Virus record (IMG/VR): IMGVR_UViG_3300033571_012928
Coordinates: 2,586 to 66,585 of that record
Reading direction: 5' to 3' (one strand)
DNA from: a virus
DNA: 64,000 nt
In this document: in pieces, positions 1 through 64,000 of the stretch
Layout of the letters: the number at the start of each line of letters is the position of its first letter
How positions within the stretch are numbered: the stretch's first letter is position 1
Made by a program: the position numbers and the translations under genes
Notes under the pieces: model-generated
The model's input: the letters and a program-made list of their open reading frames with translations, nothing else
What the model was told of the DNA's origin: nothing
The model's database searches: none

Positions 1-15
1 ATCAACAGGAAAGTA

Positions 16-1317
16 ATGATAAACATAGATAACATATTGAATGAATGGTCTTTTAGATGTAAGAAAGGTTATCCCGATCTTAACAATCCTGAGGACTTAA
101 AAATACTTAAAGAGGTAATGGCGGAAATGAACGTATCATTTCCATCAGCATTACCAACAGAAGAAGAACTATTAGAATTTGATGCATTAGTAGACGATGG
201 ATTAGAATTTCTTGAAGAAGATGAATTCTATGACATATCAAATGCATTAGTTGAGTCTCAACTATTAACAGAGGAAGCTGATATATCAGTTGATGAATTA
301 GTTAATTTGATTAAAACAAAACAACTACCTCAAAATCTACTAAACAAAATAGAAACTATGATTACAGCTTCTGATTCAGAAACATCTGTATATAATTTTC
401 TAGTAGATTCTGTTAAGTTATCTCCTAAGACATCTAAATACATAATCAATCAGGCTATTAATTACAGATGTTATCGTAAGTTAAATGAAATGGCATCTGA
501 TCCTGATAATCGTTTACCATTATCAGATTTAGGTACACAAGGTAATTTACTTGAAAAGATTCAACCATTAGGATTACCAGTAGACTTTATCAAAGACATT
601 TGGACAATCAAAGAACCTAAGTCAGGTGTAGCAGCAGGTGCAGGAGAAGTATGTTATCAATTAGTATTACGAGATGGTTATTCTCCTAAAAAAGGAGATT
701 TGGGAGTTGGTAGTATTGAATTTGAAGTTAAAACAACTACTAAATCAGGAACAAAAGAAACCGGATTTAGATTAAGAGGTCAAAATGGATATGGAATTGG
801 TAACAAGTCGGGTATCTATGTATTTAAAAAGATTGCAGATTTAGCATATGAAGTAGGAGTAAAGTTACCGCCAGAAGCTTCAGGTGATAGATCACAATTA
901 TATTTGAAAGCATCTGATTCAGTAGCTGATGGATTCTTCGTACAATTAGTTGAAAAAGGAATTACTTTAAAACAAATTGCAGAGATATATGCAGATTCTT
1001 TATTACAGGTATATACACAAGGTAATAAAACTCAATTAGTAGGTATAGTCGAAGATTCATTAGAACCTGATGGTAAATTGAACATGGAAGTGTTTTTACC
1101 TAAATTAGCTGCATTTGAATTTCAATATTACAATTCAATTGAGAATTGGGAAAAGTTCTTAACTACAAATGGTAACTTTGACTATATTATTTTAGACTCT
1201 GGATTATCATTTGGTACATTAGAAAACTTAATGAAGACCAGATTCTTTATAACACCGCCAAATACAAAGTCAAATGCAACTCCGCAAGATTCTCTTTGCT
1301 CATTAAGATTAAAATAA
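16..1317 (+). CDS. hypothetical protein (433 aa)
   Basis: Long uninterrupted ORF followed by a perfect hairpin; no recognisable catalytic motif. Confidence 0.6.
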   Translation: MINIDNILNEWSFRCKKGYPDLNNPEDLKILKEVMAEMNVSFPSALPTEEELLEFDALVDDGLEFLEEDEFYDISNALVESQLLTEEADISVDELVNLIKTKQLPQNLLNKIETMITASDSETSVYNFLVDSVKLSPKTSKYIINQAINYRCYRKLNEMASDPDNRLPLSDLGTQGNLLEKIQPLGLPVDFIKDIWTIKEPKSGVAAGAGEVCYQLVLRDGYSPKKGDLGVGSIEFEVKTTTKSGTKETGFRLRGQNGYGIGNKSGIYVFKKIADLAYEVGVKLPPEASGDRSQLYLKASDSVADGFFVQLVEKGITLKQIAEIYADSLLQVYTQGNKTQLVGIVEDSLEPDGKLNMEVFLPKLAAFEFQYYNSIENWEKFLTTNGNFDYIILDSGLSFGTLENLMKTRFFITPPNTKSNATPQDSLCSLRLK

Positions 1318-1329
1318 AAAAGATTTAAG

Positions 1330-1364
1330 AGCTCCCGAAATTTTCGGGAGTTCCTACTATTTAT
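1330..1364 (+). terminator. putative intrinsic terminator hairpin
   Basis: Perfect palindrome CTCCCGAAAA/TTTTCGGGAG straight after the ORF1 stop, followed by a T-rich tract. Confidence 0.5.
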
Positions 1365-1369
1365 ATGTA

Positions 1370-1426
1370 CAATTTGGAAATACGAATAATTGTACTTATA
1401 TTATGTAAAAGATAGAAAATTAAGTT
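1370..1426 (+). promoter_or_regulatory. class-A phage promoter-like element (TTGGAAATACGAA ... TATATTAT)
   Basis: Shares TTGGAAATACGAA plus an AT-rich -7-like box with elements at 6039, 14546, 19394, 50228 and 57900; sits directly upstream of the ATG. Confidence 0.45.
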
Positions 1427-1729
1427 ATGCCAATTGCGAAAAAGACAACTACTACAAAAGTAACAAAGCCAAAAGCAACTCCGAAACCAAAGAATGATAA
1501 TATAGCTTCATTCGTAGATGAGGTAACTCCGGTACCTGTAATTGTTAATGAAAATTACTTAGACATGACTAATCTCAGAACCTTTCTTTTAAAGGCCACT
1601 GATGAACAAAAAGCATGGGTTCAACAAATGGTTGATATTACATTATCAACTAACAAGCAAGAAGAATTTTTATCATTAGGTGAAAAGATTGCAATGAATT
1701 CATTAAGAAAGTTAAATATTCTTGTTTAA
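1427..1729 (+). CDS. hypothetical Lys/Thr-rich protein, possible DNA-binding
   Basis: N-terminus KKTTTTKVTKPKATPKPK is a basic low-complexity tail; sits behind a promoter-like motif. Confidence 0.55.
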   Translation: MPIAKKTTTTKVTKPKATPKPKNDNIASFVDEVTPVPVIVNENYLDMTNLRTFLLKATDEQKAWVQQMVDITLSTNKQEEFLSLGEKIAMNSLRKLNILV

Positions 1730-1757
1730 TTGAAAAAAAGTTATTATATTAAGTAAT

Positions 1758-1913
1758 ATGAATCATCCAGATCCTAAACTACATCAAGCTACTAGCTTTA
1801 TCAAATCATTTATTCGATTAGTTGGATATGCATTTTTACCTATAGACTTAACAGGTGCTATGTGGATTTTATTATTAAGTGAAGGTGTTGGTATTATTGA
1901 AGAATTAGTATAA
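1758..1913 (+). CDS. small hydrophobic protein (51 aa)
   Basis: Not in the ORF track because it is under 60 aa. ATG lies 8 nt after a TTATTATATTAAGTAAT promoter box; hydrophobic C-terminal half. Confidence 0.35.
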   Translation: MNHPDPKLHQATSFIKSFIRLVGYAFLPIDLTGAMWILLLSEGVGIIEELV

Positions 1914-1914
1914 T

Positions 1915-2382
1915 ATGAAAAAATTTCAATCAACAAAATTATTTGACGGCTACTCAGCTTGTTTTCGTCAATGGAAAGCAGAAGGTACTCATTGTAAATT
2001 CTTACATGGATATGCAGTAAGTTTTAGAGTATGGTTTGAAGGCGAATTAGATCACCGAAATTGGGTATTTGATTTCGGCGGAATGAAAAGAGCAAAAAAT
2101 ACAATACACGGTATGATGCCTAAAGATTACTTTGCATACTTATTAGATCACACTACAATTGTTGCTCAGGATGATCCGTACTTGGATATGTTTAAACAAA
2201 TGGATAGCGATGGTATTATTCAATTAAGAATCTTGGATAATGTAGGTTGCGAAAAGTTTGCCGAGCATTTATATACAACTATCAATGACTTTTTAGTTTT
2301 AGAAACTGAAGGTAGAGTAAAAGCTACTAGAGTAGAAGTATACGAACATGAAAGAAATTCAGCTAGCTATTCAGAACAATGA
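1915..2382 (+). CDS. 6-pyruvoyl-tetrahydropterin synthase / QueD-family protein
   Basis: HCKFLHGY corresponds to the Cx3HGH Zn-binding motif (E. coli QueD HKCGRLHGHSF); NWVFDFGGMK resembles GWIIDFAELK. Confidence 0.65.
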   Translation: MKKFQSTKLFDGYSACFRQWKAEGTHCKFLHGYAVSFRVWFEGELDHRNWVFDFGGMKRAKNTIHGMMPKDYFAYLLDHTTIVAQDDPYLDMFKQMDSDGIIQLRILDNVGCEKFAEHLYTTINDFLVLETEGRVKATRVEVYEHERNSASYSEQ

Positions 2383-2633
2383 GTGAGACATTATTTGCAA
2401 ATGGATTTGACGAAGCTATCATAGGATTAGATACATCTGATGAAGTATTTCGTGTAATATATGATAGACAAAAGATGGCAGATATTCTTGTAGAAAGAGA
2501 TGAAATGTCATCTGATGAAGCTTGGGATTATTTAGAATATAATGTATTTAATGCATATGTAGGTGATGGCACGCCAATATATGCATATGAAGGAGATCAT
2601 GAAAGAATTTTAGAATTAATGTCACAACTATAA
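2379..2633 (+). CDS. hypothetical protein
   Basis: ORF translationally coupled (ATGA overlap) to the upstream gene. Confidence 0.5.
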   Translation: MSETLFANGFDEAIIGLDTSDEVFRVIYDRQKMADILVERDEMSSDEAWDYLEYNVFNAYVGDGTPIYAYEGDHERILELMSQL

Positions 2634-2762
2634 CATGAAAACAGTAAAAAATAAAAACGGAGAAATCAAAAGATTGAGCGACAAAGAAGCTCAAAAGTTA
2701 GTATCACAAAAGCATTTAGGATGGAACTATTGTGCTAAGTCAGAATTTAAAAATCAAAACAA

Positions 2763-3011
2763 ATGAGAAAGTTCTTATACTTTAGTGCACCATGGTGTGG
2801 TCCATGTAGAATGTTCGGTCCTGTAATGGATGAACTCGGCGAGACAATGCCAGTTGAAAAGATTAGTATTGATGAAAATACAGACTTAACTAATCAATAT
2901 GGTATTCATTCTATACCAACTGTAGTATTAGTAGAAAACGAAGCTGAGATTTGGAGAAATGTAGGTGTAACATCAAAAGCAGCATTAATTGAAGCATATA
3001 ATGGAAAATAA
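2763..3011 (+). CDS. thioredoxin-like protein
   Basis: WCGPC active-site motif in FSAPWCGPCRMF; ~80 aa Trx fold length. Confidence 0.8.
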   Translation: MRKFLYFSAPWCGPCRMFGPVMDELGETMPVEKISIDENTDLTNQYGIHSIPTVVLVENEAEIWRNVGVTSKAALIEAYNGK

Positions 3012-3786
3012 AAAACCAGGTCGTATTGCCGACTATAGCAAAAAATTACCTATTTTAGAAATTTATACCTGCGTTCAATCCGAAGGTTCTAGACAAGGTA
3101 GACCTACCGTAGCAATTCGTGTTACTGGTTGTACTCATAGATGTTGGTTTGGAGAAGGCGGATGGTGCGATTCTTGGTATACTAGTATTCATCCTGAAAA
3201 AGGAATTTATTGTTTCATTGACATTATTAAGATCTATGACGAAAATCCACATATTACAGAAATGATGTTAACAGGTGGATCTCCTACAATGGTACCAGAT
3301 CTAGTAAATGAATTGACTCATTTTTGTCATGAACGTGAGATTATAATGACAATTGAAACAGAAGGTAGTCATTTTATTCAAACTGATTATCCAATTGATT
3401 TGATTAGTTTATCACCTAAATTTACAAATTCAATTCCTAAGTTAGGTGTATTGACTCCAATAGGTAAAGAAGTAGATCAAAAAATGATTGATCAACATAA
3501 CAAGTTTAGGTTGAATTATTCAGCTATCATTGAAACACTTAAGTATCATAAAGACTATCATTATAAGCCAGTATGGGATGGTACAGAGAATGGTCTAAAA
3601 GAAATTGAAGATTTTAGAAGTTTAATGAACATTCCTAAAAGTAAAACATGGTTAATGCCTGCGGGAGATACTAGAGAAACATTAGTTGAAATGTATCCTA
3701 AGTCAATTGAAATTTGTATGAAAATGGGTTACAATTGGACCGGTAGGGATCACATTATAGCCTATGACACTCGCCGAGCTGTTTAA
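2989..3786 (+). CDS. queE: 7-carboxy-7-deazaguanine synthase (QueE)-like radical SAM protein
   Basis: N-terminus LPILEIYTCVQSEGSRQGRPTVAIRVTGC parallels B. subtilis QueE IPVLEIFGPTIQGEG...FVRTAGC; Cys cluster C-THR-C...W-CDS. Confidence 0.65.
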   Translation: MKHIMENKKPGRIADYSKKLPILEIYTCVQSEGSRQGRPTVAIRVTGCTHRCWFGEGGWCDSWYTSIHPEKGIYCFIDIIKIYDENPHITEMMLTGGSPTMVPDLVNELTHFCHEREIIMTIETEGSHFIQTDYPIDLISLSPKFTNSIPKLGVLTPIGKEVDQKMIDQHNKFRLNYSAIIETLKYHKDYHYKPVWDGTENGLKEIEDFRSLMNIPKSKTWLMPAGDTRETLVEMYPKSIEICMKMGYNWTGRDHIIAYDTRRAV

Positions 3787-3838
3787 ACAGCATTAGATAC
3801 CAAACGAATTATATAACTACATAATATTTATAAATGTT

Positions 3839-4531
3839 ATGAGTTATATAAGAACCGAAAAGATTAATGGCAAGTACAAGTTCGTACATAGTCGTACATG
3901 TGATATATGCGGAAATGTATATGAAACTTTAAAAGGCAATAAAACTACAATACAATCTAAATTTAATGTATGTAGTCAACAATGTCGTAAACAGTACTAT
4001 AAGCAGACTTCATATAAAAGTATAACATGTATGAATTGTAATACAGAATTAATAGTATATAAATCAAATACTAATAAATTCTGTTCGCATACATGTTATA
4101 CTACATATGCACATAATCATCCTAGTGAATTCGGATTAACCGAACGAGCATATAATATGCATGCTAAGATGGATAAAGATGCGGCTACTAAAAAGATGTT
4201 AGCTACAAAAAAATCAAAAGGATTAATATTACATTCATTAACTGATCAAAACTTAGATTGGACGAAATATTGGAAAGTATGTAATTATTATACACGTAAG
4301 ATGCGACGAGTTATGATAGATACATGGGATGGATATGATTATATTGATGGCGAATATATTAAAGACTACTTATCATTACATTATAGTGATAAGCAATACC
4401 CGACATTAGATCATATTAAGCCTAGAAGTATATGTTTTAAAGAGGGCATGACAGTTTTAGAATGTTGCGACATAACAAACTTAGCATGGACTAAACGAAT
4501 AAATAATAGTAAAAAGTATAATAAATTCTAG
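3839..4531 (+). CDS. HNH homing endonuclease with Cys-rich zinc-finger region
   Basis: C-terminal LDHIKP...NLAWTKRINNSK is an HNH motif; several CxxC pairs. Confidence 0.65.
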   Translation: MSYIRTEKINGKYKFVHSRTCDICGNVYETLKGNKTTIQSKFNVCSQQCRKQYYKQTSYKSITCMNCNTELIVYKSNTNKFCSHTCYTTYAHNHPSEFGLTERAYNMHAKMDKDAATKKMLATKKSKGLILHSLTDQNLDWTKYWKVCNYYTRKMRRVMIDTWDGYDYIDGEYIKDYLSLHYSDKQYPTLDHIKPRSICFKEGMTVLECCDITNLAWTKRINNSKKYNKF

Positions 4532-4564
4532 GATTTATAAAAAAAAGATATTATATTAATCATT

Positions 4565-4945
4565 ATGAAGAAGTTATTAGTAACTTTATTTGCTTTAGTT
4601 TGTGTCAATATACTAAGTGCACAAATGTTTTTACGAGCAAGTGGATTAGTCATTGGTACTAAGTCACAATATACAACAGCGGTTAACTGGGGAGATGCAA
4701 AGCCTGTAGATATTTTAATTAAGGTAGAAGAAAACAAAGTAACTATTTTTAGTAAAACTACTCAGGTATATCGAAAGATTAGTTTATCGAGTAAAACAGA
4801 TTTAGCTAGTACTTATTACTGTAGTGATGCAACTGGAGGTAATTGTAACTTAACAATATTTGCAACATTAGATACTCCAGGTGCAGTTTATTTGCACGTC
4901 GAATACAGTGATATGGTATGGATGTATGTAGCAAAAGTAGAATAA
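4565..4945 (+). CDS. secreted/lipoprotein-like small protein
   Basis: N-terminal signal peptide MKKLLVTLFALVCVNILSAQ. Confidence 0.55.
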   Translation: MKKLLVTLFALVCVNILSAQMFLRASGLVIGTKSQYTTAVNWGDAKPVDILIKVEENKVTIFSKTTQVYRKISLSSKTDLASTYYCSDATGGNCNLTIFATLDTPGAVYLHVEYSDMVWMYVAKVE

Positions 4946-4946
4946 C

Positions 4947-5342
4947 ATGAATTTATTATCAACACACCCAGTTAAAAAATTAGATTTAGGATTCCACGGT
5001 AATTTATTCGGAGGTAAATTACTTTCATGGGTAGACGCTGCGGTATCAGCTTATGCAATGGAAAAGTGCAGAACACAAAATATGATTACTGTAGCAATCG
5101 ACGAATGTGTGTTTAAGAAGCCAGCTAAAGAAAAAAACTTAGTTAAAATCTACGCAGAAATGACTAAGGTAGGTAATACATCAGCTACCTTTAAAGTAGA
5201 GGCAAGAGCATATAATGTATTTAGAGGAGATGAAGTTCTTTTGTTAGCTACGAACATGACATTTGTTAGAGTAGATGATGAAGGAGTTCCTATTTCAATT
5301 TCACAATCAGTTAAAGATCAGTTTAACAAACCAAAAAAATAA
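4947..5342 (+). CDS. hotdog-fold acyl-CoA thioesterase-like protein
   Basis: LDLGFHGNLFGGKLLSWVDAAVSAYAM...TFKVEA pattern typical of 4HBT/YbgC hotdog thioesterases. Confidence 0.6.
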   Translation: MNLLSTHPVKKLDLGFHGNLFGGKLLSWVDAAVSAYAMEKCRTQNMITVAIDECVFKKPAKEKNLVKIYAEMTKVGNTSATFKVEARAYNVFRGDEVLLLATNMTFVRVDDEGVPISISQSVKDQFNKPKK

Positions 5343-5343
5343 T

Positions 5344-5718
5344 ATGTACGCGACATCAAATTCAACATTAGTAGCATCAGGCTTAACCGGAACTAACATT
5401 ACCAGTATTAACGGTACCGGAATAAGCGGTTTTACTACCAGTTCACCATCTACTACTATTAGTGGTAATTTATTAGTAGACAGTTTATCGATTTCACCAA
5501 AAAACACAAACAAATCAATTATGCAAAACAAAGTAGCAGTTTTCAAAGTAACAAGAGACGAAGACGAAAAAGTCGTTAAAACACAATTTCTAAAAGAAAT
5601 GTGGGTAGAAACCAAAAACGGACAATCAGTAGATTTCCAAGTAGCTAGAGACAAAGATTTAGCTGATTATGAAATGTCTGATTTAGTTATTAAAACAATT
5701 TTATCAGTATCATTTTAA
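5344..5718 (+). CDS. hypothetical protein (start moved to ATG 5344)
   Basis: The track ORF 5275.. overlaps the upstream gene; the in-frame ATG at 5344 immediately follows the upstream stop. Confidence 0.5.
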   Translation: MYATSNSTLVASGLTGTNITSINGTGISGFTTSSPSTTISGNLLVDSLSISPKNTNKSIMQNKVAVFKVTRDEDEKVVKTQFLKEMWVETKNGQSVDFQVARDKDLADYEMSDLVIKTILSVSF

Positions 5719-6038
5719 TGTCAGAAAAGAATCGTTTTGCAAAGCCATTAGGTGACCGAGTGTTACTTAAGAAGCCGCAGGATAATGAACAAGAAGAGAA
5801 AACAGCCTCAGGGATTTATATTCCTGAGACTGTATCTCATGAAAAAGTTCAATACACAACTGTAGTAGCTGTAGGCGAGGGATTGTTTACTCAAAACGGA
5901 GTTCCAATTCCAATGTCAGTTAAAGTAGGTGATACTGTTATTATTCCTCCATATCACCAAGGGCAAGGAGTTAAAATGGAAGGCGAAGATTATATAATCT
6001 TACGTGAGTCAGAAATTTTAATGGTTGTTCGAAATTAA
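5718..6038 (+). CDS. GroES-like co-chaperonin (Cpn10 / T4 gp31 analogue)
   Basis: KPLGDRVLLK...EEKTASGIYIP...TVVAVGEG...VKVGDTVII...GEDYIILRESEILMVV aligns with GroES along its full length. Confidence 0.85.
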   Translation: MSEKNRFAKPLGDRVLLKKPQDNEQEEKTASGIYIPETVSHEKVQYTTVVAVGEGLFTQNGVPIPMSVKVGDTVIIPPYHQGQGVKMEGEDYIILRESEILMVVRN

Positions 6039-6077
6039 TTTGGAATTCTGAAAAATAGATCTTATATTAATAGTATG
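6039..6077 (+). promoter_or_regulatory. class-A promoter-like element
   Basis: TTTGGAATTCTGAAAAATAGATCTTATATTAATAGT immediately upstream of the folE-like start. Confidence 0.4.
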
Positions 6078-6716
6078 AAAGAATTGCTTAAGTATGCAAA
6101 TTGGTCTATTCCTAGATCAGACGAAGAGAAAAAGCACATGATTGAAAATGCTGCTTTACACTATGGTAACTACATGACAGCGTTAGGTATTGATTGGGAG
6201 AATGATCCTAATTCATCTGATACTCCGATGCGTGTAGCAAAAGCATTTGTAAATGATTTAGCACAAGGATGTTATACAGATGCTCCTAAAATTACAGCAT
6301 TTGATAACTTAGATGGGTATGACGGTATTGTATTTCAAGGTAATATCGATGTTAAGTCGTTTTGCAGTCATCATCATTTGCCGTTTGTAGGACATGCACA
6401 TGTAGCTTATATTCCATCTAAAGAAGGCAAAGTAATAGGATTGTCAAAATTAAATAGAATTGTAGAATACTTTGCTCGTAGACCTCAAGTGCAAGAAAAT
6501 TTGACTATGCAAATTCATGATTACATTAATAGTGTATGTGAGGGTAATGCAGGTGTAGCAGTAATGGTTGAGGCTAATCATATGTGTGCCTGTGTAAGAG
6601 GAGTTCGTCATGATTCAACAATGATGACATCTAAAATGTCAGGTGCGTTTAAAGAAGATGGAAATGCTCGTTCAGAGTTCTATAAGTTTGTAGAAAAATT
6701 AGATAGAAACAAATAA
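6075..6716 (+). CDS. folE: GTP cyclohydrolase I
   Basis: [18 protein letters not shown] and ...MCACVRG... are diagnostic FolE Zn-binding and active-site segments. Confidence 0.9.
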
Positions 6717-7042
6717 TGGACGATATAGAAAGACGAGCTGAAATGTTTTCTATGATTGTAGATAAACTCGAAGGTAAAGACATTGTAGATAATATCTACC
6801 ATATGATTACTACATACGGTATTCCAGCAATAGCCGATGAAGAGTTTTTGATTGCATCATTAATGAAAGTATATTTAGATGCCGAAGAATATGAAAAATG
6901 TAGTATCCTTCAAAAGGGAGACTTTAAACGAAATGTATCATATGATTCGCTCGAAGACCTAGACGAAGAAACTTCAGCTGAAGACATTAAGTATTTAGTA
7001 CTTATGGGCTTTATTAAATCAATTAACATTACAACCTTATAA
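6716..7042 (+). CDS. hypothetical acidic protein
   Basis: ORF translationally coupled to folE. Confidence 0.5.
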   Translation: MDDIERRAEMFSMIVDKLEGKDIVDNIYHMITTYGIPAIADEEFLIASLMKVYLDAEEYEKCSILQKGDFKRNVSYDSLEDLDEETSAEDIKYLVLMGFIKSINITTL

Positions 7043-7046
7043 TTAA

Positions 7047-7463
7047 ATGTACGGAAAAAACGTTTGGTATGGAAGAGAAGTAGAAGGCAGATTGTCTGAT
7101 CTTCAAACGGTATTTGTCAGAAAAGGTGATTTACCTTTAGATCATGTAGAATACCCTCACATCTATTTTACAATTGAATACATAGCCGATTGTTGTAAAA
7201 ACAATCAATGGACAATTATTCATAAACTTTTAGAAACTAAAAAAATAGTTACTATTGAAGCTAACGCTGAAGTATTTGAAAAGATACCTCAGTCAGTATT
7301 TAACAGAGTTCATATTCTATATAGAATACAAGATCCTTTCTTTGAAAGACTGAAAAAGACAGATACATTGTCTATTGATGCGGGTTGGTATCGTTGTCAT
7401 CAAATCATGAAATGCAATTTGCAACAAATTGTACCAGATGATTATAAATTTGATTATCTATGA
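7047..7463 (+). CDS. hypothetical protein (weak PTPS-like H..YFT segment)
   Basis: ORF directly preceding GT-B-like paralog A. Confidence 0.45.
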   Translation: MYGKNVWYGREVEGRLSDLQTVFVRKGDLPLDHVEYPHIYFTIEYIADCCKNNQWTIIHKLLETKKIVTIEANAEVFEKIPQSVFNRVHILYRIQDPFFERLKKTDTLSIDAGWYRCHQIMKCNLQQIVPDDYKFDYL

Positions 7464-8497
7464 GCACAATCTATATAGTAGAACTAGAACCAATTGAAAG
7501 TAGATATACTGGAGAATGGAAGACACATGTACCTCAGATTATCAAAGAAGAAATTACAAAAAGAAACTTAGACACTAAACTAGTAGTAATTTCAGGTACG
7601 AATAAAATACCTAAAGCAACTACCCCAGGTGCATTTATTAACTTTGGTGGTACTAACATGTATAAGTCATCTCAGGCAATGGCAATAGCTGAGATGTTTA
7701 CATTAGGTAAAATTCAGCCCGGAGATAAGTTTTTGTATACTGATGCATGGAATCCTACAATTCTTCAAATCAAGTATATGTCTCAATTATTACAAATTCC
7801 AGTTGAGATACATGGTTTATGGCATGCAGGTAGTTACGATCCAAATGACTTTTTAGGTAGATTAATGTCTGATGAAAAATGGGTTAAATCAACCGAAGAA
7901 GCATTAGCATATGCTATTGATAAGAACTATTTCGCAACTAGTTATCATTGGAATATATTTCCTCACGTAGCTCCAGAGCAAACACAAATTGTAGGATGGC
8001 CGATGGAGTATTTAAAAGATACAATCTATGAGGTTGATAAAGTAGAAGACATTATTCTTTTTCCTCATAGAATATCAGTTGAAAAACAACCTGAACTATT
8101 CAGAGAATTAGCTAAACGTAATCCACAATACAAATGGATTATGTGTCAAGAAGAAAACTTAACTAAAGCTGAGTATCATGATTTGTTGAGTAGAGCAAAA
8201 ATAGTATTCTCAGCTAATCTTCAAGAAACATTAGGTATATCATGTTATGAAGGAGCATTAGCAGGTGCGTTGCCATTAGTGCCAGATAGATTAAGTTATT
8301 CTGAAATGTATACAGATGCATTTATGTATCCAGATAGTGCTACGATCGAAGAAATTGAAAGTATAATTCATAATATGATGTCGACATATGCAACATATCA
8401 TAAGTATGCATTACCGACCCTGTTAAAAAAATTAGATCCGTTTTTCTCAAGTCAAGAATTAGTTAACAATTTATTAGAAAATGAAAATACTTTTTGA
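7460..8497 (+). CDS. putative GT-B-fold glycosyltransferase, paralog A
   Basis: C-terminal EGALAGALPLVPD resembles the GT1 Ex7E / G-x-P motif; clear paralogy with the ORF at 12316 (WNPTILQIKY...HGLWH vs WTTNIPQIKS...YGFWH). Confidence 0.5.
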   Translation: MSTIYIVELEPIESRYTGEWKTHVPQIIKEEITKRNLDTKLVVISGTNKIPKATTPGAFINFGGTNMYKSSQAMAIAEMFTLGKIQPGDKFLYTDAWNPTILQIKYMSQLLQIPVEIHGLWHAGSYDPNDFLGRLMSDEKWVKSTEEALAYAIDKNYFATSYHWNIFPHVAPEQTQIVGWPMEYLKDTIYEVDKVEDIILFPHRISVEKQPELFRELAKRNPQYKWIMCQEENLTKAEYHDLLSRAKIVFSANLQETLGISCYEGALAGALPLVPDRLSYSEMYTDAFMYPDSATIEEIESIIHNMMSTYATYHKYALPTLLKKLDPFFSSQELVNNLLENENTF

Positions 8498-8987
8498 TGA
8501 GTTCAAATTAGAAAGAGCCGTTGGTACATTAGGTAATGTACTTGAACAGTTCCATGTTAAAAAATACATGCACGAACCTGCAGTATTTATAGGAGTGCAA
8601 AACGGAAGCTTTATGTTTTTTGCTGACTTGGTTCGTAGAACAGGATTGCAAACACAAGTTGACTTTATACGAGTAAAATCATATAATGGAACTACACAAG
8701 GTGATATTAATATGATTTATGACATTGAAATGGACGTTGAGGGTAAAGTAGTATATGTAGTAGATGACATTATCGAATCAGGAAATACTATGAAGTTTTT
8801 ACTAGAACATTTCAAATCATTAGGGGCAAAGGATGTATATTCCGTTGCTCTATTACGAAGAAAAGAAACTACATTTAAAGTTGATTTTCATGCTTTAGAT
8901 GTAGAGCAGTCCGATTGGTTAATCGGATATGGTTTAGACGATGTAGACGGATTTTTTAGACATCATCCGCGAGTTTACATAAAATAA
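8481..8987 (+). CDS. purine (HGPRT-like) phosphoribosyltransferase
   Basis: VYVVDDIIESGNTMKF is the type-I PRTase PRPP-binding motif; 168 aa. Confidence 0.75.
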   Translation: MKILFDEFKLERAVGTLGNVLEQFHVKKYMHEPAVFIGVQNGSFMFFADLVRRTGLQTQVDFIRVKSYNGTTQGDINMIYDIEMDVEGKVVYVVDDIIESGNTMKFLLEHFKSLGAKDVYSVALLRRKETTFKVDFHALDVEQSDWLIGYGLDDVDGFFRHHPRVYIK

Positions 8988-9046
8988 TAGTTTGAATAGA
9001 TACTAGGCATATTTTTAAAACAATTTAACAAAAAAGGAGAAAAATT

Positions 9047-9331
9047 ATGGTAATTACATCATTTGTTTTAGGTATGCTTACAGTTATTGGTATTGCGCTA
9101 GTTATATTAGTAGTTTTAGGTATGGTTAAGATTTACAAACAAGCAGATCAAATTAGATCACTCGTACGAGACATCGAACTTACAAATTCTAATGCCGAAC
9201 AATGGATTAGAACACTAGAAGAAACAATGTGCAGAAACTTTGATGAGGTTCGAAGAGAATATTCATCATATGTTGATTCACGTATTGACAAACTACATAC
9301 CAAGACCAATAAGGAGGTCTTGAAAGGATAA
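9047..9331 (+). CDS. small membrane protein
   Basis: One N-terminal TM helix; unusually strong SD AAAAAGGAGAAAAATTATG. Confidence 0.55.
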   Translation: MVITSFVLGMLTVIGIALVILVVLGMVKIYKQADQIRSLVRDIELTNSNAEQWIRTLEETMCRNFDEVRREYSSYVDSRIDKLHTKTNKEVLKG

Positions 9332-9397
9332 TTTATTTTGCCTAGTATCTATCAAATTATTTTGATTTTACAGTTTTATTCATTATATTAATATTAC

Positions 9398-11968
9398 ATG
9401 TATCAAAATATAGCATTTGAAAAGACAAAGAATTTAGTACACATTTGGGATGACGAAAAAGGTCATTTTACGCTTCCCTATAAAAAATATGCTTACCGTA
9501 AAAACAATAACGGTAAGTATGTTGCGTTAGATGGTAACAGAGTAGAAAAGGTTTATGATTGGGACGATTCTGATGTTCAGCGTGGTCTTATTTATGAATC
9601 TGATATTGGACCTGAAACTAGAACATTGATTGATTTATATTATGAATCAGATGATATAAGTAAAGGACATCGTGAAATGTATCTAGATATTGAGGTTGCA
9701 ACTGAAGGTGGGTTTTCTGATACCGAAGAAGTATGGCAGCCATTAACATCTATTTCATTTTATGATAGAGCAGGCGATCAATACGTTGCAATTTTAGTAG
9801 ATCCGGATAATAAGGTTAAGTCGAAGGTTTCGGATAAATTGATTTTAGAGTCTGTTAAAACAGAAAGAGAGTTAATTCAAAAGTTTCTTAATCATTATGC
9901 ATCTGTAGCACCTACAATCATCACAGGATGGAATATAGAGTTTTTCGATATTCCATATTTGTACAATAGAATTAGAAAAGTATTAGGTACAAAAGAAGCA
10001 GATAGATTATCTCCGATCAATGACGTAATTTGGCTTAAACACAGAAACCGTTATAAACTTCAAGGTGTGGCTTGTTTAGACTATATGGCATTGTATAAGA
10101 ACTTTACCTATTCAGAAGAATCAAGTTATTCATTAGAAGCTATTTCGCAAAAAGAATTAGGTAAAGGTAAAATTCAATATGAAGGTACATTAGATCACTT
10201 GTATCAAACAGATATTGATAAGTTCATCGAATATAACATTAATGACGTTCGATTGGTATATGAGTTAGATTTGAAGCTTCAGTTTTTAGATCAGGCTCGA
10301 GGTGTATGTCATAAAGGCCATGTATCATATGATGACATTTATTTCACAACAAGATATTTGGATGGAGCATGTTTAACTTACATGAAACGTTTAGGTATTG
10401 TAGCACCTAATAGAAAAAATAGAATACCAGCAACTGTAGGAACAGAAGAAGAAAATCATTCAAATGACTTTGCAGGTGCATTTGTAATGGATCCAAAGCC
10501 AGGTGTTTATAAATGGATATTTGACGAAGATATGTCATCTCTGTATCCATCTATTATTAGAACATTGAACATTTCTCCAGAAACTAAAATTGGTCGAGTT
10601 GAGAATTGGGATATGGTAAAAGGAGCGTTCTTAGCTAATCAAGATAATAGTTTATCAGTTAAACTTAAGTCTGGTATTAAACAATTGTCATTTAGTGTAA
10701 CAGAGTTTCGTAAGTATTTAGTAGATAACAAGTATACAGTATCTGCAATTGGTGTTGTATATGATTCTCAAAAGCCAGGTATTATTCCGTCTATTTTGGA
10801 AACATGGATGGCAGAACGAGAAGAGTTCCGTGCATTGGCAAAGAAATACGGTAAAGAAGGTAATATGGAGTTAGCTAAGTTTTTTGATGCTAAACAGTTA
10901 ACTGCAAAGATTATTAATAACTCGTTATATGGAGGATTGGGTGCTCCTGGATTTAGATTCCACGATTTAGATAATGCAGAATCTATTACATTGACTGGTC
11001 AGTCAGTAATTAAGCATGCAATGTCAAAAGGCAATGAATGGTTTATTAAGCAAACAGGAGTAGATAAACAATATGTAATTTATGTAGATACAGATTCTAA
11101 CTATTTCTCAGCTGAGCCTATTATAGAGTTAATGGAAAAGAAATTAGGTAAAACAATGTCGAGAGAAGAAAAAATTGACATTACCTATAAAACATCTCAG
11201 GTAGTAGAAAAGTTTATTAATGATTCATTTACTCCATATGCTAAGCATGTATTAAATTCAGATAAACATTTCTTAACGATTAAACAAGAATATGTATCAG
11301 AATCAGGTATATGGATTGCAAAGAAACGTTATGCTCAAAAGATTATTTCTGAAAAAGGTGTATTAATATCTGATTTAACCAAAGGAGCTAAAGAATGGAA
11401 ACTCGATGTAAAAGGAATGGATGTAATTCGTTCTAACTTCCCTAAAGCATTTAGAGAGTTCATGTCAGGTATTTTGATTGATATTTTAAATCTAGTAGAT
11501 AGAAAAGTAATAGATGATAAGGTATTAGCATTTAGAGAGGACATGAAACAAAAAGACATGATTGATATTATGTTCCCGACAGGTGTTAAAGAATTATCAA
11601 AATATCAAATCAAAAAAGATGCGGATCAAATGTTTGCTGATAGAGTTAAAGCTACTCCGGCTCACGTAAAGGCGGCGTTGGTCTATAATGATTTATTAGA
11701 TTATTTTAAGATTACATCAGCTCAACCAATTGGAAATGGAGAAAAGATCAAATGGACTTATTTGAAATCAAATCCATATGGTATTGATGGTATTGCGCTA
11801 AAAGGATTTGAAGATCCTGAAAAGATTGTTAAAATAGTTGAAGAGTATATTGATTATGATAAAATCTTTAGATCGTCATTAGAAAATAAATTGCAAGACT
11901 TCTATAATGCATTGAGTTATGGTAAAGTTCCTGTAAATGATACATTAAATAGTTTTTTTAGTTTTTAA
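9398..11968 (+). CDS. family-B DNA polymerase
   Basis: Exo I LDIEV, Exo II GWNIEFFDIPYL, motif A DEDMSSLYPSII, motif B KIINNSLYGGLG, motif C YVDTDS. Confidence 0.95.
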   Translation: MYQNIAFEKTKNLVHIWDDEKGHFTLPYKKYAYRKNNNGKYVALDGNRVEKVYDWDDSDVQRGLIYESDIGPETRTLIDLYYESDDISKGHREMYLDIEVATEGGFSDTEEVWQPLTSISFYDRAGDQYVAILVDPDNKVKSKVSDKLILESVKTERELIQKFLNHYASVAPTIITGWNIEFFDIPYLYNRIRKVLGTKEADRLSPINDVIWLKHRNRYKLQGVACLDYMALYKNFTYSEESSYSLEAISQKELGKGKIQYEGTLDHLYQTDIDKFIEYNINDVRLVYELDLKLQFLDQARGVCHKGHVSYDDIYFTTRYLDGACLTYMKRLGIVAPNRKNRIPATVGTEEENHSNDFAGAFVMDPKPGVYKWIFDEDMSSLYPSIIRTLNISPETKIGRVENWDMVKGAFLANQDNSLSVKLKSGIKQLSFSVTEFRKYLVDNKYTVSAIGVVYDSQKPGIIPSILETWMAEREEFRALAKKYGKEGNMELAKFFDAKQLTAKIINNSLYGGLGAPGFRFHDLDNAESITLTGQSVIKHAMSKGNEWFIKQTGVDKQYVIYVDTDSNYFSAEPIIELMEKKLGKTMSREEKIDITYKTSQVVEKFINDSFTPYAKHVLNSDKHFLTIKQEYVSESGIWIAKKRYAQKIISEKGVLISDLTKGAKEWKLDVKGMDVIRSNFPKAFREFMSGILIDILNLVDRKVIDDKVLAFREDMKQKDMIDIMFPTGVKELSKYQIKKDADQMFADRVKATPAHVKAALVYNDLLDYFKITSAQPIGNGEKIKWTYLKSNPYGIDGIALKGFEDPEKIVKIVEEYIDYDKIFRSSLENKLQDFYNALSYGKVPVNDTLNSFFSF

Positions 11969-11971
11969 AAT

Positions 11972-12319
11972 ATGAAGACAACAGTTATAGTTAAGTTACA
12001 AATCGATGGCTGCCACAATTTTCCAAAAGCAGCTGAGTTATTTCCTGAGGTAGATTTCTTATCTCACAGACACAGGCATATGTTTCATTTTACTGTTGCA
12101 GTAAAAGTTACACATTCTGATAGAGATAAAGAATTTATCATGTTGAAAAGAGATATTATCGACTATATTAATGGAGAGTACTTTGATGACTTTTCTAGAA
12201 CTTGCGAATTTGGAGCTCGTTCTTGTGAAATGTTAGCAGAAGAAATTCTTAAGGAATTTGATGCGGAATGGGTAGAGGTATGGGAAGATAATGAGAACGG
12301 GGCACGCGTTGAGTTATGA
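11972..12319 (+). CDS. QueD/PTPS-family protein (second copy)
   Basis: 115 aa; IDGCHNFP ... HRHRHMFHFTVAV resembles QueD AAHRLP ... HGHSFMVRLEI. Confidence 0.5.
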   Translation: MKTTVIVKLQIDGCHNFPKAAELFPEVDFLSHRHRHMFHFTVAVKVTHSDRDKEFIMLKRDIIDYINGEYFDDFSRTCEFGARSCEMLAEEILKEFDAEWVEVWEDNENGARVEL

Positions 12320-13329
12320 CAGTTTACGTAGTCTCTGACTTAAATCATATCATTGACAAAGATTCTTGGGAGACTCATGTATCATCAACTATTCTAGGCT
12401 ACTTAGAAGTTCTAACACAAGACCTACAAGACAGGCAATATAATGTTACTAACATAACAGACCTGTACAGTATAGAACTTCTAATCAAGTCTAACGTAAT
12501 AGTATCAGATGATATATTTGTATTTACCAATGCATGGACTACGAATATACCCCAAATCAAGTCATGGTGTGAGTACTATGAAATTACTCCAAAAATGTAT
12601 GGATTCTGGCATCAAGATATTGTATCTGCACCAGACCATACATATCCATGGCGTAAGTCATTTAATTTATCGATATGCAAATGTTTACATGGTAACTTTT
12701 TTATTTGCGAAGAACATGCCAGAGCATTTAAACACAGTATAAGTAAAGATTTGAAATCGATTCAAGTATGTAAGTTTCCAATGGAGTATTTAGGATTGGA
12801 AGTTGGTAAATTAAAAAACAACTTTAAAAAATCTGACATGTTAGTATTTCCATTTTACAATTGGGAAGAATATCATGAATCTATATTCTATGATTGGAAA
12901 CGAACATTAAAAGGAGTTCAGCCTGTATTTTGCAATGAAAAGGAACGTTTATCTAGACCGCACTTGTTAAATCAAATTGCAGCTGCGAAAGTAGCATGGT
13001 TGCCATATGATATGCCAAATTTAGGACAACAAATCTATGAATGCTTATTATTGGGTACAATTCCTATGGTACCTGATTATCATGGCTTTGAAAAGTTTGT
13101 ACCTAAAGATTTTATGTATCCAGCAGAATGGACTTCAAACGTATTAAAGTATGCAGCACATGCTCCTGATCTAATAGGAATGATCTATGAATTCACAAAT
13201 AACTATGAAGCATATAAATCTTTAATAGATCAACAAGTAGAGCATTTAACAGAGCAGTATTATGATTCGGAAGATTTTTTAAATAAAATATTTGGAAATC
13301 TAAATAAAATTCAATATATTAACAAATAA
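12316..13329 (+). CDS. putative GT-B-fold glycosyltransferase, paralog B
   Basis: Paralog of 7460..8497; ECLLLGTIPMVPD motif. Confidence 0.5.
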   Translation: MTVYVVSDLNHIIDKDSWETHVSSTILGYLEVLTQDLQDRQYNVTNITDLYSIELLIKSNVIVSDDIFVFTNAWTTNIPQIKSWCEYYEITPKMYGFWHQDIVSAPDHTYPWRKSFNLSICKCLHGNFFICEEHARAFKHSISKDLKSIQVCKFPMEYLGLEVGKLKNNFKKSDMLVFPFYNWEEYHESIFYDWKRTLKGVQPVFCNEKERLSRPHLLNQIAAAKVAWLPYDMPNLGQQIYECLLLGTIPMVPDYHGFEKFVPKDFMYPAEWTSNVLKYAAHAPDLIGMIYEFTNNYEAYKSLIDQQVEHLTEQYYDSEDFLNKIFGNLNKIQYINK

Positions 13330-13335
13330 CAAAAT

Positions 13336-14544
13336 ATGCAAAATACAGATCCAAAAAAAGTAGTTTACTTTCCATCTTTATCTTCAGGTGCATTTGCAAC
13401 TGTACTAAAGAAAGATGCAGAAATTAAACCAGGCGTACCATATCGCTTTTGGGATAAACGAACTCCTGAAGAATGGCGATATCCTTATTTTCTAGTGACA
13501 GCAGGTCATTACTACAAGAAACCTACATTGAGAGCCGATTGGGGTTTAGATAAAGATTGTTTAGTATTTGGTGATTCCGGAGGATTCCAAATTGCGACAG
13601 GTGCGTTGAAATGGGATGTAGCTTTAAGAGATACTATTTTTCAATGGTTAGAAAACAATTCAGATTTAGCAGCTAACTTAGATATTCCACCTCGTACTAA
13701 GTATGAGGGTAGATTTCAAGAAGCATTAGATTTTAGTATTGATAACTTTAAATACTTTGAAAAGAATCAATCTGGTAAGACTAGATTCTTGAATGTATCT
13801 CAAGGTTCAAATCCTAAAGAAAGAGAAGTATGGTTTAATGCCGTTAAAGATTTTGAATTTCAAGGTTGGTCATTAGGAGGTAGTCGTCGTATTGTTGACT
13901 TGTTACATGGCATTGCATTAATGTTAGAACACAAAGAGTTTGATAAATTGCATAATACATGGGTACACGTATTAGGAGCATCTAAAGTATCTGACTTTTT
14001 AGTATATGGTAAACTTCAACAAATGTTTAATCAGTATACTGATAATAGAATTACATTGTCAACTGATAGTTCATCTCCAGGTCAGTATCCTATCTTTGGA
14101 CAAATGGTTTGGGATGCAGATTGGAGAAATCATATTTTTAACATGTTGTATTTTCCAAAAGATGGTACAGTTAAATATCCTTCAGAAGGATTAGTTCCTT
14201 CTTTGTTGAAACATCCAGGTTGGGATACATTAACATGGCCAATGATTGAAGAATTCAAGGGAGATGCAGCATTTAGAATGACATATCATAATTTGTATAT
14301 GTATGCTTATACATGTGCGAAGGCTGAAGAAATTGTTACAATGGCACCTCCGAAGACAATTGAAGATATTGTATCAAAAGATATGGCAGTTGTATTGCAG
14401 TCAATAGAAGATATGTTTCATTCTTCAAATCCAATGCAGGTATTTGAAAGTTACAGAGCATTCTATGTAAAGATTGGTGGTGATAATTTACCTATTTATT
14501 CAATTGAAGCAGCTGCAGAATTTTTTGACTTTTCAACTACATAA
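13336..14544 (+). CDS. tRNA-guanine transglycosylase family protein, DpdA-like
   Basis: DCLVFGDSGGFQIATGAL matches the TGT catalytic LTDSGGFQV segment; 402 aa. Confidence 0.6.
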   Translation: MQNTDPKKVVYFPSLSSGAFATVLKKDAEIKPGVPYRFWDKRTPEEWRYPYFLVTAGHYYKKPTLRADWGLDKDCLVFGDSGGFQIATGALKWDVALRDTIFQWLENNSDLAANLDIPPRTKYEGRFQEALDFSIDNFKYFEKNQSGKTRFLNVSQGSNPKEREVWFNAVKDFEFQGWSLGGSRRIVDLLHGIALMLEHKEFDKLHNTWVHVLGASKVSDFLVYGKLQQMFNQYTDNRITLSTDSSSPGQYPIFGQMVWDADWRNHIFNMLYFPKDGTVKYPSEGLVPSLLKHPGWDTLTWPMIEEFKGDAAFRMTYHNLYMYAYTCAKAEEIVTMAPPKTIEDIVSKDMAVVLQSIEDMFHSSNPMQVFESYRAFYVKIGGDNLPIYSIEAAAEFFDFSTT

Positions 14545-14545
14545 T

Positions 14546-14580
14546 TTGGTAATACGAAGAATTGATATTATATTAACGTT
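14546..14580 (+). promoter_or_regulatory. class-A promoter-like element
   Basis: TTTGGTAATACGAAGAATTGATATTATATTAACGTT. Confidence 0.4.
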
Positions 14581-14967
14581 ATGAAGAAGTATTACATGGT
14601 AGTATCTGAAAATAGAATGCTAGCCAATACCAAAGTTCATGGTATTACTACATTTTATTATGAGTTTGACTTATTAGATTTACTATCAGTAAAATTCTAT
14701 GTAATGTTAGTAGGATATATTTTTAAGTATTTTAAGTTTTCATATGAGAACTATAAAATTCGTCGTTCAGTATGTAAACAAAGAAAGCAAATCAAAAAAG
14801 CTTTGAATCATACTGCTAAGTATATGCCGAAGTATAAGTATAGGTCATATAACCCATATTTTAACATTGAAAAAAGAGTAGAACATGATATGGATGCTCC
14901 GATGTTAGATACTGAAATAGTAATTAAAACAAAAATTAAAAGAAAAAACATAAAACAAAATGGATAA
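14581..14967 (+). CDS. hypothetical basic protein
   Basis: ORF behind a promoter motif; Lys-rich C-terminus. Confidence 0.45.
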   Translation: MKKYYMVVSENRMLANTKVHGITTFYYEFDLLDLLSVKFYVMLVGYIFKYFKFSYENYKIRRSVCKQRKQIKKALNHTAKYMPKYKYRSYNPYFNIEKRVEHDMDAPMLDTEIVIKTKIKRKNIKQNG

Positions 14968-15670
14968 GAGTAAATTTATTGGTTTCTTGAATCGCTACTC
15001 GCTAGGTGGTAATACAGATTCTGCAAAGCTTGTCATTTCAGACAAAACATTGAGTACAAAGTTTATTAGTACTGATCAAAACGTAATTGGAGATGTAACT
15101 TTAAATTCATTTGATTTGCCTGATGCAGAATTAGGTGTATATCAGACGGCTCAGTTACAGAAATTATTGTCTGCGGTTGATGAACAAATGGAAGTTAATT
15201 TGAATGTAGTTGAAAACAAAGCTTATTCTATTAACTTTAAAGATAAGTCTACTTCAGTAACTTATATGTTAGCTGATTTAGCAGTTATTCGTCAAGTTCC
15301 TAATTTAAAGTCATTGCCGCCATTTGAAGTTAAAATAGAGTTGAATAAAGACTTTACAAATAACTTTAAAAAGGCAGTAGGTGCGTTAGATTCTGAAAAC
15401 TTTGGTGTAGAATGTAACTTAGGTGAAACAAAAGTTATTGTAAATTATTCTTCAGTAAATACAAACCGTGTAGTATTTAATGCTACTACAGTTGAAGCCG
15501 AAGATATGTCAGTAACATGTTTTTCAGCTAAATTATTGAAAGAAATCATCAATGCAAATTCAGATGCAACTGGTACATTAGAAGTTTCTTCTAAAGGATT
15601 AGCTAGAGTAACCTTTACTAATACAGAGTATTCTGCGGTTTATTATTTAGTTAAATTGACAGTAGCGTAA
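14960..15670 (+). CDS. candidate sliding clamp (gp45-like)
   Basis: 236 aa acidic protein directly upstream of the clamp-loader gene (T4 order 45-44-62); no motif proof. Confidence 0.4.
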   Translation: MDKSKFIGFLNRYSLGGNTDSAKLVISDKTLSTKFISTDQNVIGDVTLNSFDLPDAELGVYQTAQLQKLLSAVDEQMEVNLNVVENKAYSINFKDKSTSVTYMLADLAVIRQVPNLKSLPPFEVKIELNKDFTNNFKKAVGALDSENFGVECNLGETKVIVNYSSVNTNRVVFNATTVEAEDMSVTCFSAKLLKEIINANSDATGTLEVSSKGLARVTFTNTEYSAVYYLVKLTVA

Positions 15671-15719
15671 AAAATACCGTCCGATTACCGTCCGGTGTAT
15701 ATATTTATTTTAAAAAGAT

Positions 15720-16355
15720 ATGTACATTTACTTAATTACAAATTTAGTCAATAATAAAGTATACATCGGACAATCTTCAAGAAATTGGAATGATACGTTG
15801 GATTACTATGGTAGTGGATCTTTAATAAAAAAAGCAATTGAATCGCATGGAATTGAAAACTTTAAAAAAACATTGTTAGAAACATGTTACGATAAAGAAG
15901 AATTAGATGATGCGGAACGATATTGGATATCTCATTACCGAAATAAACTTAACTATACATTGTATAATATAACAGAAGGCGGTCAAGGCGGAGTTACGTA
16001 TACAAAAGGAAGTTTAGTATATGAACAGTGTAAACATAAATTAGGTTGTTCAGGGACTAATAATCCTGGCTCTAGACCTGAAGTAATTGAAAAACGAGTA
16101 CTTACATATAGCAATAACATTGAAAATGGGTTTGTTCCGACATCGGGTAAGATACATGGAAATTATAAAGGTAAGTTAGAACAAGTACATAGCAAATACA
16201 AAGGCGGTCCGCCGTCTAGTAATGCTAGAAAAGTTGTAATTGATGGTATAGAGTATAATTCATTACGAGAGGCAAGTCGCGCATTAGACATAGCAGCCGA
16301 AACAATCGCTAGAAGATGTAAATTGGATAAATTTAAAAAATATAACTTTATATAA
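15720..16355 (+). CDS. GIY-YIG homing endonuclease
   Basis: N-terminal YIYLITNLVNNKVYIGQS ... YYGSG matches the GIY-YIG core; sits between the clamp and clamp-loader genes. Confidence 0.8.
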   Translation: MYIYLITNLVNNKVYIGQSSRNWNDTLDYYGSGSLIKKAIESHGIENFKKTLLETCYDKEELDDAERYWISHYRNKLNYTLYNITEGGQGGVTYTKGSLVYEQCKHKLGCSGTNNPGSRPEVIEKRVLTYSNNIENGFVPTSGKIHGNYKGKLEQVHSKYKGGPPSSNARKVVIDGIEYNSLREASRALDIAAETIARRCKLDKFKKYNFI

Positions 16356-16356
16356 A

Positions 16357-17286
16357 ATGTTTGGAAATACAGAACACACGTTATACGTAGAAAAATATAG
16401 ACCTAATAGCCTAGATGGGTATGTAGGTAACCAAGCTATTGTCGAAAAGGTAAAGGTATATCTTCAAAACGGAGATGTACCTCACCTTTTACTATTTGGA
16501 TCTGCGGGTACTGGTAAAACTACATTGGCTAAATTGATTGCGAATAACATTGATTGTGATTTAATGTATGTTAATGCATCAGATGAAAACAATGTAGATA
16601 CTGTTAGAGACAAGATCAAGAACTTTGCATCAACCATTGGATTTAGACAATGGAAGTTGATTATTTTAGATGAGGCTGATTTCTTAACTCCCAATGCTCA
16701 AGCTGCATTGCGTAATTTAATGGAAACATTTTCTAAAACTACTAGATTCATTTTAACATGTAACTATGTAGAAAAGATTATTGATCCTATTCAGTCTCGT
16801 TGTCAAGTATTTGCAATTACGCCGCCATCTAAAAAAGACGTAGCGGTAAGAGTATCGGAGATTTTAAAACATGAATCTGTAACATTTAAACCTGAAGACT
16901 TAGTTGCAATTGTTAATTCAGGATATCCTGATATTAGAAGAATCCTTAATGCTTGTCAGAGACAGGTAGTTAATGGAGAGTTAGCGATGGATAAGCAGTC
17001 TTTAGTTGAAGCTAATTACATGAATAAGATATTAGACATCTTATCATCTAATGAAGACAAAAAGACCATGTTTACTAATATTAGACAGCTTTTAGCAGAT
17101 TCTCAAGTTAAGGACTTTTCAAATTTATATCGTTTTCTTTATGATAATTTAGAGTCTTATGCTACAGGCCATGTCGCGGCGGTTATTTTGATTATTGCAG
17201 ATGCTCAATACAAAGATTCATTTATTGTAGATAAAGAAATCGGCGTAATGTCAATGTTTATTCAATTATTAAACGAAATAAAATGA
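16357..17286 (+). CDS. clamp loader large subunit (RFC/gp44-like AAA+ ATPase)
   Basis: Walker A LLFGSAGTGKTTLA, Walker B ILDEADFLT, and an SRC-like box. Confidence 0.85.
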   Translation: MFGNTEHTLYVEKYRPNSLDGYVGNQAIVEKVKVYLQNGDVPHLLLFGSAGTGKTTLAKLIANNIDCDLMYVNASDENNVDTVRDKIKNFASTIGFRQWKLIILDEADFLTPNAQAALRNLMETFSKTTRFILTCNYVEKIIDPIQSRCQVFAITPPSKKDVAVRVSEILKHESVTFKPEDLVAIVNSGYPDIRRILNACQRQVVNGELAMDKQSLVEANYMNKILDILSSNEDKKTMFTNIRQLLADSQVKDFSNLYRFLYDNLESYATGHVAAVILIIADAQYKDSFIVDKEIGVMSMFIQLLNEIK

Positions 17287-17639
17287 TAAAAAGATTTATA
17301 AATTGGGTCAAGGGTCTATGGACTAAGCCCGATATGACAGATGAAGAGAGAGCTGAATTGCAAACGGAAATGTTCATTAATCGTCTTAAAAAGAATGCAT
17401 TCTATGAAAGAACAGAGCCGATGACTATACCTGAAGCGTATTTCGCTACCCGGACTAATATTACGGTTAGTGCACCTACTCCGGAGTTTAGTACAGATTC
17501 GAAAAAAGTAGCCGATGAGTTTGATCAAATTCCATGGGCTAGATTAACAGATGAAGCTAAAAAAGATTGTATTTCTATTGCAAGAACTGATATAGCTAAA
17601 CAATCAAATATATTAACTAAATTAAACGAAACATTATGA
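17283..17639 (+). CDS. hypothetical protein (candidate clamp loader small subunit by position)
   Basis: Translationally coupled to the clamp loader. Confidence 0.4.
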   Translation: MIKRFINWVKGLWTKPDMTDEERAELQTEMFINRLKKNAFYERTEPMTIPEAYFATRTNITVSAPTPEFSTDSKKVADEFDQIPWARLTDEAKKDCISIARTDIAKQSNILTKLNETL

Positions 17640-17872
17640 TGGATTTATCTAACCTAGGAAAAGAAAAAGTAGGAAACGAACATATTGATATGTCAAAGTC
17701 CACTCCAATACTATGCGATGAATGTGGACATGACATGTTTATGCCGGCAATGAAATTTAGAAAAATTTCAGGTATAATCAATGGAACGGGTAAAGATAAA
17801 TACATACCTGTAGAAGTTTATTTTTGCTCTAGTTGCGGTAACATTAATCCGGAGTTTGATTATGCAGGATAA
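17636..17872 (+). CDS. zinc-ribbon protein
   Basis: CDECGH...CSSCGN four-Cys ribbon. Confidence 0.5.
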   Translation: MMDLSNLGKEKVGNEHIDMSKSTPILCDECGHDMFMPAMKFRKISGIINGTGKDKYIPVEVYFCSSCGNINPEFDYAG

Positions 17873-18305
17873 GAAAATGACGATCTTCGATCATTTATCT
17901 AATATCACTGACAAGAAAACTCCGTGGGAAAGTCTATCTGCTGAAGATAAAAAAGCATTTGTTCCATATTTAATCAATCGTTGGTTAAGTATGAATCCTG
18001 ATTTCATTGAAATAGTAAATGAATTTCAGCATTTAACAATTGGTATTTTATCTCCAGCAGAGACTTATAAATTGTATTTGAATGTACTTCCTAAAAAGAA
18101 ATCATATAGCAAGTACGTTAAGAGCAAAAAAGCTGCAAAGTACAATTCTGATCTTTTAGAACTTTTATCTAAACATTTTATGGTGTCAGAATTGGAAATA
18201 CAAGATTATTTAGATATATTAACAAAAGAACAAGTAAAAGACATAGTTAAGAAATATGGAAAGTCTGATAAAGAAATTGACAAGCTTTTGGCTCAACCGA
18301 AGTAG
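17856..18305 (+). CDS. hypothetical protein
   Basis: ORF. Confidence 0.5.
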   Translation: MIMQDKKMTIFDHLSNITDKKTPWESLSAEDKKAFVPYLINRWLSMNPDFIEIVNEFQHLTIGILSPAETYKLYLNVLPKKKSYSKYVKSKKAAKYNSDLLELLSKHFMVSELEIQDYLDILTKEQVKDIVKKYGKSDKEIDKLLAQPK

Positions 18306-18546
18306 TCAAATCAAATTGTTCTTTCGAGCAGTATTGCAAGTAACACTAGTAGCATTGAATACATATCAAGTAGCCAATGGACATTACATTGGAGCAATTA
18401 TTGTAGGATTTTTAATTAGTCTTGTTTGGACATTTAACGTTAAGTCAGCTGCATTTGGATCGATTATCGATAAACTTATCTATGCCACCGGAGCAGCAGT
18501 AGGAACAGGTATAGGATTATTATTTAGCACATTTATATACTCATGA
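18256..18546 (+). CDS. small membrane protein (2-3 TM)
   Basis: Hydrophobic helices; overlaps the upstream ORF by 50 nt, so the true start is uncertain. Confidence 0.4.
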   Translation: MESLIKKLTSFWLNRSSQIKLFFRAVLQVTLVALNTYQVANGHYIGAIIVGFLISLVWTFNVKSAAFGSIIDKLIYATGAAVGTGIGLLFSTFIYS

Positions 18547-18797
18547 GTAAAATACAATTTCACGTAGGCATTTTGCCAGAAGACAAAGAACAATTCAATC
18601 AGCATGTTTATATGTTGAATGAGGACACTGATGAAAAATATCATGTATATGTACATGGTGGATATGATGATTTGTTTGGTTACTATCAAATGATTTGTAA
18701 AGGTTCGTGGGAAGCTTATAAATGCTTTATGCCTAAAGAAAATGAAAAGGCAGCTCACTTTGTTAAATCATTAGAACATTTCGAGGACGTAGAATGA
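18543..18797 (+). CDS. hypothetical protein
   Basis: ORF. Confidence 0.5.
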   Translation: MSKIQFHVGILPEDKEQFNQHVYMLNEDTDEKYHVYVHGGYDDLFGYYQMICKGSWEAYKCFMPKENEKAAHFVKSLEHFEDVE

Positions 18798-19402
18798 TAA
18801 TAAGTATTTCAGGTAAAATAGGATCTGGTAAAGATACTATTGCTAAATTGATTCAGGAAATGTATCCTGAACAAAATTGGATCAATAAGAAATGGGCAGG
18901 TAAACTAAAAGAAGTAGCTTCATTGATTAGTGGAATTCCAGTAGAGAAGTTTGAAGATCAAGAATTTAAACAAACTTATATGTCATCAGAATGGGATACG
19001 TATTTACCTAATGTAGATCGACCGGAAAGAATGACAGTAAGAGACTTTTTACAGATTCTAGGTACAGAAGCTATGCGAGAAGGATTGCATAGAAATACTT
19101 GGGTTAATGCTTTATTAGCCGACTATAAACCTACTCAAATCATTGATAATGAGGGTATTGTTAGATCTGTATATCCTAATTGGATTATAACAGATACTAG
19201 ATTCCCAAATGAATTGCATGCTGTTAGACAAACAGGCTTAGTATGTACAATCAAAGTAGTTCGAGATCAACAAACGGATATAGGCGCGACACATTCATCA
19301 GAAACTGCATTGGATTATGTAAGTGATTGGGATATGGTCATTGAGAACAATGGTACAATTGAAGATTTAAAAAGTCAACTTTCTCAAATAATTTTTTGGT
19401 AA
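18794..19402 (+). CDS. deoxynucleoside monophosphate kinase (T4 gp1-like)
   Basis: P-loop ISGKIGSGKDTIAKLI matches T4 gp1 LSGVKRSGKDTTADFI. Confidence 0.7.
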   Translation: MIISISGKIGSGKDTIAKLIQEMYPEQNWINKKWAGKLKEVASLISGIPVEKFEDQEFKQTYMSSEWDTYLPNVDRPERMTVRDFLQILGTEAMREGLHRNTWVNALLADYKPTQIIDNEGIVRSVYPNWIITDTRFPNELHAVRQTGLVCTIKVVRDQQTDIGATHSSETALDYVSDWDMVIENNGTIEDLKSQLSQIIFW

Positions 19403-19431
19403 TACGAAACTTTTTCATTATCTTTATGTAA
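19394..19431 (+). promoter_or_regulatory. class-A promoter-like element
   Basis: TTTTGGTAATACGAAACTTTTTCATTATCTTTATGTAA. Confidence 0.4.
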
Positions 19432-20382
19432 ATGAGTAAGAGTTCATTATCGACATTGTTTAGAGCCGTCGCCCCCGAGAAGAAACCCGGAGATGTTACA
19501 ATATCATATAGTCAATTTTCAATGTGGGCTACATGTCCATTAAAATGGAAATTGAACTATGTAGATCGTTATAGACTCGGAGGGCCTTCCATCAATACGT
19601 GTTTCGGAACATCGTTTCACGAAACACTTCAATGGTATTTACATACCATGTATACAAAATCAGTTAAAGAAGCAGATCAATTAGATTTGCAATCATGTTT
19701 GTTAGAACAAATGCAAACAAATTATGTGTTAGATGTTGAAAGAAATAACAACGAACATTTTTCTAACAAACATGAATTAGCTGAGTTTTATAATGATGGC
19801 GTTGCTATTTTAGATTGGTTGAAGAAAAGGCGCGGTGATTACTTTAAAGCATCTGGGTATGAATTGATTGGTATTGAGTTGCCACTTTACATTCAAGCAT
19901 CTAAATCTAATACATGTGTTAAGATGAATGGATTTATTGATATAGTTATTCGTGATATTGTTAACGATAAAATTATTATCATAGACATTAAAACATCTAC
20001 CGGCGGATGGAATAAGTATCAAAAGAATGATAAGCTTAAAGCATCTCAATTGGTATTGTATAAGTCTTATTTCGCTGAACAATATGGATATGATGTAGAA
20101 AAGATTGACATTCAGTATTTTATTGTTAAACGTAAATTGATTGAAGACTTTGCTTATCCACAAAAAAGAGTTCAATTGTTTGAACCCGCATCTGGTAAGC
20201 CTACAAGAAAAAAGCTTCATATGGAAATTGATACGTTTGTAAGTACATGTTTCAATACCGACGGTAGTTATAATAAAGAAAACAATTACTTAGCCATTGC
20301 GGGCAAAAATGCTAAGAATTGTAAATACTGCGAATTTGCAGAGAGAGATGATCTTTGCCCAAAAGCAAATAGAATCAAATGA
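19432..20382 (+). CDS. PD-(D/E)XK nuclease, Cas4/RecB-like with Cys4 cluster
   Basis: GFIDIVIRD ... IIDIKTS is a D...D/ExK core; N-terminal Cys (CPLKWK) plus C-terminal CKYCEFAERDDLC follows the Cas4 Fe-S pattern. Confidence 0.65.
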   Translation: MSKSSLSTLFRAVAPEKKPGDVTISYSQFSMWATCPLKWKLNYVDRYRLGGPSINTCFGTSFHETLQWYLHTMYTKSVKEADQLDLQSCLLEQMQTNYVLDVERNNNEHFSNKHELAEFYNDGVAILDWLKKRRGDYFKASGYELIGIELPLYIQASKSNTCVKMNGFIDIVIRDIVNDKIIIIDIKTSTGGWNKYQKNDKLKASQLVLYKSYFAEQYGYDVEKIDIQYFIVKRKLIEDFAYPQKRVQLFEPASGKPTRKKLHMEIDTFVSTCFNTDGSYNKENNYLAIAGKNAKNCKYCEFAERDDLCPKANRIK

Positions 20383-20834
20383 TTACAAGATACCAAAAAA
20401 GTTTAGTTAAAGGAGATCCTGAAAAAATTAAAATAGCTATTATCGGATCCAGAATTTATGAGAACAAAAGAAAGATCAAAGATACTATTTTTAAACTAAA
20501 ACAAATGTTCGGCGATAAGTTAGAAATAGTATCTGGAGGTGCAGGATCGGGTGCGGATAAGTATGCTAAAAAATATGCATTGGAATTAGGCGTGGATTAT
20601 AAAGAGTTCAATCCTGCATTTACTAATAAGAATTTATATTCAGTAATGCCAGAGTCTTATTATGGTAAGCAATATCACGTAACGCAGTTATTCGCACGTA
20701 ATGAACTAATAGCGAAGTATTGTGATAAGATGATAGCATTTATTCATACAGCTTCGACAACTAGTGGATCCGATCATGCAGTAAAAATGGCACTCAAACA
20801 TAAAAAGCCAGTAGTAATTATAAACGAGTTATGA
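20379..20834 (+). CDS. DprA/Smf-like (SLOG superfamily) protein
   Basis: IAIIGSRIYENK...IVSGGAGSGADKYAKKYALELG resembles the DprA Rossmann-like GSR...SGxARGxD segment. Confidence 0.5.
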   Translation: MITRYQKSLVKGDPEKIKIAIIGSRIYENKRKIKDTIFKLKQMFGDKLEIVSGGAGSGADKYAKKYALELGVDYKEFNPAFTNKNLYSVMPESYYGKQYHVTQLFARNELIAKYCDKMIAFIHTASTTSGSDHAVKMALKHKKPVVIINEL

Positions 20835-21031
20835 TAAAATCTTATTTTAGTAAAAAGTTTGCAACCTACATGTTTAAATGGCAAGTAGGTTTTTTTGTAG
20901 CTGTACCATGTATGTATTTCTTTGGAGATATACTTCATTGGCCTCATTGGGCTACTACAGTTGCATTTCAATTTATTGGTTCATTAATATTTTGGCCAAT
21001 AGATAATTGGATTTTTAGAAAAAAGTCCTAA
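20831..21031 (+). CDS. small membrane protein
   Basis: Two hydrophobic helices. Confidence 0.45.
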   Translation: MIKSYFSKKFATYMFKWQVGFFVAVPCMYFFGDILHWPHWATTVAFQFIGSLIFWPIDNWIFRKKS

Positions 21032-21080
21032 AAAAGAACGGTTAAAGAACGGTTCGTTATATTTATTTAAGTAATCAGTT

Positions 21081-22466
21081 ATGAAGAAAAAGAAAATACT
21101 TTTATTATCGGATGACCTTCGAGTTCATTCAGGGATTGGAACTATGTCCCGTGAAATTGTTCTAAACACAGTTAAAGAATTTGATTGGATTCAATTAGCA
21201 GCTGCGATTCAACATCCTGAAACAGGAAAGATGTTTGATTTGTCAGAAGAAGTTGCTAAAGTAACTGGCGTAAAAGATGCTAACGTAAAATTAATTCCAT
21301 TTGATGGATATGGCAACCAAGATGTTGTTAGAGAGTTAATTGCAGTAGAACGTCCAGATGCTATTTTGCACTTTACCGATCCTAGATTTTGGGGTTGGCT
21401 GTATCAAATGGAACATGAGATTCGTCAAGAAATTCCGTTATTTTACTATACTATTTGGGACGATAATCCAGCTCCTAGATGGAATAGACCATTTTATGAA
21501 TCTTGCGATTTATTAATGTGCATTTCAAAACAAACTAAAGCTTTAGTTACTGATGTATTGAAAGATTCAAATTATCAGCCATGGCAAATTACTTATGTGC
21601 CTCATGGTATTCCTCACGATATTTTCTTTCCATTAAATGAACAGCATGAACAGTGGAATGAATTTCAAGAATTCAAAAAGAGAATGTTAGGTGAGAAAGA
21701 ATATGACTTTATTATGTTCTACAATGCTCGAAACATTCGTCGTAAACATACACCGGATCTAATGTTAGGTTTTGAAGAATTTGTAAGTTCATTACCAAAA
21801 GAAAAACAAGATAAGTGTTTAATGTTATTGCATACAGAACCTGTAGATGAAAATGGTACGGATCTAGTTGCTGTAGCTGAAGAATGTTGCAAAACATCAA
21901 AAGTTCAATTTACTAATATTAAGCCAATATCAACTAAAGAATTAAATTTCTTGTATAACATGTCTGATATTACTGCTAATATTGCTTCAAATGAAGGATT
22001 TGGATTAGGTACAGCTGAATCGGTAATGGCAGGTACTCCAATTATAGTTAATGTAACAGGTGGAATGCAAGACCAATGTGGATTTAAAAATGAATCAGGT
22101 GAGTATTTAACAGAAGATGATTATACTCCAGCATGGCCTACAAATGCTAATGGTACATATACAGAACATGGAGAATGGGTTAAACCAATCTTCCCTAAAG
22201 CACGAACATTACAAGGTTCGCCAATGACGCCTTATATATTTGATGACATTGCAGATTATCATGAAGCTGCTAGTGCTATTAAGTATTGGTATGAAAAAAC
22301 AGATTCTGAAAGAACAGAAGCTGGTCAAAAAGGACGTGACTGGATGTTATCAGTACAAACAGGTATGTCAGCAAAAGAAATGGGTAATCGATTTATCAAA
22401 GACATGAACGTTGCATTTGATAATTGGACACCAAGATCACGTTACGAATTAGTTACAGTAAAATAA
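21081..22466 (+). CDS. GT1-family (GT-B) glycosyltransferase
   Basis: EGFGLGTAESVMAGTPIIV is the GT1 EX7E / G-x-P signature. Confidence 0.65.
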   Translation: MKKKKILLLSDDLRVHSGIGTMSREIVLNTVKEFDWIQLAAAIQHPETGKMFDLSEEVAKVTGVKDANVKLIPFDGYGNQDVVRELIAVERPDAILHFTDPRFWGWLYQMEHEIRQEIPLFYYTIWDDNPAPRWNRPFYESCDLLMCISKQTKALVTDVLKDSNYQPWQITYVPHGIPHDIFFPLNEQHEQWNEFQEFKKRMLGEKEYDFIMFYNARNIRRKHTPDLMLGFEEFVSSLPKEKQDKCLMLLHTEPVDENGTDLVAVAEECCKTSKVQFTNIKPISTKELNFLYNMSDITANIASNEGFGLGTAESVMAGTPIIVNVTGGMQDQCGFKNESGEYLTEDDYTPAWPTNANGTYTEHGEWVKPIFPKARTLQGSPMTPYIFDDIADYHEAASAIKYWYEKTDSERTEAGQKGRDWMLSVQTGMSAKEMGNRFIKDMNVAFDNWTPRSRYELVTVK

Positions 22467-22467
22467 T

Positions 22468-23742
22468 ATGGAAAAACGAATAACAGTTGTAGTACAGTCG
22501 CCGATCGCTACTAGATCGGGATATGGAGAAAGATCTCGAGATTTTGTTAGAGCATTAATTGCATTAGACAAATACGATGTAAAACTTATTCCGACTCGTT
22601 GGGGTAGTACGCCGATGAATGTATTATCAGAATCAGATACGGATATCACATCTAGAATAGTTACTCAATTAACCGAGCAACCGGATGTATACATTCAAAT
22701 TACTATTCCTAATGAATTCCAGGCTATTGGTAAGTATAATATCGGCGTAACAGCTGGTATTGAAACAACCCAATGTTCGCCTCAGTTTTTAGAAGGATGT
22801 AATAGAATGAACTTAGTATTGGCTTCATCGGAACATACTAAGTGGGTATTTGAAAACAGTAAGTATGATATCATGAATGAACAAACAAAACAAAAGGTAG
22901 GTGAATTAAAATTAACTACGCCAGTTGAGGTATTGTTCGAAGGTATTAACTTAGATATATTCAAGAAATTAGATTCTGTTGGTAATACTGAATTAAACAA
23001 AACAATGGCAGGTATTAAAGAAGACTTTTGCTATTTGTTTGTAGGACATTGGTTGCCAGGAGATTTTGGTGAAGATAGAAAAAATGTATCAGGATTGATT
23101 CGTACATTCTTTGAAGCATTTAAGAATAAAATGAATCCACCGGCATTGGTATTAAAGACTTCATTAGGAGCTCCATCTATTATGGATAGGTTAGAAATTG
23201 AAAAGAGAATCAAACTTATTAAACAAAGTGTTGATGCTAAATCATTGCCTCCAATTTATTTGATTTACGGAGATTTAACCGATCAAGAAATGAATGAACT
23301 TTATAACCATCCTAAGGTTAAGGCACATGTATCGTTCACAAAAGGCGAAGGATTTGGACGTCCATTAGCAGAAGCTGCTATTACGGGTAAGCCAATTATG
23401 GTTTCTGATTTTTCAGGACATAAAGATTTCTTACCGGATGATATGATATACTACATACCAGGTCAAATGACAAATGTTCATCCATCTGCTGCAAATGATT
23501 GGTTAATGAAAGAAGCTCAGTGGTTTACAGTAGACTATGGATATGCAATAGGATTGTTTAAAGACATTGAAAAGAACTATAAAAAGTCTTTAGAAAAGTC
23601 TAGAAAAACATATCATCATATTAAAACTAATTTTTCCTTTGATAAAATGAAAGAAAAATTAGGTTCTATCTTAACTGAAAGATTACCAGAGTTTCCTAAG
23701 CAGGTACAATTGAAACTTCCTAAACTAAAGAAGGTAGAATGA
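22468..23742 (+). CDS. GT1-family (GT-B) glycosyltransferase
   Basis: GEGFGRPLAEAAITGKPIMVSD GT1 signature. Confidence 0.65.
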   Translation: MEKRITVVVQSPIATRSGYGERSRDFVRALIALDKYDVKLIPTRWGSTPMNVLSESDTDITSRIVTQLTEQPDVYIQITIPNEFQAIGKYNIGVTAGIETTQCSPQFLEGCNRMNLVLASSEHTKWVFENSKYDIMNEQTKQKVGELKLTTPVEVLFEGINLDIFKKLDSVGNTELNKTMAGIKEDFCYLFVGHWLPGDFGEDRKNVSGLIRTFFEAFKNKMNPPALVLKTSLGAPSIMDRLEIEKRIKLIKQSVDAKSLPPIYLIYGDLTDQEMNELYNHPKVKAHVSFTKGEGFGRPLAEAAITGKPIMVSDFSGHKDFLPDDMIYYIPGQMTNVHPSAANDWLMKEAQWFTVDYGYAIGLFKDIEKNYKKSLEKSRKTYHHIKTNFSFDKMKEKLGSILTERLPEFPKQVQLKLPKLKKVE

Positions 23743-24344
23743 AAATAAGTTACGCAGTAACTGTTTGTAACGAAATCAATGAAATTCAAGAATTAATACC
23801 TCATCTTTTGGAATTTAAGCGTTCCCAGGATGAGGTAGTTGTTCTGTATGATAATAATGGAACAAAAGAAGTATTTGATTATTTACAATCAGTTGAAGGG
23901 ATCAAATTAGTATGGGACAATTTCGATGGTCACTTTGCTAATTGGAAAAACAAACTAAACTTGCTTTGCAGTGGCGATTATATTTTTCAGTTAGATGCTG
24001 ATGAATTAGTAAGTCATGCTTTTATTGAGGTACTACCTGAACTGTTAGAAGAAAATTCAGATTGTGATTTATTTTGGGTACCTAGAAGAAACATCGTTCT
24101 AGGACTAACTCAAGCACATATTGATAAATGGGGTTGGAATGTAAATGAAGAAGGCTTAGTTAATTGGCCTGATCCTCAATCTAGAATTTACAGAAATTCA
24201 GAATCAATTCATTGGGAAAACAAAGTACATGAAAAAATTGTAGGTATTAAAACAGTAGCTGTATTGCCAGCCGAGTTTAATATTTTACATGTTAAAGATA
24301 TCGAACGTCAAGAAAGACAAAACAATTATTACAGTACACTATGA
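23739..24344 (+). CDS. GT2-family glycosyltransferase
   Basis: N-terminal ISYAVTVCNE ... and a QLDADE-type DxD. Confidence 0.55.
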   Translation: MKISYAVTVCNEINEIQELIPHLLEFKRSQDEVVVLYDNNGTKEVFDYLQSVEGIKLVWDNFDGHFANWKNKLNLLCSGDYIFQLDADELVSHAFIEVLPELLEENSDCDLFWVPRRNIVLGLTQAHIDKWGWNVNEEGLVNWPDPQSRIYRNSESIHWENKVHEKIVGIKTVAVLPAEFNILHVKDIERQERQNNYYSTL

Positions 24345-25180
24345 TAGAATCTCCAATTACGTTTTGTATATCTACATACAACAACCTAGAATACTTAAAA
24401 TTAGCCGTCGAGTCAGTTCGAACCTATAGTTACTTTAAAGATGCTCCGTTTGTTGTTTATGCAGAAAATTGTACTGATGGTACAAATGAATGGCTAGAAA
24501 GCAATGAATATGATTTAGAGTATTACATTGAAACCAATGAAGTAGCAAAAGGCATTGGCGGTGGCATGAATATTTGTGCCGAAATGGTTCGAACTAAATA
24601 TATTATGTTTTTACATAGTGACTTTTACGTAAGTAGATATTGGGATAAGATGTGCTTAGACGAACTAAGTAAACATGAGTCTACGCCTACTTGGGTATTT
24701 AGTCACAGAGTTGAACCTGATATGTTCGGATCTCCTAGTAGACCAGGTACGATCATTTTACCTCAAGAAGCATTTGGTGCATACTATGATGATTTTCGAG
24801 CTGCAGAGGCTGAAGCATGGATGTATGAATTTGGTTTAATGAATAACTTTACAATTCCAAAAGCTGAAGGAGTATCTGGATTGATATCTAAAGCCGATTG
24901 GGATAGAATAGGAGGTAACGATCCTCAGTTCGCTCCAACATCATGGGAAGATATGGATCTATTCTTAAGAATGCATAAAGCAGGATATCAATTCATTTTA
25001 ACATCCAAATCAGTAGTATGGCACTTCGGTGCTAGGGGCAGTCATAGACTAGAGGAGAATAATGGCCAATCTGACTTACGTCAGGTCAGTACAGAACGTA
25101 TAAACCAGGAAAAATTCTATAAGAAATGGGGTGGATTTCCTGTATTTAATGAATATGGATTAATAGTAGGAGTACAATGA
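24341..25180 (+). CDS. GT2-family glycosyltransferase
   Basis: FCISTYNNLEYLKLAVESV N-terminal GT-A pattern. Confidence 0.55.
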   Translation: MIESPITFCISTYNNLEYLKLAVESVRTYSYFKDAPFVVYAENCTDGTNEWLESNEYDLEYYIETNEVAKGIGGGMNICAEMVRTKYIMFLHSDFYVSRYWDKMCLDELSKHESTPTWVFSHRVEPDMFGSPSRPGTIILPQEAFGAYYDDFRAAEAEAWMYEFGLMNNFTIPKAEGVSGLISKADWDRIGGNDPQFAPTSWEDMDLFLRMHKAGYQFILTSKSVVWHFGARGSHRLEENNGQSDLRQVSTERINQEKFYKKWGGFPVFNEYGLIVGVQ

Positions 25181-25824
25181 AAACAGTAGCTATTTTCGGA
25201 GGAACAGGCGGATTAGGTAGTCAGTTAGTTCCTATGTTACAGGAAAAATATAACGTTATAGCATTAGGTTCAAAAGATATAGATGTAACTAGTTTTACAG
25301 CTGTAAATGAATTTTTTAACTCTCATGCTATTGATATTGTCATTAACTTAAGTGGATATAATTCAGATAGTTTTTTACATAAATACAATGAATCAAATTA
25401 TCATGCAATACAAAAGCAAGTTGATATCAATATTATGGGTACGATTAACATCGCAGTTGCATGTATAAATCATATGCGACGTAACAACTACGGTCGTATC
25501 ATATTAACATCATCAGTGCTAGCCGATCATCCCGTAGTTAGTACTAGTATCTATGCTGGATGTAAAGGATTCATAGATAGTTTAACTAAAACAGTAGCTA
25601 TCGAAAATGCAGGTAAAAATGTTACATGTAATAGTTTACAATTAGGATACTTTGATGGAGGATTGACATATAAAATACCAGAAGAATTCCGTAATAATGT
25701 TAAAGAAACAATACCAGCAAAACGTTGGGGTTCGATTGAAGAATTATATAATACAATTGAGTTCATTATAAATACAGGATATTATACAGGTCAAAATGTT
25801 AACATAAGTGGAGGAATCATTTAA
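25177..25824 (+). CDS. short-chain dehydrogenase/reductase (SDR)
   Basis: VAIFGGTGGLGSQL glycine-rich NAD(P) motif and YAGCK (YxxxK) catalytic motif. Confidence 0.75.
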   Translation: MKTVAIFGGTGGLGSQLVPMLQEKYNVIALGSKDIDVTSFTAVNEFFNSHAIDIVINLSGYNSDSFLHKYNESNYHAIQKQVDINIMGTINIAVACINHMRRNNYGRIILTSSVLADHPVVSTSIYAGCKGFIDSLTKTVAIENAGKNVTCNSLQLGYFDGGLTYKIPEEFRNNVKETIPAKRWGSIEELYNTIEFIINTGYYTGQNVNISGGII

Positions 25825-26675
25825 TGGAAACTTATCAGGATCTATTTAATAATGTTAATATCACTGCAAAGGAACTTAACATAGGTAACAATGTTAAATT
25901 CGGTAAAGATGTTAAAATCAATGTTCGTGGTAAACTTACTATTGGCGACAATAGTATTATCGGTGATAGGTTCAATGCCAATGCCGAAAACATTGAATTA
26001 GGTGAGTATTTTTATAATGGACCTACAGATAGTCGTGGAATGAATATCGGCGGCGGAAGTTCGAACTTCCCATATGCAAATCTAAAGATAGGCAGTGGTA
26101 TGGTATGTCATACCGGTCATATAAATTTAGCCGATACTGTTACTATAGGCAATGACGTAGGATTATCACATGATGTAGATTTAATCACTCATGGCTTTTG
26201 GTATAATGTATTGGATGGATATCCTAGAACGTTTAAGGGCATTATAATAGGCAATAATGTAATAGTAGGATGGAAGTCTATTATAATGGCAGGAGTTGAT
26301 ATTTGTGATAATGTAGTAATAGGATCTCATTCTACAGTTACAAAGTCATTAACTACTAGTAAAGCTATCTATGCGGGCTCGCCATGTAAATTGATTAAAA
26401 CAATTGAAGAACCATCAATGTCAGAAAAAGACATAATGTTAGATGGTATTGTAGATGACTTTAAAAAATTAATGTCATATTATGATATACCAGAGTTTAC
26501 AATTCATCATGAGTATCCTAAATTGTATATTAACAAATTAGAAATAGATTTAGTTGATTTTAGTTACAAAGGCGAACATGACGAAATAACAGATGCATTT
26601 AGAGACTTTGCCAGAAGATATGGCATTCGAGTGTATGCACCTCAAGGTTATAAATTTAATTTAACAAGAAAATGA
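25824..26675 (+). CDS. hexapeptide-repeat (LbH) acyl/acetyltransferase
   Basis: Repeated [LIV]-G-x-x-x-x hexads: IGNNVIVGWKSIIMAGVDICDNVVIGSHSTV. Confidence 0.7.
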   Translation: METYQDLFNNVNITAKELNIGNNVKFGKDVKINVRGKLTIGDNSIIGDRFNANAENIELGEYFYNGPTDSRGMNIGGGSSNFPYANLKIGSGMVCHTGHINLADTVTIGNDVGLSHDVDLITHGFWYNVLDGYPRTFKGIIIGNNVIVGWKSIIMAGVDICDNVVIGSHSTVTKSLTTSKAIYAGSPCKLIKTIEEPSMSEKDIMLDGIVDDFKKLMSYYDIPEFTIHHEYPKLYINKLEIDLVDFSYKGEHDEITDAFRDFARRYGIRVYAPQGYKFNLTRK

Positions 26676-27304
26676 AATTTTTGAATTTTAATAGGGTACT
26701 TTGTTTAAGCCCACATCCAGATGATGTTGAATACAGTATGTCAGGTACGGTGTTAAAATACAGTGATACTAGATTTGATATTCTGTGTTTAACTCAAGGC
26801 GGAGACTGCGACTCAACTACTAGTAAAGAACGACTGCAAGAAGTATTAGATGCATGGTCGGTTAGTGAAGCAGATAACTATACGTTATTGTTTAGTGATG
26901 CAAAGTTTTTACGAGATAAGGATATAGACCAATGGGTTAATTACATTGAAACTAACTTTACTAATCTATATGAATATGATTGTATCATGACTACATCTGA
27001 CTGTGACAGTCACTTTGAACATATTATTGTAAGTAGTTTAGCTGCACCGTTAGCTAGAATCAAACCATATAGTATAATTCAATACAGATCTCCATCTACA
27101 TTAGAAAAATGGACACCAAATTTATTTGTTTCTTTGAAAGAATTCTATTATATTAAATGTAATATGCTTAAGCAATTTATATCGCAACAATCTAAGCCTT
27201 ATTTTTCTGAAGATGTATTGAATGGGTTTCATACAAATTTTCAGTGTATGAAGAAAGGTAAAGGTTATATCGAATCTTATAAAATTATAACATCATATGA
27301 ATAA
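26672..27304 (+). CDS. PIG-L/LmbE-family N-acetylglucosaminyl deacetylase
   Basis: LCLSPHPDDVEYSMSGT is the LmbE HPDDE-type motif. Confidence 0.7.
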   Translation: MKFLNFNRVLCLSPHPDDVEYSMSGTVLKYSDTRFDILCLTQGGDCDSTTSKERLQEVLDAWSVSEADNYTLLFSDAKFLRDKDIDQWVNYIETNFTNLYEYDCIMTTSDCDSHFEHIIVSSLAAPLARIKPYSIIQYRSPSTLEKWTPNLFVSLKEFYYIKCNMLKQFISQQSKPYFSEDVLNGFHTNFQCMKKGKGYIESYKIITSYE

Positions 27305-28079
27305 AATAGTAATTTACTGTAAGTCATATGATAAAGATGTTCATAGGGCTAAAAAACTATTAGACAGTGTTAATGAATTTAACAAAGACAACATTCCATT
27401 TTATATATCAGTACCTGAAAAAGATCTTGAACTATTTAAAACGGTATTAGGTGAGGATGTTAATATTATAACAGATGAATCGATTGATACATCTAATCAA
27501 GGATGGAAAGGGCAGCAAATTGTTAAAAGTCAATTTTGGAAATTAGGATTGTGTGAAAATTATCTATGTGTAGATTCAGATTGTTTTTTTATAAAGCCAT
27601 TTTACATTAGTGATTTTATGTTTGATGGCGAAACGCCGTATACGGTTTGTCACGAATATAAATCATTTTTCGAGTTCATGGATAAGTTTCCATTGAACTT
27701 TGATCCGTATCAGTCATTTGCAAATGAACGTTTACAAATAATGGAAATATTTGGAAGAACAGGTGCAATTTACGATTTCGGACCTGGTCCTACCATATGG
27801 TCTAGTAAGGTTTGGCAATCATTGGAAGATGAATATATCGTACCTAATAACATTACATTTGCAGATCTAATAGAAGCAAATGGTTCGGAATTTACTTGGT
27901 ATGGTGAGTGGTTATTACATAGTCAAGCAATTCGTTTAATGCCTAAAGGTCCTTTATTTAAAAACTATCATTATCCGCATCAATACGATTTCGATAAGCA
28001 TTATCAGTATAACATAGAGAAGATTTCAAAGTTGTACTTGGGAATTGGATTGCAATCAATATATGACTTTAATATATGA
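27297..28079 (+). CDS. hypothetical protein in glycan island
   Basis: ORF, translationally coupled. Confidence 0.5.
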   Translation: MNKIVIYCKSYDKDVHRAKKLLDSVNEFNKDNIPFYISVPEKDLELFKTVLGEDVNIITDESIDTSNQGWKGQQIVKSQFWKLGLCENYLCVDSDCFFIKPFYISDFMFDGETPYTVCHEYKSFFEFMDKFPLNFDPYQSFANERLQIMEIFGRTGAIYDFGPGPTIWSSKVWQSLEDEYIVPNNITFADLIEANGSEFTWYGEWLLHSQAIRLMPKGPLFKNYHYPHQYDFDKHYQYNIEKISKLYLGIGLQSIYDFNI

Positions 28080-28933
28080 GTAAAGTTTTAGTAACAGGCG
28101 GGACAGGATTTGTAGGATCCAATTTGGTTAAACGACTTAAGCGAGATAATCATGAAATAGTAGTAATAGATAACTATAGCGCAGGTAAACATGAAAATGA
28201 AATAGAAGGCGTAACATATATTGATGATGAAACAAAAAACATTAACATTATACAATTACCATTTATTCCTGAAGTAGTATTTCATTTAGGTGAGTATTCT
28301 AGAATACATCCTTCATTTGAAGAATATGAACGTGTATGGCAATATAATGCACATGGTACATTTCAGGTATTGCATTTCTGTAATAAACATAGAATTAAAA
28401 TTGTATATGCCGGATCTAGTACAAAGTTTGCTCATGAAGGTGTATTACATTCTCCATATTCATTTACTAAGGCTACTAATATTGAATTTATCAAAGGCTT
28501 TTGTAAATGGTATGACTTAAAGTATTCTATATGTTATTTCTATAATGTATTTGGTCCAGGATATGACAGTAGTCCAGTTAAAGGATTTGAATCTGTAGTT
28601 AGTGTATTTGAAAAACAATACAAATCAAATCAACCATTAACAGTTTCTGGAGACGGGTCTCAACAAAGAATGTTTACATATGTAGAAGATATCGTAGATG
28701 GATTAGTTAAATCATGGAGTTATGAAGCAAATGAAGAATTTGAATTAGCAAATACAAATCTATACAGTATTTTAGATATAGCTAAAATGTTTACTGATAA
28801 TATTGTATTTGTAGAATCTAGAAAAGGTGATAGGGACAATAGTATAGTTCATAATATTGATAAAACAAAAGAACTATTAAATTGGTCTACTACAATGAAT
28901 ATTGAAGAATGGATTAGTAAAATTAAACAGTAA
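28076..28933 (+). CDS. NAD-dependent sugar epimerase/dehydratase
   Basis: VLVTGGTGFVGSNLV Rossmann motif; extended-SDR length. Confidence 0.7.
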   Translation: MSKVLVTGGTGFVGSNLVKRLKRDNHEIVVIDNYSAGKHENEIEGVTYIDDETKNINIIQLPFIPEVVFHLGEYSRIHPSFEEYERVWQYNAHGTFQVLHFCNKHRIKIVYAGSSTKFAHEGVLHSPYSFTKATNIEFIKGFCKWYDLKYSICYFYNVFGPGYDSSPVKGFESVVSVFEKQYKSNQPLTVSGDGSQQRMFTYVEDIVDGLVKSWSYEANEEFELANTNLYSILDIAKMFTDNIVFVESRKGDRDNSIVHNIDKTKELLNWSTTMNIEEWISKIKQ

Positions 28934-29634
28934 TGAAGCAAATACCAATAGTAATCTTAAACAAAGACAGATTAGAACCATTAAAACTTCTAGTAGATGC
29001 AATGCGATCTAGAGACTATAATAACATTATAGTAATTGATAATCAATCTACATATCAACCTTTATTGGATTGGTATAAAGAATCTGGATTGGATGTATTT
29101 TATAATGACATTGAAGCTACTAAATTCGATAATGGTACGTTTTATCGATTATCATATGAACTTCAACATCCTAAATTTGCGAGTATTATACAAGACTATT
29201 ATGTATTTACTGATTCGGATGTAGTACCTGTAGAATCTATACCATATGACTTTATTGATAATATGATATCCATAGTAAACAAGTATCAGTTACATAAAGT
29301 AGGATTAGGATTAAAGATAGATGACTTGCCAAATGTAGCTACTACAGAACATGTAGTTAATACAGAAAGTCAGTATTGGACGAATAGATTAGATGATGAG
29401 TATGTACTATTTAAAGCACCTGTAGATACTACGTTCGCAGTATATGCTCCTAATACATTACCTATTTGGAGTGACTTTAGTCTTCGAATGGGAGGTGATT
29501 ATGTAGCAAAACATATGCCATGGTATTATGATACTAATAACTTACCTGAGGATGAATTGTATTATCTAACACATCTTCAGTACGGTCGTGGGCCGGTTTA
29601 TTCTATTCAAGTAAAAGAAATGATCAACAAATAA
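28933..29634 (+). CDS. hypothetical protein, possible GT-A glycosyltransferase
   Basis: IPIVILNKDRLEPLKLLVDAM resembles a GT2 N-terminus; TDSDVVP DxD-like. Confidence 0.4.
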   Translation: MKQIPIVILNKDRLEPLKLLVDAMRSRDYNNIIVIDNQSTYQPLLDWYKESGLDVFYNDIEATKFDNGTFYRLSYELQHPKFASIIQDYYVFTDSDVVPVESIPYDFIDNMISIVNKYQLHKVGLGLKIDDLPNVATTEHVVNTESQYWTNRLDDEYVLFKAPVDTTFAVYAPNTLPIWSDFSLRMGGDYVAKHMPWYYDTNNLPEDELYYLTHLQYGRGPVYSIQVKEMINK

Positions 29635-29637
29635 TTT

Positions 29638-30600
29638 ATGAAAGATAAAAAAATATTAATCATCGGAGGTACAGGTGCATTAGGTAAAACTTTAATTCGC
29701 ACTTATCAAGATTCAAATAATATTCGTGTATTTAGTAGAGACGAACATAAACAAGTTTATTTAATGGCGGCAGATTGGGTCAATAAAAACAATGTGTCAT
29801 GTATGATAGGCGATGTTAAAGATAAAGATTCTATTGCAAATGCATTGATAGAATACAAGCCAGATGTAGTAATCAACGCAGCTGCATTAAAACATGTACC
29901 TATCTGTGAATCAAATCCATATGAGTCAGTTAACGTTAACATTATTGGACATCAAAACTTATTAGAATGTATAACAAGATCAACTCATAAAATTGAAACT
30001 ATAATCTATGTATCTTCTGATAAAGCATGTAAGCCAGTCAATGTATATGGAATGTCTAAAGCAATATCAGAACGATTATATATTGAGTTTGCTAAGAAAC
30101 AAACATCAATCAAAGTATGCTTAGTTCGTTATGGTAATGTATTAGAATCTACTGGATCTGTTATTCCTTATTTTAAACAATTATTAAACGGTAATGCCGA
30201 GTATCTTCCTATCACTGATATGAGAATGACTAGATTTTTATTGACATTGGATAGTGCAGTTGATTTGATTGATTGGGCATATAATACACCCGAATCTCAT
30301 GGATGTATTGCTATTCCTAAAGTGCAGTCATTTAAAATTGAGCACATTGCAAAGGCATTGGTTAAACATTATTTAGGTAATGAAACTGCTATTCCATTGA
30401 AACAAGTAGGAATTCGTAAAGGCGAAAAGCTACATGAGGAAATGATATCAGATGAAGAATGGATGCGAACTATTGAAATGAAAAATTATCTTATTACGGA
30501 TAATATTGTAAGAGATGAGCATAAGTCTTATAATTCATTTGATGAGTTAATGCCAGAAGAAAATGTATATGAATTTTTAAAACAAACTAACGTATTATGA
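29638..30600 (+). CDS. UDP-sugar 4,6-dehydratase, PseB/FlaA1/CapD-like
   Basis: ILIIGGTGALGKTLI plus the hallmark FSRDEHKQ (PseB SRDELKQ) and YVSSDKA...YGMSKA catalytic region. Confidence 0.75.
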   Translation: MKDKKILIIGGTGALGKTLIRTYQDSNNIRVFSRDEHKQVYLMAADWVNKNNVSCMIGDVKDKDSIANALIEYKPDVVINAAALKHVPICESNPYESVNVNIIGHQNLLECITRSTHKIETIIYVSSDKACKPVNVYGMSKAISERLYIEFAKKQTSIKVCLVRYGNVLESTGSVIPYFKQLLNGNAEYLPITDMRMTRFLLTLDSAVDLIDWAYNTPESHGCIAIPKVQSFKIEHIAKALVKHYLGNETAIPLKQVGIRKGEKLHEEMISDEEWMRTIEMKNYLITDNIVRDEHKSYNSFDELMPEENVYEFLKQTNVL

Positions 30601-31154
30601 CACCAATATATTTAAGAAATGTACCACCGCCAATGGAAACTTTCGAGCATGTAAATATGCTCGAGTGGTATGCAGCATGGATTCGCCCTGAACGCTATTT
30701 AGAACTAGGAGTAAGAGATGGTAAGTGCTTTGTACCAGTATCAGAGTATTGTAAAGAAGCCATTGCAGTTGACGCTGCTCCTAGACCTTTTGAGTTGCGT
30801 AGTAATATGACATATCATGAAATGTATACTGATCAATACTTTGAATCAATTAAAGATCAAGGACTTAAGTTTGATATGGTATTCATTGATGCGGATCACA
30901 GTCATGAACAATCATATAAAGATTTTCTTAATGTAAAAGACATGGTTGTGTCTGATGGGTTTGTATTTTTTCATGATACATATCCTTTTAGCGAAGAGTT
31001 AACACAGCCATTTTATTGCAATGATTGTTATAAAACGCCAATTGCAATCAAAGAAAACTTTTCCAATGAATGGGAAGTTGTTACGCTACCATTTAATCCA
31101 GGTGTTACTATTTGTAAAAAAGTTCAACTAGATAATAAGTTGCCATGGATGTAA
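30597..31154 (+). CDS. class I SAM-dependent methyltransferase (TylF/MycF-like)
   Basis: MVFIDADHSHEQSYKDF is typical of macrocin-O-methyltransferase-like proteins. Confidence 0.55.
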   Translation: MTPIYLRNVPPPMETFEHVNMLEWYAAWIRPERYLELGVRDGKCFVPVSEYCKEAIAVDAAPRPFELRSNMTYHEMYTDQYFESIKDQGLKFDMVFIDADHSHEQSYKDFLNVKDMVVSDGFVFFHDTYPFSEELTQPFYCNDCYKTPIAIKENFSNEWEVVTLPFNPGVTICKKVQLDNKLPWM

Positions 31155-31867
31155 TGGTATTAGGCCATAAAGGAATGTTAGGTTCTATAGTTAAACAGTA
31201 TTTAGAATCTAAAGGCTATGTAGTTCATTTTTTAACTACTAGATATGGAGATAAGTATTTTCAGGAATCAATCAAAAAGTTCAATGGAGATTTTATCATT
31301 AACTGTATTGGATCTATACCTCAAAGAACAAATGACTTTAAAGTAAATACAGATTTACCAATTCTATTATCTAACATTGCTCCATGTAAAGTCATTCATC
31401 CTGGCACTGATTGTGAAATGGATATAGATCCATATGGTACTTCAAAAAGAATAGCTACCGAGTATATTAGTCTATACAGTACAAATACTAAGATTTTAAA
31501 AACATCTATAGTAGGACCTGAAAATGATACAGCATTTGGTTTAATGTCTTGGTTAGGCGCACAAACAGGTACGGTTCAAGGATATACAAAGGCAATGTGG
31601 AATGGTAATACAACATTGGAATGGGCAAAGCATGCTGAGGCATTAATGATGAATTGGGATTCATATGAAACATTAAATATACTTGAAGGCGAGTGTCTAA
31701 GTAAATTTGATATGTTACATTTATTTGCTGAGTTTTATAACAAAACTGATTTAACAATTGAGCCAATTGAATTAGGAAAGAATAAGTGCTTAGTAGGTAA
31801 TATTAAAACAAAGCCTTTTAAAGATCAATTAATAGAGTTAAAAGAATTTTACCATGGTTCAGTATAA
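31145..31867 (+). CDS. NAD(P)-dependent sugar reductase/epimerase (RmlD-like)
   Basis: MDVMVLGHKGMLGSIV Rossmann start; 240 aa. Confidence 0.5.
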   Translation: MDVMVLGHKGMLGSIVKQYLESKGYVVHFLTTRYGDKYFQESIKKFNGDFIINCIGSIPQRTNDFKVNTDLPILLSNIAPCKVIHPGTDCEMDIDPYGTSKRIATEYISLYSTNTKILKTSIVGPENDTAFGLMSWLGAQTGTVQGYTKAMWNGNTTLEWAKHAEALMMNWDSYETLNILEGECLSKFDMLHLFAEFYNKTDLTIEPIELGKNKCLVGNIKTKPFKDQLIELKEFYHGSV

Positions 31868-32753
31868 TGAGTTCTTCGGTCATGCCGATACAGTAGATAA
31901 ATTAGGATATCCAGAGTCTAGTAACAAATACATACCAGATGAGTACTTAAATAACAAACAATTTATATTGTTTCGTACATGTCATAGTTATGGAGATTGG
32001 ATTATACTTTCTGCAATGCCTAGACTATTAAAACAAAAATATCCGGATTGTACTGTAATTATACCTTCTCCTACATGTATAGCTAAATACTTCTCACCTA
32101 ATAATTGGCACAATAAACATGCTAATCCATTTAATAATGTAATAGAAGTATTTAGAAACAATCCATATGTAGATGGAATGATAGATGAAATACCAGATGG
32201 AATTCCCGTATATCATGATCACTTTCGTATCTATGACGAATCAAATACAAATATACCTTTGATTCAACAAATGTTAAAGTTTTGGAAATTCGAAGATCAT
32301 GAAATGTTAGATTGTCAACCCGAATTGTATTGGGATGAGTCTGAAAAGCAACAAGGCGATCAAATCATAAAAGATACATTTGGTACTGAAGAATTTGGAT
32401 TTCTGTATATAGACGATTCATTCTTTTATTCCGTTCCGTGGTACCATGATAAGATCGAAGGTAAGCGAGAATTAATACAACGAGAAATAGATAAACATGA
32501 TCTAATATGGTTATACTTTTCAGGACCAGATGAATTCAAGTATACAGTAAAAAATAAAATTGTCAATGTAAAAGACTTGAATGTATCATTGAGAGTTCAG
32601 AACTATATCAAAACCAAATCTAAATTAGTTATTGGCCATCAAGGCGGATTCGGTACTGATTGTATGCCTAGATATACAACATGTTATGTAGTTCCATTGG
32701 TATATGATTTGATCAATGAACATATTCAATTTGGAACTATTTACCTTAAATAA
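31854..32753 (+). CDS. hypothetical protein in glycan island
   Basis: ORF. Confidence 0.5.
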   Translation: MVQYNEFFGHADTVDKLGYPESSNKYIPDEYLNNKQFILFRTCHSYGDWIILSAMPRLLKQKYPDCTVIIPSPTCIAKYFSPNNWHNKHANPFNNVIEVFRNNPYVDGMIDEIPDGIPVYHDHFRIYDESNTNIPLIQQMLKFWKFEDHEMLDCQPELYWDESEKQQGDQIIKDTFGTEEFGFLYIDDSFFYSVPWYHDKIEGKRELIQREIDKHDLIWLYFSGPDEFKYTVKNKIVNVKDLNVSLRVQNYIKTKSKLVIGHQGGFGTDCMPRYTTCYVVPLVYDLINEHIQFGTIYLK

Positions 32754-32790
32754 CTTTGAAATATAAACAAAATTCATTATATTAAATCAT
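32752..32790 (+). promoter_or_regulatory. promoter-like AT-rich element (ATTATATTAA box)
   Basis: TTTGAAATATAAACAAAATTCATTATATTAAATCAT immediately 5' of the ATG. Confidence 0.35.
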
Positions 32791-33411
32791 ATGTCAGACT
32801 TAAACGAAATTATTCAAAAGTATCCTTCATCAGATAAAGGACCTAATTATCACGACTATCTTAAGTTTTATGAAAAACATATTTCAAAGTTTAAGGATTC
32901 CTTAACTAATATGTTAGAAATAGGAGTATATCAAGGAGATAGTATTCGAATGTGGAGAGATTACTTTTCTACAGGTAACTTAGTAGCTATCGACATTCTA
33001 GATCTAAGTCATATTCAACTTCCAAATACAACTATTAAAGTATGTGACCAAGCTGAAAGAAGTCAATTGCAAGAACTAATTGATTCTACATTTAATAGTT
33101 TTGATATTATCATTGACGATGGCGGTCATATGATGCATCAACAACAAATTTCATTAGGATATTTATTTCCATTTTTATCTTCAGGTGGAGTATATGTAAT
33201 TGAAGACTTACATACTTCGGGTCATGGAGCGTATACAAGAGGAGATGCAGATGGTCATATGTTAAACATCTTAAATGAATTTGCTAGTACCGGTAAGATT
33301 ACTAGTAATTTAATGACCGACGAAGAAATTGAGTATATCGAAAACAATACTGAAGTATGTGTTATCGAACAAGGAGCTCAATCTCCTATTGCATTTATTA
33401 TTAAAAAATAA
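32791..33411 (+). CDS. class I SAM-dependent methyltransferase
   Basis: LEIGVYQGDS (motif I) and IIDDGGH (post-I/II) pattern. Confidence 0.6.
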   Translation: MSDLNEIIQKYPSSDKGPNYHDYLKFYEKHISKFKDSLTNMLEIGVYQGDSIRMWRDYFSTGNLVAIDILDLSHIQLPNTTIKVCDQAERSQLQELIDSTFNSFDIIIDDGGHMMHQQQISLGYLFPFLSSGGVYVIEDLHTSGHGAYTRGDADGHMLNILNEFASTGKITSNLMTDEEIEYIENNTEVCVIEQGAQSPIAFIIKK

Positions 33412-34250
33412 TGAGTGCTTGTATTCTATTTGCTTGTACGTGTTTAGATAGAAATAGACTATTCGTAGTTAATGAATTTATCAATGCATTTAAACAAAAT
33501 TTCAGTGATGTAGATATCTATACTGGCATCAACTATGGATCTATAGATGATATAGAAAATATATTAGATGAATCAGGTTTAAACATACAATACAAACGAA
33601 TAGTAGATCCTAAAAAGTATACAGCATCAGATGCGGGTGCGTACCAAATGGCAATTAGGTTATTATTGGATTCAAATAAAGAATATGATAACTATTGGTT
33701 TATTCATACAAAAGGATCTGTAAATGGTCATAGTGATTATTTACGTGGATGGTACATAGAACACTTACTCAATAAACGACAACACGTGGAGTATTTTATG
33801 ACTCATGGTATAGGTAGTTATGGTTTATTAGCTACCTATGCAAATCCATTAGATTTTCCTAGCGAAGACTATAACATTGATATTCCATTGGTATCAAATG
33901 AAATTACAGATGATTTTATATGTACTAAAATGCCATATTTTTATATACATTCAATGTATGTAATAGCTAAAGGCCCAATGTCTGTATTTTTGAAAAGCAT
34001 ATCATATAAATTCTTTGAACATCCATTAAACAAATACTTCTTCGAAGGTGCAATGCCATATATAGCTTCTAGAACAGGATACTTTACTTATGTAGATAAT
34101 ATGGTTAGTGCACATACCGACACGGATCTTCGATTGCCAGCATATGAATGGATCTTACGAAACCAACGAGAAGAATTAACGGGATATTTAACAATGCCCA
34201 TGCGACTATATAAATTTGAACAACTAAACCCACCTTACTTACCATGTTAA
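33411..34250 (+). CDS. hypothetical protein in glycan island
   Basis: ORF. Confidence 0.5.
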   Translation: MSACILFACTCLDRNRLFVVNEFINAFKQNFSDVDIYTGINYGSIDDIENILDESGLNIQYKRIVDPKKYTASDAGAYQMAIRLLLDSNKEYDNYWFIHTKGSVNGHSDYLRGWYIEHLLNKRQHVEYFMTHGIGSYGLLATYANPLDFPSEDYNIDIPLVSNEITDDFICTKMPYFYIHSMYVIAKGPMSVFLKSISYKFFEHPLNKYFFEGAMPYIASRTGYFTYVDNMVSAHTDTDLRLPAYEWILRNQREELTGYLTMPMRLYKFEQLNPPYLPC

Positions 34251-34966
34251 TAGTAACATTAAATCATAACTTACCTAATTGGACTGACAATCTAGTAAGT
34301 CAATTAAAACGAGATCCAATGTTTGCAGAATGCGAACTTATGGTAATAGATAATGGATCTACAGAAACAATTGCTAAATCAACTACGCATCGTTTAGACG
34401 AAAACATATTCTTCGGAGGTGGTATTAATGTAGCGTTAGAATACTTTTTAAGTACCGATCACGAATACATGTATTTTTTAAACAATGACATTGTATTTCA
34501 TGGGCCTAGCTTTTTAACAACCTCAATGAAAGAAGCTAAAGAATCTAATGCTAGTATTTATTCTCCCTCTATTATCAACGCATCAATGGAACAATGTCAT
34601 TGGAAACAAATGTGGAATTGGGGTAAAGGATTGCGTGACGTAAGATGGATTGACTTTCAGGCTCCATTGATTAGAAGAGACATTGCTGAGAAAATAAAAC
34701 AATTTCCAATGGAGTTAATCTATGGATGGGGCACAGATTTTTATGCAGGATGTATTGCGGATACAAATGATCTTAAAATTGTAGTATCTGATACTAATAC
34801 AGTAACTCATATGAATTCTCTTACATTTAAGGAAAATAAAATCAATATTGGAGTTAATGAATTTTGTCAAGAAGCTGAAAGACAAATGTATAGTTTCTTT
34901 AGTAATTCTGAATTTAATTCATTATATTTTGATTTAAGGACATATGGGGAGCAGTATACAGCATGA
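34244..34966 (+). CDS. GT2-like glycosyltransferase
   Basis: LIVTLNHN ... MVIDNGS ... FLNNDIVF follows the GT-A pattern. Confidence 0.5.
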   Translation: MLIVTLNHNLPNWTDNLVSQLKRDPMFAECELMVIDNGSTETIAKSTTHRLDENIFFGGGINVALEYFLSTDHEYMYFLNNDIVFHGPSFLTTSMKEAKESNASIYSPSIINASMEQCHWKQMWNWGKGLRDVRWIDFQAPLIRRDIAEKIKQFPMELIYGWGTDFYAGCIADTNDLKIVVSDTNTVTHMNSLTFKENKINIGVNEFCQEAERQMYSFFSNSEFNSLYFDLRTYGEQYTA

Positions 34967-35592
34967 GACATGACATTTCACAATTAACAGAACAGCTTCA
35001 AAAAGAAGCATTTAAGCCTAGTTCATTTATTGAAATAGGATCGAGAGACGGGCATGATACTAATTACATATGTCAGTATTGGAATTTAGATCCGAATAAC
35101 TGCTATATTATAGAAGCACATCCTAAGTGCTTTGAATTTATTCAACGTACATATCCTCAGTATAAATCATTAAATGTAGCCGCATCAAATAAAACAGATG
35201 TAATTACATTCAATGCAGGTATTATAGGACAAGAACCAAATGTAGGAGTTTCTTCCGTATTAACAAATCCAACGAGTAACTTTATTTCAGAAACTGTAGA
35301 AGTAGATGCATGGCGTATGGAAGATATTATGAATCACTTTAATATAGATAAATTTGACTTTATGAAAATAGATGTCGAAGGCCATGGTTTAGAAGTATTA
35401 AAAGGATTTGGAGATAAAATAAAACAAACTAAGTACATACAAATCGAAGTAGAAACATTAGAAGTATGGACAGGTCAGTCATTACAAGAAGACATTGTAA
35501 ATTATATGGAAACATTAGGATTTGAAATGATTAACGATGTAAACTTAGATGGCATACAACATGACATTTTACTAAAAAACAAATTAATATGA
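34963..35592 (+). CDS. FkbM-family methyltransferase
   Basis: IEIGSRDGHDT ... MKIDVEGHGLEVLKG is characteristic of FkbM MTases. Confidence 0.65.
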   Translation: MRHDISQLTEQLQKEAFKPSSFIEIGSRDGHDTNYICQYWNLDPNNCYIIEAHPKCFEFIQRTYPQYKSLNVAASNKTDVITFNAGIIGQEPNVGVSSVLTNPTSNFISETVEVDAWRMEDIMNHFNIDKFDFMKIDVEGHGLEVLKGFGDKIKQTKYIQIEVETLEVWTGQSLQEDIVNYMETLGFEMINDVNLDGIQHDILLKNKLI

Positions 35593-36656
35593 TATCAATT
35601 ATTATACCAGCACATAACAATTTAAGGCATTTAAAAAATGCATATGCATCAGTAAAGAAACATGCTCCTGAAGCTGAAGTAGTCTTATTAGATGATGCAT
35701 CAACAGACGGAACTTGGGAGTGGATAGAATCATTGAATGATGATAAACTAATTAGTTATAAAAGTCCTACTAGAGATGGTCATACTGTATTGTATGACAT
35801 GGGTATTCAACTAGCTACAAATGACATAGTTGGCATAATGCATGCGGATATGATAATGGGTCCGAATTATGTTGAGAACGTTATAAAGCACTTAAAGCCA
35901 GGTACAGTAGTATGTGCGACTAGGATTGAGCCACCTCTTCATCCTCCGGGAAAAGAAAAGATAATTATGGACTTTGGAATGGACTTTGATTCTTTAAATG
36001 TATTAGGATTTGAACAGTATTGCGATGAATTGCAAATTGAATTTAAAGATCAAACTACAAAAGGAATGTTCGCTCCATGGGTCTTATATAAAGAAGACTT
36101 TGAAAGAATAGGCGGGCATGATTGGGGATTCGCTCCTTTTCCATATGAAGATTCTGATATCTTTCAAAGATGGATATTAGCTGGATATGAACTAGTTCAA
36201 TCTAGAGATGCATTTGTATATCACTTAACATGTAGAGGACATAGATGGACCGGAGAGATTGGTAAGAATGATGATTACTTTACGCATGCTGAGTTCATGG
36301 CTAGAAACTATTACATTAAGAAATGGGGAAGTTGGATTGAAAACAATGAATATGGCCATCCTATTTTAAAGCCAGTATATACTAAATGTGCTATTGTTAA
36401 AAACTATCAATTAACGGTTATGGATCCATGGCTAGGTGATATCAATCCTAAAGATACTAGCAAGTATGATATAGTAGTTGAATTAGATCTTAAAACAGTG
36501 ACTAATGCTGAGTTTACAGCACTAACATATTTAAATGAAATGGTAGCCGAAGCTAATGAATTGGGTACTTATGAAATAGGACTAATGAAAGTACATGTAA
36601 ATTCATTAGAAGATCGTAGCCATGAATTAATACACTGCAACAATGAAGCATCTTAA
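35589..36656 (+). CDS. GT2-family glycosyltransferase
   Basis: ISIIIPAHNNLRHLKNAYASV ... LLDDASTDGT is a classic GT2 start plus DxD. Confidence 0.7.
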   Translation: MISIIIPAHNNLRHLKNAYASVKKHAPEAEVVLLDDASTDGTWEWIESLNDDKLISYKSPTRDGHTVLYDMGIQLATNDIVGIMHADMIMGPNYVENVIKHLKPGTVVCATRIEPPLHPPGKEKIIMDFGMDFDSLNVLGFEQYCDELQIEFKDQTTKGMFAPWVLYKEDFERIGGHDWGFAPFPYEDSDIFQRWILAGYELVQSRDAFVYHLTCRGHRWTGEIGKNDDYFTHAEFMARNYYIKKWGSWIENNEYGHPILKPVYTKCAIVKNYQLTVMDPWLGDINPKDTSKYDIVVELDLKTVTNAEFTALTYLNEMVAEANELGTYEIGLMKVHVNSLEDRSHELIHCNNEAS

Positions 36657-36858
36657 AGACTTTACCGAAGAAGAAAAAGAATGGTACTACTGGCCAGTCT
36701 ATCCCGAATATGGAAAAGGTTTTGTATATGAAAAAAATCCTTATAAAGATGGAGTAACTCCATATAGAGAAGAAGAACACTATAAGATTTACTTTCCAAT
36801 TAAAGGAGTATTTGTAACTATATTCAAAAAAGACTTATTAAGAGCACAAGCAGATTAA
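36643..36858 (+). CDS. hypothetical small protein
   Basis: ORF. Confidence 0.4.
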   Translation: MKHLKDFTEEEKEWYYWPVYPEYGKGFVYEKNPYKDGVTPYREEEHYKIYFPIKGVFVTIFKKDLLRAQAD

Positions 36859-37097
36859 TGCAATACTTTATTATGTTACCAGGTGATACAGAAAAGGACT
36901 GTATCAAAGACACTAACTTATTAGGAGAGGCTTCGTTTAAAACATTCTATGCAGGAATGGGACTTAAAGCATTAATGAAAATGGTAGATAGGTCACCTGA
37001 ACTATTACCATCAGTTACTATTAAAACAGATACTGGTAAAACATTAACCGTAGAACAGTTCTTAACCGATATACAAACTCTTAAAGTTATCATGTAA
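36858..37097 (+). CDS. hypothetical small protein
   Basis: ORF. Confidence 0.45.
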   Translation: MQYFIMLPGDTEKDCIKDTNLLGEASFKTFYAGMGLKALMKMVDRSPELLPSVTIKTDTGKTLTVEQFLTDIQTLKVIM

Positions 37098-37110
37098 TAT
37101 TTATTGCTAT

Positions 37111-37908
37111 ATGATTAGACTTAAGAAACTACTAGAAGACATACCAATGGGCGATGTAGCATTTGGTGATAGAGCAGATCTAGCTAAGTTACAAAATGCA
37201 CCGACAGAGGATAATACAGATGCTGAGGATGAACTAAAAAAATTACTTATTAAGTGGTTTGGTGGAACGCCGGGGGCAGTAGGAACACAAGGTGAATGGA
37301 CTGGATATGTAAGTACTGAATTAAATAATCTTAAGTCAGATCTATTTAAACTTAAAAAAGAATTTCCTAAAGTATTTGATCCAGGTGCTACTAAATTTGC
37401 ATTTCGTGGAACTAATATACCTAATACTCATGAAGATGTTTATAAGTACCTAAAAGACGCTAAACAAATATACATAGTCAATAATCATGGTAAACTTACT
37501 TCAGAGCCTGTTATAGTAATTCCATATACATATAAACCTAAATCTCCAGTACAATCATGGTCTTCGGTTGAAACAGTAGCTGAGACATTTTCAAATACAG
37601 GATTACGTAAACTAGTTGTGATATCGAAAGTAGATGACAGTTTTATTATGAATCCAGCAGCTTCAAATTTATTATCTGGATTACGTGAATCTGAAATGCT
37701 TCACTTTGGAAAAGATATGACAACTTATCTAGTCATTAATAGTGTAAATGCGGATAATGCATATGTAGTACTATATGAGGTTATTGCTGGATATAAGCCA
37801 CGTGCATTAGAAGATTCTGATGAAGATATGTTATCGGCAGTAACTAACCATGAAAATTTTAAAAAGATGTGTAAAGTAGTACCTGACTATGATTCATTAC
37901 CATGGTAA
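37111..37908 (+). CDS. hypothetical protein
   Basis: ORF. Confidence 0.5.
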   Translation: MIRLKKLLEDIPMGDVAFGDRADLAKLQNAPTEDNTDAEDELKKLLIKWFGGTPGAVGTQGEWTGYVSTELNNLKSDLFKLKKEFPKVFDPGATKFAFRGTNIPNTHEDVYKYLKDAKQIYIVNNHGKLTSEPVIVIPYTYKPKSPVQSWSSVETVAETFSNTGLRKLVVISKVDDSFIMNPAASNLLSGLRESEMLHFGKDMTTYLVINSVNADNAYVVLYEVIAGYKPRALEDSDEDMLSAVTNHENFKKMCKVVPDYDSLPW

Positions 37909-38408
37909 GTGAAATAGAAGAATGGATCAAGTACATTCAAATGCCTAGAACAGAATTAGGTAATTACAGTGTATGTCCGTATGCTAGAACAGCACAAAAC
38001 AAATATACAGTAACAGAATGTACATTGGATCAAATAGAAAAATTAGTATCTATTTGTAATATTGTAGACAATAAACTTTGTATATTTTATTTACCTAATT
38101 ACGAAGAGTATACAATCGAAGCATTAGAACAAAAGACTTTGTATTTAAACGAACAATACTTACATTTAAACAAAGTAGTATTGGATTCAGATCCTAGAAA
38201 TCCTTTTAGTTTAAATGGAGTAGTTACTACATTCCCCAATTGTTATCTTTGGATTGTACAGCCATTAGATGACTTAACTGAAAAGTCAGATAAGTTAAAG
38301 GTATCGACAAATTACTATGATTATTGGACGCAAGAGCAATTAAATGAAGTAGTTACCTGGAGAACTAATATTTATAATCGAAATGAAACTGGAAAACAAT
38401 CTTCTTAA
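37902..38408 (+). CDS. hypothetical protein
   Basis: ORF. Confidence 0.5.
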   Translation: MVSEIEEWIKYIQMPRTELGNYSVCPYARTAQNKYTVTECTLDQIEKLVSICNIVDNKLCIFYLPNYEEYTIEALEQKTLYLNEQYLHLNKVVLDSDPRNPFSLNGVVTTFPNCYLWIVQPLDDLTEKSDKLKVSTNYYDYWTQEQLNEVVTWRTNIYNRNETGKQSS

Positions 38409-39477
38409 CGTATCTAAGCCATATGAGTTTCAGCCTGGAGATGTTGTAAAAAATATCAACCCAGAATGTACTCATTACAAGTCGAAAGGCGTATTGGTTT
38501 ATGTACATTCAAACGGAGATCTAACGTATAAAGTTCTTAATTCAGGCCCTACATACCAACCCGGAGATCAACTAACAAAGTCTCAAGATCAAATGATGAA
38601 AGTATTAGGTCCTAGACTACCTTTCCCTGCATTTGAATCTAAAATCAATGAATGCGTAGTTGCTAAGGTTGACTTAGATGACGATACTATTTTAGCTAAA
38701 AACAGAGACAGAGGATACAAAGCTTCTGTAGAAGTAGTACATGAAATCATTAACAATATAGAGGTAGTTTATATACACGATACATTAACAGATTGGTCCG
38801 AAGGATTAAATGAATTCGGTGTAGGTATTGTAAATTCATCTTTAATGGTTGACTTTGATGAGAGAGAAGGAGAGTTAGCTAAAGAAAAAGGTAAGAAAGG
38901 TGCTACACCATCTTTTGATGGATTAAAGATACGTACAGCACTAGGTAAAAAGAAACTATCAGAAACAGTTAAATCGGTAGTTTACTATGCAGGTCAAGAC
39001 AAATCAGATGTAGGCGTAAAAGGAATGACAATAGTTGCAAATCCTAAGTATGCATATATTATTGAAATGACATCTAAACACTTACCGGTAATCAATCAGA
39101 TAGATAAAGGTAAAGTATTAGTACGTACCAATCATGGAGTTCGTTATCCTGATTCGGGTTATACCAATGGAGTTAAAAGAGATTCATCTATTAGTCGTAT
39201 GAATATTGCCCAGGATAAACTTAATACAATTAAATCTGATTTTGAAGTATTAGATGTATTAGCTAAGCAATATACCCAGGATCCTTTTATGAATCCATAT
39301 CGTAGAGATAACAAATATAAGATGTGGACTACTTCGCAGGTAATGATGAACTTATCTAAACTTACATTTGCATTTAGAACAGATGAATCTAAAGCTGAGT
39401 TTAAAGGATATGTAAATAAATTACCCGAAGGATATGAGCCTAAAATAAAAGTTACTATATTAGACCCAATAAAATAA
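38383..39477 (+). CDS. hypothetical protein (364 aa)
   Basis: ORF. Confidence 0.5.
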   Translation: MKLENNLLNVSKPYEFQPGDVVKNINPECTHYKSKGVLVYVHSNGDLTYKVLNSGPTYQPGDQLTKSQDQMMKVLGPRLPFPAFESKINECVVAKVDLDDDTILAKNRDRGYKASVEVVHEIINNIEVVYIHDTLTDWSEGLNEFGVGIVNSSLMVDFDEREGELAKEKGKKGATPSFDGLKIRTALGKKKLSETVKSVVYYAGQDKSDVGVKGMTIVANPKYAYIIEMTSKHLPVINQIDKGKVLVRTNHGVRYPDSGYTNGVKRDSSISRMNIAQDKLNTIKSDFEVLDVLAKQYTQDPFMNPYRRDNKYKMWTTSQVMMNLSKLTFAFRTDESKAEFKGYVNKLPEGYEPKIKVTILDPIK

Positions 39478-39483
39478 ATCATT

Positions 39484-39696
39484 ATGGAAAAGAACTACTT
39501 CAGTCACCTAATGGATAAGACATATCACTTAGTAAAAGACACATATGTTGATTGGCCTATTGAAATGGAAGCTGAAGATCAAAAGAAACTAGTTTCAAAG
39601 TTGATTGAGTATTATAGTGATAGAGAAGATTTTGAGAAATGCATTGTTCTTAAACAAAAGTTACAGCGGATCGATGCGGAAATCAATGAAATTTAA
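39484..39696 (+). CDS. hypothetical small protein
   Basis: ORF. Confidence 0.4.
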   Translation: MEKNYFSHLMDKTYHLVKDTYVDWPIEMEAEDQKKLVSKLIEYYSDREDFEKCIVLKQKLQRIDAEINEI

Positions 39697-39731
39697 AGGT
39701 TTTTGATATTTATTTTAAATTTAATAAAATT

Positions 39732-39923
39732 ATGGACAACAAAACAGTTTTTGAAATTTACACTGAGATGGAAGTGTTATGGGAATCATTCAAAGCAAAT
39801 CATGCTATTTATGCTGAAAAAGAAAACAAATCAGCTGCTGGTAGAGCGAGAAAAGCTATCAACGAATTAAAGAAGCATGTAACGGCTTACAAAAAAGCAT
39901 CAGTAGAATCAACCAAAAAGTAA
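39732..39923 (+). CDS. hypothetical small protein
   Basis: ORF. Confidence 0.4.
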   Translation: MDNKTVFEIYTEMEVLWESFKANHAIYAEKENKSAAGRARKAINELKKHVTAYKKASVESTKK

Positions 39924-39950
39924 TCCAATAGCCTGTTTAAGGGAAGACAC

Positions 39951-40238
39951 ATGAAAAAAGAAGATTTAATCAAAATTATCGAAGAGGAAGTTAAATTAGC
40001 GTTAGCTGAGAAACAATTAACAAATGAAGCTTATGATTTAAGCGATGTAAAATATCCGTCTTCCCTTAAACAGCCTATGGAAAAACTAGTTGATTCTTTA
40101 AACAAAGCTAACAGTTTAACAAAGCCACAGATTGCGGCTATGTTTAATGACATTTGCTTAGCCTTAGGTATTTCTAAAACTGAGGTTAGTGCATACATGA
40201 ATATGATTTCTCAATACAGAACCAAATACAAGTTCTAA
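39951..40238 (+). CDS. small protein, tandem paralog 1
   Basis: MKKEDLIKIIEEEVKLALAE is paralogous to the next ORF (MKKSQLIKIIREEVSAVLKE). Confidence 0.45.
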   Translation: MKKEDLIKIIEEEVKLALAEKQLTNEAYDLSDVKYPSSLKQPMEKLVDSLNKANSLTKPQIAAMFNDICLALGISKTEVSAYMNMISQYRTKYKF

Positions 40239-40526
40239 TTGAAAAAATCACAACTCATAAAAATCATTCGTGAAGAAGTTTCTGCTGTATTGAAAGAATA
40301 CGGTCAGGAACTTATTTACTTTTCGCCCATGGGGGTTGAACAAATAAAAAAGCCAGCAGAGGTCCAGATTAGAAAGTATAACAATTTCGAAACTTGGAAA
40401 GTTAATGCTCTACAGCGCGGCGCAACAGTTACGGATAGAGGCGAAGATTTTATCGCCGTTATGCCAAATAATGATTTACTAGGAACATATAGTAAAGCCA
40501 CGCAATTAGGAACGTTAACTTATTAA
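40239..40526 (+). CDS. small protein, tandem paralog 2
   Basis: See previous feature. Confidence 0.45.
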   Translation: MKKSQLIKIIREEVSAVLKEYGQELIYFSPMGVEQIKKPAEVQIRKYNNFETWKVNALQRGATVTDRGEDFIAVMPNNDLLGTYSKATQLGTLTY

Positions 40527-40529
40527 GTT

Positions 40530-40679
40530 TATGGCAAAAGATACAAAAAAATCAAAAGGTAATGCTAGAGCATCAATCAAAATTACATTCGGAGAAAAGA
40601 AAAAAGGTAGAGCAAAAAAAGCCTACGGACCTAAAGAGCAAAAGCCCAAAAGATACAAAGGGCAAGGTCGAAGAAGGTA
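40530..40679 (+). CDS. small highly basic protein (49 aa)
   Basis: Not in the ORF track; MAKDTKKSKGNARASIKITFGEKKKGRAKKAYGPKEQKPKRYKGQGRRR. Confidence 0.3.
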
Positions 40680-40722
40680 ATTTGTACGACGATTATAACT
40701 GGTATCCAGACCATAAAATACT

Positions 40723-40755
40723 TTGATTTCTGAATCAAAGTTATTATATTAAGTT
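40723..40755 (+). promoter_or_regulatory. promoter-like element
   Basis: TTTGATTTCTGAATCAAAGTTATTATATTAAGTT immediately 5' of the ATG. Confidence 0.35.
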
Positions 40756-41034
40756 ATGATCGATCTAATCCTTGTAATTATTACATTAAGTTTAGGCGCA
40801 ATTCTATATGTTGTGCTTCGAAATCGTGTTGACAAAGTAGAAGAAGCTTTGATTAAACAAGAAGCTGTTAATGAGCAACTTAGAGATGGGCTTATTAAAA
40901 TGGCAGAACATATGAATGTTCTTACAAATGCACATAACGAAGTAGCTGATGTATTAAATGCTCCTAAGCCTAAACAAGAAGAATTGATATGGGATGATTA
41001 TACCCCATGGAAAACTCCTACGGGAGAGGCATAA
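40756..41034 (+). CDS. small membrane protein
   Basis: N-terminal TM helix. Confidence 0.45.
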   Translation: MIDLILVIITLSLGAILYVVLRNRVDKVEEALIKQEAVNEQLRDGLIKMAEHMNVLTNAHNEVADVLNAPKPKQEELIWDDYTPWKTPTGEA

Positions 41035-41080
41035 TACATTAGTTTATTAGTTGTTTACATATTTATATGAAATGTAAACA

Positions 41081-42079
41081 ATGGCGTACGACTTATCTAA
41101 TCTATACATTTCACAATCCTACCAACAACTATTACAGGTTAGTGCATCTACAATAACAGATGGAACGGGGTCTTTGCTTTCTACTTTATTTTTAAATGGA
41201 AATAAGATAGTAACAGAAAATACTATTACGGCTATTTCTGCAGTAACTAGTTCTATATCGGCATTAAATGCTTGGACAGGATCTAATGTATATAGAACAG
41301 GATCATATACCGGATCATTTACGGGTACATTTATAGGTTCTGTTGTTAGTGCATCATATGCAGCATCTGCATCTGTTTCAATAAGTTCATCGGTAGCATC
41401 TACTAGTATTTCTAGTTCATTTGCAACTACTGCAGCAAGTTCAGTAACGGCTTCATATGTATTAAACGCAGTTAGTTCGTCATATGTATTAAACGCAATC
41501 AGTGCTTCATATTCTATAAGTGCATCTAATTCAATTAGTAGTAGCAATGCAATAACAGCTAGTTATGCATTGAATGCAGGTACAGTAACAGCAGGATTTC
41601 CATTTACAGGATCGGCTCAAATAACAGGTTCGTTAGGTGTTACAGGTTCTATTAACTCAACTAGTATTACATCTTCATTGTTTGGTACTGGATCATGGGC
41701 GGTATCTAGTTCAAGGTCTATTACAGCTTCAAATGCAGTTACTGCTTCATATGCAACATATGCATTGACAGCTGGAACAGTTGCGGTATCAGGTCAAATT
41801 GCGCCATCTGGAAGTGCAATTGCAGCTACCCAATCTCCTTTAAACTTTTTCGCAGGAGGTGGTTTAACTGCAGGTTCTCCGCCATCATTAGTTATCAATG
41901 TACCGGGCTTAAATGGAAAAACATTGAGTACAAATGCATTTATTTCTGCGGTAATGACAGGATCCGATGCTGCGGTGATGAATAATTACATTGCCGTAAG
42001 TGGATTAGCACCAAATGGTAATATTACATTTGTATCACAAGGACCAATTCAATTTACATTTACTGGAATTTACTTTTAA
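41081..42079 (+). CDS. Ser/Ala/Thr-rich repeat protein, possible fibre/structural protein
   Basis: Imperfect repeats (T/S)ASY(A/V)LNA(V/I)S and ITGSLGVTGS; 332 aa. Confidence 0.5.
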   Translation: MAYDLSNLYISQSYQQLLQVSASTITDGTGSLLSTLFLNGNKIVTENTITAISAVTSSISALNAWTGSNVYRTGSYTGSFTGTFIGSVVSASYAASASVSISSSVASTSISSSFATTAASSVTASYVLNAVSSSYVLNAISASYSISASNSISSSNAITASYALNAGTVTAGFPFTGSAQITGSLGVTGSINSTSITSSLFGTGSWAVSSSRSITASNAVTASYATYALTAGTVAVSGQIAPSGSAIAATQSPLNFFAGGGLTAGSPPSLVINVPGLNGKTLSTNAFISAVMTGSDAAVMNNYIAVSGLAPNGNITFVSQGPIQFTFTGIYF

Positions 42080-42083
42080 GTAT

Positions 42084-42302
42084 ATGCCTAAGTTTTTAAT
42101 GTCATTTACCGAATTCGTTAAACATACCGATAAAGCCATTTTATTCTTGGCTTTATGTGCTATGGCATATTTATATACAGATAATAAAAAAAGTAACGCT
42201 AAGCAAATTCAGTATTATCAAGAACGAATTGATAAACTAGAAAATCAAGTACTTGATTTACAAAAAACAATCATTGATTTAACTAATAAAACACGTAAAT
42301 GA
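42084..42302 (+). CDS. small membrane / coiled-coil protein
   Basis: Start moved to the ATG at 42084, just after the upstream stop; TM helix followed by a heptad-like segment. Confidence 0.4.
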   Translation: MPKFLMSFTEFVKHTDKAILFLALCAMAYLYTDNKKSNAKQIQYYQERIDKLENQVLDLQKTIIDLTNKTRK

Positions 42303-42589
42303 AAGTATTATATGCTACATTAACTGCGGTATTTATCATTTTAATACTTCAGTCTTTTTCAAATGACAATGTTAATGTTTTTAAAACATTGGATTCATCT
42401 ATTCGTCGTACAGATTCAATCGTATGTGAAACAAAGAAGCATGTAAATTATTTGAATGAGCATCATACGAAAGACATGAATGAAATAGACTCGCTGAAAC
42501 AAGTTTTGAATTCAATGAAGCATATCGAACCGGTACGAGTTTATACAATTGTACATGATACAGTAGTAGTACAAATCACAGAAAAGTAA
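42299..42589 (+). CDS. small membrane protein
   Basis: N-terminal TM helix. Confidence 0.45.
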   Translation: MKVLYATLTAVFIILILQSFSNDNVNVFKTLDSSIRRTDSIVCETKKHVNYLNEHHTKDMNEIDSLKQVLNSMKHIEPVRVYTIVHDTVVVQITEK

Positions 42590-42642
42590 AAAAAGTTAAC
42601 ATTTCGGTTGATCTTCTGAAAGTTTCATATTATCTTTATGGT
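42590..42642 (+). promoter_or_regulatory. class-B conserved intergenic promoter element
   Basis: AAAAAGTTAACATTTCGGTTGATCTTCTGAAAGTTTCATATTATCTTTATGGT: TTG then 20 nt then TATCTTTAT, ATG 3 nt later. Confidence 0.5.
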
Positions 42643-43299
42643 ATGAAATTAGTATTAGAGAAAGATCAAAGAGTATTTTTCATTTCAGATACTCATTATA
42701 ATCACGCTAACATTTGCAGTGCCACAACCAAATGGCCGCCATCAGACAAGTATTCTAGTAGAGATTTTCCTTCTCTAGAAGCAATGAACAGTAAATTGGT
42801 TGACAATATCAATTCAGTTGTAGGTCAAAATGATGTATTGTTTCACTTAGGAGATTGGAGCTTTGGAGGATTTGAAAGCATTGAAGATTTCCGCTCTAGA
42901 CTTGTTTGTAAGAACATCCACCTTATCTTGGGTAATCATGATCATCATATTGAGAATAATAAAGGAGACGTTCAAAATCTATTCAAGTCCGTTCATCATT
43001 ATGTTAATCTTAATCTAAAGCGTCCTAGTAGATATGGCAATGGACAAATGGACAAATACAATTTTATTTTATGTCATTTTCCAATTGCTTCTTGGGATAG
43101 AATGAAAGATGGAGTAATTCATTTGCATGGGCATGTTCATTTGCCTCCGCATTATAGAATTGCACAAGGTAGAGCAATGGATGTAGGATGTGAAGGTAGT
43201 GGATTAATGCCGATTGAATTGGAAGAGGTTCTTCGTTTAATGAAGAATCAGCCCGTTAAGGCTTTGAGTTTGCCAATGGATCATCATGAAATGGTTTAA
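42643..43299 (+). CDS. calcineurin-like metallophosphoesterase
   Basis: FISDTHYNH, LGDWSFGG, LGNHDHH, HGHVH metal-binding motifs. Confidence 0.75.
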   Translation: MKLVLEKDQRVFFISDTHYNHANICSATTKWPPSDKYSSRDFPSLEAMNSKLVDNINSVVGQNDVLFHLGDWSFGGFESIEDFRSRLVCKNIHLILGNHDHHIENNKGDVQNLFKSVHHYVNLNLKRPSRYGNGQMDKYNFILCHFPIASWDRMKDGVIHLHGHVHLPPHYRIAQGRAMDVGCEGSGLMPIELEEVLRLMKNQPVKALSLPMDHHEMV

Positions 43300-43304
43300 A
43301 AGTT

Positions 43305-43703
43305 ATGAAAAAAGAAATAATATACACAGAACACTATGCACTTATTGTAAGTGATGAGAAGATTGAAGAGGGTAGTTTTATTTACGAAACAAATATTGGT
43401 GAAGTAAGTAAGGTTGACAAATGGTATTGTGAAATTTTAGAAAAAGGCGTAAAAGTAGAACCTTTTGTTAAAGTAATTGCACACCGACCATTAACAAATG
43501 CACCTATTCTTGAAGGAGTTCCTTTGTTACCTGATATAGCATGGAATGACAATTCAAAACATCCTAAGTATTTTGAGTGTGAAACTATCACAATGAACAA
43601 AGGGTACACTGATAAATCAGATTATCCTTATCAAGAATGTGAAATACCAAAAACAATCACTAACTCACAAGGTCAAACAGAATTAGTAGGAACTTTTTCT
43701 TGA
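43305..43703 (+). CDS. hypothetical protein
   Basis: ORF. Confidence 0.5.
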   Translation: MKKEIIYTEHYALIVSDEKIEEGSFIYETNIGEVSKVDKWYCEILEKGVKVEPFVKVIAHRPLTNAPILEGVPLLPDIAWNDNSKHPKYFECETITMNKGYTDKSDYPYQECEIPKTITNSQGQTELVGTFS

Positions 43704-43705
43704 AT

Positions 43706-43744
43706 TCGGTTGTTTATTTGAAAAAAAGATATTATCTTTATGTT
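43706..43744 (+). promoter_or_regulatory. class-B promoter element (partial)
   Basis: TCGGTTGTTTATTTGAAAAAAAGATATTATCTTTATGTT. Confidence 0.4.
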
Positions 43745-44164
43745 ATGAATAAGGTTTTAGTGATTTTAAGGGGACTTCCGGGAGCTGGTAAGTCTTCATT
43801 TGCTAATTTGATTTGGCAATCAGGAGTTATATTTGAAGCTGATAAGTACTTTATCAACGAAGAAGGTGAGTATGTATTTGATGCTTTTAAATTACCTAAA
43901 GCACATCAGTGGTGTATTCAATCAATTGAAGCTGCTATGAAAAGAAATGAAGAATCAAATGGTCAATACTTTTCAGAAATAGTAGTTTCAAATACAACTA
44001 CTACCGAGAAAGAAATGCAACCTTATTTAGACTTAGCTAAGGCATATGGATATAATGTTGTTTCTTTGATTGTAGAAAATAGACATGGTAATGTTTCAGT
44101 ACATGGAGTTGCTGAAGAAACAATGGATAAAATGGAAAAACGTTTTGAAATAAAATTACGATAA
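43745..44164 (+). CDS. P-loop kinase (polynucleotide/nucleoside kinase-like)
   Basis: VLVILRGLPGAGKSSFA Walker A; ~140 aa kinase-domain size; start set at the ATG after the promoter box. Confidence 0.55.
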   Translation: MNKVLVILRGLPGAGKSSFANLIWQSGVIFEADKYFINEEGEYVFDAFKLPKAHQWCIQSIEAAMKRNEESNGQYFSEIVVSNTTTTEKEMQPYLDLAKAYGYNVVSLIVENRHGNVSVHGVAEETMDKMEKRFEIKLR

Positions 44165-44168
44165 GAAA

Positions 44169-45017
44169 ATGTTAACATTAAATTTAATAAATCAACTTAA
44201 ATCTGATATCAAATATGAAATCAGTAAGTTCCCTGATGGTCAGCAATCAATTGTATTGACAGATTACAATCATTTAGACCGTTATTCCGATGCAATATCT
44301 ATTAAGACTAGAATCAATTCATTTTTAGACTTAGAAATTTTAATATGTGCAACTCAAGCGCTTCGTACTATTACAGATAGACCAATTGCATTATATGTGC
44401 CATATTTCCTAGGATCAAGGTCAGATCGTAAATTTGTAGACGGCGGAGTAAATTATTTGAAGCAAGTAATTAGTCCTATCATTAATTCATTGGATTTTAC
44501 TAGAGTCGTTGTATTAGATCCTCACTCAGATGTATTAGAAGCTTGTTTAAACAACTTTGAAAAAGCAGATAATCATTTAATTGTTAAATATGCATTGGAA
44601 GACTTAGGCGTAATTAATTCAGTAGATGAGGTTTGTTTAGTTAGTCCCGATGCAGGTGCATATAAAAAGATTTTTGATGTTGCTCGTAAATTTGGTATTG
44701 AAAAGATTATCACTGCAACCAAAGTACGAGATATGAAGACAGGTAATATTCTTCATACTGAGATTCCAGTTTTAGATCAGCATGAAGATCTTAAGTATAT
44801 TATCATCGATGACATTTGCGATGGCGGTAGAACATTTGTTGAATTAGCCAAGGCAATCAAAGCAGGTCGACCAACGGCTAAGATTTACCTAATTGTAACA
44901 CATGGTATCTTTAGTGCAGGATATGACCAATTGAGTGAGTATGTTGATCGAGTTTATACTACCAATTCATATAAAGACATTGATCATTCATTTGTACAAC
45001 AATATACTGTAATCTAA
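44169..45017 (+). CDS. ribose-phosphate pyrophosphokinase (PRPP synthetase)-like; candidate ADPR-pyrophosphate synthetase (Adps)
   Basis: IIIDDICDGGRTFVELAKAIKAG equals the Prs PRPP-binding loop (VLVDDMIDTGGT); 282 aa. Confidence 0.6.
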   Translation: MLTLNLINQLKSDIKYEISKFPDGQQSIVLTDYNHLDRYSDAISIKTRINSFLDLEILICATQALRTITDRPIALYVPYFLGSRSDRKFVDGGVNYLKQVISPIINSLDFTRVVVLDPHSDVLEACLNNFEKADNHLIVKYALEDLGVINSVDEVCLVSPDAGAYKKIFDVARKFGIEKIITATKVRDMKTGNILHTEIPVLDQHEDLKYIIIDDICDGGRTFVELAKAIKAGRPTAKIYLIVTHGIFSAGYDQLSEYVDRVYTTNSYKDIDHSFVQQYTVI

Positions 45018-45019
45018 TT

Positions 45020-45538
45020 ATGATAAATTACGTAGACGGCGATGTAGTTAAACTAGCCAAAGAAGGAGCATTTGATGTAGTAGTACATGGATGTAATTGT
45101 TTAAGCACTATGGGTGCGGGAGTAGCGCCTCAAATGGCTAAAGCATTTGGGTGTGATAAATTTGAAATGGAAAGGTCAGGTCCATCGATACATAAACTAG
45201 GTAATATCGACTATGAGACTTTGTATTTTGAAGATAACAAAACTTGGACTAAATACCCGGACGAAGGTGGAAAGTGGGCTACAATTAAATTAACAGTAGT
45301 AAATGCTTATACACAGTACATGTATGGACGCAACCATGTTGACGGTGTAGCAGCGCCATTCGACTATGAAGCATTTACCGTCTGTATGAGAAAGATGAAT
45401 CATATTTTTAAAGGTAAGCATATTGGAATGCCTAAGATTGGCTCGCATTTAGCCGGCGGCGATTGGGAACAAATAGAAGAGATTATCGGAATAGAATTAT
45501 CAGATTGTAAAGTAACAGTTGTAAATTATAAACCATGA
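45020..45538 (+). CDS. Macro-domain protein
   Basis: VVHGCNCLSTMGAGVAPQMAKAFG matches the macro N(x)6GGGV ADP-ribose-binding pattern. Confidence 0.6.
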   Translation: MINYVDGDVVKLAKEGAFDVVVHGCNCLSTMGAGVAPQMAKAFGCDKFEMERSGPSIHKLGNIDYETLYFEDNKTWTKYPDEGGKWATIKLTVVNAYTQYMYGRNHVDGVAAPFDYEAFTVCMRKMNHIFKGKHIGMPKIGSHLAGGDWEQIEEIIGIELSDCKVTVVNYKP

Positions 45539-45942
45539 TGCAAGACCATATTAACGTAGATCGAATTATAGGAATTCGAATTTATGACGAACGGGGTGCA
45601 GCTTATAAATGGCTACCAGCTAAACAAAAAACTACATTCTTTGGACTTATTAAATTAAACAAATGGTATTCGGAAGGGTTTTATGCCTATGGATGTTATG
45701 AAGAAGGTTATGGAGATTCGAGTTGGGATTCTAGTGCATACACAGAAAGCGAATTAATACAACGAGATTACTTAGTAAGAGGTAAGGATGTATTTCATAA
45801 ACCATATGTTATTGTGTATTTGCAAGATGATATTTCAATATCAAAAAAGTTTAACACATTACATGAAGCCCAATCATGGGTCGAACAATTGAAATCAAAA
45901 TGTAAAAATCAATTTGAAATTATAAACTATGAAAGTATTTAA
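45535..45942 (+). CDS. hypothetical protein
   Basis: ORF. Confidence 0.5.
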   Translation: MMQDHINVDRIIGIRIYDERGAAYKWLPAKQKTTFFGLIKLNKWYSEGFYAYGCYEEGYGDSSWDSSAYTESELIQRDYLVRGKDVFHKPYVIVYLQDDISISKKFNTLHEAQSWVEQLKSKCKNQFEIINYESI

Positions 45943-46423
45943 ACCAAATGACCTGTATCAAGAAGTACCTGAGAATACGGTATCTGTATTTTTAGCAGGA
46001 TCCATTGAAATGGGCACAGCTGAAGATTGGCAAAGCAAAGTACAAGAACAACTTAAGTACAGTGACATTGTAATTTTTAATCCACGTCGTGATGATTGGG
46101 ATTCATCTTGGGTACAACAACAGTCTAATCCACAATTTAATCATCAAGTAAATTGGGAAATGGATAAGCTTGAAGATGCAGACATTATCTTTATGTATCT
46201 CTCTCCTGAAACTAAATCTCCTATTTCATTATTGGAATTAGGATTACATGCTAATGACAGAAAAATGATTGTATGTTGTCCAGATGGATTTTGGAGAAAA
46301 GGAAACGTAGACATTGTATGTACTCGAAATAACATTCAGTGCTTTACTAATATCGACGATGCAATTGGAGCTCTTCGAACTAGGATTGCAATGGAAAAAG
46401 CAATTCGAAACTCATTATACTAA
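45929..46423 (+). CDS. nucleoside 2-deoxyribosyltransferase-like protein
   Basis: VFLAGSIEMGTAEDW ... FNPRRDDWD resembles the NDT-family Rossmann-like core. Confidence 0.4.
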   Translation: MKVFKPNDLYQEVPENTVSVFLAGSIEMGTAEDWQSKVQEQLKYSDIVIFNPRRDDWDSSWVQQQSNPQFNHQVNWEMDKLEDADIIFMYLSPETKSPISLLELGLHANDRKMIVCCPDGFWRKGNVDIVCTRNNIQCFTNIDDAIGALRTRIAMEKAIRNSLY

Positions 46424-46424
46424 A

Positions 46425-46492
46425 CTTTTTTAACATTTCGGTTGATCTTTTGAAATAAAGCTATTATCTTTATAGCATAATAAGAAAAATAT
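46425..46492 (+). promoter_or_regulatory. class-B conserved intergenic promoter element
   Basis: TTTTAACATTTCGGTTGATCTTTTGAAATAAAGCTATTATCTTTATAGCATAATAAG. Confidence 0.5.
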
Positions 46493-47989
46493 ATGAATCC
46501 ACTTTTATTAACAGATGGTTACAAAACGGGTCACCATCAGCAGTACCCAAAAGGAACTACATTAGTTTATTCTAATTTTACTCCTCGTTCAAATAAATAC
46601 GCTCCTAAAGGTTGCAATGAAGTAGTTGTATTTGGTACACAAATGGTTATGCAACAAATTCACGAAGCATTTAAAAAAGATTTCTTTAGTAGACCTAAAG
46701 AAGAAGTATGCGGAGAAATGAAACGTGAGTTGTCAATGTATTTAGGTACTGACTATGATGTAAGTCATTTTGAAGCATTACATGATTTAGGTTGTTTACC
46801 TATTAGTGTTAAAGCATTGCCCGAAGGTAGTAAGGCTCCTATTAAAGTTCCTGTATTAACTATTCATAACACTCATCCGGACTTTTATTGGGTTACGAAT
46901 TATTTAGAGACTATCTTGTCTAACTTGTTATGGAAGCCAATGACGTCAGCAACTATTGCTCATCAGTATCGTAAAGTATTGACCAAGTGGATGGAAAAGA
47001 CCGACAAAGAAAGAGCATGGTTTATTGATTGGCAGGGTCATGACTTTTCAATGAGAGGAATGGATTCTGCGGAAGCAACTATTGCATCTGGTTTAGGTCA
47101 CTTAACTTCATTTTTAGGATCAGATTCATTACCAACTATTTATGGTGCTAGAAAGTATTACGATGCTGAAGGAATGGTTTGTGGCTCTGTAAATGCTACC
47201 GAGCATAGTGTAATGTGTGCTGGCGGTAAGGAAGATGAAGTTGACACATTCCGTAGATTGTTAGAAACTTATCCAACAGGTATTTTATCAGTTGTATCTG
47301 ATACTTGGGACTTGTGGAAAGTATGTACCGAGCATGTAGTTACTTTGAAAGAAGAAATTATAGCTCGCGATGGTAAGTTGGTTATTCGTCCTGATAGCGG
47401 TGATCCGGCTGATATTTTATGTGGCTTAAACACAGCAAGCTCAATGTGGACAAAGGATATCACAATGAAACCTGAGTGGAAGGGTGTTATTGAATTACTT
47501 TGGGATGTATTTGGTGGGACAGTAAACGAACAAGGTTATAAAGTTCTTGATAGTCACATTGGAGCAATCTACGGTGATTCAATTACCATTGATAGAGCAG
47601 ATGAAATTTGTAGACGTTTAGAGGCTAAAGGGTTTGCTTCAACTAACGTAGTATTAGGTATTGGTTCATTTACTTACCAATACAATACTAGAGATACATT
47701 TGGATTCGCAATGAAGGCTACCTATGTTGAAGTTAATAAGCCTAAGTTTGAAGGCGACTTTAATCCTGAGGGTAGAGAGATTTTCAAAGATCCTATCACC
47801 GATGATGGTACTAAGAAATCAGCAACCGGGTTGTTAGCTGTATTTGAAAATGAAGTAAATGGTACCTATGAACTAGTTGATCATTGCGATTGGAATACAG
47901 AGAACCGCGGTGAATTGAAAGTTATTTATGAGAACGGTAAGTTTGATAATAGAGTAACTTTAGAAGAAATCAGAGAACGTTTAAAATAA
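46493..47989 (+). CDS. nicotinamide phosphoribosyltransferase (NAMPT/NadV)-family protein; candidate Namat
   Basis: N-terminal LLLTDGYKTGHHQQYP matches the NadV TDSYK.THyxQYP motif; 498 aa. Confidence 0.75.
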   Translation: MNPLLLTDGYKTGHHQQYPKGTTLVYSNFTPRSNKYAPKGCNEVVVFGTQMVMQQIHEAFKKDFFSRPKEEVCGEMKRELSMYLGTDYDVSHFEALHDLGCLPISVKALPEGSKAPIKVPVLTIHNTHPDFYWVTNYLETILSNLLWKPMTSATIAHQYRKVLTKWMEKTDKERAWFIDWQGHDFSMRGMDSAEATIASGLGHLTSFLGSDSLPTIYGARKYYDAEGMVCGSVNATEHSVMCAGGKEDEVDTFRRLLETYPTGILSVVSDTWDLWKVCTEHVVTLKEEIIARDGKLVIRPDSGDPADILCGLNTASSMWTKDITMKPEWKGVIELLWDVFGGTVNEQGYKVLDSHIGAIYGDSITIDRADEICRRLEAKGFASTNVVLGIGSFTYQYNTRDTFGFAMKATYVEVNKPKFEGDFNPEGREIFKDPITDDGTKKSATGLLAVFENEVNGTYELVDHCDWNTENRGELKVIYENGKFDNRVTLEEIRERLK

Positions 47990-48037
47990 GTTTACAAAGC
48001 ATTAGGAATTACGAAAAATAAATATTAAATTTATGAT

Positions 48038-48460
48038 ATGAAAAAGTTTATATACTTAGACGATGTAAGAACTCCTAATGACGAAGGTTGGGTTGTAGTT
48101 AGAAACTATGACGAATTTGTAAATACAATTACCGAAATTGGTCTAGAGAATATTGAGCTTATATCTCTAGACCATGATTTGGGTGATACTGCCATGATGG
48201 AATGGCATACTAATGTTGCTCGTAACTTTACTTTGAACTATGATAATATCAAAGAAAAGACAGGAATGGATTGTACTAAATGGTTAGTAGAACAGTGGAT
48301 GAATGGCGCACCTGTATGTAAAGTAATGGTACATTCAGCTAATGCAATCGGATCCGCTAACATGATGGGTTATATCAATAACTTTAAACACATTAGTAGA
48401 TTGAATCAAGATTGTGGTAGATGGATTGTTCCTCATACAATCGAAACTGTAATTGACTAA
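48038..48460 (+). CDS. hypothetical protein
   Basis: ORF; IYLDDVR ... ISLDHDLGD segments of unknown function. Confidence 0.5.
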   Translation: MKKFIYLDDVRTPNDEGWVVVRNYDEFVNTITEIGLENIELISLDHDLGDTAMMEWHTNVARNFTLNYDNIKEKTGMDCTKWLVEQWMNGAPVCKVMVHSANAIGSANMMGYINNFKHISRLNQDCGRWIVPHTIETVID

Positions 48461-48485
48461 AAAATAAATTAATAAAATTAACGAA

Positions 48486-49625
48486 ATGGAAAATCAAAAT
48501 AGTGTATGCTACGTAGCAAGAATAGGTGAAGTTAAACCTATCGAAGGAGCTGATAATATTGAACAAGCATTCGTAGGAGGATGGAGTTGTATTGTCCCAA
48601 AGGGTCAATATAAACAAGGATATTTGGCTGTTATAGCAACTACCGATGCAGTTATTCCTCAAGAATTATCAGATCTAATGAATGTAACCAATTACTTGCG
48701 TAAAGGTCAAAGAGTAAGAACGGTTAAGTTGAGAGGTGTTTATTCAGAATGTTTAATTATTCCTTTTGATAAATTACTTTTACCTAAAACATTCGTAGAT
48801 AATGTTAAAGAAGGTAAGGACATGATGGAAATGTTAGGTATCTACAAATATGAACCACCTGCGGTACAAGTACAATTGGCATCTGGTCGTAAAGTTAAGT
48901 ATCATCAGAATCCTAATTTTGGTATTTACTATAAATTTCCTAATTTGAAAAACGTACCCGGCATGTATTCAAATGAAGATGAAGTAGAAATTACTAGAAA
49001 AATTCATGGTACTAATGCTCGTTATGGTATTGTAAAGAAAAAGTCTTTGTCATTCTGGGATAAAGTTAAAAAGTTTTTGAGATTAGCTGATGAGTTCATT
49101 GAATATGAATATGTATATGGATCCCATAACGTAGAAAAAGGATCTGACTCTCAAGGATTTTATGACACTGATGTATGGAAGACCGTAGCTGAAAAGTATA
49201 ACATAAGAGAAAACTTATGGAACTTATTCAAGTCAGTTAAAGATGTATACAGTATTGAGCAAGGATTTGTAATCTATGGAGAGATCTATGGTCCAGGTAT
49301 TCAAAAGAATTTTGACTATGGTTTAAAAGAAATTGAATACGCAGGATTTGATGTAACCATCGATGGGGAGTACTGTGACTGTAAAAGAAGTTTCATGCTT
49401 CATAACATATTAGGTTTAGATTATGTACCTGTTTTATACTATGGAAACTGGTCTCAAGAAACTCAAGACAAGTATGTATTTAACAATTTCATCGAAGGCA
49501 CTAAAGTTCCTCACGAAGGCATTGTAATTAAGCCAATAGATGGTAATAGACATAAAGTAGCTAAGGTAATCAATCCGGATTATTTAATCTATGGAGAGAA
49601 ACATAACGTAGGAGATTCACATTAA
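48486..49625 (+). CDS. RNA ligase (Rnl2-like nucleotidyltransferase) with N-terminal extra domain
   Basis: KIHGTNARYG is identical to the T4 Rnl2 motif I lysine-adenylylation site (KIHGTN). Confidence 0.65.
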   Translation: MENQNSVCYVARIGEVKPIEGADNIEQAFVGGWSCIVPKGQYKQGYLAVIATTDAVIPQELSDLMNVTNYLRKGQRVRTVKLRGVYSECLIIPFDKLLLPKTFVDNVKEGKDMMEMLGIYKYEPPAVQVQLASGRKVKYHQNPNFGIYYKFPNLKNVPGMYSNEDEVEITRKIHGTNARYGIVKKKSLSFWDKVKKFLRLADEFIEYEYVYGSHNVEKGSDSQGFYDTDVWKTVAEKYNIRENLWNLFKSVKDVYSIEQGFVIYGEIYGPGIQKNFDYGLKEIEYAGFDVTIDGEYCDCKRSFMLHNILGLDYVPVLYYGNWSQETQDKYVFNNFIEGTKVPHEGIVIKPIDGNRHKVAKVINPDYLIYGEKHNVGDSH

Positions 49626-49631
49626 AATAAT

Positions 49632-49811
49632 ATGAAACATTTAAAGTATTTATTGACAGGAACGGCTCTGATAGGGTTGCCTGTGGCGATTGGATTGGGT
49701 ATTGGTCTTTTAATGAAGACAATGCCAGTAGTTGGATATACAGTATTCGGATTAGTATTACTAACGTTTGTGTATCTATATGGAAGAAAAACATTAGAAA
49801 ACAATGCCTAG
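49632..49811 (+). CDS. small membrane protein (59 aa)
   Basis: Not in the track; MKHLKYLLTGTALIGLPVAIGLGIGLLMKTMPVVGYTVFGLVLLTFVYLYGRK has two TM segments. Confidence 0.4.
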   Translation: MKHLKYLLTGTALIGLPVAIGLGIGLLMKTMPVVGYTVFGLVLLTFVYLYGRKTLENNA

Positions 49812-49940
49812 TAACATATTAGAATTGTATCTTGAACAAATTGCGGAACTAATTAACCAAAACCCTAATGACACCGACTTAGGGAAATTAGTCCGCAGTT
49901 TGTACGAGACTGAATCATACTTAAAGAAATTTAAAAAGTA

Positions 49941-50228
49941 ATGTGGCGTATGTATAATTTTACTAAATATGCAATGATCCTAAGTGTAATAGGTATATTA
50001 GCTTATTATGCATTATTATTTGTAGATCATATGTCTCGTCCAGTACCTACCAAAACAATGCCAGTTGTTAGTAACTATGAAATTATAGATTCTACATGGA
50101 GTATTGAACCGGGACAGTTAAATACATTGCAGTTTGATTACTTATATTATGCCAAGACTCAATCAGGTATGAAGATTCGTACTTCAAGACTTATGAGTAT
50201 CGGAGATACAATTTTTATCAAACATTAA
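49941..50228 (+). CDS. small membrane protein
   Basis: N-terminal TM helix. Confidence 0.45.
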   Translation: MWRMYNFTKYAMILSVIGILAYYALLFVDHMSRPVPTKTMPVVSNYEIIDSTWSIEPGQLNTLQFDYLYYAKTQSGMKIRTSRLMSIGDTIFIKH

Positions 50229-50280
50229 TTTGGAAATACGAAAAGTATTCATTATCTTTATAACAAATAAAAAATAACAA
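50228..50280 (+). promoter_or_regulatory. class-A promoter-like element
   Basis: TTTGGAAATACGAAAAGTATTCATTATCTTTATAAC. Confidence 0.45.
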
Positions 50281-51432
50281 ATGAGCATAGTTCAAAATTC
50301 AAATGAATTCAACATTGCGGATGTAACCGCAACTTATTCAAGGTTACCGAAAGGTAATTATCTTCTTCGTTATGATCAGCGTAAGGGATATTATTTAACA
50401 AAGACTACAGATTTCAAATTGCCTAGTAAATTATATGGCGATCATGGTATTGTTGATAGATGGTTATCATCTTGGAATCATAATACTAACAAGAACATGG
50501 GTATTATTTTATCAGGTACTAAAGGTACTGGTAAAACTATTACCGCCCAGAAGTTTTGTTTAGATTCTGAGTTACCTGTTATTATCATTAACGAAGGATT
50601 TTCGGGTAGTGACTTTGTAGAATTTATAACCAATGAAGTTATGGGACAGTGTATCATTTTTATTGATGAGTTTGAAAAGGTTTATCCTAGATACAGTGGT
50701 AAAGCAGATGCATCTGATTTGTTATCTATCATGGATGGTAATTTCACTACCAGATTAGTATTTCTATTAACAGTTAATGAATTTGAAATCAGTGATTACT
50801 TGATTAATCGTTTAAGTCGTGTTAAGTATAGAAAAGACTACAATAACTTATCTGATGCAGATATGCAGGAAGTTATTAATGACATGCTCGATAATAAAGA
50901 TCATGCTGATAGTATCTATGAGTTCTTTGATACGGTAGGTATTAGAACGTATGACTTATTAACTAATTTGATTAAGGAAATGAACCTATTCAAAGAAGAT
51001 GCAATTGCAGTGGGTATGCATTTGAATCTTCAGCCATCACCTAAAAAGTATACAGTGTATGAATTGCATGATGGTACTGAATTTAGTTGTTATGAATGTG
51101 AGTATAAAGCTAAGACCGAATTGATTAGAATTGAGCGTAAGTCAATGAAATACTTAACAGCTAAAAGAATTGCATTAGGATTAGATGCTTCAGATGAGTA
51201 TGACGAAGATGAAGATGACGATGAATTGACATTGCCATCACTTGGCATTGAAGAAGAAAATGACGATAGTAATCCTAATGTAGTTTTAGATGCAATGGGT
51301 TGGGTAGCGAAGATGCGTAGAGAAGATTGTAAAATCGAACGTCATGGAGTTGATAATATTCTTATTACACATATTCCATCTGGGTGTGTATTTAGATTAA
51401 AAGAAGCTACTAAAACTTATATGGCTTTTTAA
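50281..51432 (+). CDS. AAA+ ATPase with acidic linker
   Basis: Walker A ILSGTKGTGKTITA, Walker B IIFIDEFEK; DEYDEDEDDDE tract. Confidence 0.65.
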   Translation: MSIVQNSNEFNIADVTATYSRLPKGNYLLRYDQRKGYYLTKTTDFKLPSKLYGDHGIVDRWLSSWNHNTNKNMGIILSGTKGTGKTITAQKFCLDSELPVIIINEGFSGSDFVEFITNEVMGQCIIFIDEFEKVYPRYSGKADASDLLSIMDGNFTTRLVFLLTVNEFEISDYLINRLSRVKYRKDYNNLSDADMQEVINDMLDNKDHADSIYEFFDTVGIRTYDLLTNLIKEMNLFKEDAIAVGMHLNLQPSPKKYTVYELHDGTEFSCYECEYKAKTELIRIERKSMKYLTAKRIALGLDASDEYDEDEDDDELTLPSLGIEEENDDSNPNVVLDAMGWVAKMRREDCKIERHGVDNILITHIPSGCVFRLKEATKTYMAF

Positions 51433-51434
51433 TT

Positions 51435-51797
51435 ATGAAAACGATTGCTTGTATTGCCCATGATGGTAAGAAACCTGAAATGGTTAGATTTGTTCATAAA
51501 CATCATGACATTCTTAAAAATTATAATCTTATTGCCACGGGCACTACGGGTACTCATATTGAACAAGTAGGTGACTTAACTGTCACAAAATACAAAAGCG
51601 GTCCGTTAGGTGGGGATGCACAAATTGCTTCGTTAGTTGTCGAAGGTAAAGTTGATTTGGTTGTATTTTTAGTTGATCCATTAGATGTGCATCCTCACCA
51701 GGTTGACGTAAGCATGTTAGTACGTATCTGCAATGTACACGACATTCCATTAGCTACAAATGTAGCAACTGCGGAACTGTTGTTAAAAGCTCTTTAA
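51435..51797 (+). CDS. mgsA: methylglyoxal synthase-like protein
   Basis: IATGTTG, SGPLGGDAQI, DPLDVHPHQVDV and LATNVATA each match E. coli MgsA (YATGTTG, SGPMGGDQQ, DPLNAVPHDPDV, VATNVATA). Confidence 0.75.
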   Translation: MKTIACIAHDGKKPEMVRFVHKHHDILKNYNLIATGTTGTHIEQVGDLTVTKYKSGPLGGDAQIASLVVEGKVDLVVFLVDPLDVHPHQVDVSMLVRICNVHDIPLATNVATAELLLKAL

Positions 51798-51854
51798 GAT
51801 TAAGTATACATTAATTTAGTAAATAGCATATACTAGTCGAATAGTTATATATAG

Positions 51855-52559
51855 ATGAAAACATTAGTTATATCAGATCTTCATATAGGATCAAAAGGAT
51901 GTCAAACGGAGGCTATTTTAAATTTACTATCAGATGAAACATATGACCGATACATATTAGTAGGTGATATTATCGATGGTTGGTTGTTTGTTAAGTATAA
52001 ACGATTTACATATGAACATGCTCGTGTAATTCGTAGACTACTTAAATTATCAAAAGACAAAGAAATTATTTGGATATCAGGCAATCATGATGAGTTCTTG
52101 CGTAAGTATTCTCCGTTAGAATTAGGTAACATTAAGATTGTAGATGAGTATACAGAACATGGCATATGGTTTTGTCATGGCGATATGTATGATGGAGTAG
52201 TTAAACTACATTGGTTAGGAGTATTAGGATCCGTTGGATATGATACGGCAATAGTAATAGATCGATGGTTAAAAAAATTAGGATACAAAAGAAGCTTATC
52301 TAAGTTTTTAAAGAAAAATGTAAAAGCTGCAGTTTCATTTATTGTTGATTTTGAAAATGAAATGGTTAGACAAGCTAAAAAGCGTCAGTGCCATACGATA
52401 GTATGTGGTCATTTACATAATCCTGAAGATAAAATAGTTAACGGAGTTCGTTATATCAATGATGGCGATTGGGTTGAAAATTGCTCTTATGTTGTGTATG
52501 AAACAAAAAAATACAATTTAGACAATCCAATACTAACATTATGTACTCAAAAAAATTAA
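51855..52559 (+). CDS. calcineurin-like metallophosphoesterase
   Basis: LVISDLHIGSKG, GDIIDGW, GNHDE, GHLHNP. Confidence 0.7.
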   Translation: MKTLVISDLHIGSKGCQTEAILNLLSDETYDRYILVGDIIDGWLFVKYKRFTYEHARVIRRLLKLSKDKEIIWISGNHDEFLRKYSPLELGNIKIVDEYTEHGIWFCHGDMYDGVVKLHWLGVLGSVGYDTAIVIDRWLKKLGYKRSLSKFLKKNVKAAVSFIVDFENEMVRQAKKRQCHTIVCGHLHNPEDKIVNGVRYINDGDWVENCSYVVYETKKYNLDNPILTLCTQKN

Positions 52560-53254
52560 CCATCGTAATACCAACGTACAATGAATCTAAATACATTGCA
52601 CGTACATTATTAGAAATTGTTAAACAATCTGGAACATATGGCGTGCAAATAATCATTGCCGATGCTAATTCTACCGACAATACTAGAAATGTAATTAAAG
52701 AAACAGCTAAAAAGTTAAAACTTAAAGTTAGAATTATCAAAGGCGGTATGCCAGCCGTTGGTAGAAATGCGGGAGCGGCACTAGCAACTACGCCATATGT
52801 ATTGTTTGTGGATGCAGATGTTAAGTTTACTAATAGATATGCTATTAAATCTGCAATGCAATGCATTGAAGAAGACTATGATATGGTTACTACCAATCCT
52901 GTATATGATGGCGAACCTGATATACGAGCACGTATCATGTTTATGATAAACAAGTATATTACATTGGCGATGTCTAAACATACTCCATTTGCTATAGGAG
53001 CATTTACATTGGTCAAGTTAAGTAAGTTTGTTGAGTTAGGTGGATATGATGTAAATGCATATCAAAGCGAAGATTGGCTTTTAAGTAAACAAGTAGCTAC
53101 AAATAAGTTTAAAGTAATTACTGATTTAATAACGCAGGATAATCGCAGATTTAAACGATTCGGATATATGGCTATGATTAAAATGTTATATTCAAATTGG
53201 ATCAATAGAAATAACATTAATCACTTTTACAAGGACAATGGTTACTGGAAATAA
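52541..53254 (+). CDS. GT2-family glycosyltransferase
   Basis: LTIVIPTYNESKYIARTL and VDADV DxD motif. Confidence 0.65.
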   Translation: MYSKKLTIVIPTYNESKYIARTLLEIVKQSGTYGVQIIIADANSTDNTRNVIKETAKKLKLKVRIIKGGMPAVGRNAGAALATTPYVLFVDADVKFTNRYAIKSAMQCIEEDYDMVTTNPVYDGEPDIRARIMFMINKYITLAMSKHTPFAIGAFTLVKLSKFVELGGYDVNAYQSEDWLLSKQVATNKFKVITDLITQDNRRFKRFGYMAMIKMLYSNWINRNNINHFYKDNGYWK

Positions 53255-53318
53255 AAGTTAACTTTTCGGTTGATCTTTTGAAATAATGATATTATCTTTA
53301 TATCATAATAAGAAAGAT
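53253..53318 (+). promoter_or_regulatory. class-B conserved intergenic promoter element
   Basis: AAAAGTTAACTTTTCGGTTGATCTTTTGAAATAATGATATTATCTTTATATCATAATAAGAAAG. Confidence 0.5.
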
Positions 53319-54044
53319 ATGCCAAGAATTTACAAAGTAGGTGGTTGCGTTAGAGATAGGTTATTAGAGATCGAATCTAAAGACATTGATTTTACCTTCG
53401 TATTAGACAACTTAGACAGAACCGTCGAAGAAGGTTTTGATATTATGACTAATTGGTTAGAACATAAAGAATTTACTATCTTTTTATCTACTCCAGAATG
53501 TTTTACTATTAGAGCTAAGTTTCCAAATGGTCATCAATACGAAGGAATGGTAGCTGATTTTGTATTGGCTCGTAAAGAAGTAGGATATGTACCTGGTACC
53601 AGAAGACCAATTTTAGAATTAGGTACGTTAGAAGATGACTTAAGGCGCAGAGACTTTACCTTAAATGCTTTAGCTGAAGATGAGGACGGAAACATTATTG
53701 ATTTGTTTGGAGGTATTGAAGATTTAAAGCGTGGTTATTTAAGAACACCATTACCATGTACCGATACTTTCAATGACGATCCGCTTCGTATTTTGAGAGC
53801 AATTCGTTTTTGTATTACTAAAGGATTTTGGATTGGACCTGCAATGGATGGAATTATCCAAGACTATGATTATGAAACTAAAATGACTGTAGTATCAATT
53901 GAACGGATCCGAGAAGAATTGTATAAGTGTTTCAAACATGATACTTTAAAGACTCTTAAAACATTACATGAGTATCCAGCTTTGAGAAACTATATTTTCG
54001 AATCAGGTGCATTGTGGTTGAAGCCAACCATGGAAAAAAGTTAA
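53319..54044 (+). CDS. Pol-beta-superfamily nucleotidyltransferase, CCA-adding enzyme / poly(A) polymerase head-domain-like
   Basis: MPRIYKVGGCVRDRLL equals the tRNA-NT GGxVRD motif; start moved from 53286 because the earlier ATG lies inside the promoter repeat. Confidence 0.55.
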   Translation: MPRIYKVGGCVRDRLLEIESKDIDFTFVLDNLDRTVEEGFDIMTNWLEHKEFTIFLSTPECFTIRAKFPNGHQYEGMVADFVLARKEVGYVPGTRRPILELGTLEDDLRRRDFTLNALAEDEDGNIIDLFGGIEDLKRGYLRTPLPCTDTFNDDPLRILRAIRFCITKGFWIGPAMDGIIQDYDYETKMTVVSIERIREELYKCFKHDTLKTLKTLHEYPALRNYIFESGALWLKPTMEKS

Positions 54045-54090
54045 CATTTCGGTTGTTTATATGAAACATTGATATTATCTTTATAGCGTA
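54035..54090 (+). promoter_or_regulatory. class-B conserved intergenic promoter element
   Basis: AAAAAGTTAACATTTCGGTTGTTTATATGAAACATTGATATTATCTTTATAGCGTA. Confidence 0.5.
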
Positions 54091-54711
54091 ATGATAGATA
54101 ATATAGATTTAATAAAACCTTTGCTCAATTTTGAAAATGACGGCGACTTTTATATGTTGTACGTATTCAAAAGAAAAAAGGATCAAGCAACCGATAAAGC
54201 AAATCATCAATCGGTGAGAACCATTAAGACATATGTAGTTGAAAGTATTGATTACCTGGAGAAAAGATATGATGAAATTAAACAGTTATGTGAAATGTTT
54301 AATGCTCGTGCTTATATTCATATCCAGAAACAAAATCACAAAGACGTTTCATTAGATATGTTAGTGGCTCTCGCCGAGAAGATCAAGAATGGCCAACATG
54401 TACAGACTCATTTATTTGATTCTGTAGTAGGTCAAATGAAGACCTATGAAAAGCGTTGGATCATTGACATTGACACTAAGTCTATTCATATACGAAACAT
54501 GATAGTGAATATTATCGAAAGTGTTAGACCAAATGATAATGGCAGTAAAATCGAAGCAACTATTCCTACCAAAAATGGTGTTCATTTGATTACTAGTAGA
54601 TTTGATGTTATGGAATTTAGTAAACAATTAACTCAACGAGGAGAAGAAGTTCCTGATATTCAAAAGAAGAATCCAACCTTACTTTATTTACCTAATTCTT
54701 TGGATAATTGA
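54091..54711 (+). CDS. hypothetical protein
   Basis: ORF. Confidence 0.5.
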   Translation: MIDNIDLIKPLLNFENDGDFYMLYVFKRKKDQATDKANHQSVRTIKTYVVESIDYLEKRYDEIKQLCEMFNARAYIHIQKQNHKDVSLDMLVALAEKIKNGQHVQTHLFDSVVGQMKTYEKRWIIDIDTKSIHIRNMIVNIIESVRPNDNGSKIEATIPTKNGVHLITSRFDVMEFSKQLTQRGEEVPDIQKKNPTLLYLPNSLDN

Positions 54712-54734
54712 AATAAATAACTTATATTAAAACT

Positions 54735-54953
54735 ATGATAACAAAAATATTACATATCATGTATGTACTAATGATATTGGTTTATTTAGTACTTGTTAGT
54801 AATTTCTTCATTGATGTGGCATTACCACTTATCAATATGGCTAGTACAGGTGCGGTATTTCTAGGAGCTGGTATGTTACTAGTGCCAGTACTGATAGTAC
54901 TAGTAGTAGCTGTTCTTCTTCCTAAGTACATTAAAACACATATTCTAAAGTAA
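54735..54953 (+). CDS. small membrane protein
   Basis: Two TM helices. Confidence 0.45.
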   Translation: MITKILHIMYVLMILVYLVLVSNFFIDVALPLINMASTGAVFLGAGMLLVPVLIVLVVAVLLPKYIKTHILK

Positions 54954-54957
54954 ATCT

Positions 54958-55386
54958 ATGGGAATTATTATTGTATTAGCAATCGCCGCGATGATCGCAC
55001 TTACTGTATTGTACATGTTCCAATTTTATGGAGACTTGGGTGGTAATAATGAAAAGCGAATCAAAGATGGCCTAGTTAAGGAACTAATAACAAAAGCAGT
55101 AAACCATCCGGATCCAGATTCATATGTTGTTAATAAGGATGCTGAAACTATTTTAATGCATAGATTTATAATTGAATCACACTATGAACAATTGTTTTGG
55201 TTTCCATATGTAGTAAAAAAACTACCATTAGATTTTCGACAAAGACAAACCGAAGATGACTGGGGAGGAACAGTAGGATATGTTACTAGATTCAGTAAAG
55301 ACTATTATCTTATCAAATCAATACTAAAAAAATCCAAAGCAAGTATTGAACAAACACAAAGACAAAAACTAAATTTAAACAAATAA
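54958..55386 (+). CDS. membrane-anchored hypothetical protein
   Basis: N-terminal TM helix. Confidence 0.45.
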   Translation: MGIIIVLAIAAMIALTVLYMFQFYGDLGGNNEKRIKDGLVKELITKAVNHPDPDSYVVNKDAETILMHRFIIESHYEQLFWFPYVVKKLPLDFRQRQTEDDWGGTVGYVTRFSKDYYLIKSILKKSKASIEQTQRQKLNLNK

Positions 55387-55388
55387 GA

Positions 55389-56240
55389 ATGAATCCATTA
55401 ATTAAGATTGCTGCTATACTAGGTATAGTATTAGTAGCGGGTTTCACAGTCATTGGTTTAGAAAGAATCGATGCAGGTCATGTAGGTATCAAAGTTAATT
55501 TGATTGGTACTGGTAAGGGAGTAGATAATGCAACCGAAGTTACAGGTTGGGTGTTCTATAACCGATTTACAACTAAAATTGTTGAGTTTCCGACATTTGT
55601 ACAGCATAAAGAGTACAAGAAAGAAGGAGATGTAGACGAGTCGTTTGTAATTAACTCTAAAGATGGATCGGAGTTTCATGTAGGTCCTTTATTAAACTAT
55701 TCAGTGCAGCGTGAGAAAGTTCCTTATATCTTTACTAAATATAGAGTTGAATTAGGTGCTATTGAAGCCGGATTTTTAAAGACTGCCATTTACGATGCAT
55801 TTAGAGTAGTAGCAAATAGTTATACCGCAGATGAATTAATTAGTAATAGAGAACAATTTGAAATTAAAGTTAGAAAGAACCTAGAAAGTCATTTATTACC
55901 TGAAGGATTTATATTAGCTCAATTTACATCTAATTTGGTTTATCCAGAAACATTCAAGAAAGCAATTGAAGCTAAGAACAATGCAGTTCAGACAGCATTG
56001 AGAGCTGAGAATGATGTTAAGACAGCAGAGGCACAGGCTAAGATTAAAATTGCTCAGGCAGAAGGTAATGCTCGAGCAATGTTAACGAATGCTAAGGCAG
56101 AGGCAGAAGCTAACAAATTGAAACAAACCACTTTGACCCCATTGTTATTGCAACAAATGTGGATTCAAAAATGGAATGGTGTATTGCCATCGACTCAATT
56201 AGGCGCTGGTACGAACATGATGTATAATTTAGGAAAGTAA
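55389..56240 (+). CDS. SPFH/Band-7 (prohibitin/HflK-like) membrane protein
   Basis: N-terminal TM, SPFH-like core, and C-terminal AEAQAKIKIAQAEGNARAM coiled coil typical of HflK/C. Confidence 0.6.
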   Translation: MNPLIKIAAILGIVLVAGFTVIGLERIDAGHVGIKVNLIGTGKGVDNATEVTGWVFYNRFTTKIVEFPTFVQHKEYKKEGDVDESFVINSKDGSEFHVGPLLNYSVQREKVPYIFTKYRVELGAIEAGFLKTAIYDAFRVVANSYTADELISNREQFEIKVRKNLESHLLPEGFILAQFTSNLVYPETFKKAIEAKNNAVQTALRAENDVKTAEAQAKIKIAQAEGNARAMLTNAKAEAEANKLKQTTLTPLLLQQMWIQKWNGVLPSTQLGAGTNMMYNLGK

Positions 56241-56257
56241 TTTAGTTACGTATTTGA

Positions 56258-56292
56258 AAGGCCTCGGAGAAATCCGGGGTCTTTTACTGTAT
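56258..56292 (+). terminator. intrinsic terminator
   Basis: GGCCTCGG-AGAAAT-CCGGGGTC hairpin followed by TTTTACT. Confidence 0.55.
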
Positions 56293-56340
56293 AATCGTTC
56301 GTCTAATGAACTTAACAAAGTTACGTGATAATTAGGAAAT

Positions 56341-56727
56341 ATGAATTTTTTTTTATATTTTTATAGTATGAGATTATTGCGATTAGACTTAACACGCAGG
56401 GGCTATGTAGAAGACTTTGAATTCTTTGAAACCAATGAACCTGACTTAGAAGCATTCTGTGAAATGCTATTCGATCAAGAACAAGAACATATTTTCGAAT
56501 CAACTGATGATCCGTCAGAAAAAATCTCGCGTCTAGATGAAATCGACTTTTATAGTTCAGAAACATATGCAGAGTTTTATTATGACGGTGGGTTTTGTTC
56601 TAGATTCTATCTAGTCGATCATAAAGACAATCAAGACTTGATTGAGGCTGCAAACAAAGAAAACATTGATAGTATTGAGTATCAGTATCTTAACGAAGTT
56701 ATGCAAAAAAAGTTGCAAAAAAGTTAA
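56341..56727 (+). CDS. hypothetical acidic protein
   Basis: ORF; start uncertain. Confidence 0.4.
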   Translation: MNFFLYFYSMRLLRLDLTRRGYVEDFEFFETNEPDLEAFCEMLFDQEQEHIFESTDDPSEKISRLDEIDFYSSETYAEFYYDGGFCSRFYLVDHKDNQDLIEAANKENIDSIEYQYLNEVMQKKLQKS

Positions 56728-56793
56728 CTTTTCGGTTGACCTTTTGAAGATTTGATATTATCTTTATATCATAATTAAGAAATAAGAAAGAAT
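56718..56793 (+). promoter_or_regulatory. class-B conserved intergenic promoter element
   Basis: AAAAAGTTAACTTTTCGGTTGACCTTTTGAAGATTTGATATTATCTTTATATCATAATTAAG. Confidence 0.5.
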
Positions 56794-57060
56794 ATGAAAA
56801 GCATTAAAAAATTAACCGTTAAGCCAGAAGTAGGATCAATCGTAATGTTCAAATCTGTAAATGGATTTAGAGAGGTAGTATTAACCAAAGTAGGTAAAAA
56901 ATTCGGATATGGACATATATTAATGTCTATGACTAATAATGGTCCAGTTATTGATAGTCGTTCTGAAATGAAAATTGAATTTGGTAACATGTATGCCGAA
57001 TCTGAAATGCCTAAAATTGCTGTTGGTAAATTGGCTGTAATCTTAAAGAACGCTAGATAA
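56794..57060 (+). CDS. hypothetical protein
   Basis: ORF immediately after a promoter element. Confidence 0.5.
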   Translation: MKSIKKLTVKPEVGSIVMFKSVNGFREVVLTKVGKKFGYGHILMSMTNNGPVIDSRSEMKIEFGNMYAESEMPKIAVGKLAVILKNAR

Positions 57061-57061
57061 T

Positions 57062-57340
57062 ATGAAAGCTAAACTTTTAAAGGCGTTTCGATCTAACATA
57101 GAATATAAGTTTACTAAGACTGGAGTATATGTTAGATACACAGACTCAGGTCATGCCGGTACCGGTGAGGTTACTAATTTAGATTCGATCTATAGCTTTA
57201 TTGCATTTGTATTAAAAACAAATGCTATGGATTCACTATTCGAATCATCGTTATTTAATATAGATTGGATCAAATATATGCGTCAGCATTATCAAAAACA
57301 CGAAAAAATTCGTAATGAATCATATTGGAATTCTATTTAA
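57062..57340 (+). CDS. hypothetical protein
   Basis: ORF. Confidence 0.5.
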   Translation: MKAKLLKAFRSNIEYKFTKTGVYVRYTDSGHAGTGEVTNLDSIYSFIAFVLKTNAMDSLFESSLFNIDWIKYMRQHYQKHEKIRNESYWNSI

Positions 57341-57395
57341 CATATATTTATATTAGACCTAAGGGCCAATTAATCATCTAAGGAGATTAAAAATT

Positions 57396-57821
57396 ATGAC
57401 ACACAGATTATTATTCAACACACCATTTGACATTCTTGTCAAGAACTTTTTCGAATCAAGTTCACCATTCGCTCCGGCAATTGATGCCAAAATTCCACAT
57501 CCAGTAGACATTTACGAAAACAACGAAGGTCTCTTTTTTGAGATTGCTTGTACAGGTCTAACTAAAGACCAAGTCGATCTTTCAATTGAAGGCGACGTAA
57601 TACGTATTAGCTATTCAAAAGAACATGATGACAAATGTTGTGACGTAGATGATTGCAACTATATTCACAAAGGCATAGCACGTAGATCATTCAATCTAGG
57701 TTACAAAGTAGCTTCTCGATATAATCTAGCTGACGCAGAAGCAGAAATGCAAAACGGATTGCTTAAGATTTATGTTCCATTTGCAAAAGAATCACAAACA
57801 AAACAGTTACGAATCAGATAA
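57396..57821 (+). CDS. small heat-shock protein (Hsp20/alpha-crystallin)
   Basis: ACD core VDIYENNEGLFFEIACTGL...DLSIEGDVIRI...GIARRSFNLGY...NGLLKIYVP; strong SD TAAGGAGATTAAAAATTATG. Confidence 0.8.
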   Translation: MTHRLLFNTPFDILVKNFFESSSPFAPAIDAKIPHPVDIYENNEGLFFEIACTGLTKDQVDLSIEGDVIRISYSKEHDDKCCDVDDCNYIHKGIARRSFNLGYKVASRYNLADAEAEMQNGLLKIYVPFAKESQTKQLRIR

Positions 57822-57851
57822 ACAAAGTTTAACATTAGCCTTTAGGTCGGT

Positions 57852-57885
57852 AGTGGGGTCGAAAGACCCCATTCTACTAGCTAGA
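57852..57885 (+). terminator. intrinsic terminator
   Basis: GGGGTC-GAAA-GACCCC hairpin followed by ATTCTACT. Confidence 0.5.
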
Positions 57886-57899
57886 AACTTTTTGAAACT

Positions 57900-57963
57900 T
57901 TTTTAACATTTCGGTTGGAAATACGAGATAATGATATTATCTTTATATCATAATAGAAATAAG
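57900..57963 (+). promoter_or_regulatory. class-A/B hybrid conserved promoter element
   Basis: TTTTAACATTTCGGTTGGAAATACGAGATAATGATATTATCTTTATATCATAATAGAAATAAG. Confidence 0.5.
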
Positions 57964-58194
57964 ATGAAAAATTATCAAGAATTATCCCAAAAGTATTTCA
58001 AGAAAGAAGATCGAGTTGAAGACAGTTATGATGCTTTAATGATCGTAGCTAGTAACTTAGCCGATATTCAATTTTTAGTTAAGGCTGGAATTGATGCAAC
58101 AGCGATTGCTAGTAAGATTGATTCACTTAAACAATTTGTAGTAGACCTTCGAATAGTAGAAAGAAAAAATGGAGCCAACGCAATTAGCAATTAA
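57964..58194 (+). CDS. hypothetical protein
   Basis: Start moved to the ATG after the promoter box. Confidence 0.45.
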   Translation: MKNYQELSQKYFKKEDRVEDSYDALMIVASNLADIQFLVKAGIDATAIASKIDSLKQFVVDLRIVERKNGANAISN

Positions 58195-58363
58195 ACATAT
58201 TTTAGAATGCCCTAATTGTGTAGAGGCAATTCGACAGCGACCTGATTGTGATTTCAAATCAGTGTTCGGTGCTTACTTAAGAGTTAGAAAAGGATTAGTC
58301 ATGCAACAACTTATAGATTGGGAACAAGTTACAAAAGACATTAAAAATGAATTACAAAAATAG
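58169..58363 (+). CDS. hypothetical small protein
   Basis: ORF. Confidence 0.4.
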   Translation: MEPTQLAIKHILECPNCVEAIRQRPDCDFKSVFGAYLRVRKGLVMQQLIDWEQVTKDIKNELQK

Positions 58364-58970
58364 TAAGTTTTATACTAAACAACCTTTCAAGGAAAGGTTC
58401 ATTGACTTTGCAAAAAGTTTATTGTTCTGGAAAGGACGTAAAAAAGGAATGATTCACACTCGCGATTTAAGGTGGGATGATTTACGTTACATATTCTTTC
58501 CTAAAGGATTTGAAGAAAAGTATGGATACTTGGGAACTAGTGTCTTTGAAAGAAGTCGTTACTTTAAAGCTATTTATCCATTAGTGTTAGCTATGGATTA
58601 TGAAGCAAAACCAAAATGGTGTCCAAGATGGTTTTTACGTTTTTTGGATGTATTCGGAAATGATAAGTCAATAGTTAGAGTTCGTAACTATAGGTTACAT
58701 GTGTTACTTACTAAGCTAACTAAAGGTATGAGGTTTATAGATTGGAAAACTAAATGGACAGATTACGATTTGCGAATCAGTATTTATGCTCCCGAGCATT
58801 TGCAAAATTTAGCTGATGATATTGAATCTGGATTTTATAGTAGAGGTAAACAAGAGGAATTAGTTGAAAAAATAAAAGCAATCGACCCTAATGCAAGTAT
58901 TATCTGGGGTAGTGTCGAACGACTTATGAAACAATTAGAAGAATTAGAACAAAATGATATTCACGGGTAA
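58347..58970 (+). CDS. hypothetical protein
   Basis: ORF. Confidence 0.5.
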   Translation: MNYKNSKFYTKQPFKERFIDFAKSLLFWKGRKKGMIHTRDLRWDDLRYIFFPKGFEEKYGYLGTSVFERSRYFKAIYPLVLAMDYEAKPKWCPRWFLRFLDVFGNDKSIVRVRNYRLHVLLTKLTKGMRFIDWKTKWTDYDLRISIYAPEHLQNLADDIESGFYSRGKQEELVEKIKAIDPNASIIWGSVERLMKQLEELEQNDIHG

Positions 58971-59220
58971 ATCAGCGGATGGAAGTGATGCATATCCAGT
59001 TAATGGAGTATACCTTTCACCGGACGGCGAACAATGGTCTAACATGCCATTTACAAAAGAAGATAAAATGTGGGATCAAATCTACAATCACCTAGCATCC
59101 AACTTAAGATCACCAAGAATGGAATATGAACTTATTCAACAAAAGAAATCAAAGTTGAGTAGAAGATTGCGAGATCATCTTGTATATTTAATGGAAAGTC
59201 ATGATGAAAGCGAAGTTTAA
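58954..59220 (+). CDS. hypothetical small protein
   Basis: ORF. Confidence 0.45.
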   Translation: MIFTGKSADGSDAYPVNGVYLSPDGEQWSNMPFTKEDKMWDQIYNHLASNLRSPRMEYELIQQKKSKLSRRLRDHLVYLMESHDESEV

Positions 59221-59428
59221 AGTAGGTGATAAGTTAGAGGCACTTGATTGGCATAAAGATGAGTATGGTCTTAAGTATGTAACTATTACGTCAATCAATG
59301 AAGATACCGAAGTGTATCATTGGGTGGCAAATGAAACTAAGTTTGACTTGGGAGGTAAAATCAGTTCAGGATACTTTTTTAAAGATGCAATAGAATACAA
59401 AGAAAATGAAAACAATATTATTAGGTGA
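59201..59428 (+). CDS. hypothetical small protein
   Basis: ORF. Confidence 0.45.
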   Translation: MMKAKFKVGDKLEALDWHKDEYGLKYVTITSINEDTEVYHWVANETKFDLGGKISSGYFFKDAIEYKENENNIIR

Positions 59429-60173
59429 CACCCACGGTCGAGATACGTGGAAACAAATTATTGAGAAAGAACATGATGCAGATCGTATCGTATTTATAGG
59501 AGACTACTTTGACTCATTTGACATCCCTGGAGTAGTACAACTTCAGAACTTTCTAGACATTGTCGAGTTCAAAAAGAATTCAGAAAAAGAAGTAGTATTA
59601 TTATTTGGTAATCATGATTATCATTACATGCCTGGATTTACAGGTATAGGATATTCAGGCTATCAATCAGGATTGGCTTATCAATTTAGGGAAGCCATTG
59701 GACAGAACTTAGAGCATTTTCAAATGACTTATTTGTTTGATAATGTATTATGTAGTCATGCCGGTATTAGTCCTGAATGGTTAGAGCGTTCATTTGGTAA
59801 ACCCAATGATGAATCAGAACATAACTGGAATGTTGATACAATAGATGGTATTAAGAATGTTGTTGAATTAATCAATGAGTATTTCAAATACAAACCATCG
59901 ATATTTGAATTTAACGGATGGGATCCTTATGGTGATAATACTTATCAAACACCTATTTGGATTAGACCTAGATCTTTAATGGCATCAAATAAAGACTCCG
60001 GATTGAAAAAGAATATTACTCAAGTAGTAGGTCATACCGGCGTAACAAACATATTCGAATCAGTTAAGGCATCTGAAAAAGCAATGGGCGGAAAGTATTA
60101 CTTGATCGATGCAATTGAATCAAAGGGCTATTTAATTTACGAAGACAATTCATTTAAACCAGAACAATTATGA
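59406..60173 (+). CDS. Ser/Thr-phosphatase-like metallophosphoesterase
   Basis: ILLGDTHGR, GDYFD, GNHD, SHAGI motifs. Confidence 0.7.
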   Translation: MKTILLGDTHGRDTWKQIIEKEHDADRIVFIGDYFDSFDIPGVVQLQNFLDIVEFKKNSEKEVVLLFGNHDYHYMPGFTGIGYSGYQSGLAYQFREAIGQNLEHFQMTYLFDNVLCSHAGISPEWLERSFGKPNDESEHNWNVDTIDGIKNVVELINEYFKYKPSIFEFNGWDPYGDNTYQTPIWIRPRSLMASNKDSGLKKNITQVVGHTGVTNIFESVKASEKAMGGKYYLIDAIESKGYLIYEDNSFKPEQL

Positions 60174-60355
60174 AAAAAATATTCAATTCTAGAACAGTAT
60201 TTATCATGTCATTGATTGTATTACTGTTACATGTAATCAAGTACGTAGCTACGGGATCTGTAGATACTATGAGTTTATCGGTTTGGTCTATTCTAACTAT
60301 AGCATGGGGCGGTATATGGTTCGGTGATGCGTCCGAAAAAGATGAAAAAAGTTAA
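60170..60355 (+). CDS. small membrane protein
   Basis: Two TM helices. Confidence 0.45.
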   Translation: MKKIFNSRTVFIMSLIVLLLHVIKYVATGSVDTMSLSVWSILTIAWGGIWFGDASEKDEKS

Positions 60356-60423
60356 CATTTCGGTTGTTTAATTGAAATAAAGCTATTATCTTTATATCAT
60401 AATAGAAATAAAAAATAAATAAT
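60346..60423 (+). promoter_or_regulatory. class-B conserved intergenic promoter element
   Basis: AAAAAGTTAACATTTCGGTTGTTTAATTGAAATAAAGCTATTATCTTTATATCATAATAGAAATAAAA. Confidence 0.5.
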
Positions 60424-60627
60424 ATGGCAAAAGGTTATCAAGGCGAATCAGGATCAGACAAAGCATTTAATGCAATGGACAAGTTCATGAAAAAATCAAA
60501 AGGTAGTGCTGAAAAAGTACCAGCTACTTTGTTAGAATCACTTCAAGCAATGTATCCAGAAACATGGAAATATGTTTTAGATGATATGTATGCTGAGTAT
60601 AAAGCTGAAAGGTTAAAAAACAAATGA
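60424..60627 (+). CDS. hypothetical small protein
   Basis: ORF. Confidence 0.45.
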   Translation: MAKGYQGESGSDKAFNAMDKFMKKSKGSAEKVPATLLESLQAMYPETWKYVLDDMYAEYKAERLKNK

Positions 60628-60950
60628 AACGAGACTTAGCTTTATTTGCTAGATGGATACTGAAACATTATGAAACGTCGGATATTAGCGGATACTATTG
60701 TTATCGAAATCCAATGGGAGAGATTGTCGATGTCACTGATATAGTTAATCACTATATACGAGAATATGCTCCCGAAGTATCCATGTCGGAAGAATTAGTA
60801 AAACGATTCTCAAACATGAAAGACCTGGATCCAGAATATAATCAAATAATTTCTGAGAACTTTGATTACTTAACTAATGATGCCCCACCTCCTCCGCCTA
60901 GTAGAGTTATAAGAGAAGGTCAATGTCCAATACCTCCAAAAAAGAAATAG
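60624..60950 (+). CDS. hypothetical protein with PPPPPS tract
   Basis: ORF. Confidence 0.45.
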   Translation: MKRDLALFARWILKHYETSDISGYYCYRNPMGEIVDVTDIVNHYIREYAPEVSMSEELVKRFSNMKDLDPEYNQIISENFDYLTNDAPPPPPSRVIREGQCPIPPKKK

Positions 60951-61303
60951 CGATGAATAAGGCAAGAGAATATTCATCGCCAATGATAGAAGAGTTGATC
61001 AATGAAACAACGCCCGAAGAACTAGAAAAACTAAATCAAGATATGGAAAATGAAGCACTAGAAAATCAGTTACGAGATGAGTTAGATAAATGGGAGGCTG
61101 TTCACTATCGAATGCAAGACGAAGGCATTGATTATTGCTTTCAGCATTATTCTAGTTTCAAAGACATTGAAGATAAAGAATTTCATTCAATACGAGAAAG
61201 ACTAATCGACAGTATGAATGAAATGTGGACTTATGTACATAATAAGATCGCAGAAGTCGAAGATAAAATAATTGAATTGGACAACAGTAACATTCTAGAA
61301 TGA
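60923..61303 (+). CDS. hypothetical acidic coiled-coil protein
   Basis: ORF. Confidence 0.45.
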   Translation: MSNTSKKEIAMNKAREYSSPMIEELINETTPEELEKLNQDMENEALENQLRDELDKWEAVHYRMQDEGIDYCFQHYSSFKDIEDKEFHSIRERLIDSMNEMWTYVHNKIAEVEDKIIELDNSNILE

Positions 61304-61521
61304 AAGCAACGTTAGAATTTAACTTACCAGATGATCAAGTAGATTTCAATGACGCCGTTAACGGTCAACGGTGGAGACTCATGGTATGGAACTTTGATCA
61401 GTATCTTCGGTCTGAGCTTAAGTATAATGATAAGTTATCAGAAGAGCAATATAAGGTATATGAACAAGTAAGAGATACTTTATGGCAAAAGATGAATGAA
61501 GACAATTTAAGTTTAGATTAA
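61300..61521 (+). CDS. hypothetical small protein
   Basis: ORF. Confidence 0.45.
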   Translation: MKATLEFNLPDDQVDFNDAVNGQRWRLMVWNFDQYLRSELKYNDKLSEEQYKVYEQVRDTLWQKMNEDNLSLD

Positions 61522-61522
61522 T

Positions 61523-61945
61523 ATGACATACGAGTATAATCAGTGGTATTGGAAATTGTACAGATGGTGGAAATGGGATGCTAAGCATATTCATAGAACT
61601 ACCTGGATAGGCATTAAAAATCTTTACAAGTGGTTTCCTATCATCTGGAAAGACAGAGACTGGGATTACTATTACATTTATCAGGTATTAAAGTTCAAAT
61701 TAGAAAAACAAGCTAACCACTTAAACAAATATGGCTATCATGTAAATGCTAGACGAGATGCTGAACTAATCATGACATGTGTTAGATTGATCAATAAGCT
61801 TCAGAACGAAGAGTACTATGAAAGATACTATGACAGTACGCCTATGAGTACTGAACTAATGTATGAATGTCAAGCACAGCACGATAAGGCAAAGCGCTTG
61901 TTGTTTCATATTTTAAGTGAACGTATCGATAGTTGGTGGGATTAA
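61523..61945 (+). CDS. hypothetical Trp-rich protein
   Basis: ORF. Confidence 0.5.
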   Translation: MTYEYNQWYWKLYRWWKWDAKHIHRTTWIGIKNLYKWFPIIWKDRDWDYYYIYQVLKFKLEKQANHLNKYGYHVNARRDAELIMTCVRLINKLQNEEYYERYYDSTPMSTELMYECQAQHDKAKRLLFHILSERIDSWWD

Positions 61946-61998
61946 AAAAAGTTAACATTTCGGTTGTTTATTTGAAATAAAATCATTACCTTTATAAT
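61944..61998 (+). promoter_or_regulatory. class-B conserved intergenic promoter element
   Basis: AAAAAGTTAACATTTCGGTTGTTTATTTGAAATAAAATCATTACCTTTATAAT. Confidence 0.5.
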
Positions 61999-62223
61999 AT
62001 GATAAATGAGTTATTAGAAAAGTTTGATTTGTTAACGGACATTGCTATTGAATTGTATGGTGATGAATGGGTATCCAATTATTCATTCTGGAACAGTCCT
62101 ACGGAAAGAGAAATGAATGAAACCGTATGTAGCTTAGATAATTTAGGTTATGTATGGCCTGATCCAAGTAACGAGCAATTAGATAAAGCAATTGAAATAG
62201 CACGTAAGTTAGATAATTTCTAA
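61999..62223 (+). CDS. hypothetical small protein
   Basis: ORF. Confidence 0.45.
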   Translation: MINELLEKFDLLTDIAIELYGDEWVSNYSFWNSPTEREMNETVCSLDNLGYVWPDPSNEQLDKAIEIARKLDNF

Positions 62224-62361
62224 AAGACAATAGAGAAGTAGTGAAGCTGTAATTATTATCCAGGTGTTCTAGACTCGAAAAAAGGTTTGTAGTAGAGGGC
62301 GTCACACCTCCCATTAAAGATAATAATCAGAAACCTTGAAAGACCCGAAGCTTCTCTTGAT

Positions 62362-62442
62362 AGTCAGGTATTGCGTAATGTGGAAATGGTTATCACATCC
62401 TAAATGGTTGCAATGTTGTGAGTTCGAATCTCACCCTGATTA
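62362..62442 (+). tRNA. tRNA-like gene 1 (atypical; anticodon unresolved)
   Basis: 7-bp acceptor AGTCAGG/CCTGATT with one G.U, T-arm GTGAG-TTCGAAT-CTCAC, discriminator A; D and anticodon arms do not fold canonically by hand. Confidence 0.4.
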
Positions 62443-62523
62443 CCTAGCCTTGATTTGGGGCAAGCGCTCGTCCACGTTGGCGGGCAAGTCAATACTAAAT
62501 CTACACTGATGGAAAGACATCGG

Positions 62524-62599
62524 AGTCAGGAAAAGTTGGCATCGGAACGAGCAGTTGCAAATGTATCACCGAGTGCAGGTTCGAATCCTGTCCTGACTA
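62524..62599 (+). tRNA. tRNA-like gene 2 (76 nt; anticodon unresolved)
   Basis: Perfect acceptor AGTCAGG/CCTGACT, T-arm GCAGG-TTCGAAT-CCTGT, 3-bp D-stem GTT/AAC; anticodon arm non-canonical. Confidence 0.45.
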
Positions 62600-62614
62600 C
62601 AAAAATAATAAGTT

Positions 62615-62761
62615 ATGAAAAGGAAATTGGGATCAATGGAAAAAAGATTGGAATCTGTGTTTAGTAAAATGCATCCAGTTGAAATTTTTTTTACGGCAGT
62701 AACAATTGCACTTGTAATGGCTTTAATCGTATTGGTCTTAGTTATTACATTACTTTTTTAA
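62615..62761 (+). CDS. small membrane protein (48 aa) between tRNA-like genes
   Basis: MKRKLGSMEKRLESVFSKMHPVEIFFTAVTIALVMALIVLVLVITLLF has a C-terminal TM helix. Confidence 0.3.
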   Translation: MKRKLGSMEKRLESVFSKMHPVEIFFTAVTIALVMALIVLVLVITLLF

Positions 62762-62766
62762 AATAT

Positions 62767-62869
62767 AGTCAGGTGGCGGAATTGGTAGACGCATAGGTTG
62801 AAATAGTATTTGCTTTAAAAAGCTACCTAACTCATCAAGGGTGTACAGGTTCAAGTCCTGTCCTGACTA
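62767..62869 (+). tRNA. tRNA-Leu-like type-II tRNA with oversized anticodon region
   Basis: GTGGCGGAATTGGTAGACGC is 20/20 identical to the E. coli tRNA-Leu D-arm; acceptor AGTCAGG/CCTGACT; T-arm ACAGG-TTCAAGT-CCTGT; but 26 nt lie between the putative anticodon-stem halves TAGGT/ACCTA. Confidence 0.6.
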
Positions 62870-62870
62870 C

Positions 62871-62943
62871 AAAAAAAGTTAACATTTTTCTTGTTTATAT
62901 GAAATATTGATATTATCTTTATATCATAATAGAAAATAAGAAT
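62871..62943 (+). promoter_or_regulatory. class-B conserved intergenic promoter element
   Basis: AAAAAGTTAACATTTTTCTTGTTTATATGAAATATTGATATTATCTTTATATCATAATAGAAAATAAG. Confidence 0.5.
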
Positions 62944-63162
62944 ATGAAAATATTTAATGGAGATGTTTTTGATATTGGACAAACAGTAAATGGGAATTCA
63001 AAATTCTTATACTACAACGATAAGTGGTTTTATTATAACGAAGAATCACCAAGAGAATATGAATACTCACAGGAAGATTTGACAAAATTAATCCATGATG
63101 ATAAAATGAATGGATTTGATGAGGTTAAATTCTTAGGAAACATATTTTCATACATTGAATAA
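62944..63162 (+). CDS. hypothetical small protein
   Basis: ORF after a promoter element. Confidence 0.5.
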   Translation: MKIFNGDVFDIGQTVNGNSKFLYYNDKWFYYNEESPREYEYSQEDLTKLIHDDKMNGFDEVKFLGNIFSYIE

Positions 63163-63172
63163 AAAATAAGTC

Positions 63173-63493
63173 ATGACCGAAGAACAAGCAATCAAAGAAC
63201 TTATTCATTACAATGATTGGATGCATAGTAAAGAACAATTTGCTCCAGAGTCTAGTAATGTACTCAATGCAATTGAAACCATAATTGGTTTATGGAAACA
63301 ACGACAAGAGTCTCACGAGTTTCAAGTGTATGCTTTACAGACAGTAAAAGAAGGTAAAGAAAATAAATACACTCATTGGGCTGATGGATTGACAATGTAC
63401 ATTGCTAAAGATAATGTAACAATGAAGTTAGATGAAAATGAAATTCAAAAAGTAGTTAAGGCATTACCTAAAACAATAGGAGGAACATATTAA
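63173..63493 (+). CDS. hypothetical protein
   Basis: ORF. Confidence 0.5.
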   Translation: MTEEQAIKELIHYNDWMHSKEQFAPESSNVLNAIETIIGLWKQRQESHEFQVYALQTVKEGKENKYTHWADGLTMYIAKDNVTMKLDENEIQKVVKALPKTIGGTY

Positions 63494-63750
63494 TGACAAA
63501 CATGAAACAACAAACACCAGTAGAGTTTGCTTTTGATCGATTAGCAAGTGAAAACCTATTAGGTATCTATACATATGATGAAATGGTTATGTTTGAAAAC
63601 ATATTTAGCCAAGCCAAAGAAATGGAGAAGCAAGAAAAAATAAAATTTGCTACTGATTTCTTTTTTTGGTGGTACAATCAGACAAGTGGTACTAACACTT
63701 ATGAAGCAGTTGAAAAGTTCCATAATGAAATATACGGAGGTAACCAATGA
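63493..63750 (+). CDS. hypothetical protein (SD-preceded)
   Basis: AGGAGGAACATATTAATG Shine-Dalgarno. Confidence 0.5.
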   Translation: MTNMKQQTPVEFAFDRLASENLLGIYTYDEMVMFENIFSQAKEMEKQEKIKFATDFFFWWYNQTSGTNTYEAVEKFHNEIYGGNQ

Positions 63751-63980
63751 CAATAATAGAAATAAAAACACACAAAGACTTACCGCCATACGGAAAGTAT
63801 GTATTGGTAAATGGGATTGATGAAAAAATGTATGGAAAAAGGAGATGGCACGTATGCGAAATGAATGACCTTGAGGACGGAATGGAGTTTAAAGAAAATG
63901 GGAGTTTTCATTGGCTTACTGAAAATGGAACGAGAATCACTCAAGTAACACATTGGGCAGAACTACCAACAAATAATTAA
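63747..63980 (+). CDS. hypothetical protein (SD-preceded)
   Basis: ATACGGAGGTAACCAATG; the same RBS string recurs at 63983-64000. Confidence 0.5.
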   Translation: MTIIEIKTHKDLPPYGKYVLVNGIDEKMYGKRRWHVCEMNDLEDGMEFKENGSFHWLTENGTRITQVTHWAELPTNN

Positions 63981-64000
63981 AATACGGAGGTAACAAATGA

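Follow-up and report, generated by a model that had tools for sequence, protein, structure and literature searches.

A phage operon that probably extends NARP1-AP NAD+ reconstitution with an NDT-like gene

Gene content and arrangement of the locus

Does a phage locus pairing a PRPS-like with a NAMPT-like protein rebuild NAD+, and what would the genes between the two contribute? The DNA analysed here, termed the window, is a 64-kb stretch from the genome (at least 175 kb) of an uncultivated large phage. The original prediction assigned the pair to NARP1, the Adps plus Namat pathway of phages Bas63, SPbetaL1 and FADO (Osterman et al. 2024; structures in PMC13586617 and PMC12774641), and suggested that Macro and NDT-like genes may extend it. 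The genes of the locus and their neighbours are:

42643-43299, plus strand: Metallophos phosphoesterase (Pfam and PHROG matches), upstream neighbour
43305-43703, plus strand: 132-aa ORF without assigned function, upstream neighbour
43745-44164, plus strand: AAA_33 kinase-like protein (Pfam and PHROG matches), upstream neighbour
44169..45017, plus strand: Adps-type PRPS-like enzyme, 282 aa; predicted ADPR + ATP to ADPR-pyrophosphate
45020..45538, plus strand: Adpp-like Macro-domain protein, 172 aa; predicted ADPR-1''-phosphate phosphatase
45535..45942, plus strand: orphan ORF within the operon, 135 aa, between the Macro and NDT-like genes
45929..46423, plus strand: NDT-like PF15891 (Nuc_deoxyri_tr2) protein, 164 aa; predicted N-glycosidase/transferase
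46493..47989, plus strand: Namat-type nicotinamide ADP-ribose transferase, 498 aa; predicted Nam + ADPR-PP to NAD+
48038-48460, plus strand: cREC_REC cyclic-phosphate-processing domain (PF20274, 1.5e-23), downstream neighbour
48486-49625, plus strand: RNA ligase (PHA02142 OB fold and RNA_ligase), downstream neighbour

Of the five genes at 44169-47989, the first two lie 2 bp apart, the next two junctions are overlaps of 4 bp and 14 bp, and 69 bp separate the last pair. This close co-directional spacing is operon-like, and the tightly packed operon most likely restores NAD+ destroyed by bacterial defences. The upstream genes (42643..44164) look like RNA-repair genes and, together with the cREC_REC and RNA ligase genes (48038..49625), are candidate members of the module. 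The Metallophos/AAA_33/Adps order was also found in Thalassa and at viral loci L007, L008 and L039.

ORF positions and quoted motifs of the original prediction were correct for both 44169..45017 (DDICDGGRT) and 46493..47989 (N-terminus), and the distance between these genes, given as 1.5 kb, is 1,475 bp. Its family assignments also held, with matches far above chance to PHROG 619, PHROG 448, NAPRTase, PF15891 and PHROG 335. The start it named, 43745, is the ATG of the AAA_33 kinase-like gene; this gene and the 135-aa ORF did not figure in it.

Adps-type and Namat-type proteins

The Prs-like protein, with DDICDGGRT at residues 214-222, matched PHROG 619 'ribose-phosphate pyrophosphokinase' at 5.8e-68, and Pfam Pribosyltran and Pribosyl_synth scored only about threshold. 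Against TIGR01251 (cut-off 113 bits) it reached 87.9 bits, compared with 98 for the validated ICP1 Adps and 423 for E. coli Prs. It stayed below all curated Prs cut-offs, as did ICP1 Adps. Individual alignments showed 29-33% identity to the Adps of ICP1, SPbetaL1, FADO and Thalassa and 21% to E. coli Prs. With the Adps criteria of PMC13586617, the catalytic Lys is retained, as are the residues contacting ADPR and ATP, including the ICP1 Adps contacts F21, R84, F89, H119, D161, K185, D214, D215, D218 and F223. The C-terminal tail comprises 23 aa, against 49 in Prs, and the Prs C-terminal module is absent. By these features the protein resembles validated Adps enzymes and not canonical Prs. The original prediction proposed that retained Prs ribose-5-P binding residues would indicate a plain PRPP synthetase; this does not discriminate, because validated Adps binds ADPR with the same residues (PMC13586617). 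According to Osterman et al., 97% of Adps-clade proteins have a Namat at most 10 genes away.

The NAMPT-like protein (beginning MNPLLLTDGYKTGHHQQYP) matched NAPRTase (2e-36), NAMPT_N (2.9e-9) and PHROG 448 (2.4e-198). Its closest solved relative is SPbetaL1 Namat (9w5x; 1.6e-155), with human and Xanthomonas NAMPT at ~1e-60, and it shares ~52% identity with the SPbetaL1 and FADO enzymes. Using the Namat criteria of PMC12774641, all 20 NAD+ contact positions are retained or replaced as in other NARP1 Namats. The adenine-clamp helix motif GSFTYQYNTRD is unchanged, SNKY forms the clamp loop, matching FADO, and the catalytic His lies in the motif TEHSV. Judged by sequence, the 46493 protein is a Namat.

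The window has the two NARP1 enzyme families in the same order, with published functional residues, adenine clamp and shortened PRPS scaffold. It differs from NARP1 in that three inserted genes (1.5 kb) split the pair, which is adjacent in NARP1, and in the limited identity of both proteins to validated ones. Every sequence-level comparison that the structural papers permit returned Adps-type and Namat-type features, in line with the predicted NARP1 assignment, and the two proteins very probably act as NARP1.

The Macro gene and the orphan ORF

The 45020 protein is a weak match to Pfam Macro (19.5 bits, cut-off 22) and a clear one to PHROG 335 'phosphatase' (2.2e-38). A profile including it detected the solved macrodomains BT1257 (3.9e-24) and Poa1p (6lfu; 1.3e-12), its nearest solved relatives being uncharacterised macrodomains, ahead of Poa1p. 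Identity to the biochemically validated Adpp of Vibrio phage Gary is 33%, and an alignment of 8 NARP1-associated Macro proteins, including Gary Adpp and further proteins from Table S1, revealed 11 invariant columns. Macro-domain Adpp converts ADPR-1''-phosphate to ADPR and is found in ~15% of NARP1 operons; in NARP1-AP, with the published order Adps-Adpp-Namat, it counters RES-domain NADases (bioRxiv 10.64898/2026.01.28.702374). As in the NARP1-AP of Gary, the window has a Macro gene directly after Adps, encoding an Adpp homologue related to Poa1p; the differences are an ~18-residue insertion in the window protein and the 135-aa orphan and NDT-like gene before Namat. Thalassa phage also has the Adps-Macro-Namat order. 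The window protein probably acts as Adpp. The suggested pathway extension by the Macro gene was right in spirit, and such a gene in a NARP1 operon is already explained in the literature as NARP1-AP. The Macro family is broad: 2,313 phage records contain it, and in the T4-like phages among them its neighbour is vs (valyl-tRNA synthetase modifier).

Searches of Pfam, PHROG and NCBIfam with the 135-aa ORF gave no matches, and only 20 homologues were found among 5.8 billion proteins. Seven other viral loci have a homologue in their NARP1 neighbourhood. The confident AlphaFold model (pLDDT 89.3) consists largely of beta strands with one C-terminal helix and has no recognisable fold, no solved structure matching at E <= 0.001.

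The NDT-like gene and its neighbourhoods

The 45929 protein matched PF15891 at 6.9e-37 (126 bits, cut-off 30). Its structure model (pLDDT 89.4) matched the putative NDT 4mcj (BDI_0649; 1e-14), YtoQ, the CMP/hmCMP N-glycosidase MilB (1e-4), BlsM, NDTs and DNPH1. The window protein, 4mcj and the NMP N-glycosidases MilB, BlsM and DNPH1 share their fold and a conserved helix motif containing a Glu, whereas identity of the window protein to the characterised enzymes is ~10-18% and PF15891 has invariant motifs of its own (NPRRxxWD, QVxWE, CCPxGFWRKGN). About 50 residues are invariant over 38 homologues, and the active-site motifs do not differ between gene contexts.

In viruses, Namat lies at most 2.2 kb from the NDT-like gene in 29 of 36 non-redundant lineages (clusters at 90% identity). 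Among 53 loci picked solely for an NDT homologue, Namat (40), Adps (26) and Macro (22) were the families most often co-located, and no other exceeded 14. Part of this linkage may reflect inherited synteny, since the viral loci were retrieved by similarity to the window protein. NDT adjoins Namat in both of two differing viral gene orders. Of 80 bacterial loci, 20 have the gene immediately upstream of Namat, and 44 of the 64 with a called NDT ORF are without Namat. Among the Namats beside NDT, 37 of 38 viral and all 20 bacterial ones have the clamp motif. Bacteroidota chromosomes independently carry NDT together with Adps, Namat and Macro, in NrtR-linked islands (NrtR-Adps-NADAR-KptA-Metallophos-NDT-Namat-Macro-ARH) with intergenic gaps of ~10-40 bp. 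These resemble the bacterial NrtR-prs-nadV operons (Rodionov et al. 2008, PMC2330246) and bacterial NARP1 (PMC12774641) in that NrtR adjoins an Adps-like gene and a clamp-motif Namat, and differ in adding NADAR, KptA, Metallophos, DUF4291, the NDT-like gene, Macro and ARH; neither paper mentions an NDT-like member.

The family also occurs outside NAD contexts: seven cultured phages have the gene with NARP1 genes absent within 5-8 kb on each side. The NDT-like gene could encode an unrelated nucleotide-pool enzyme, such as a DNPH1- or MilB-type (d)NMP N-glycosidase, that shares an auxiliary-metabolism block with NARP1. We consider this a minority reading with some weight: NMP N-glycosidases are the nearest characterised folds, phage DLP_6 has the gene among PhoH, exonuclease, dCMP deaminase and RNR, most bacteria lack NAD neighbours beside it, and genes for a dNMP kinase and GTP cyclohydrolase I are present in the window too. 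Against it, Namat, Adps and Macro are by far the most frequent neighbours in viral contigs while other flanks vary, and NDT-Namat adjacency outlasts gene-order rearrangement and is seen again in the ADPR-centred Bacteroidota islands. The neighbourhood data lend real support to the predicted membership in the pathway, and functional coupling of the NDT-like protein to it is slightly favoured. A precedent for an accessory glycosidase gene within a NARP1 operon is RyDEP of phage DyoEdafos, which turns a non-canonical NAD+ derivative into pathway substrate (PMC13232231). RyDEP is, however, a RyR-domain O-glycosidase; neither extra window gene has a RyR domain, and the NDT-like protein has the NDT/DNPH1/MilB N-glycosidase fold.

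RNA repair and ordinary salvage

Unlikely, although compatible with NAD+ reconstitution, is that the locus serves chiefly RNA-repair bookkeeping and not counter-defence: NAD+-consuming removal of RNA 2'-phosphates would yield ADPR-1'',2''>P, which cREC would open and Macro dephosphorylate, with Adps and Namat recycling the product to NAD+. The phosphoesterase, AAA_33 kinase-like protein, cREC domain and RNA ligase flanking the operon fit this route and are seen again in other phages; Thg1, HAD_SAK_2 and NADAR are additionally present in viral loci, KptA/Tpt1, NADAR, Macro and ARH adjoin Adps, NDT and Namat in the Bacteroidota islands, and Poa1p has its role in tRNA splicing. However, the window has no KptA/Tpt1, NADAR, ARH or Nudix homologue, cREC action on cyclic phosphates including ADPR-1'',2''>P is a prediction (PMC9503650), and experiments in other phages directly demonstrate anti-defence phenotypes of NARP1 and NARP1-AP.

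Least probable is ordinary or NARP2-like salvage (Prs-like enzyme to PRPP, NAMPT homologue to NMN, host or phage NMN adenylyltransferase to NAD+): Pfam and NCBIfam label the proteins Prs and NAPRTase-like, Namat enzymes keep PRPP activity in vitro (PMC12774641) and an Nmnat gene could sit elsewhere, as 64 kb of the genome are covered, but the 44169 protein scores under all Prs cut-offs and has no Prs C-terminal module, the Namat-defining adenine-recognition clamp is complete in the 46493 protein, an Nmnat or CTP_transf_like domain was absent from the ~46 larger window ORFs scanned and the precomputed Pfam list (~36.5-58 kb of the window), and Osterman et al. found no phage carrying both NARP1 and NARP2.

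Proposed mechanism

We read 44169-47989 as a NARP1-AP-type operon for NAD+ reconstitution, extended by a functionally coupled NDT-like enzyme (probability about 0.65); its enzymatic activities and anti-defence role are what we infer beside the observed family membership, retention of functional residues known from the literature and conservation of gene linkage. A host defence NADase would split NAD+ into ADP-ribose and nicotinamide; Adps would use ATP to pyrophosphorylate ADPR to ADPR-PP, and Namat would join this with nicotinamide to NAD+. RES-domain defences would also be covered, because the Adpp-type Macro phosphatase is proposed to turn their product, ADPR-1''-phosphate, into ADPR. The NDT-like protein, with its nucleotide N-glycosidase fold, would be a fourth coupled enzyme. 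Our preferred guess is that it releases nicotinamide from NMN or nicotinamide riboside, feeding Namat, which would parallel the ADPR supply by Adpp beside Adps; this specific activity is doubtful, and the protein may instead release ADPR from an N-linked ADPR derivative.

Within the literature searched, no description of an NDT-like gene as a Namat partner was found. By its sequence features, the locus appears to be NARP1-AP with an additional N-glycosidase-like partner, recurrent and uncharacterised.

Gene order of the probable NARP1 locus

The window is AT-rich (~32% GC) and holds 111 predicted genes, all of them on the + strand, with 97% of the sequence coding. A 175,196-bp metagenomic scaffold and a 56-kb JGI contig both encode a protein identical in sequence to the NAMPT-like protein of the window, which thus comes from an uncultivated phage with a genome of at least 175 kb. 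A DNA-level search of cultured phages revealed no close relative of the locus and matched just patches of ~100-200 bp within the NAMPT-like gene.

Genes at the locus and in its flanks (coordinates, strand, product and basis of assignment)
42643-43299, +, Metallophos phosphoesterase (Pfam/PHROG)
43305-43703, +, ORF without assigned product
43745-44164, +, AAA_33 kinase-like protein (Pfam/PHROG)
44169-45017, +, Prs-like protein, Adps-type (Pfam/PHROG)
45020-45538, +, Macro protein (Pfam/PHROG)
45535-45942, +, orphan ORF, 135 aa (no Pfam hit)
45929-46423, +, NDT-like protein, PF15891 (Pfam)
46493-47989, +, NAMPT-like protein, Namat-type (Pfam/PHROG)
48038-48460, +, cREC_REC domain protein (Pfam)
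48486-49625, +, RNA ligase (Pfam)

The five central genes are contiguous or overlapping: from the Prs-like to the NAMPT-like gene, the junctions are a gap of 2 bp, overlaps of 4 bp and then 14 bp, and a gap of 69 bp. Scanning the locus for promoter and terminator consensus sequences gave no signal exceeding chance. Inspection of the ORFs in the sequence confirmed the coordinates and motifs that the original prediction had given for the Prs-like and NAMPT-like genes. Its reading of the locus as NARP1, a phage pathway that rebuilds NAD+, also holds, as sequence tests detected both Adps-type and Namat-type features. The AAA_33 gene at the upstream end of the predicted locus and the 135-aa ORF, neither of which it had mentioned, are both present.

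Judged by sequence, the core of the locus is a predicted new member of NARP1-AP, a known and recently extended system, and is otherwise ordinary. In the supported core of the pathway, Adpp would convert ADPR-1''P to ADPR, Adps would form ADPR-PP from ADPR and ATP, and Namat would join ADPR-PP and nicotinamide to NAD+. What the locus adds is above all the NDT-like partner, which is recurrent, and less so the orphan ORF.

Adps-type and Namat-type proteins

Analysis of the ICP1 Adps identified a retained PRPS acceptor groove, a remodelled PP loop and a catalytic Lys185, and the loss of the C-terminal alpha11-alpha12 module was proposed as a signature of the family (Liu et al., PMC13586617). The Prs-like protein of the window matched PHROG 619 (5.8e-68). 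With TIGR01251 it scored 87.9 bits and the ICP1 Adps 98, both below the cut-off of 113, compared to 423 for E. coli Prs; as to a canonical Prs assignment, 0 of 11 curated NCBIfam Prs models reached their cut-off. Placement in the Adps clade uses such profile scores and pairwise identities as proxies, the latter being 29-33% to the Adps of ICP1, SPbetaL1, FADO and Thalassa and 21% to E. coli Prs. The closest homologue from a cultured phage, that of Leptolyngbya phage Lbo-JY46 (L001, 2817-7026), is 43-49% identical to the window protein and longer (341 aa); its gene comes after Namat and is separated from it by two hypothetical genes.

The residues contacting ADPR and ATP and the catalytic Lys are kept in the window protein (F21, R84, F89, H119, D161, K185, I194, D214, D215, D218 and F223; K185 of ICP1 is K162 of SPbetaL1). 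Its PP loop, CDGGRTF, is identical in Felixounavirus pinkbiff, which we take to be of the same genus as Bas63. The C-terminal tail past the last conserved Asp comprises 23 residues in the 282-aa window protein, 23-35 in Adps homologues and 49 in E. coli Prs, and by this measure the window protein lacks the alpha11-alpha12 module of Prs. The original prediction had taken full retention of the ribose-5-P binding residues as the mark of a plain Prs; this feature does not discriminate, because Adps keeps those residues and binds ADPR there. Namat is the fourth gene downstream of Adps and lies therefore within ten genes of it.

Structural analysis of the SPbetaL1 Namat showed how the adenine of ADPR-PP is recognised, namely by a selectivity clamp made up of a helix with the motif GS-X-phi-X-phi-X-phi-TRD and of a variable loop giving a stacking residue (Lan et al., PMC12774641). 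This protein is the best solved relative of the window Namat (9w5x, 1.6e-155), with human and Xanthomonas NAMPT at ~1e-60 to 1e-65. The window protein is ~52% identical to the Namats of SPbetaL1 and FADO, both experimentally validated. It keeps the NAMPT-like catalytic core (SPbetaL1 D13, Y15, F189, R192, D215, R306, D308 and the catalytic His, in its retained context TEHSV). A six-way alignment showed that 20 of 20 published NAD+ contact positions are kept or substituted as in other NARP1 Namats: R40 is replaced by K35 followed by Y36, as in FADO, and A362 by Ser, a substitution shared with FADO, ICP1 and Thalassa. The clamp helix, GSFTYQYNTRD, is identical to those of SPbetaL1 and FADO, and the clamp loop, TPRSNKY, provides a stacking residue (R, or K/Y plus an aromatic) with K35-Y36, as in FADO.

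The gene following Adps in Vibrio phage ICP1 (L002, 4799-6118) is annotated as 'hypothetical protein' (439 aa). As annotated, the protein is without the ~50-residue N-terminal segment with the D13, Y15 and clamp-loop positions, and TCD replaces TRD in its clamp motif (Cys for Arg).

A NARP2 assignment of the locus, which would call for a Nampt of the clamp-less clade and an Nmnat gene in the genome, was rejected, since the Namat adenine clamp is present and no Nmnat domain was detected in the ORFs scanned in the window, which is part of the larger phage genome. The boreal jumbophage 'NAD-salvage islands' were likewise rejected as the home of the window: they carry an NMNAT-Nudix gene and are thus NARP2-like, unlike the arrangement found here.

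Macro protein and orphan ORF

RES-domain defence proteins split NAD+ to nicotinamide and ADPR-1''-phosphate, which is unusable for Adps; Adpp, a Poa1p-like Macro phosphatase that restores ADPR, occurs in 15% of NARP1 operons, and the gene order of NARP1-AP is Adps-Adpp-Namat (Osterman et al., bioRxiv 10.64898/2026.01.28.702374). This published order is also present in Vibrio phage Thalassa. The Macro gene of the window starts right after the Adps stop codon (~2-3 bp) and hence within two genes of Adps. Its product aligned over its length with seven proteins of Table S1, which holds Macro neighbours only (bioRxiv 10.64898/2026.01.28.702374), and the alignment showed 11 invariant columns. A joint Macro profile reached Poa1p at 1.3e-12; uncharacterised macrodomains, e.g. 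BT1257, score higher. The Macro family is broad (2,313 phage records), and T4-like phages carry Macro beside the vs gene. The window gene is already explained by the published Adpp, as a predicted ADPR-1''-phosphate phosphatase. The suggestion that the Macro protein extends the pathway was broadly right and matches this published extension: the window protein is 33% identical to the Vibrio phage Gary enzyme, a biochemically validated Adpp.

The 135-aa ORF has 20 homologues among 5.8 billion proteins, several of them in other NARP1 neighbourhoods, and a scan of viral contigs detected one weak locus. Its predicted model is confident and mostly beta. Searches revealed no Pfam domain, RyR/R12 or other, and no structural match in the fold search; with so few homologues, the ORF was rejected as a homologue of a sponge or of RyDEP, the RyR-domain glycosidase of phage DyoEdafos.

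Other genes of the window

A ~16-kb block for nucleotide-sugar synthesis and glycosyl transfer (21081-36656) is unusually large for a phage. It contains several GT1, GT2 and GT4 glycosyltransferases, a short-chain dehydrogenase, a hexapeptide acyltransferase, a PIG-L deacetylase, two NAD-dependent epimerase/dehydratases (one of Polysacc_synt_2 type) and a DUF6492 protein. GTP cyclohydrolase I (2.3e-51) is found near a weak radical-SAM match (3001-3786 and 6075-6716), a pair that may hint at a 7-deazaguanine or folate-type pathway. The replication block (9398-11968, 15720-16355, 16357-17286, 18794-19402 and 19432-20382) comprises a family-B DNA polymerase, a GIY-YIG / I-TevI-like homing endonuclease, a clamp-loader-like AAA protein, a dNMP kinase and a PD-(D/E)XK nuclease. 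An Hc1 histone-like hit is located at 39732-39923. The 332-aa protein at 41081-42079, overlapped by several spurious ORFs in other frames, is extremely Ser/Thr/Ala-rich with repeated SASY, TASY and GSxxxTGS-type motifs. Precomputed Pfam matches at 50281-57821, where locus L066 has the same genes, are AAA, MGS-like, Metallophos, GT2, PolyA_pol (a tRNA nucleotidyltransferase-type domain), Band_7 and HSP20. Neither tRNA nor tmRNA genes occur in the 64 kb of the window (1-64000), although it is part of a large phage genome.

Family and fold of the NDT-like protein

The NDT-like protein scored 126 bits with PF15891 (cut-off 30) and matched none of the NCBIfam models. Its only solved close relative is 4mcj, an uncharacterised structural-genomics protein. 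The predicted model has an NDT fold (pLDDT 89.4), and Foldseek detected 4mcj (1e-14) together with MilB, NDT and DNPH1; the closest characterised fold neighbours are the NMP N-glycosidases MilB and BlsM, followed by NDTs and DNPH1. YtoQ, a further fold neighbour, was rejected as a functional lead, as its literature gives no function. The family is large (>8,000 protein-search hits; 451 loci in reference genomes) and strongly conserved, with ~50 invariant positions in 38 sequences at 60-95% identity. E103, in the motif SLLELG, is invariant and a candidate equivalent of the catalytic Glu nucleophile of NDT, DNPH1 or MilB. According to Iyer et al. 2022 (PMC9503650), the members of this superfamily that occur in viruses are all of the cyclase type.

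NDT-like genes are tandemly duplicated beside Namat in three viral contigs (L031, L032 and L036), and in Xanthomonas phage X1 (L059, 5001-5902) two paralogues lie next to each other, the second with 30% identity. In Tunturiibacter phage Tunturi_5 (L060, 4977-8765) a 1,262-aa protein, with the annotation MutT/NUDIX hydrolase, begins with the NDT-like domain; the fusion adjoins the portal gene and may be a polyvalent or head-packaged protein.

Gene neighbourhoods of the NDT-like family

All ORFs were clustered from 52 viral contigs picked only for encoding an NDT-like relative, with the window as the 53rd locus. The families most often co-located with NDT were Namat (40/53 loci), Adps (26/53) and Macro (22/53), the next family reaching 14. 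After collapsing the NDT proteins at 90% identity, Namat was found within 2.2 kb of NDT in 29 of 36 viral lineages. In the viral contigs NDT adjoins Namat directly or is one small gene apart, in two gene orders, and the other flanks vary. Six viral loci (L028, L030, L033, L035, L037 and L043) have a ~630-aa membrane protein between Namat and NDT, by eye resembling the Band-7/flotillin type; others have a ~90-aa protein with a lipoprotein-like N-terminus at this place.

A bacterial scan with one genome per prokaryotic species revealed the 451 NDT-like loci. Among the best 80 of these, Adps, NDT and Namat occur together in 20-22, all from Bacteroidota, including Aquimarina, Chitinophaga and a Flavobacterium MAG; Namat immediately follows NDT in most of them. 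The conserved island (seen in L069, L071, L078, L084, L096, L110, L140, L141, L145 and others) reads NrtR - Adps - NADAR - KptA/Tpt1 - (2OG oxygenase) - Metallophos - (DUF4291) - NDT - Namat - Macro - ADP-ribosylglycohydrolase; by comparison, the nrtR-prs-nadV operon published in 2008 is far smaller. Of the Namats beside NDT, 37 of the 38 viral ones and all 20 bacterial ones have the clamp motif. Within the literature reach of our search, no description of a linkage of NDT or PF15891 to NARP1 was found.

On a further, less likely reading, which leaves a role in defence intact, the pathway would in addition reuse the ADPR by-products that RNA repair generates. The window operon is flanked by genes for a phosphoesterase, a kinase, a cREC protein and an RNA ligase, and KptA occurs in the bacterial islands; however, KptA is absent from the window, where a search for KptA, NADAR, ARH, NrtR, Thg1 and YqeY detected none of them.

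Possible roles of the NDT-like enzyme

We consider it possible, with a rough probability of 0.4, that the NDT-like enzyme represents a third class of NARP1 accessory after Adpp and RyDEP, an N-glycosidase broadening the range of recyclable substrates. The activity that we favour, tentatively and with some doubt, is the release of nicotinamide from NMN or NR for Namat. It is favoured because the fold relatives hydrolyse nucleoside 5'-monophosphates, because the family is also conserved in non-NAD contexts, as would fit a common metabolite, and because the pairing of NDT with Namat resembles that of Adpp with Adps, so that there may be two pairs of the 'supplier plus user' kind. To our knowledge, NMN nucleosidase (EC 3.2.2.14) has long been without an assigned gene; if NMN or NR release is true, the NDT-like gene would provide it.

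Alternatively, a defence system might produce an N-linked ADPR derivative that the enzyme hydrolyses to ADPR, by analogy to RyDEP (PMC13232231). The active-site motifs of NDT-like proteins are identical across all contexts, which speaks for a single activity whose substrate is a common metabolite and not a specialised immune signal. Against a coupling of NDT to NARP1, seven cultured phages have an NDT-like gene without a NARP1 gene within the fetched 5-8 kb on either side, and of the 64 bacterial loci in which an NDT ORF was called, among the best 80 of 451, 44 are without NAD genes nearby. An unrelated role in the nucleotide pool is somewhat less likely than the favoured activity.

Should the NDT-like enzyme be a third accessory class, Adps, NDT and Namat would form an ancient unit common to phages and NrtR-regulated ADP-ribose recycling islands of Bacteroidota. 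NARP1 is a general phage escape from NAD+-depleting immunity, including Thoeris, DSR, SIR2-HerA, SEFIR and pAgo, and the inserts of its operons decide which defences are beaten, Adpp acting against RES NADases (bioRxiv 10.64898/2026.01.28.702374) and RyDEP against cyclic ADPR signals (PMC13232231). The NDT insert recurs next to Namat across dozens of divergent phages, as well as in the ADP-ribose islands of bacteria. It offers a direct lead to a further extension of NARP1, and also a lead to what an uncharacterised enzyme family does that is both large and highly conserved.

Follow-up and report, generated by a model that had tools for sequence, protein, structure and literature searches.

The locus studied here raises the question whether a large phage genome encodes a genuine methylglyoxal synthase (MgsA), and which role such an enzyme could play during infection. 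The stretch of viral DNA that was analysed, 64 kb in length, is referred to as the window. The original prediction described a stand-alone MgsA homologue within it, located next to an AAA+ ATPase and a metallophosphoesterase gene. The ORF was recovered exactly as predicted, and the features of the window that are discussed below are collected in Table 1.

Table 1. Position, strand and supporting matches of the features discussed, in order along the window.
Feature	Position	Strand	Details
Radical-SAM, weak match	2989-3786	+	
YciA-like hotdog thioesterase	4947-5342	+	
GTP cyclohydrolase I	6075-6716	+	174 bits
Glycan/sugar-nucleotide island	21081-36656	+	about 16 co-directional genes
NAD-salvage and RNA-repair block	42643-49625	+	syntenic in L083
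Calcineurin-like metallophosphoesterase (first of three separate genes)	42643-43299	+	
AAA ATPase (phrog_2376)	50281-51432	+	Pfam AAA 41.3 bits; phrog_2376 218.5 bits
mgsA, short-form methylglyoxal synthase (EC 4.2.3.3, predicted by homology)	51435-51797	+	120-aa ORF, ATG start
Calcineurin-like metallophosphoesterase (second), downstream of mgsA	51855-52559	+	Pfam Metallophos 54 bits
Family-2 glycosyltransferase (GT2), overlaps the phosphoesterase gene end	52541-53254	+	Pfam Glycos_transf_2 89.5 bits
tRNA nucleotidyltransferase (CCA-adding type)	53286-54044	+	phrog_24229, 212 bits
SPFH/Band-7 family protein, 3.6 kb downstream of mgsA	55389-56240	+	Pfam 65 bits; phrog_200 'lipoprotein' 206 bits
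Calcineurin-like metallophosphoesterase (third)	59406-60173	+	

The translated ORF was compared with family profiles and with sequences of known structure. It scored 55.6 bits against the Pfam MGS profile (PF02142, cut-off 24.1), the check that the original prediction had proposed, and it passed the NCBIfam equivalog models NF003559 (168 bits, cut-off 84) and TIGR00160 (166.3 bits, cut-off 146.9). A phmmer search of the PDB sequences returned MgsA chains only, with E-values ranging from 2.5e-39 (Borrelia, 8u2v) to 1.8e-27, and E. coli MgsA (1b93) was matched with E=5.7e-29. All four quoted signature blocks are found in the translation when compared with E. coli MgsA, namely IATGTTG versus YATGTTG (6/7 identical), SGPLGGDAQI versus SGPMGGDQQV (7/10), DPLDVHPHQVDV versus DPLNAVPHDPDV (7/12) and LATNVATA versus VATNVATA (7/8). 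The claim that the protein matches its E. coli counterpart almost residue for residue holds for these motifs but is overstated for the whole protein, which shows 45% identity. As judged by sequence comparison, homology of the ORF to MgsA is far beyond chance, and the gene very probably encodes a methylglyoxal synthase, with both the enzyme identity and the reaction on dihydroxyacetone phosphate (DHAP) predicted by homology.

An AlphaFold2 monomer model built on 41 sequences (mean pLDDT 90.7, pTM 0.86) was used to compare the product with MgsA and with other proteins of the MGS fold. The model superimposes on the MgsA structures of Bacillus subtilis (6f2c), Thermus (1wo8) and Borrelia (8u2v) with a TM-score of 0.95 and an rmsd of about 1.0 Å. 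For E. coli MgsA (1b93), the TM-score is 0.93-0.94 and the rmsd is likewise about 1 Å, the identity to true MgsA structures being 44-56%. The original prediction had considered that the protein might better match the MGS-like domains of CarB or PurH. These share the superfamily fold (PF02142 covers both), but function as regulatory or IMP-cyclohydrolase modules within large proteins (CarB/CPS1 and PurH/ATIC), whereas the window MgsA is stand-alone. TM-scores were 0.66-0.73 for CarB/CPS1 and 0.61 for PurH, with rmsd above 3 Å and 12-21% identity for the CarB/CPS1 and PurH/ATIC domains. A CarB/PurH-type domain was rejected given these scores, compared to 0.95 for true MgsA, and given the equivalog models passed.

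The active site was examined in E. coli numbering (Ec), which can be transferred to the window enzyme because the E. coli reference sequence is identical to PDB 1b93 over 152/152 residues. The catalytic and active-site residues of the two enzymes correspond one to one (D61=D71, H88=H98, H9=H19, D10=D20, D81=D91 and D91=D101, window residue first), and so do the phosphate-binding residues (K13=K23, T35=T45, T37=T47, T38=T48, S55=S65 and G56=G66). H19, D20, K23, T45, T48, S65, G66, D71, D91, H98 and D101 (E. coli numbering) are invariant among 38 aligned homologues; window T37, replaced by Ser in a few of them, is the only pocket residue that varies. The catalytic Asp/His region is thus retained as claimed, and the loss of these residues that was named as a possible objection is not seen.

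E. coli MgsA (1b93, 1egh, 1ik4) serves as the mechanistic reference and has the same fold and catalytic residues, but the window enzyme lacks its 10-residue N-terminal extension and its C-terminal tail of roughly 25 residues, which bears Arg150. Phosphate (Pi) inhibits methylglyoxal synthase allosterically, and it has been suggested that the enzyme acts under phosphate deficiency; two allosteric routes have been described, Asp20-Arg150 and Pro92/Arg107/Val111 (PMC4133812). In E. coli MgsA, the inter-subunit salt bridge between Arg150 and Asp20 leads to cooperative phosphate inhibition; the Thermus enzyme, which likewise lacks the Arg150 tail, is inhibited by Pi with lower cooperativity (nH 1.5) (PMC4133812). 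The window enzyme retains the second route (P82, R97 and V101, equivalent to Ec P92, R107 and V111). Since the Arg150 tail is absent and the Pro-Arg-Val route is kept, as in Thermus, Pi inhibition with weaker cooperativity is expected. The closest known systems are therefore the short-form enzymes of Thermus thermophilus and Thermus sp. GH5 (1wo8, 2x8w), B. subtilis (6f2c) and Borrelia burgdorferi (8u2v), which share a core of about 120-126 aa with 50-56% identity, a TM-score of 0.95 and an rmsd of about 1 Å, identical catalytic and phosphate-binding residues, the Pro/Arg/Val route and the lack of an Arg150 tail. Unlike these bacterial enzymes, the window enzyme is phage-encoded and has Gln-Val instead of Glu/Asp-Pro after the active-site His.

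The window genome is almost certainly of phage origin. Nearly all ORFs of at least 90 aa are located on the + strand, all predicted genes share one strand, GC content is 30-36% throughout the 64-kb window and coding density is about 86% over the whole window. Phage genes flank mgsA on the same strand over 51 kb upstream and 12 kb downstream, making it an auxiliary metabolic gene (AMG) within a bona fide viral genome with viral genes on both sides. The window encodes a T4-type family-B DNA polymerase (phrog_262, 595 bits), of which the nearest cultured relative belongs to Microcystis phage Mel-JY01 (40% identity), followed by those of T4-like cyanophages and Caulobacter phage Cr30 (about 30% identity). 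The exact MgsA protein was found on four contigs, the longest of which is a 175,196-bp metagenomic scaffold (ENA ERZ28594331 scaffold_29) with the same neighbours. A chimeric scaffold is unlikely because this arrangement recurs on four independent contigs. No match to GenBank phages was obtained by megablast with the 6 kb around mgsA, which leaves no closely related cultured phage as a source of annotation.

It could be argued that the gene does not belong to a phage: mis-assembly or misclassification of a contig might have placed a bacterial mgsA there, or the ORF might be no more than a CarB/PurH-type MGS-like domain. Such artefacts do exist, as illustrated by three inspected GenBank 'phage' contigs labeled UNVERIFIED that carry bacterial-type MgsA. 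In the window, this explanation has to account for a gene surrounded by 64 kb of phage genes that share one direction and a uniform composition, for the same arrangement on four contigs including the 175-kb scaffold, and for two syntenic viral contigs, L001 and L083, that carry mgsA in the same place, after an RNA ligase; moreover, the CarB and PurH domains match far worse. We regard it as extremely improbable and as effectively refuted already. The presence of a stand-alone MgsA homologue in a phage, the central claim of the original prediction, is supported by both equivalog models and by a genome that is genuinely that of a phage.

Whether such a gene is unusual in phages depends on the collection that is searched. 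PHROGs contains no family matching MgsA and BFVD no MgsA-like structure. A tblastn search of GenBank phages with MgsA gave 22 hits, all unannotated. As evidence from cultured phages these were rejected, as the three hits inspected were UNVERIFIED contigs with bacterial-type sequences (one Firmicute-type, one with the catalytic Asp missing and one with the bacterial-type motif PHDPDV). An UNVERIFIED human-gut 'Bacteriophage sp.' scaffold of 102 kb (L167, MT835478.1) encodes an MgsA-like protein at 6001-6354 that has another residue instead of the catalytic Asp (GGAQQ versus GGDQQ), with SGP changed to AGH and the PH motif to SH; its sequence indicates that it is probably a non-catalytic MgsA paralogue.

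In IMG/VR, at least 80 contigs encode relatives of the window MgsA (50-83% identity), and many of these contigs are clearly phage. L001 shares 27 syntenic genes with the window, L083 has the gene order NAMPT, cREC, RNA ligase, mgsA as in the window, and a Gp23 major-capsid gene is located at most 5 kb from mgsA in 10/49 distinct viral loci. In many of the other loci, a large freshwater group among them, the distance from mgsA to a DNA polymerase B gene is about 6 kb. Virome surveys list mgsA as an AMG in Lake Baikal, on a 120-kb Cr30-like scaffold that recruited up to 8.8% of the virome reads of this oligotrophic lake (PMC8066274), in a deep-sea brine pool (bioRxiv 10.1101/2024.01.25.577265) and in plastisphere viromes (PMC12397222). 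Compared by description, these belong to the same gene family on uncultured viral contigs, and the Lake Baikal scaffold is large and T4-like, as is the window genome. The surveys assign the gene to propanoate or methane metabolism based on KEGG (PMC8066274; 10.1101/2024.01.25.577265; PMC12397222). In the literature searched, viral mgsA appears only as such a KEGG-labelled AMG, with no analysis of function, residues, structure, phylogeny, selection or neighbourhood. The gene is thus unusual, as originally stated, for cultured and curated phages, a statement that needs qualification in view of the uncultured viruses in IMG/VR and these surveys. Phage mgsA is rare and so far uncharacterised in viruses.

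The origin of the gene was addressed with neighbor-joining (NJ) trees that combined 45 distinct MgsA sequences from viruses with 80 from bacteria. All viral sequences fall in one clade beside the MgsA of Bacteroidota, with 0/80 bacterial sequences inside. A single capture of mgsA is suggested by this topology but not claimed, because bootstrap support for the viral clade is only 37% (500 replicates). The viral copies probably share an origin near Bacteroidota mgsA, and by sequence the window gene appears to be derived from a Bacteroidota-type mgsA. Its nearest cellular kin are the chromosomal MgsA proteins of Flavobacteriaceae, Saprospiraceae and Cyclobacteriaceae (about 120 aa, 58-66% identity), which differ in their chromosomal rather than phage context and in the motif PHEPD[IV] or PHEVDV, compared to PHQVDV in the window.

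This kinship is also a clue to the host of the T4-like phage, which is probably a member of the Bacteroidota. Further host clues are a related 203-kb phage-like contig with a CHU_C-domain gene beside mgsA, and the absence of Shine-Dalgarno enrichment upstream of start codons in the window (11/82 versus a background of 12%). TAnnTTTG, a promoter motif of Bacteroidota, was enriched neither in intergenic regions nor on one strand of the window.

In the phage lineages, mgsA is kept by strong purifying selection, with dN/dS values of 0.06 (window versus L001), 0.03 (window versus L083) and 0.07 (L001 versus L083), all at saturated dS. At the same time, it is an accessory gene with a sporadic distribution. 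Among 69 viral contigs that carry the closest homologues of the RNA ligase and at least 4 kb of downstream sequence, none (0/69) has mgsA within 10 kb. Because of this sporadic occurrence, the function of mgsA must be dispensable.

Viral and bacterial enzymes differ directly after the active-site His, where window residues 89-90 are QV and the bacterial enzymes have E/D-P. Val90 is present in 41/45 viral versus 14/80 bacterial sequences, a residue other than Glu at position 89 in 40/45 versus 4/80, and the QV pair in none of the 80 nearest bacterial genomes. Viral enzymes mostly have Gln-Val or Asp-Val, bacteria Glu/Asp-Pro and Saprospiraceae Glu-Val. No strictly virus-specific residue was found among the 45 viral and 80 bacterial sequences, and the QV and DV motifs mark sub-clades. 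Model confidence is also lowest in this loop (block mean pLDDT 69), and the divergence of the loop combined with this low confidence makes altered kinetics or specificity possible. One could go further and propose that the viral clade is a neofunctionalised MGS-fold enzyme with a shifted substrate or reaction, such as the elimination of phosphate from another ketose phosphate. The two altered residues and the low model confidence of the loop would suit this proposal. The residues known for DHAP/phosphate binding or catalysis are nevertheless all unchanged, the score exceeds a strict equivalog cut-off, the backbone deviates by about 1 Å from true MgsA and Saprospiraceae MgsA has Val at position 90 as well, which makes a new activity very unlikely.

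The gene neighbourhood was examined for partners. Both neighbours named in the original prediction are present on either side of mgsA. The link to mgsA that their mention implied is not conserved, as neither gene lies next to mgsA in L001 or L083, its closest relatives. The stop codon of the AAA ATPase gene precedes the mgsA start by 2 nt, so co-transcription of the two is probable; the ATPase occurs in 1/80 RNA-ligase-related loci. The downstream metallophosphoesterase resembles LpxH, YfcE and PdeM and scores below every NCBIfam equivalog cut-off. A homologue (51% identity) is located 1.6 kb downstream of mgsA in the distant locus L074, which is the only one to repeat the order mgsA, phosphoesterase, GT2. 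A scan for sigma-70 promoters and terminators around mgsA gave no signal above shuffled sequences.

ORFs within 5 kb of mgsA were clustered for 49 distinct viral loci, and no universal neighbour was found. Partial associations were observed with a small RfaE-II/TagD-like nucleotidyltransferase (10/49 loci), thymidylate synthase (thyA, 9/49), a dTDP-glucose-4,6-dehydratase-like enzyme (7/49), a cREC domain protein (7/49) and a YciA-like thioesterase (4/49). With partial associations and no universal partner, mgsA resides in a variable accessory region rather than in a fixed operon. Nucleotide, NAD, RNA-repair and sugar genes are abundant in this region. Five freshwater-type viral contigs of up to about 179 kb (L028, L035, L060, L070 and L076) have a recurrent four-gene arrangement, in which mgsA is followed by an 80-aa ORF, the RfaE-II/TagD-like nucleotidyltransferase and the dTDP-glucose-4,6-dehydratase-like gene (319 bits, below the cut-off of 365). 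It extends from about +0.4 to +2.1 kb relative to mgsA, with a DNA polymerase B gene about 6 kb away. A homologue of the SPFH/Band-7 protein of the window (62% identity) is located near mgsA in another viral locus (L011).

Several other gene groups of the window deserve description. The NAD-salvage and RNA-repair block comprises a metallophosphoesterase, an AAA_33 kinase, a PRPP-synthetase-like protein, a nucleoside 2-deoxyribosyltransferase-like protein, NAMPT (phrog_448, 661 bits), a cREC_REC cyclic-phosphate-processing domain protein and an RNA ligase, and resembles counter-defence or tRNA-repair modules. The glycan island, which is unusually large for a phage and might target the host surface, the virion or DNA, contains two large glycosyltransferases, several GT2s, an SDR, a hexapeptide acyltransferase, a PIG-L deacetylase, a DUF6492 protein, an NAD epimerase/dehydratase, a PseB/CapD-like 4,6-dehydratase (Polysacc_synt_2, 266 bits), two Methyltransf_24 proteins, an FkbM methyltransferase and a GtrB-like GT. 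The genes at 2989-6716 possibly contribute to a 7-deazaguanine/queuosine-type modification. No tRNA genes were detected in the 64-kb window with ARAGORN, despite the presence of a tRNA nucleotidyltransferase.

The recurrence of sugar-related genes near mgsA could indicate that MgsA feeds a pathway, either by providing a C3 unit (methylglyoxal, then lactaldehyde, lactate or acetol) or by redirecting triose phosphate, destined for phage glycan, sugar-nucleotide or DNA-modification chemistry. The nucleotidyltransferase association points in this direction, since in 5 of the 10 loci concerned the gene is located 0.6 kb downstream of mgsA and is directly followed by the dTDP-glucose-4,6-dehydratase-like gene. 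So do the YciA-like thioesterase, which directly follows mgsA in L026, L031 and L074 and has a homologue in the window, and the window GT2 located 1.1 kb downstream together with the glycan island of roughly 15 kb at 21-37 kb. Each of these partners is however found in a fifth of the loci or fewer, the window has no nucleotidyltransferase of this type, and none of these genes accompanies mgsA in L001 or L083. Proximity may also reflect a common hypervariable accessory region, which equally holds thyA and cREC. We know of no pathway in which methylglyoxal is a precursor for glycans or DNA modification, and we consider a pathway-feeding function improbable.

Phosphate liberation and host shut-off were the candidate roles named in the original prediction. 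The role that we favour, although tentatively, is phosphate release combined with triose-phosphate overflow. By homology, MgsA would convert DHAP to enol-pyruvaldehyde and then methylglyoxal, with release of inorganic phosphate; Asp61 (Ec Asp71) would act as the base, and Lys13, Thr35/37/38 and Ser55-Gly56 would form the phosphate pocket. During infection, the enzyme could function as an overflow valve that drains triose phosphate. When free Pi is low, it would be relieved of inhibition and free phosphate from sugar phosphates, and this phosphate might support heavy phage nucleotide synthesis in nutrient-poor waters. The allosteric inhibition of methylglyoxal synthase by Pi and the read recruitment by the mgsA scaffold of oligotrophic Lake Baikal are in line with this role. 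Several observations weigh against such a role. The triose-phosphate pool is a small phosphate source compared to the need of a 175-kb phage burst, and supporting pathway context is missing, as no pho-regulon gene and no glyoxalase, DJ-1, aldo-keto reductase or other methylglyoxal-detoxifying gene was found among roughly 50 annotated ORFs of the window. In addition, mgsA is dispensable whatever its function.

The main rival to the phosphate/overflow role is that the toxic product itself is the purpose, with methylglyoxal serving as a deliberate electrophile against host growth, macromolecular synthesis or competing processes, or against co-infecting phages or neighbouring cells after lysis. 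An enzyme that appears fully active by sequence would be suited to this task, and the same lack of a detoxifying gene among the annotated window ORFs, together with a missing Arg150 tail, from which less cooperative inhibition by Pi is expected, as for the Thermus enzyme, is in line with it. Proteins and nucleic acids are glycated by methylglyoxal (PMC13641704). The product would, however, also harm the DNA, nucleotides and proteins of the phage, for which no means of self-protection was identified; mgsA is moreover located among nucleotide, NAD and RNA-repair accessory genes and not among recognisable host-takeover genes. The sporadic distribution of mgsA fits a toxic-product role and a phosphate role alike. 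On this evidence, we consider the toxic-product role rather unlikely.

A broader version of this idea is that the viral MgsA forms a distinct lineage, marked by Val after the active-site His and spread in T4-like phages that infect Bacteroidota and further aquatic hosts, that acts as a deliberate metabolic weapon or switch. Conversion of DHAP to methylglyoxal would then uncouple glycolysis and free phosphate, and carbonyl stress would block host functions or defences, to which modified phage DNA or rapid kinetics would give tolerance. We regard this scenario as unlikely. The best overall explanation, which we consider reasonably probable, is that of a catalytically competent MgsA encoded by an accessory gene of a T4-like phage, for which a role in phosphate release or overflow is tentatively favoured. 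The gene would be of Bacteroidota type and now circulate among diverse T4-like phages under purifying selection.

The enzyme as such is well understood, and what is new is its genomic setting; the finding extends a known AMG phenomenon, with no new mechanism. The viral copies of MgsA are intact by sequence, subject to purifying selection and recurrent in many large T4-like phages, which raises the question why a virus keeps an enzyme with a toxic product. The answer would show how phages in nutrient-poor waters handle phosphate and the flux of central carbon, or whether carbonyl stress takes part in the takeover of the host. If the weapon or switch scenario were true, takeover by the phage would include a toxic electrophile as a programmed component, beyond a side effect of phosphate salvage.

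Follow-up and report, generated by a model that had tools for sequence, protein, structure and literature searches.

Results

The window, by which we mean the whole 64,000-nt stretch of viral DNA analysed, contains three tandem tRNA-like units that lie on the + strand and have a common acceptor stem, as described in the initial annotation. Unit 1 (u1, a u1-type tRNA-like RNA; 62362..62442, 81 nt) consists of a 7-bp acceptor, an inner stem (Px), a D-like hairpin with a GG loop, a T arm and the discriminator A, without an anticodon arm. Unit 2 (u2, u2-type; 62524..62599, 76 nt) combines the acceptor with an unpaired D-loop-like sequence, AAAAGTTGGCA, one stem carrying a 23-nt loop and a T arm. 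Unit 3 (u3, Leu-type; 62767..62869, 103 nt) has the acceptor, the D arm of a tRNA-Leu, a 5-bp anticodon-like stem that closes 26 nt instead of 7, a short variable arm, a T arm and the discriminator A. All three start with AGTCAGG and terminate in the T arm followed by CCTGA(C/T)T-A; the 64 kb contain exactly three matches to the pattern GTTCRANTCNNNNCCTGAYTA, against 0.11 expected, and none of 100 shuffles gave three. The fuller 3′ pattern initially proposed, (C/A)AGG ... CCTG(T), holds for u2 and u3 but misfits u1, whose T stem is GTGAG/CTCAC. The 3′ acceptor strand of u1 reads CCTGATT rather than CCTGACT, which creates a G2-U71 wobble.

ARAGORN calls no tRNA gene anywhere in the 64-kb window, and neither this program nor Rfam returned the standard cloverleaves that hand folding might have missed. 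With the Rfam tRNA model (RF00005, gathering threshold 29 bits) u3 scores 44.2, u2 24.1 and u1 18.0 bits; only u3 lies above the threshold, by way of a local-end insertion of 25-26 nt replacing the 7-nt anticodon loop. The alignment to the full model places 25 nt where 6 are expected, in agreement with the ~19 extra nt first noticed in this loop, and the low scores of u1 and u2 are in keeping with their resistance to canonical folding by hand. The 7-bp acceptor stem with its discriminator and the T arm with a GTTCRANYC loop are present in all three units. A canonical 5-bp anticodon stem with a 7-nt loop, U33 and a purine at position 37 is found in none of them: the u3 loop measures 26 nt, and the arm is lacking in both u1 and u2. 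Judged from their sequence the units are unable to decode, and we conclude that they are real genes for non-decoding tRNA look-alikes. Their 5′ and 3′ acceptor strands stand in the normal order, which gives no support to the suggestion that they are permuted tRNAs. The tmRNA features looked for are likewise missing, position 3-70 being U-A, the middle part of the window units (the cargo) being 20-50 nt long and no tmRNA being called in the window. At permissive thresholds, Rfam searches of the region and of 10-15 related loci gave tRNA, tmRNA, one near-threshold freshwater-1 match and nothing else.

The resemblance of the u3 D arm to E. coli tRNA-Leu proved longer than the 20/20 nt first claimed: 22/22 nt (nt 5-26 of the unit) are identical, and annotated tRNA-Leu genes matching them at 100% are present in each of the 5,426 E. 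coli genomes. This Leu-type D arm is absent from u1 and u2. The LeuRS identity set (A73, U8-A14, A15-U48, G18-U55 and G19-C56, as defined for E. coli; PMC2377443) is complete in the window u3, whereas the three u3 orthologues described below all carry G73 instead of A.

The three units belong to a large family. The acceptor/T-arm 3′ module was found on at least 120 IMG/VR viral contigs in at least 167 copies, with up to six per contig among the matches listed, and it sits mostly inside phage tRNA clusters. Of the possibilities raised initially, a duplicated module that diverged is thus the nearest, although the module represents a widespread family and not a local duplication. We collected 205 distinct units of 61-191 nt, with a usually tRNA-Leu-type D arm on the 5′ side, a middle cargo of 8-143 nt that is almost always unique to its unit, and a 3′ part corresponding to ACAGGTTCGAATCCTGTCCTGACTA. 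The main scan was anchored on the exact 3′ 23-mer, and conservation of that segment is therefore partly by construction; independent samples are provided by a u1-anchored set and by 29 in-locus units found without the 23-mer anchor. In the unbiased set the discriminator is A in 20, G in 6 and T in 3 units. Among 302 aberrant elements in the loci, 185 carry AGTCAGG and 21 wobble variants of it, while the 179 canonical tRNAs of the same loci have diverse acceptor stems. Family members in other loci receive unrelated anticodons from ARAGORN, and some units are just 69-75 nt long, leaving no room for an anticodon arm. Leu-type units keep U8-A14, A15-U48, G18G19 and mostly A73. One locus (L085) contains an otherwise canonical tRNA body, with the anticodon loop CTTATAC, that bears the family acceptor stem. 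No motif is shared by the cargos, the best 6-mer occurring in 16 of the 205; the short cargo patterns (14-15 nt) used for scanning the collection gave mostly chance matches and were filtered for an adjacent T loop.

The DNA of positions 62200-62900 has no match among 50,697 GenBank phages, in which the 3′ 32-mer finds generic T-arm matches to ordinary tRNAs and nothing else. Representative bacterial and archaeal genomes yielded 25 module matches, which lie without exception on MAG contigs, no isolate being among them; this argues that the module is not a host tRNA. To judge by the labels of the MAG bins, these may be freshwater phages of Bacteroidota. ORF clustering over 120 loci revealed no unit-linked protein, no family being present in more than 13 loci. 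A literature survey that included a search with the family's own sequence returned no description of it (the sequence matches were unrelated KLOTHO primers), nor did we find an Rfam family describing these units. The family, carried by uncultured lake phages, is apparently undescribed.

Each window unit has orthologues in other phages, in which the cargo is kept and compensatory changes occur. For u1, 25 distinct homologues were aligned (alignment A1): the proposed structure is 99% paired, with 10 pairs changed on both sides, a degree of pairing reached by none of 500 shuffles and contrasting with ~40% in slid controls. Within the u1 subfamily the whole acceptor stem can be replaced through compensatory changes. 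Homologues of u2 are found in L111 and L382/L383 (alignment A3, mean identity 94%), and in L382/L383 the order unit, spacer RNA, u2 is that of the window. The three orthologues of u3 are 96% identical over the unit within unrelated, unalignable flanks; their 26-nt loop is invariant, and the window copy differs from it at one position. The stems of other orthologous cargos are fully compensated. Acceptor variants are either G-U wobbles or full compensatory swaps (ATATTGG/CCAATAT, GGTGGGG/CCTCACC). Family units and canonical tRNAs lie on the same strand in 380 of 380 pairs, and none of 41 multi-unit loci is mixed. These patterns of substitution and orientation indicate that selection acts on the RNA, not the DNA, for scaffold and cargo alike.

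The sequences bordering the units resemble those of tRNAs. A U at position -1 is present in 81% of family units compared to 72% of canonical phage tRNAs, with A at -2 in both, and a C directly follows the discriminator in 98% and 100%, respectively, before A/T-A-A. Such flanks suggest that the units would be processed by tRNA enzymes.

The RNA cluster belongs to a putative transcription unit preceded by a promoter-like 35-nt repeat with TTG...TATAAT-like hexamers (61945..61979, + strand). This repeat has four copies in the window (at 54034, 60345, 61945 and 62872) where none is expected by chance, and we infer that it acts as a promoter. The next copy (62872..62906, +) starts 3 nt past u3, at the end of the RNA-bearing transcription unit; no terminator-like site was found between 61500 and 63300. 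A leader (62225..62361, +) with a GAAAGAC motif ~20 nt before u1 separates the latter from a 74-aa ORF (61999-62223). It is 72% identical over 83 nt to sequences upstream of a unit in L043 and 88% over 34 nt to those upstream of a tRNA in L070; its single-sequence fold (z = -0.19) is not above shuffles. GAAAGAC is ~18-fold enriched upstream of family units, with a peak at 15-16 nt.

An 81-nt structured spacer RNA (62443..62523, +) exactly fills the gap between u1 and u2. In L011, L045 and L382/L383 a near-identical copy stands downstream of a family unit, and three pairs, in two helices, are changed on both sides; Rfam has no match for it. Its first 7 nt have, by eye, no complementary partner. 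An assignment as an HDV-like ('theta') self-cleaving ribozyme was rejected, as no ribozyme family matched and the covarying helices are not in the HDV arrangement. The spacer ends in a terminal hairpin with a GAAAGA loop (CTGATGGAAAGACATCGG; 62506..62523, +) that abuts the 5′ end of u2. Hairpins of this type, with covarying stems, lie 0-9 nt upstream of 14 of 199 family units compared to 2 of 175 canonical tRNAs, and in no downstream flank. Between u2 and u3 the ORF list, with its translation, shows a 48-aa ORF with a hydrophobic C-terminal half (62615..62761, +), for which there is no Pfam match and no homologue in the fetched loci.

The phage encodes a 252-aa nucleotidyltransferase of the CCA-adding/poly(A) polymerase family (53286..54044, +; Pfam PolyA_pol, 3.3e-20) that comprises head and neck only and aligns to the first ~220 residues of the ~400-aa CCA-adding enzymes. 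It does so though no canonical tRNA is found within 84 kb (the window plus 10 kb beyond). The enzyme is a possible partner of the units; the link is weak, since only 2 of 26 loci with a homologous enzyme have a family unit within 10 kb and one of the unit loci has both. An apparent 94-nt 'unit' near a CCA-adding-type enzyme turned out to be a false positive inside coding sequence. As to potential targets, the loop of u2 could form 17 contiguous pairs (14 Watson-Crick and 3 G-U) with the mRNA of ORF 13336-14544 at 13387..13403 (+). The predicted duplex of -26.7 kcal/mol was equalled by 1 of 40 shuffled loops, which makes this site a borderline candidate. With the exception of the u2 loop, the cargos show complementarity to the window at chance level, and across the loci complementarity to same-strand sequence showed no excess over the opposite-strand control.

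Discussion

The explanation that we consider to account best for these data, and to which we would give about an even chance of being correct, is that the units are non-decoding, tRNA-scaffolded small RNAs of a large phage family, derived from class II tRNA-Leu, in which the cargo is the specific part. The units would be transcribed together with their neighbours from the repeated phage promoter, and their conserved upper half (the 7-bp acceptor, the T arm and usually a tRNA-Leu D arm forming the elbow) would cause the cell to handle them as pre-tRNAs. A cut at the 5′ A1 after the conserved U(-1), probably made by RNase P, would generate the 5′ end, while at the 3′ end trimming would stop at the encoded C74, after which CCA would be completed, possibly through the truncated CCA-adding-type enzyme of the phage. 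The product would be an L-shaped and presumably stable RNA whose lower half, at the site of the anticodon arm, is a unit-specific structured cargo unable to read codons. It would then be the cargo rather than the scaffold that carries function and gives specificity, by binding host or phage RNA or protein. The same cuts would release the structured spacer RNA between u1 and u2. A pure scaffold leaves the dominance of one acceptor (AGUCAGG/CCUGACU) in very different phages unexplained, since RNase P and CCA addition depend on the shape of their substrate and not on its sequence, and this dominance suggests that something else also reads the upper half.

That part could itself be the active one. 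The original suggestion of a decoy for host anticodon nucleases finds no footing here, since no unit presents a 7-nt anticodon loop by which it could act as a mimic, and the cargos vary from unit to unit; a decoy or sink for factors reading the upper half of tRNA is an alternative that we regard as possible but unlikely. The conserved acceptor/T/D module would soak up such a factor, for instance LeuRS (with leucylation of the RNAs), EF-Tu or a defence toxin acting on tRNA acceptor ends by modification or cleavage, and the cargo would need to be stable and unfit for the ribosome, no more. It is indeed the upper half that is conserved across more than 200 units, with several copies per phage, and the canonical body bearing the family acceptor in L085 suggests selection on the acceptor itself. 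The Leu-type units also keep the bacterial LeuRS identity set, with A73 in most of them, and LeuRS has no need for the anticodon arm, deletion of the whole stem-loop costing just 2.5-fold in affinity (PMC2377443). However, a decoy would not require the cargo, including its loops, to be kept between orthologues, u1 and u2 lack the Leu-type D arm, and, within the u1 subfamily, compensatory changes have exchanged the entire acceptor stem. The discriminator is moreover variable in the unbiased set and G in all three u3 orthologues, a change (A73G) that causes a 143-fold drop in leucylation in A. aeolicus (PMC2377443). Bacterial Schlafen tRNases, for their part, cut the anticodon arm and are no obvious match for an upper-half mimic.

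It appears rather improbable that the units serve mainly as RNase P and 3′-end cleavage signals that split long phage transcripts, freeing spacer RNAs and small mRNAs and making 3′ ends without a terminator. Such a role would fit the inter-unit gaps, which frequently measure 70-180 nt and contain conserved structured RNAs abutting the units to the base, the GAAAGA hairpin 0-9 nt before some units and a flank signature that is the same as in real tRNAs. It would also suit the position of u3, 3 nt ahead of a promoter-like repeat in a region where no terminator-like site was found. Yet neither a conserved cargo nor a conserved acceptor sequence would be needed for this purpose, the genuine tRNAs of the same clusters could serve equally, and many units directly precede ordinary genes. 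Cleavage of this kind is in any case compatible with a scaffold carrying a specific cargo and does not exclude it.

Selfish or decaying DNA without RNA function, either as pseudogenes of tRNA-Leu or as a MITE-like repeat whose inverted ends derive from tRNA, is very improbable. Identical ends with variable interiors, multiple copies spread over very different phages without a linked protein (no shared protein cluster extends beyond 13 loci) and the repeated promoter-like element in the window could be read in this way, and T4-type phages do shuffle cassettes flanked by short conserved repeats. Against it, a MITE-like element should insert in either orientation, which is at odds with the strict strand bias (380 to 0); stem variants are G-U wobbles or compensatory pairs that are relevant in RNA alone, the bases of tertiary contacts are retained, and cargos are conserved with covariation between phages with diverged flanks. 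Interrupted tRNAs that would decode once a short intron is taken out, e.g. by a nuclease and the RNA ligase encoded by the phage (48486-49625), are hardly credible despite the intact 5-bp anticodon-like stem of u3 and its ~19 extra nt: no simple excision within the u3 loop leaves U33 together with a purine at 37, an anticodon stem is missing altogether from u1 and u2, a length of 69-75 nt makes some members too short, the extra 8-143 nt lack conserved anticodon-stem exons or common exon-like flanks, Rfam finds no intron family in the region at E values up to 10 nor in the scanned family loci, and one acceptor stem for dozens of 'anticodons' is implausible in decoding tRNAs.

The scaffold-plus-cargo explanation can be extended to a natural 'tRNA display' in phages of one ecological guild, an idea that we put forward as speculative and probably not correct. 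The constant tRNA-Leu upper half would ensure excision, CCA addition and stability, and the hundreds of cargos would form a repertoire of binders (e.g. aptamers, antisense loops or mimics) directed against factors of the host or of rival phages such as defence systems. The acceptor sequence may then be read by the minimal CCA-adding enzyme of the phage, or may bar aminoacylation by the host.

Stable tRNA-like RNAs of unknown function have been known in T4-type phages for ~50 years, and more than 200 distinct members with a fixed scaffold and conserved cargos now provide comparative data and many test cases. If the scaffold-plus-cargo explanation is true, the family would constitute a naturally occurring equivalent of the tRNA scaffolds employed for RNA expression and a new class of phage effector; 'tRNA display' would in addition offer a class of function for the T4 species 1 and 2 RNAs. 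Should the upper half be the active part, the family would still signal that tRNA acceptor stems are read by some factor of the host or of a defence system. A more immediate consequence is that many members of the family are annotated by ARAGORN as tRNAs whose anticodons are arbitrary, and tRNA counts in viral metagenomes are inflated and distorted as a result.

Among known systems, T4 species 1 RNA (rnaC) is the closest classical analogue. Like the units, species 1 and species 2 (rnaD) are small non-decoding RNAs encoded beside the tRNAs of a T4-type phage, and their function is still unknown (PMC9697503). In rnaC a T arm (CCGGG-TTCGAAT-CCCGG) is flanked by an 8-bp acceptor-like stem on a non-tRNA body. 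However, the sequence similarity of the T4 RNAs to the window units ends, by eye, at the T loop; rnaC is extended by ~45 nt at its 5′ end and lacks a Leu-type D arm, and both RNAs are single copies in T4, in contrast to the multi-copy constant scaffold with variable cargo seen here. With class II tRNA-Leu (RF00005) the family shares the acceptor stem, U8, the 22-nt identical D arm, A15/U48, the T arm and mostly A73. It differs in that a cargo of 8-143 nt replaces the anticodon and variable arms, without a 7-nt loop, and in that one acceptor stem is common to units for which ARAGORN would give many different amino acids. The TMER/vtRNAs of murine gammaherpesvirus 68 and engineered tRNA scaffolds or tRNA-gRNA arrays also use a tRNA-shaped module through which host enzymes excise and stabilise an attached RNA. 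The analogy is one of mechanism, not homology: in these systems the extra RNA trails the tRNA-like part, whereas here it replaces the anticodon domain inside the unit, and they depend on eukaryotic Pol III and tRNase Z, as opposed to a bacterial phage. Bacillus cereus tRNA-Other, a regulatory pseudo-tRNA (PMC3399842), is, like the units, tRNA-shaped and non-translational, and it has a cellular effect; it is a single chromosomal gene with a near-normal cloverleaf and not a phage family with variable cargo. Finally, tmRNA and YrlA carry a tRNA-like upper half on a non-tRNA body, and tmRNA resembles u2 in having a D loop without a D stem. The window units nevertheless lack the G3-U70 pair, tag reading frame and pseudoknots of tmRNA, and YrlA ends in a Ro-binding stem, not in an acceptor stem; neither tmRNA nor Y-RNA-like families have a match in the window. 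In another locus (L079) a phage tmRNA directly adjoins units of the family.

Three tRNA-like units in the window

The window carries three tRNA-like units on the + strand, u1 (62362-62442), u2 (62524-62599) and u3 (62767-62869), each starting with AGTCAGG; at the 3′ side a T arm is followed by the complementary acceptor strand and a final A, as the initial annotation had described for 62362-62869. For this 3′ pattern the 64 kb yield three matches where 0.11 would be expected. In u1 the 3′ end reads CCTGATT-A, giving a G2-U71 wobble, and the proposed T-stem pattern, which applies to u2 and u3 (CAGG/CCTG), fails for this unit (GTGAG/CTCAC). The D arm of u3 is indeed tRNA-Leu-like, nucleotides 5-26 being identical to E. 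coli tRNA-Leu genes.

ARAGORN called no tRNA anywhere in the 64-kb window, in line with the non-canonical reading obtained by hand folding, and no canonical tRNA is present in the window or 10 kb past either end (84 kb). With the Rfam tRNA model u3 is the sole unit to reach threshold (44.2 bits), and the extra nucleotides suspected in its anticodon region are borne out: the model has 6 positions for the anticodon loop and 25 nt are placed there. Matching of u2 (24.1 bits) and u1 (18.0 bits) is confined to the acceptor and T arms, and no other Rfam family matched the region in searches up to E = 10.

A family of units in uncultured phages

The 3′ module AGGTTCRARTCCTGTCCTGAYTA was found on at least 120 IMG/VR contigs in at least 167 copies, with up to six per contig among the matches listed. 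By ARAGORN and Rfam the copies lie within phage tRNA clusters, and ARAGORN labels some of them as tRNAs whose assigned anticodons are unrelated (Pro, Glu, Ser, Leu, Ile, Cys, Lys, Val, Tyr or undetermined). A typical unit of this family begins AGTCAGG-TGGCGGAAT(T)GGTAGACGC, continues with a cargo in place of the anticodon half of a tRNA, and finishes (A)T-ACAGGTTCGAATCCTGT-CCTGACT-A. Cargos measure 8-143 nt (median 50) and are nearly all unique among 205 distinct units, the biggest similarity cluster having 4 members; we found no motif common to them, every 6-mer occurring in the cargos of at most 16 of the 205 units. Because the first scan was anchored on a fixed 3′ 23-mer, the main sample shows this segment as conserved in part by construction. 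No such dependence affects the 5′ half, the u1-anchored sample or the 29 in-locus units that fail to match the search pattern. A simple structure-based finder that sorted canonical tRNAs from aberrant elements over all loci returned 179 of the former, with diverse acceptor stems, and 302 of the latter, with AGTCAGG in 185 and the wobble variants GGTCAGG, AGTTAGG or AGTCGGG in 21.

None of 50,697 GenBank phage records contains a member of the family. Among representative prokaryotic genomes it occurs on 25 MAG contigs only and in no isolate, and the module is therefore not a host tRNA; about half of these contigs are binned as freshwater Bacteroidota, which is only a hint as to the hosts. The window belongs to a metagenomic scaffold of 175 kb from a distant T4-type phage, whose DNA polymerase is 40% identical to that of the closest GenBank phage. 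No Rfam family and, within an incomplete literature coverage that included full-text sequence search, no paper on these units was found. Among classical cases T4 species 1 RNA (rnaC) comes closest. It sits in the T4 tRNA cluster, and its T arm and acceptor-like stem enclose a non-tRNA body, but it lacks sequence homology to the units; it is still without known function (PMC9697503).

Some further elements of the fetched loci deserve mention. In L085 a unit starting at oriented coordinate 4958 has the family's AGTCAGG/CTTGACT acceptor on an otherwise canonical tRNA body with the anticodon loop CTTATAC, suggesting that acceptor stems are swapped between tRNA genes. Members of a second tRNA-like family (oriented coordinates L013 7997-8152, L042 2259-2426, L061 585-760 and L105 836-992) are 156-176 nt long, differ in their acceptor (TGTCAGG/CCTGACA-G and variants) and share a long conserved cargo, CACCCACTCGTCTCGTGGGCGCTGA ... 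GGGTTGACCACAAAGCCGGCT. A near-threshold match to the orphan Rfam motif freshwater-1 (L017 4124-4186; 70.1 bits, threshold 72) lies in a phage tRNA cluster with family units, and a phage-encoded tmRNA (L079 553-939; 68.8 bits) adjoins tRNA-like units.

Conserved structure of the units

The u1 subfamily comprises 25 distinct members in a short form of ~81 nt and a long form of ~121 nt with one additional hairpin. The proposed structure, made up of a 7-bp acceptor stem, an inner stem Px, a D-like hairpin with a GG loop and the T arm, is 99% paired over the 25 members with ten doubly changed pairs, whereas slid controls are ~40% paired and none of 500 shuffles equalled the real alignment. One A-U/U-A pair in Px covaries perfectly. 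The whole acceptor stem is sometimes exchanged for ATATTGG/CCAATAT or GGTGGGG/CCTCACC, and such wholesale replacement implies that pairing is selected and not the sequence alone. Homologues of u2 are present in L111 and L382/L383. For u3 there are three orthologues with 96% identity over the unit and unrelated flanks; the changes affect stem positions and yield G-U or compensatory pairs, and the 26-nt "loop" is invariant in the three, the window copy differing at one position.

RNA genes with presumed tRNA-like end processing

All 380 pairs of a unit with a canonical tRNA have both on one strand, and none of 41 multi-unit loci has units on both strands. Family units and canonical phage tRNAs have similar flanks, with U at -1 (81% vs 72%), A at -2 (74% vs 58%) and C as the first base past the discriminator (98% vs 100%), the next three bases being A/T-A-A in both. 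Genuine tRNA genes in all fetched phage tRNA clusters encode C74 in 170 of 170 cases, followed by A/T-A-A and not CCA. The flank signature common to units and canonical tRNAs is the best available evidence that both would undergo the same end-processing, presumably by RNase P, 3′ trimming and CCA completion.

Possible function

We infer function throughout from sequence. Conservation of the cargo, loop sequence included, argues that the cargo matters, which favours a model of scaffold plus cargo rather than one of a pure decoy. The tRNA-like modules of MHV68, which recruit tRNA-processing enzymes, and engineered tRNA scaffolds may be the nearest mechanistic analogues. Cargos have no excess complementarity to local same-strand sequence and no target was found; a candidate pairing of the u2 loop with 13387-13403 (17 contiguous bp, in the mRNA of ORF 13336-14544 and ~50 nt into the ORF) is borderline by shuffling (1/40).

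Processing alone does not account for the dominance of one acceptor sequence, which points to a further factor reading the upper half of the units and thereby keeps alive both a decoy acting through that half and a "private enzyme" reading of the acceptor sequence. As to charging, LeuRS tolerates a missing anticodon arm and Leu-type units retain all elements reported necessary for the bacterial enzyme (PMC2377443), which makes leucylation of A73 units, u3 of the window included, plausible. Three observations argue against charging as the conserved function: all three u3 orthologues have a G discriminator, the unbiased sample is mixed at this position (A 20, G 6, T 3), and u1 and u2 have no Leu D arm. 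Decoding is excluded. Intron-containing tRNAs, an option raised in the initial annotation, as well as tmRNA, YrlA and HDV-like ribozymes, each have a defining feature that is absent here.

Local context

Between u1 and u2 an 81-nt conserved structured RNA (62443-62523) fills the gap exactly. It recurs behind family units in four other contigs (L011, L045, L382 and L383) with compensatory changes in two helices (three doubly changed pairs), and has no Rfam entry; the order unit, spacer, u2 in L382/L383 is identical to that in the window. Its last 18 nt (62506-62523) form a GAAAGA-loop hairpin abutting u2. Hairpins of this type, (T)GAC(A)-stem-GGAAAGAC-stem with covarying stems, precede 14 of 199 units at a distance of 0-9 nt (e.g. 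in L001, L022, L034, L044, L075 and L088), and GAAAGAC is ~18-fold enriched upstream of units with a peak 15-16 nt before the unit. Units are commonly separated by gaps of 70-180 nt, several of which contain other conserved RNAs. A ~125-nt spacer RNA, CTGACACGCACGGCA ... GTGCGTAGGTAAG ... GAAAGA hairpin, is conserved downstream of units in L001, L022, L076 and L105, and a further type is common to L011, L045, L117 and L131; neither is in Rfam.

A promoter-like repeat of 35 nt, in fact longer, AAAAAAGTTAACATTTNNNTTGTTTATNTGAAATA, has four + strand copies in the small-ORF region (54034-54068, 60345-60379, 61945-61979 and 62872-62906), one upstream of the ORF preceding the RNA cluster and another 3 nt past u3. 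It recalls the early-promoter cassettes that are repeated in T4-type phages. No terminator-like site was found around the cluster.

At 53286-54044, 8.3 kb upstream of the cluster, a 252-aa nucleotidyltransferase of the CCA-adding / poly(A) polymerase family consists of head and neck only, without the tRNA-binding body and tail. Its link to the units is weak since few homologous loci have both within 10 kb. Auxiliary genes encode a nicotinamide/nicotinate phosphoribosyltransferase (46493-47989), an ATP-dependent RNA ligase of the DRB0094 type (48486-49625), a PTPS/QueD-like protein (1915-2382) and GTP cyclohydrolase I (6075-6716), the last two suggesting 7-deazaguanine metabolism.
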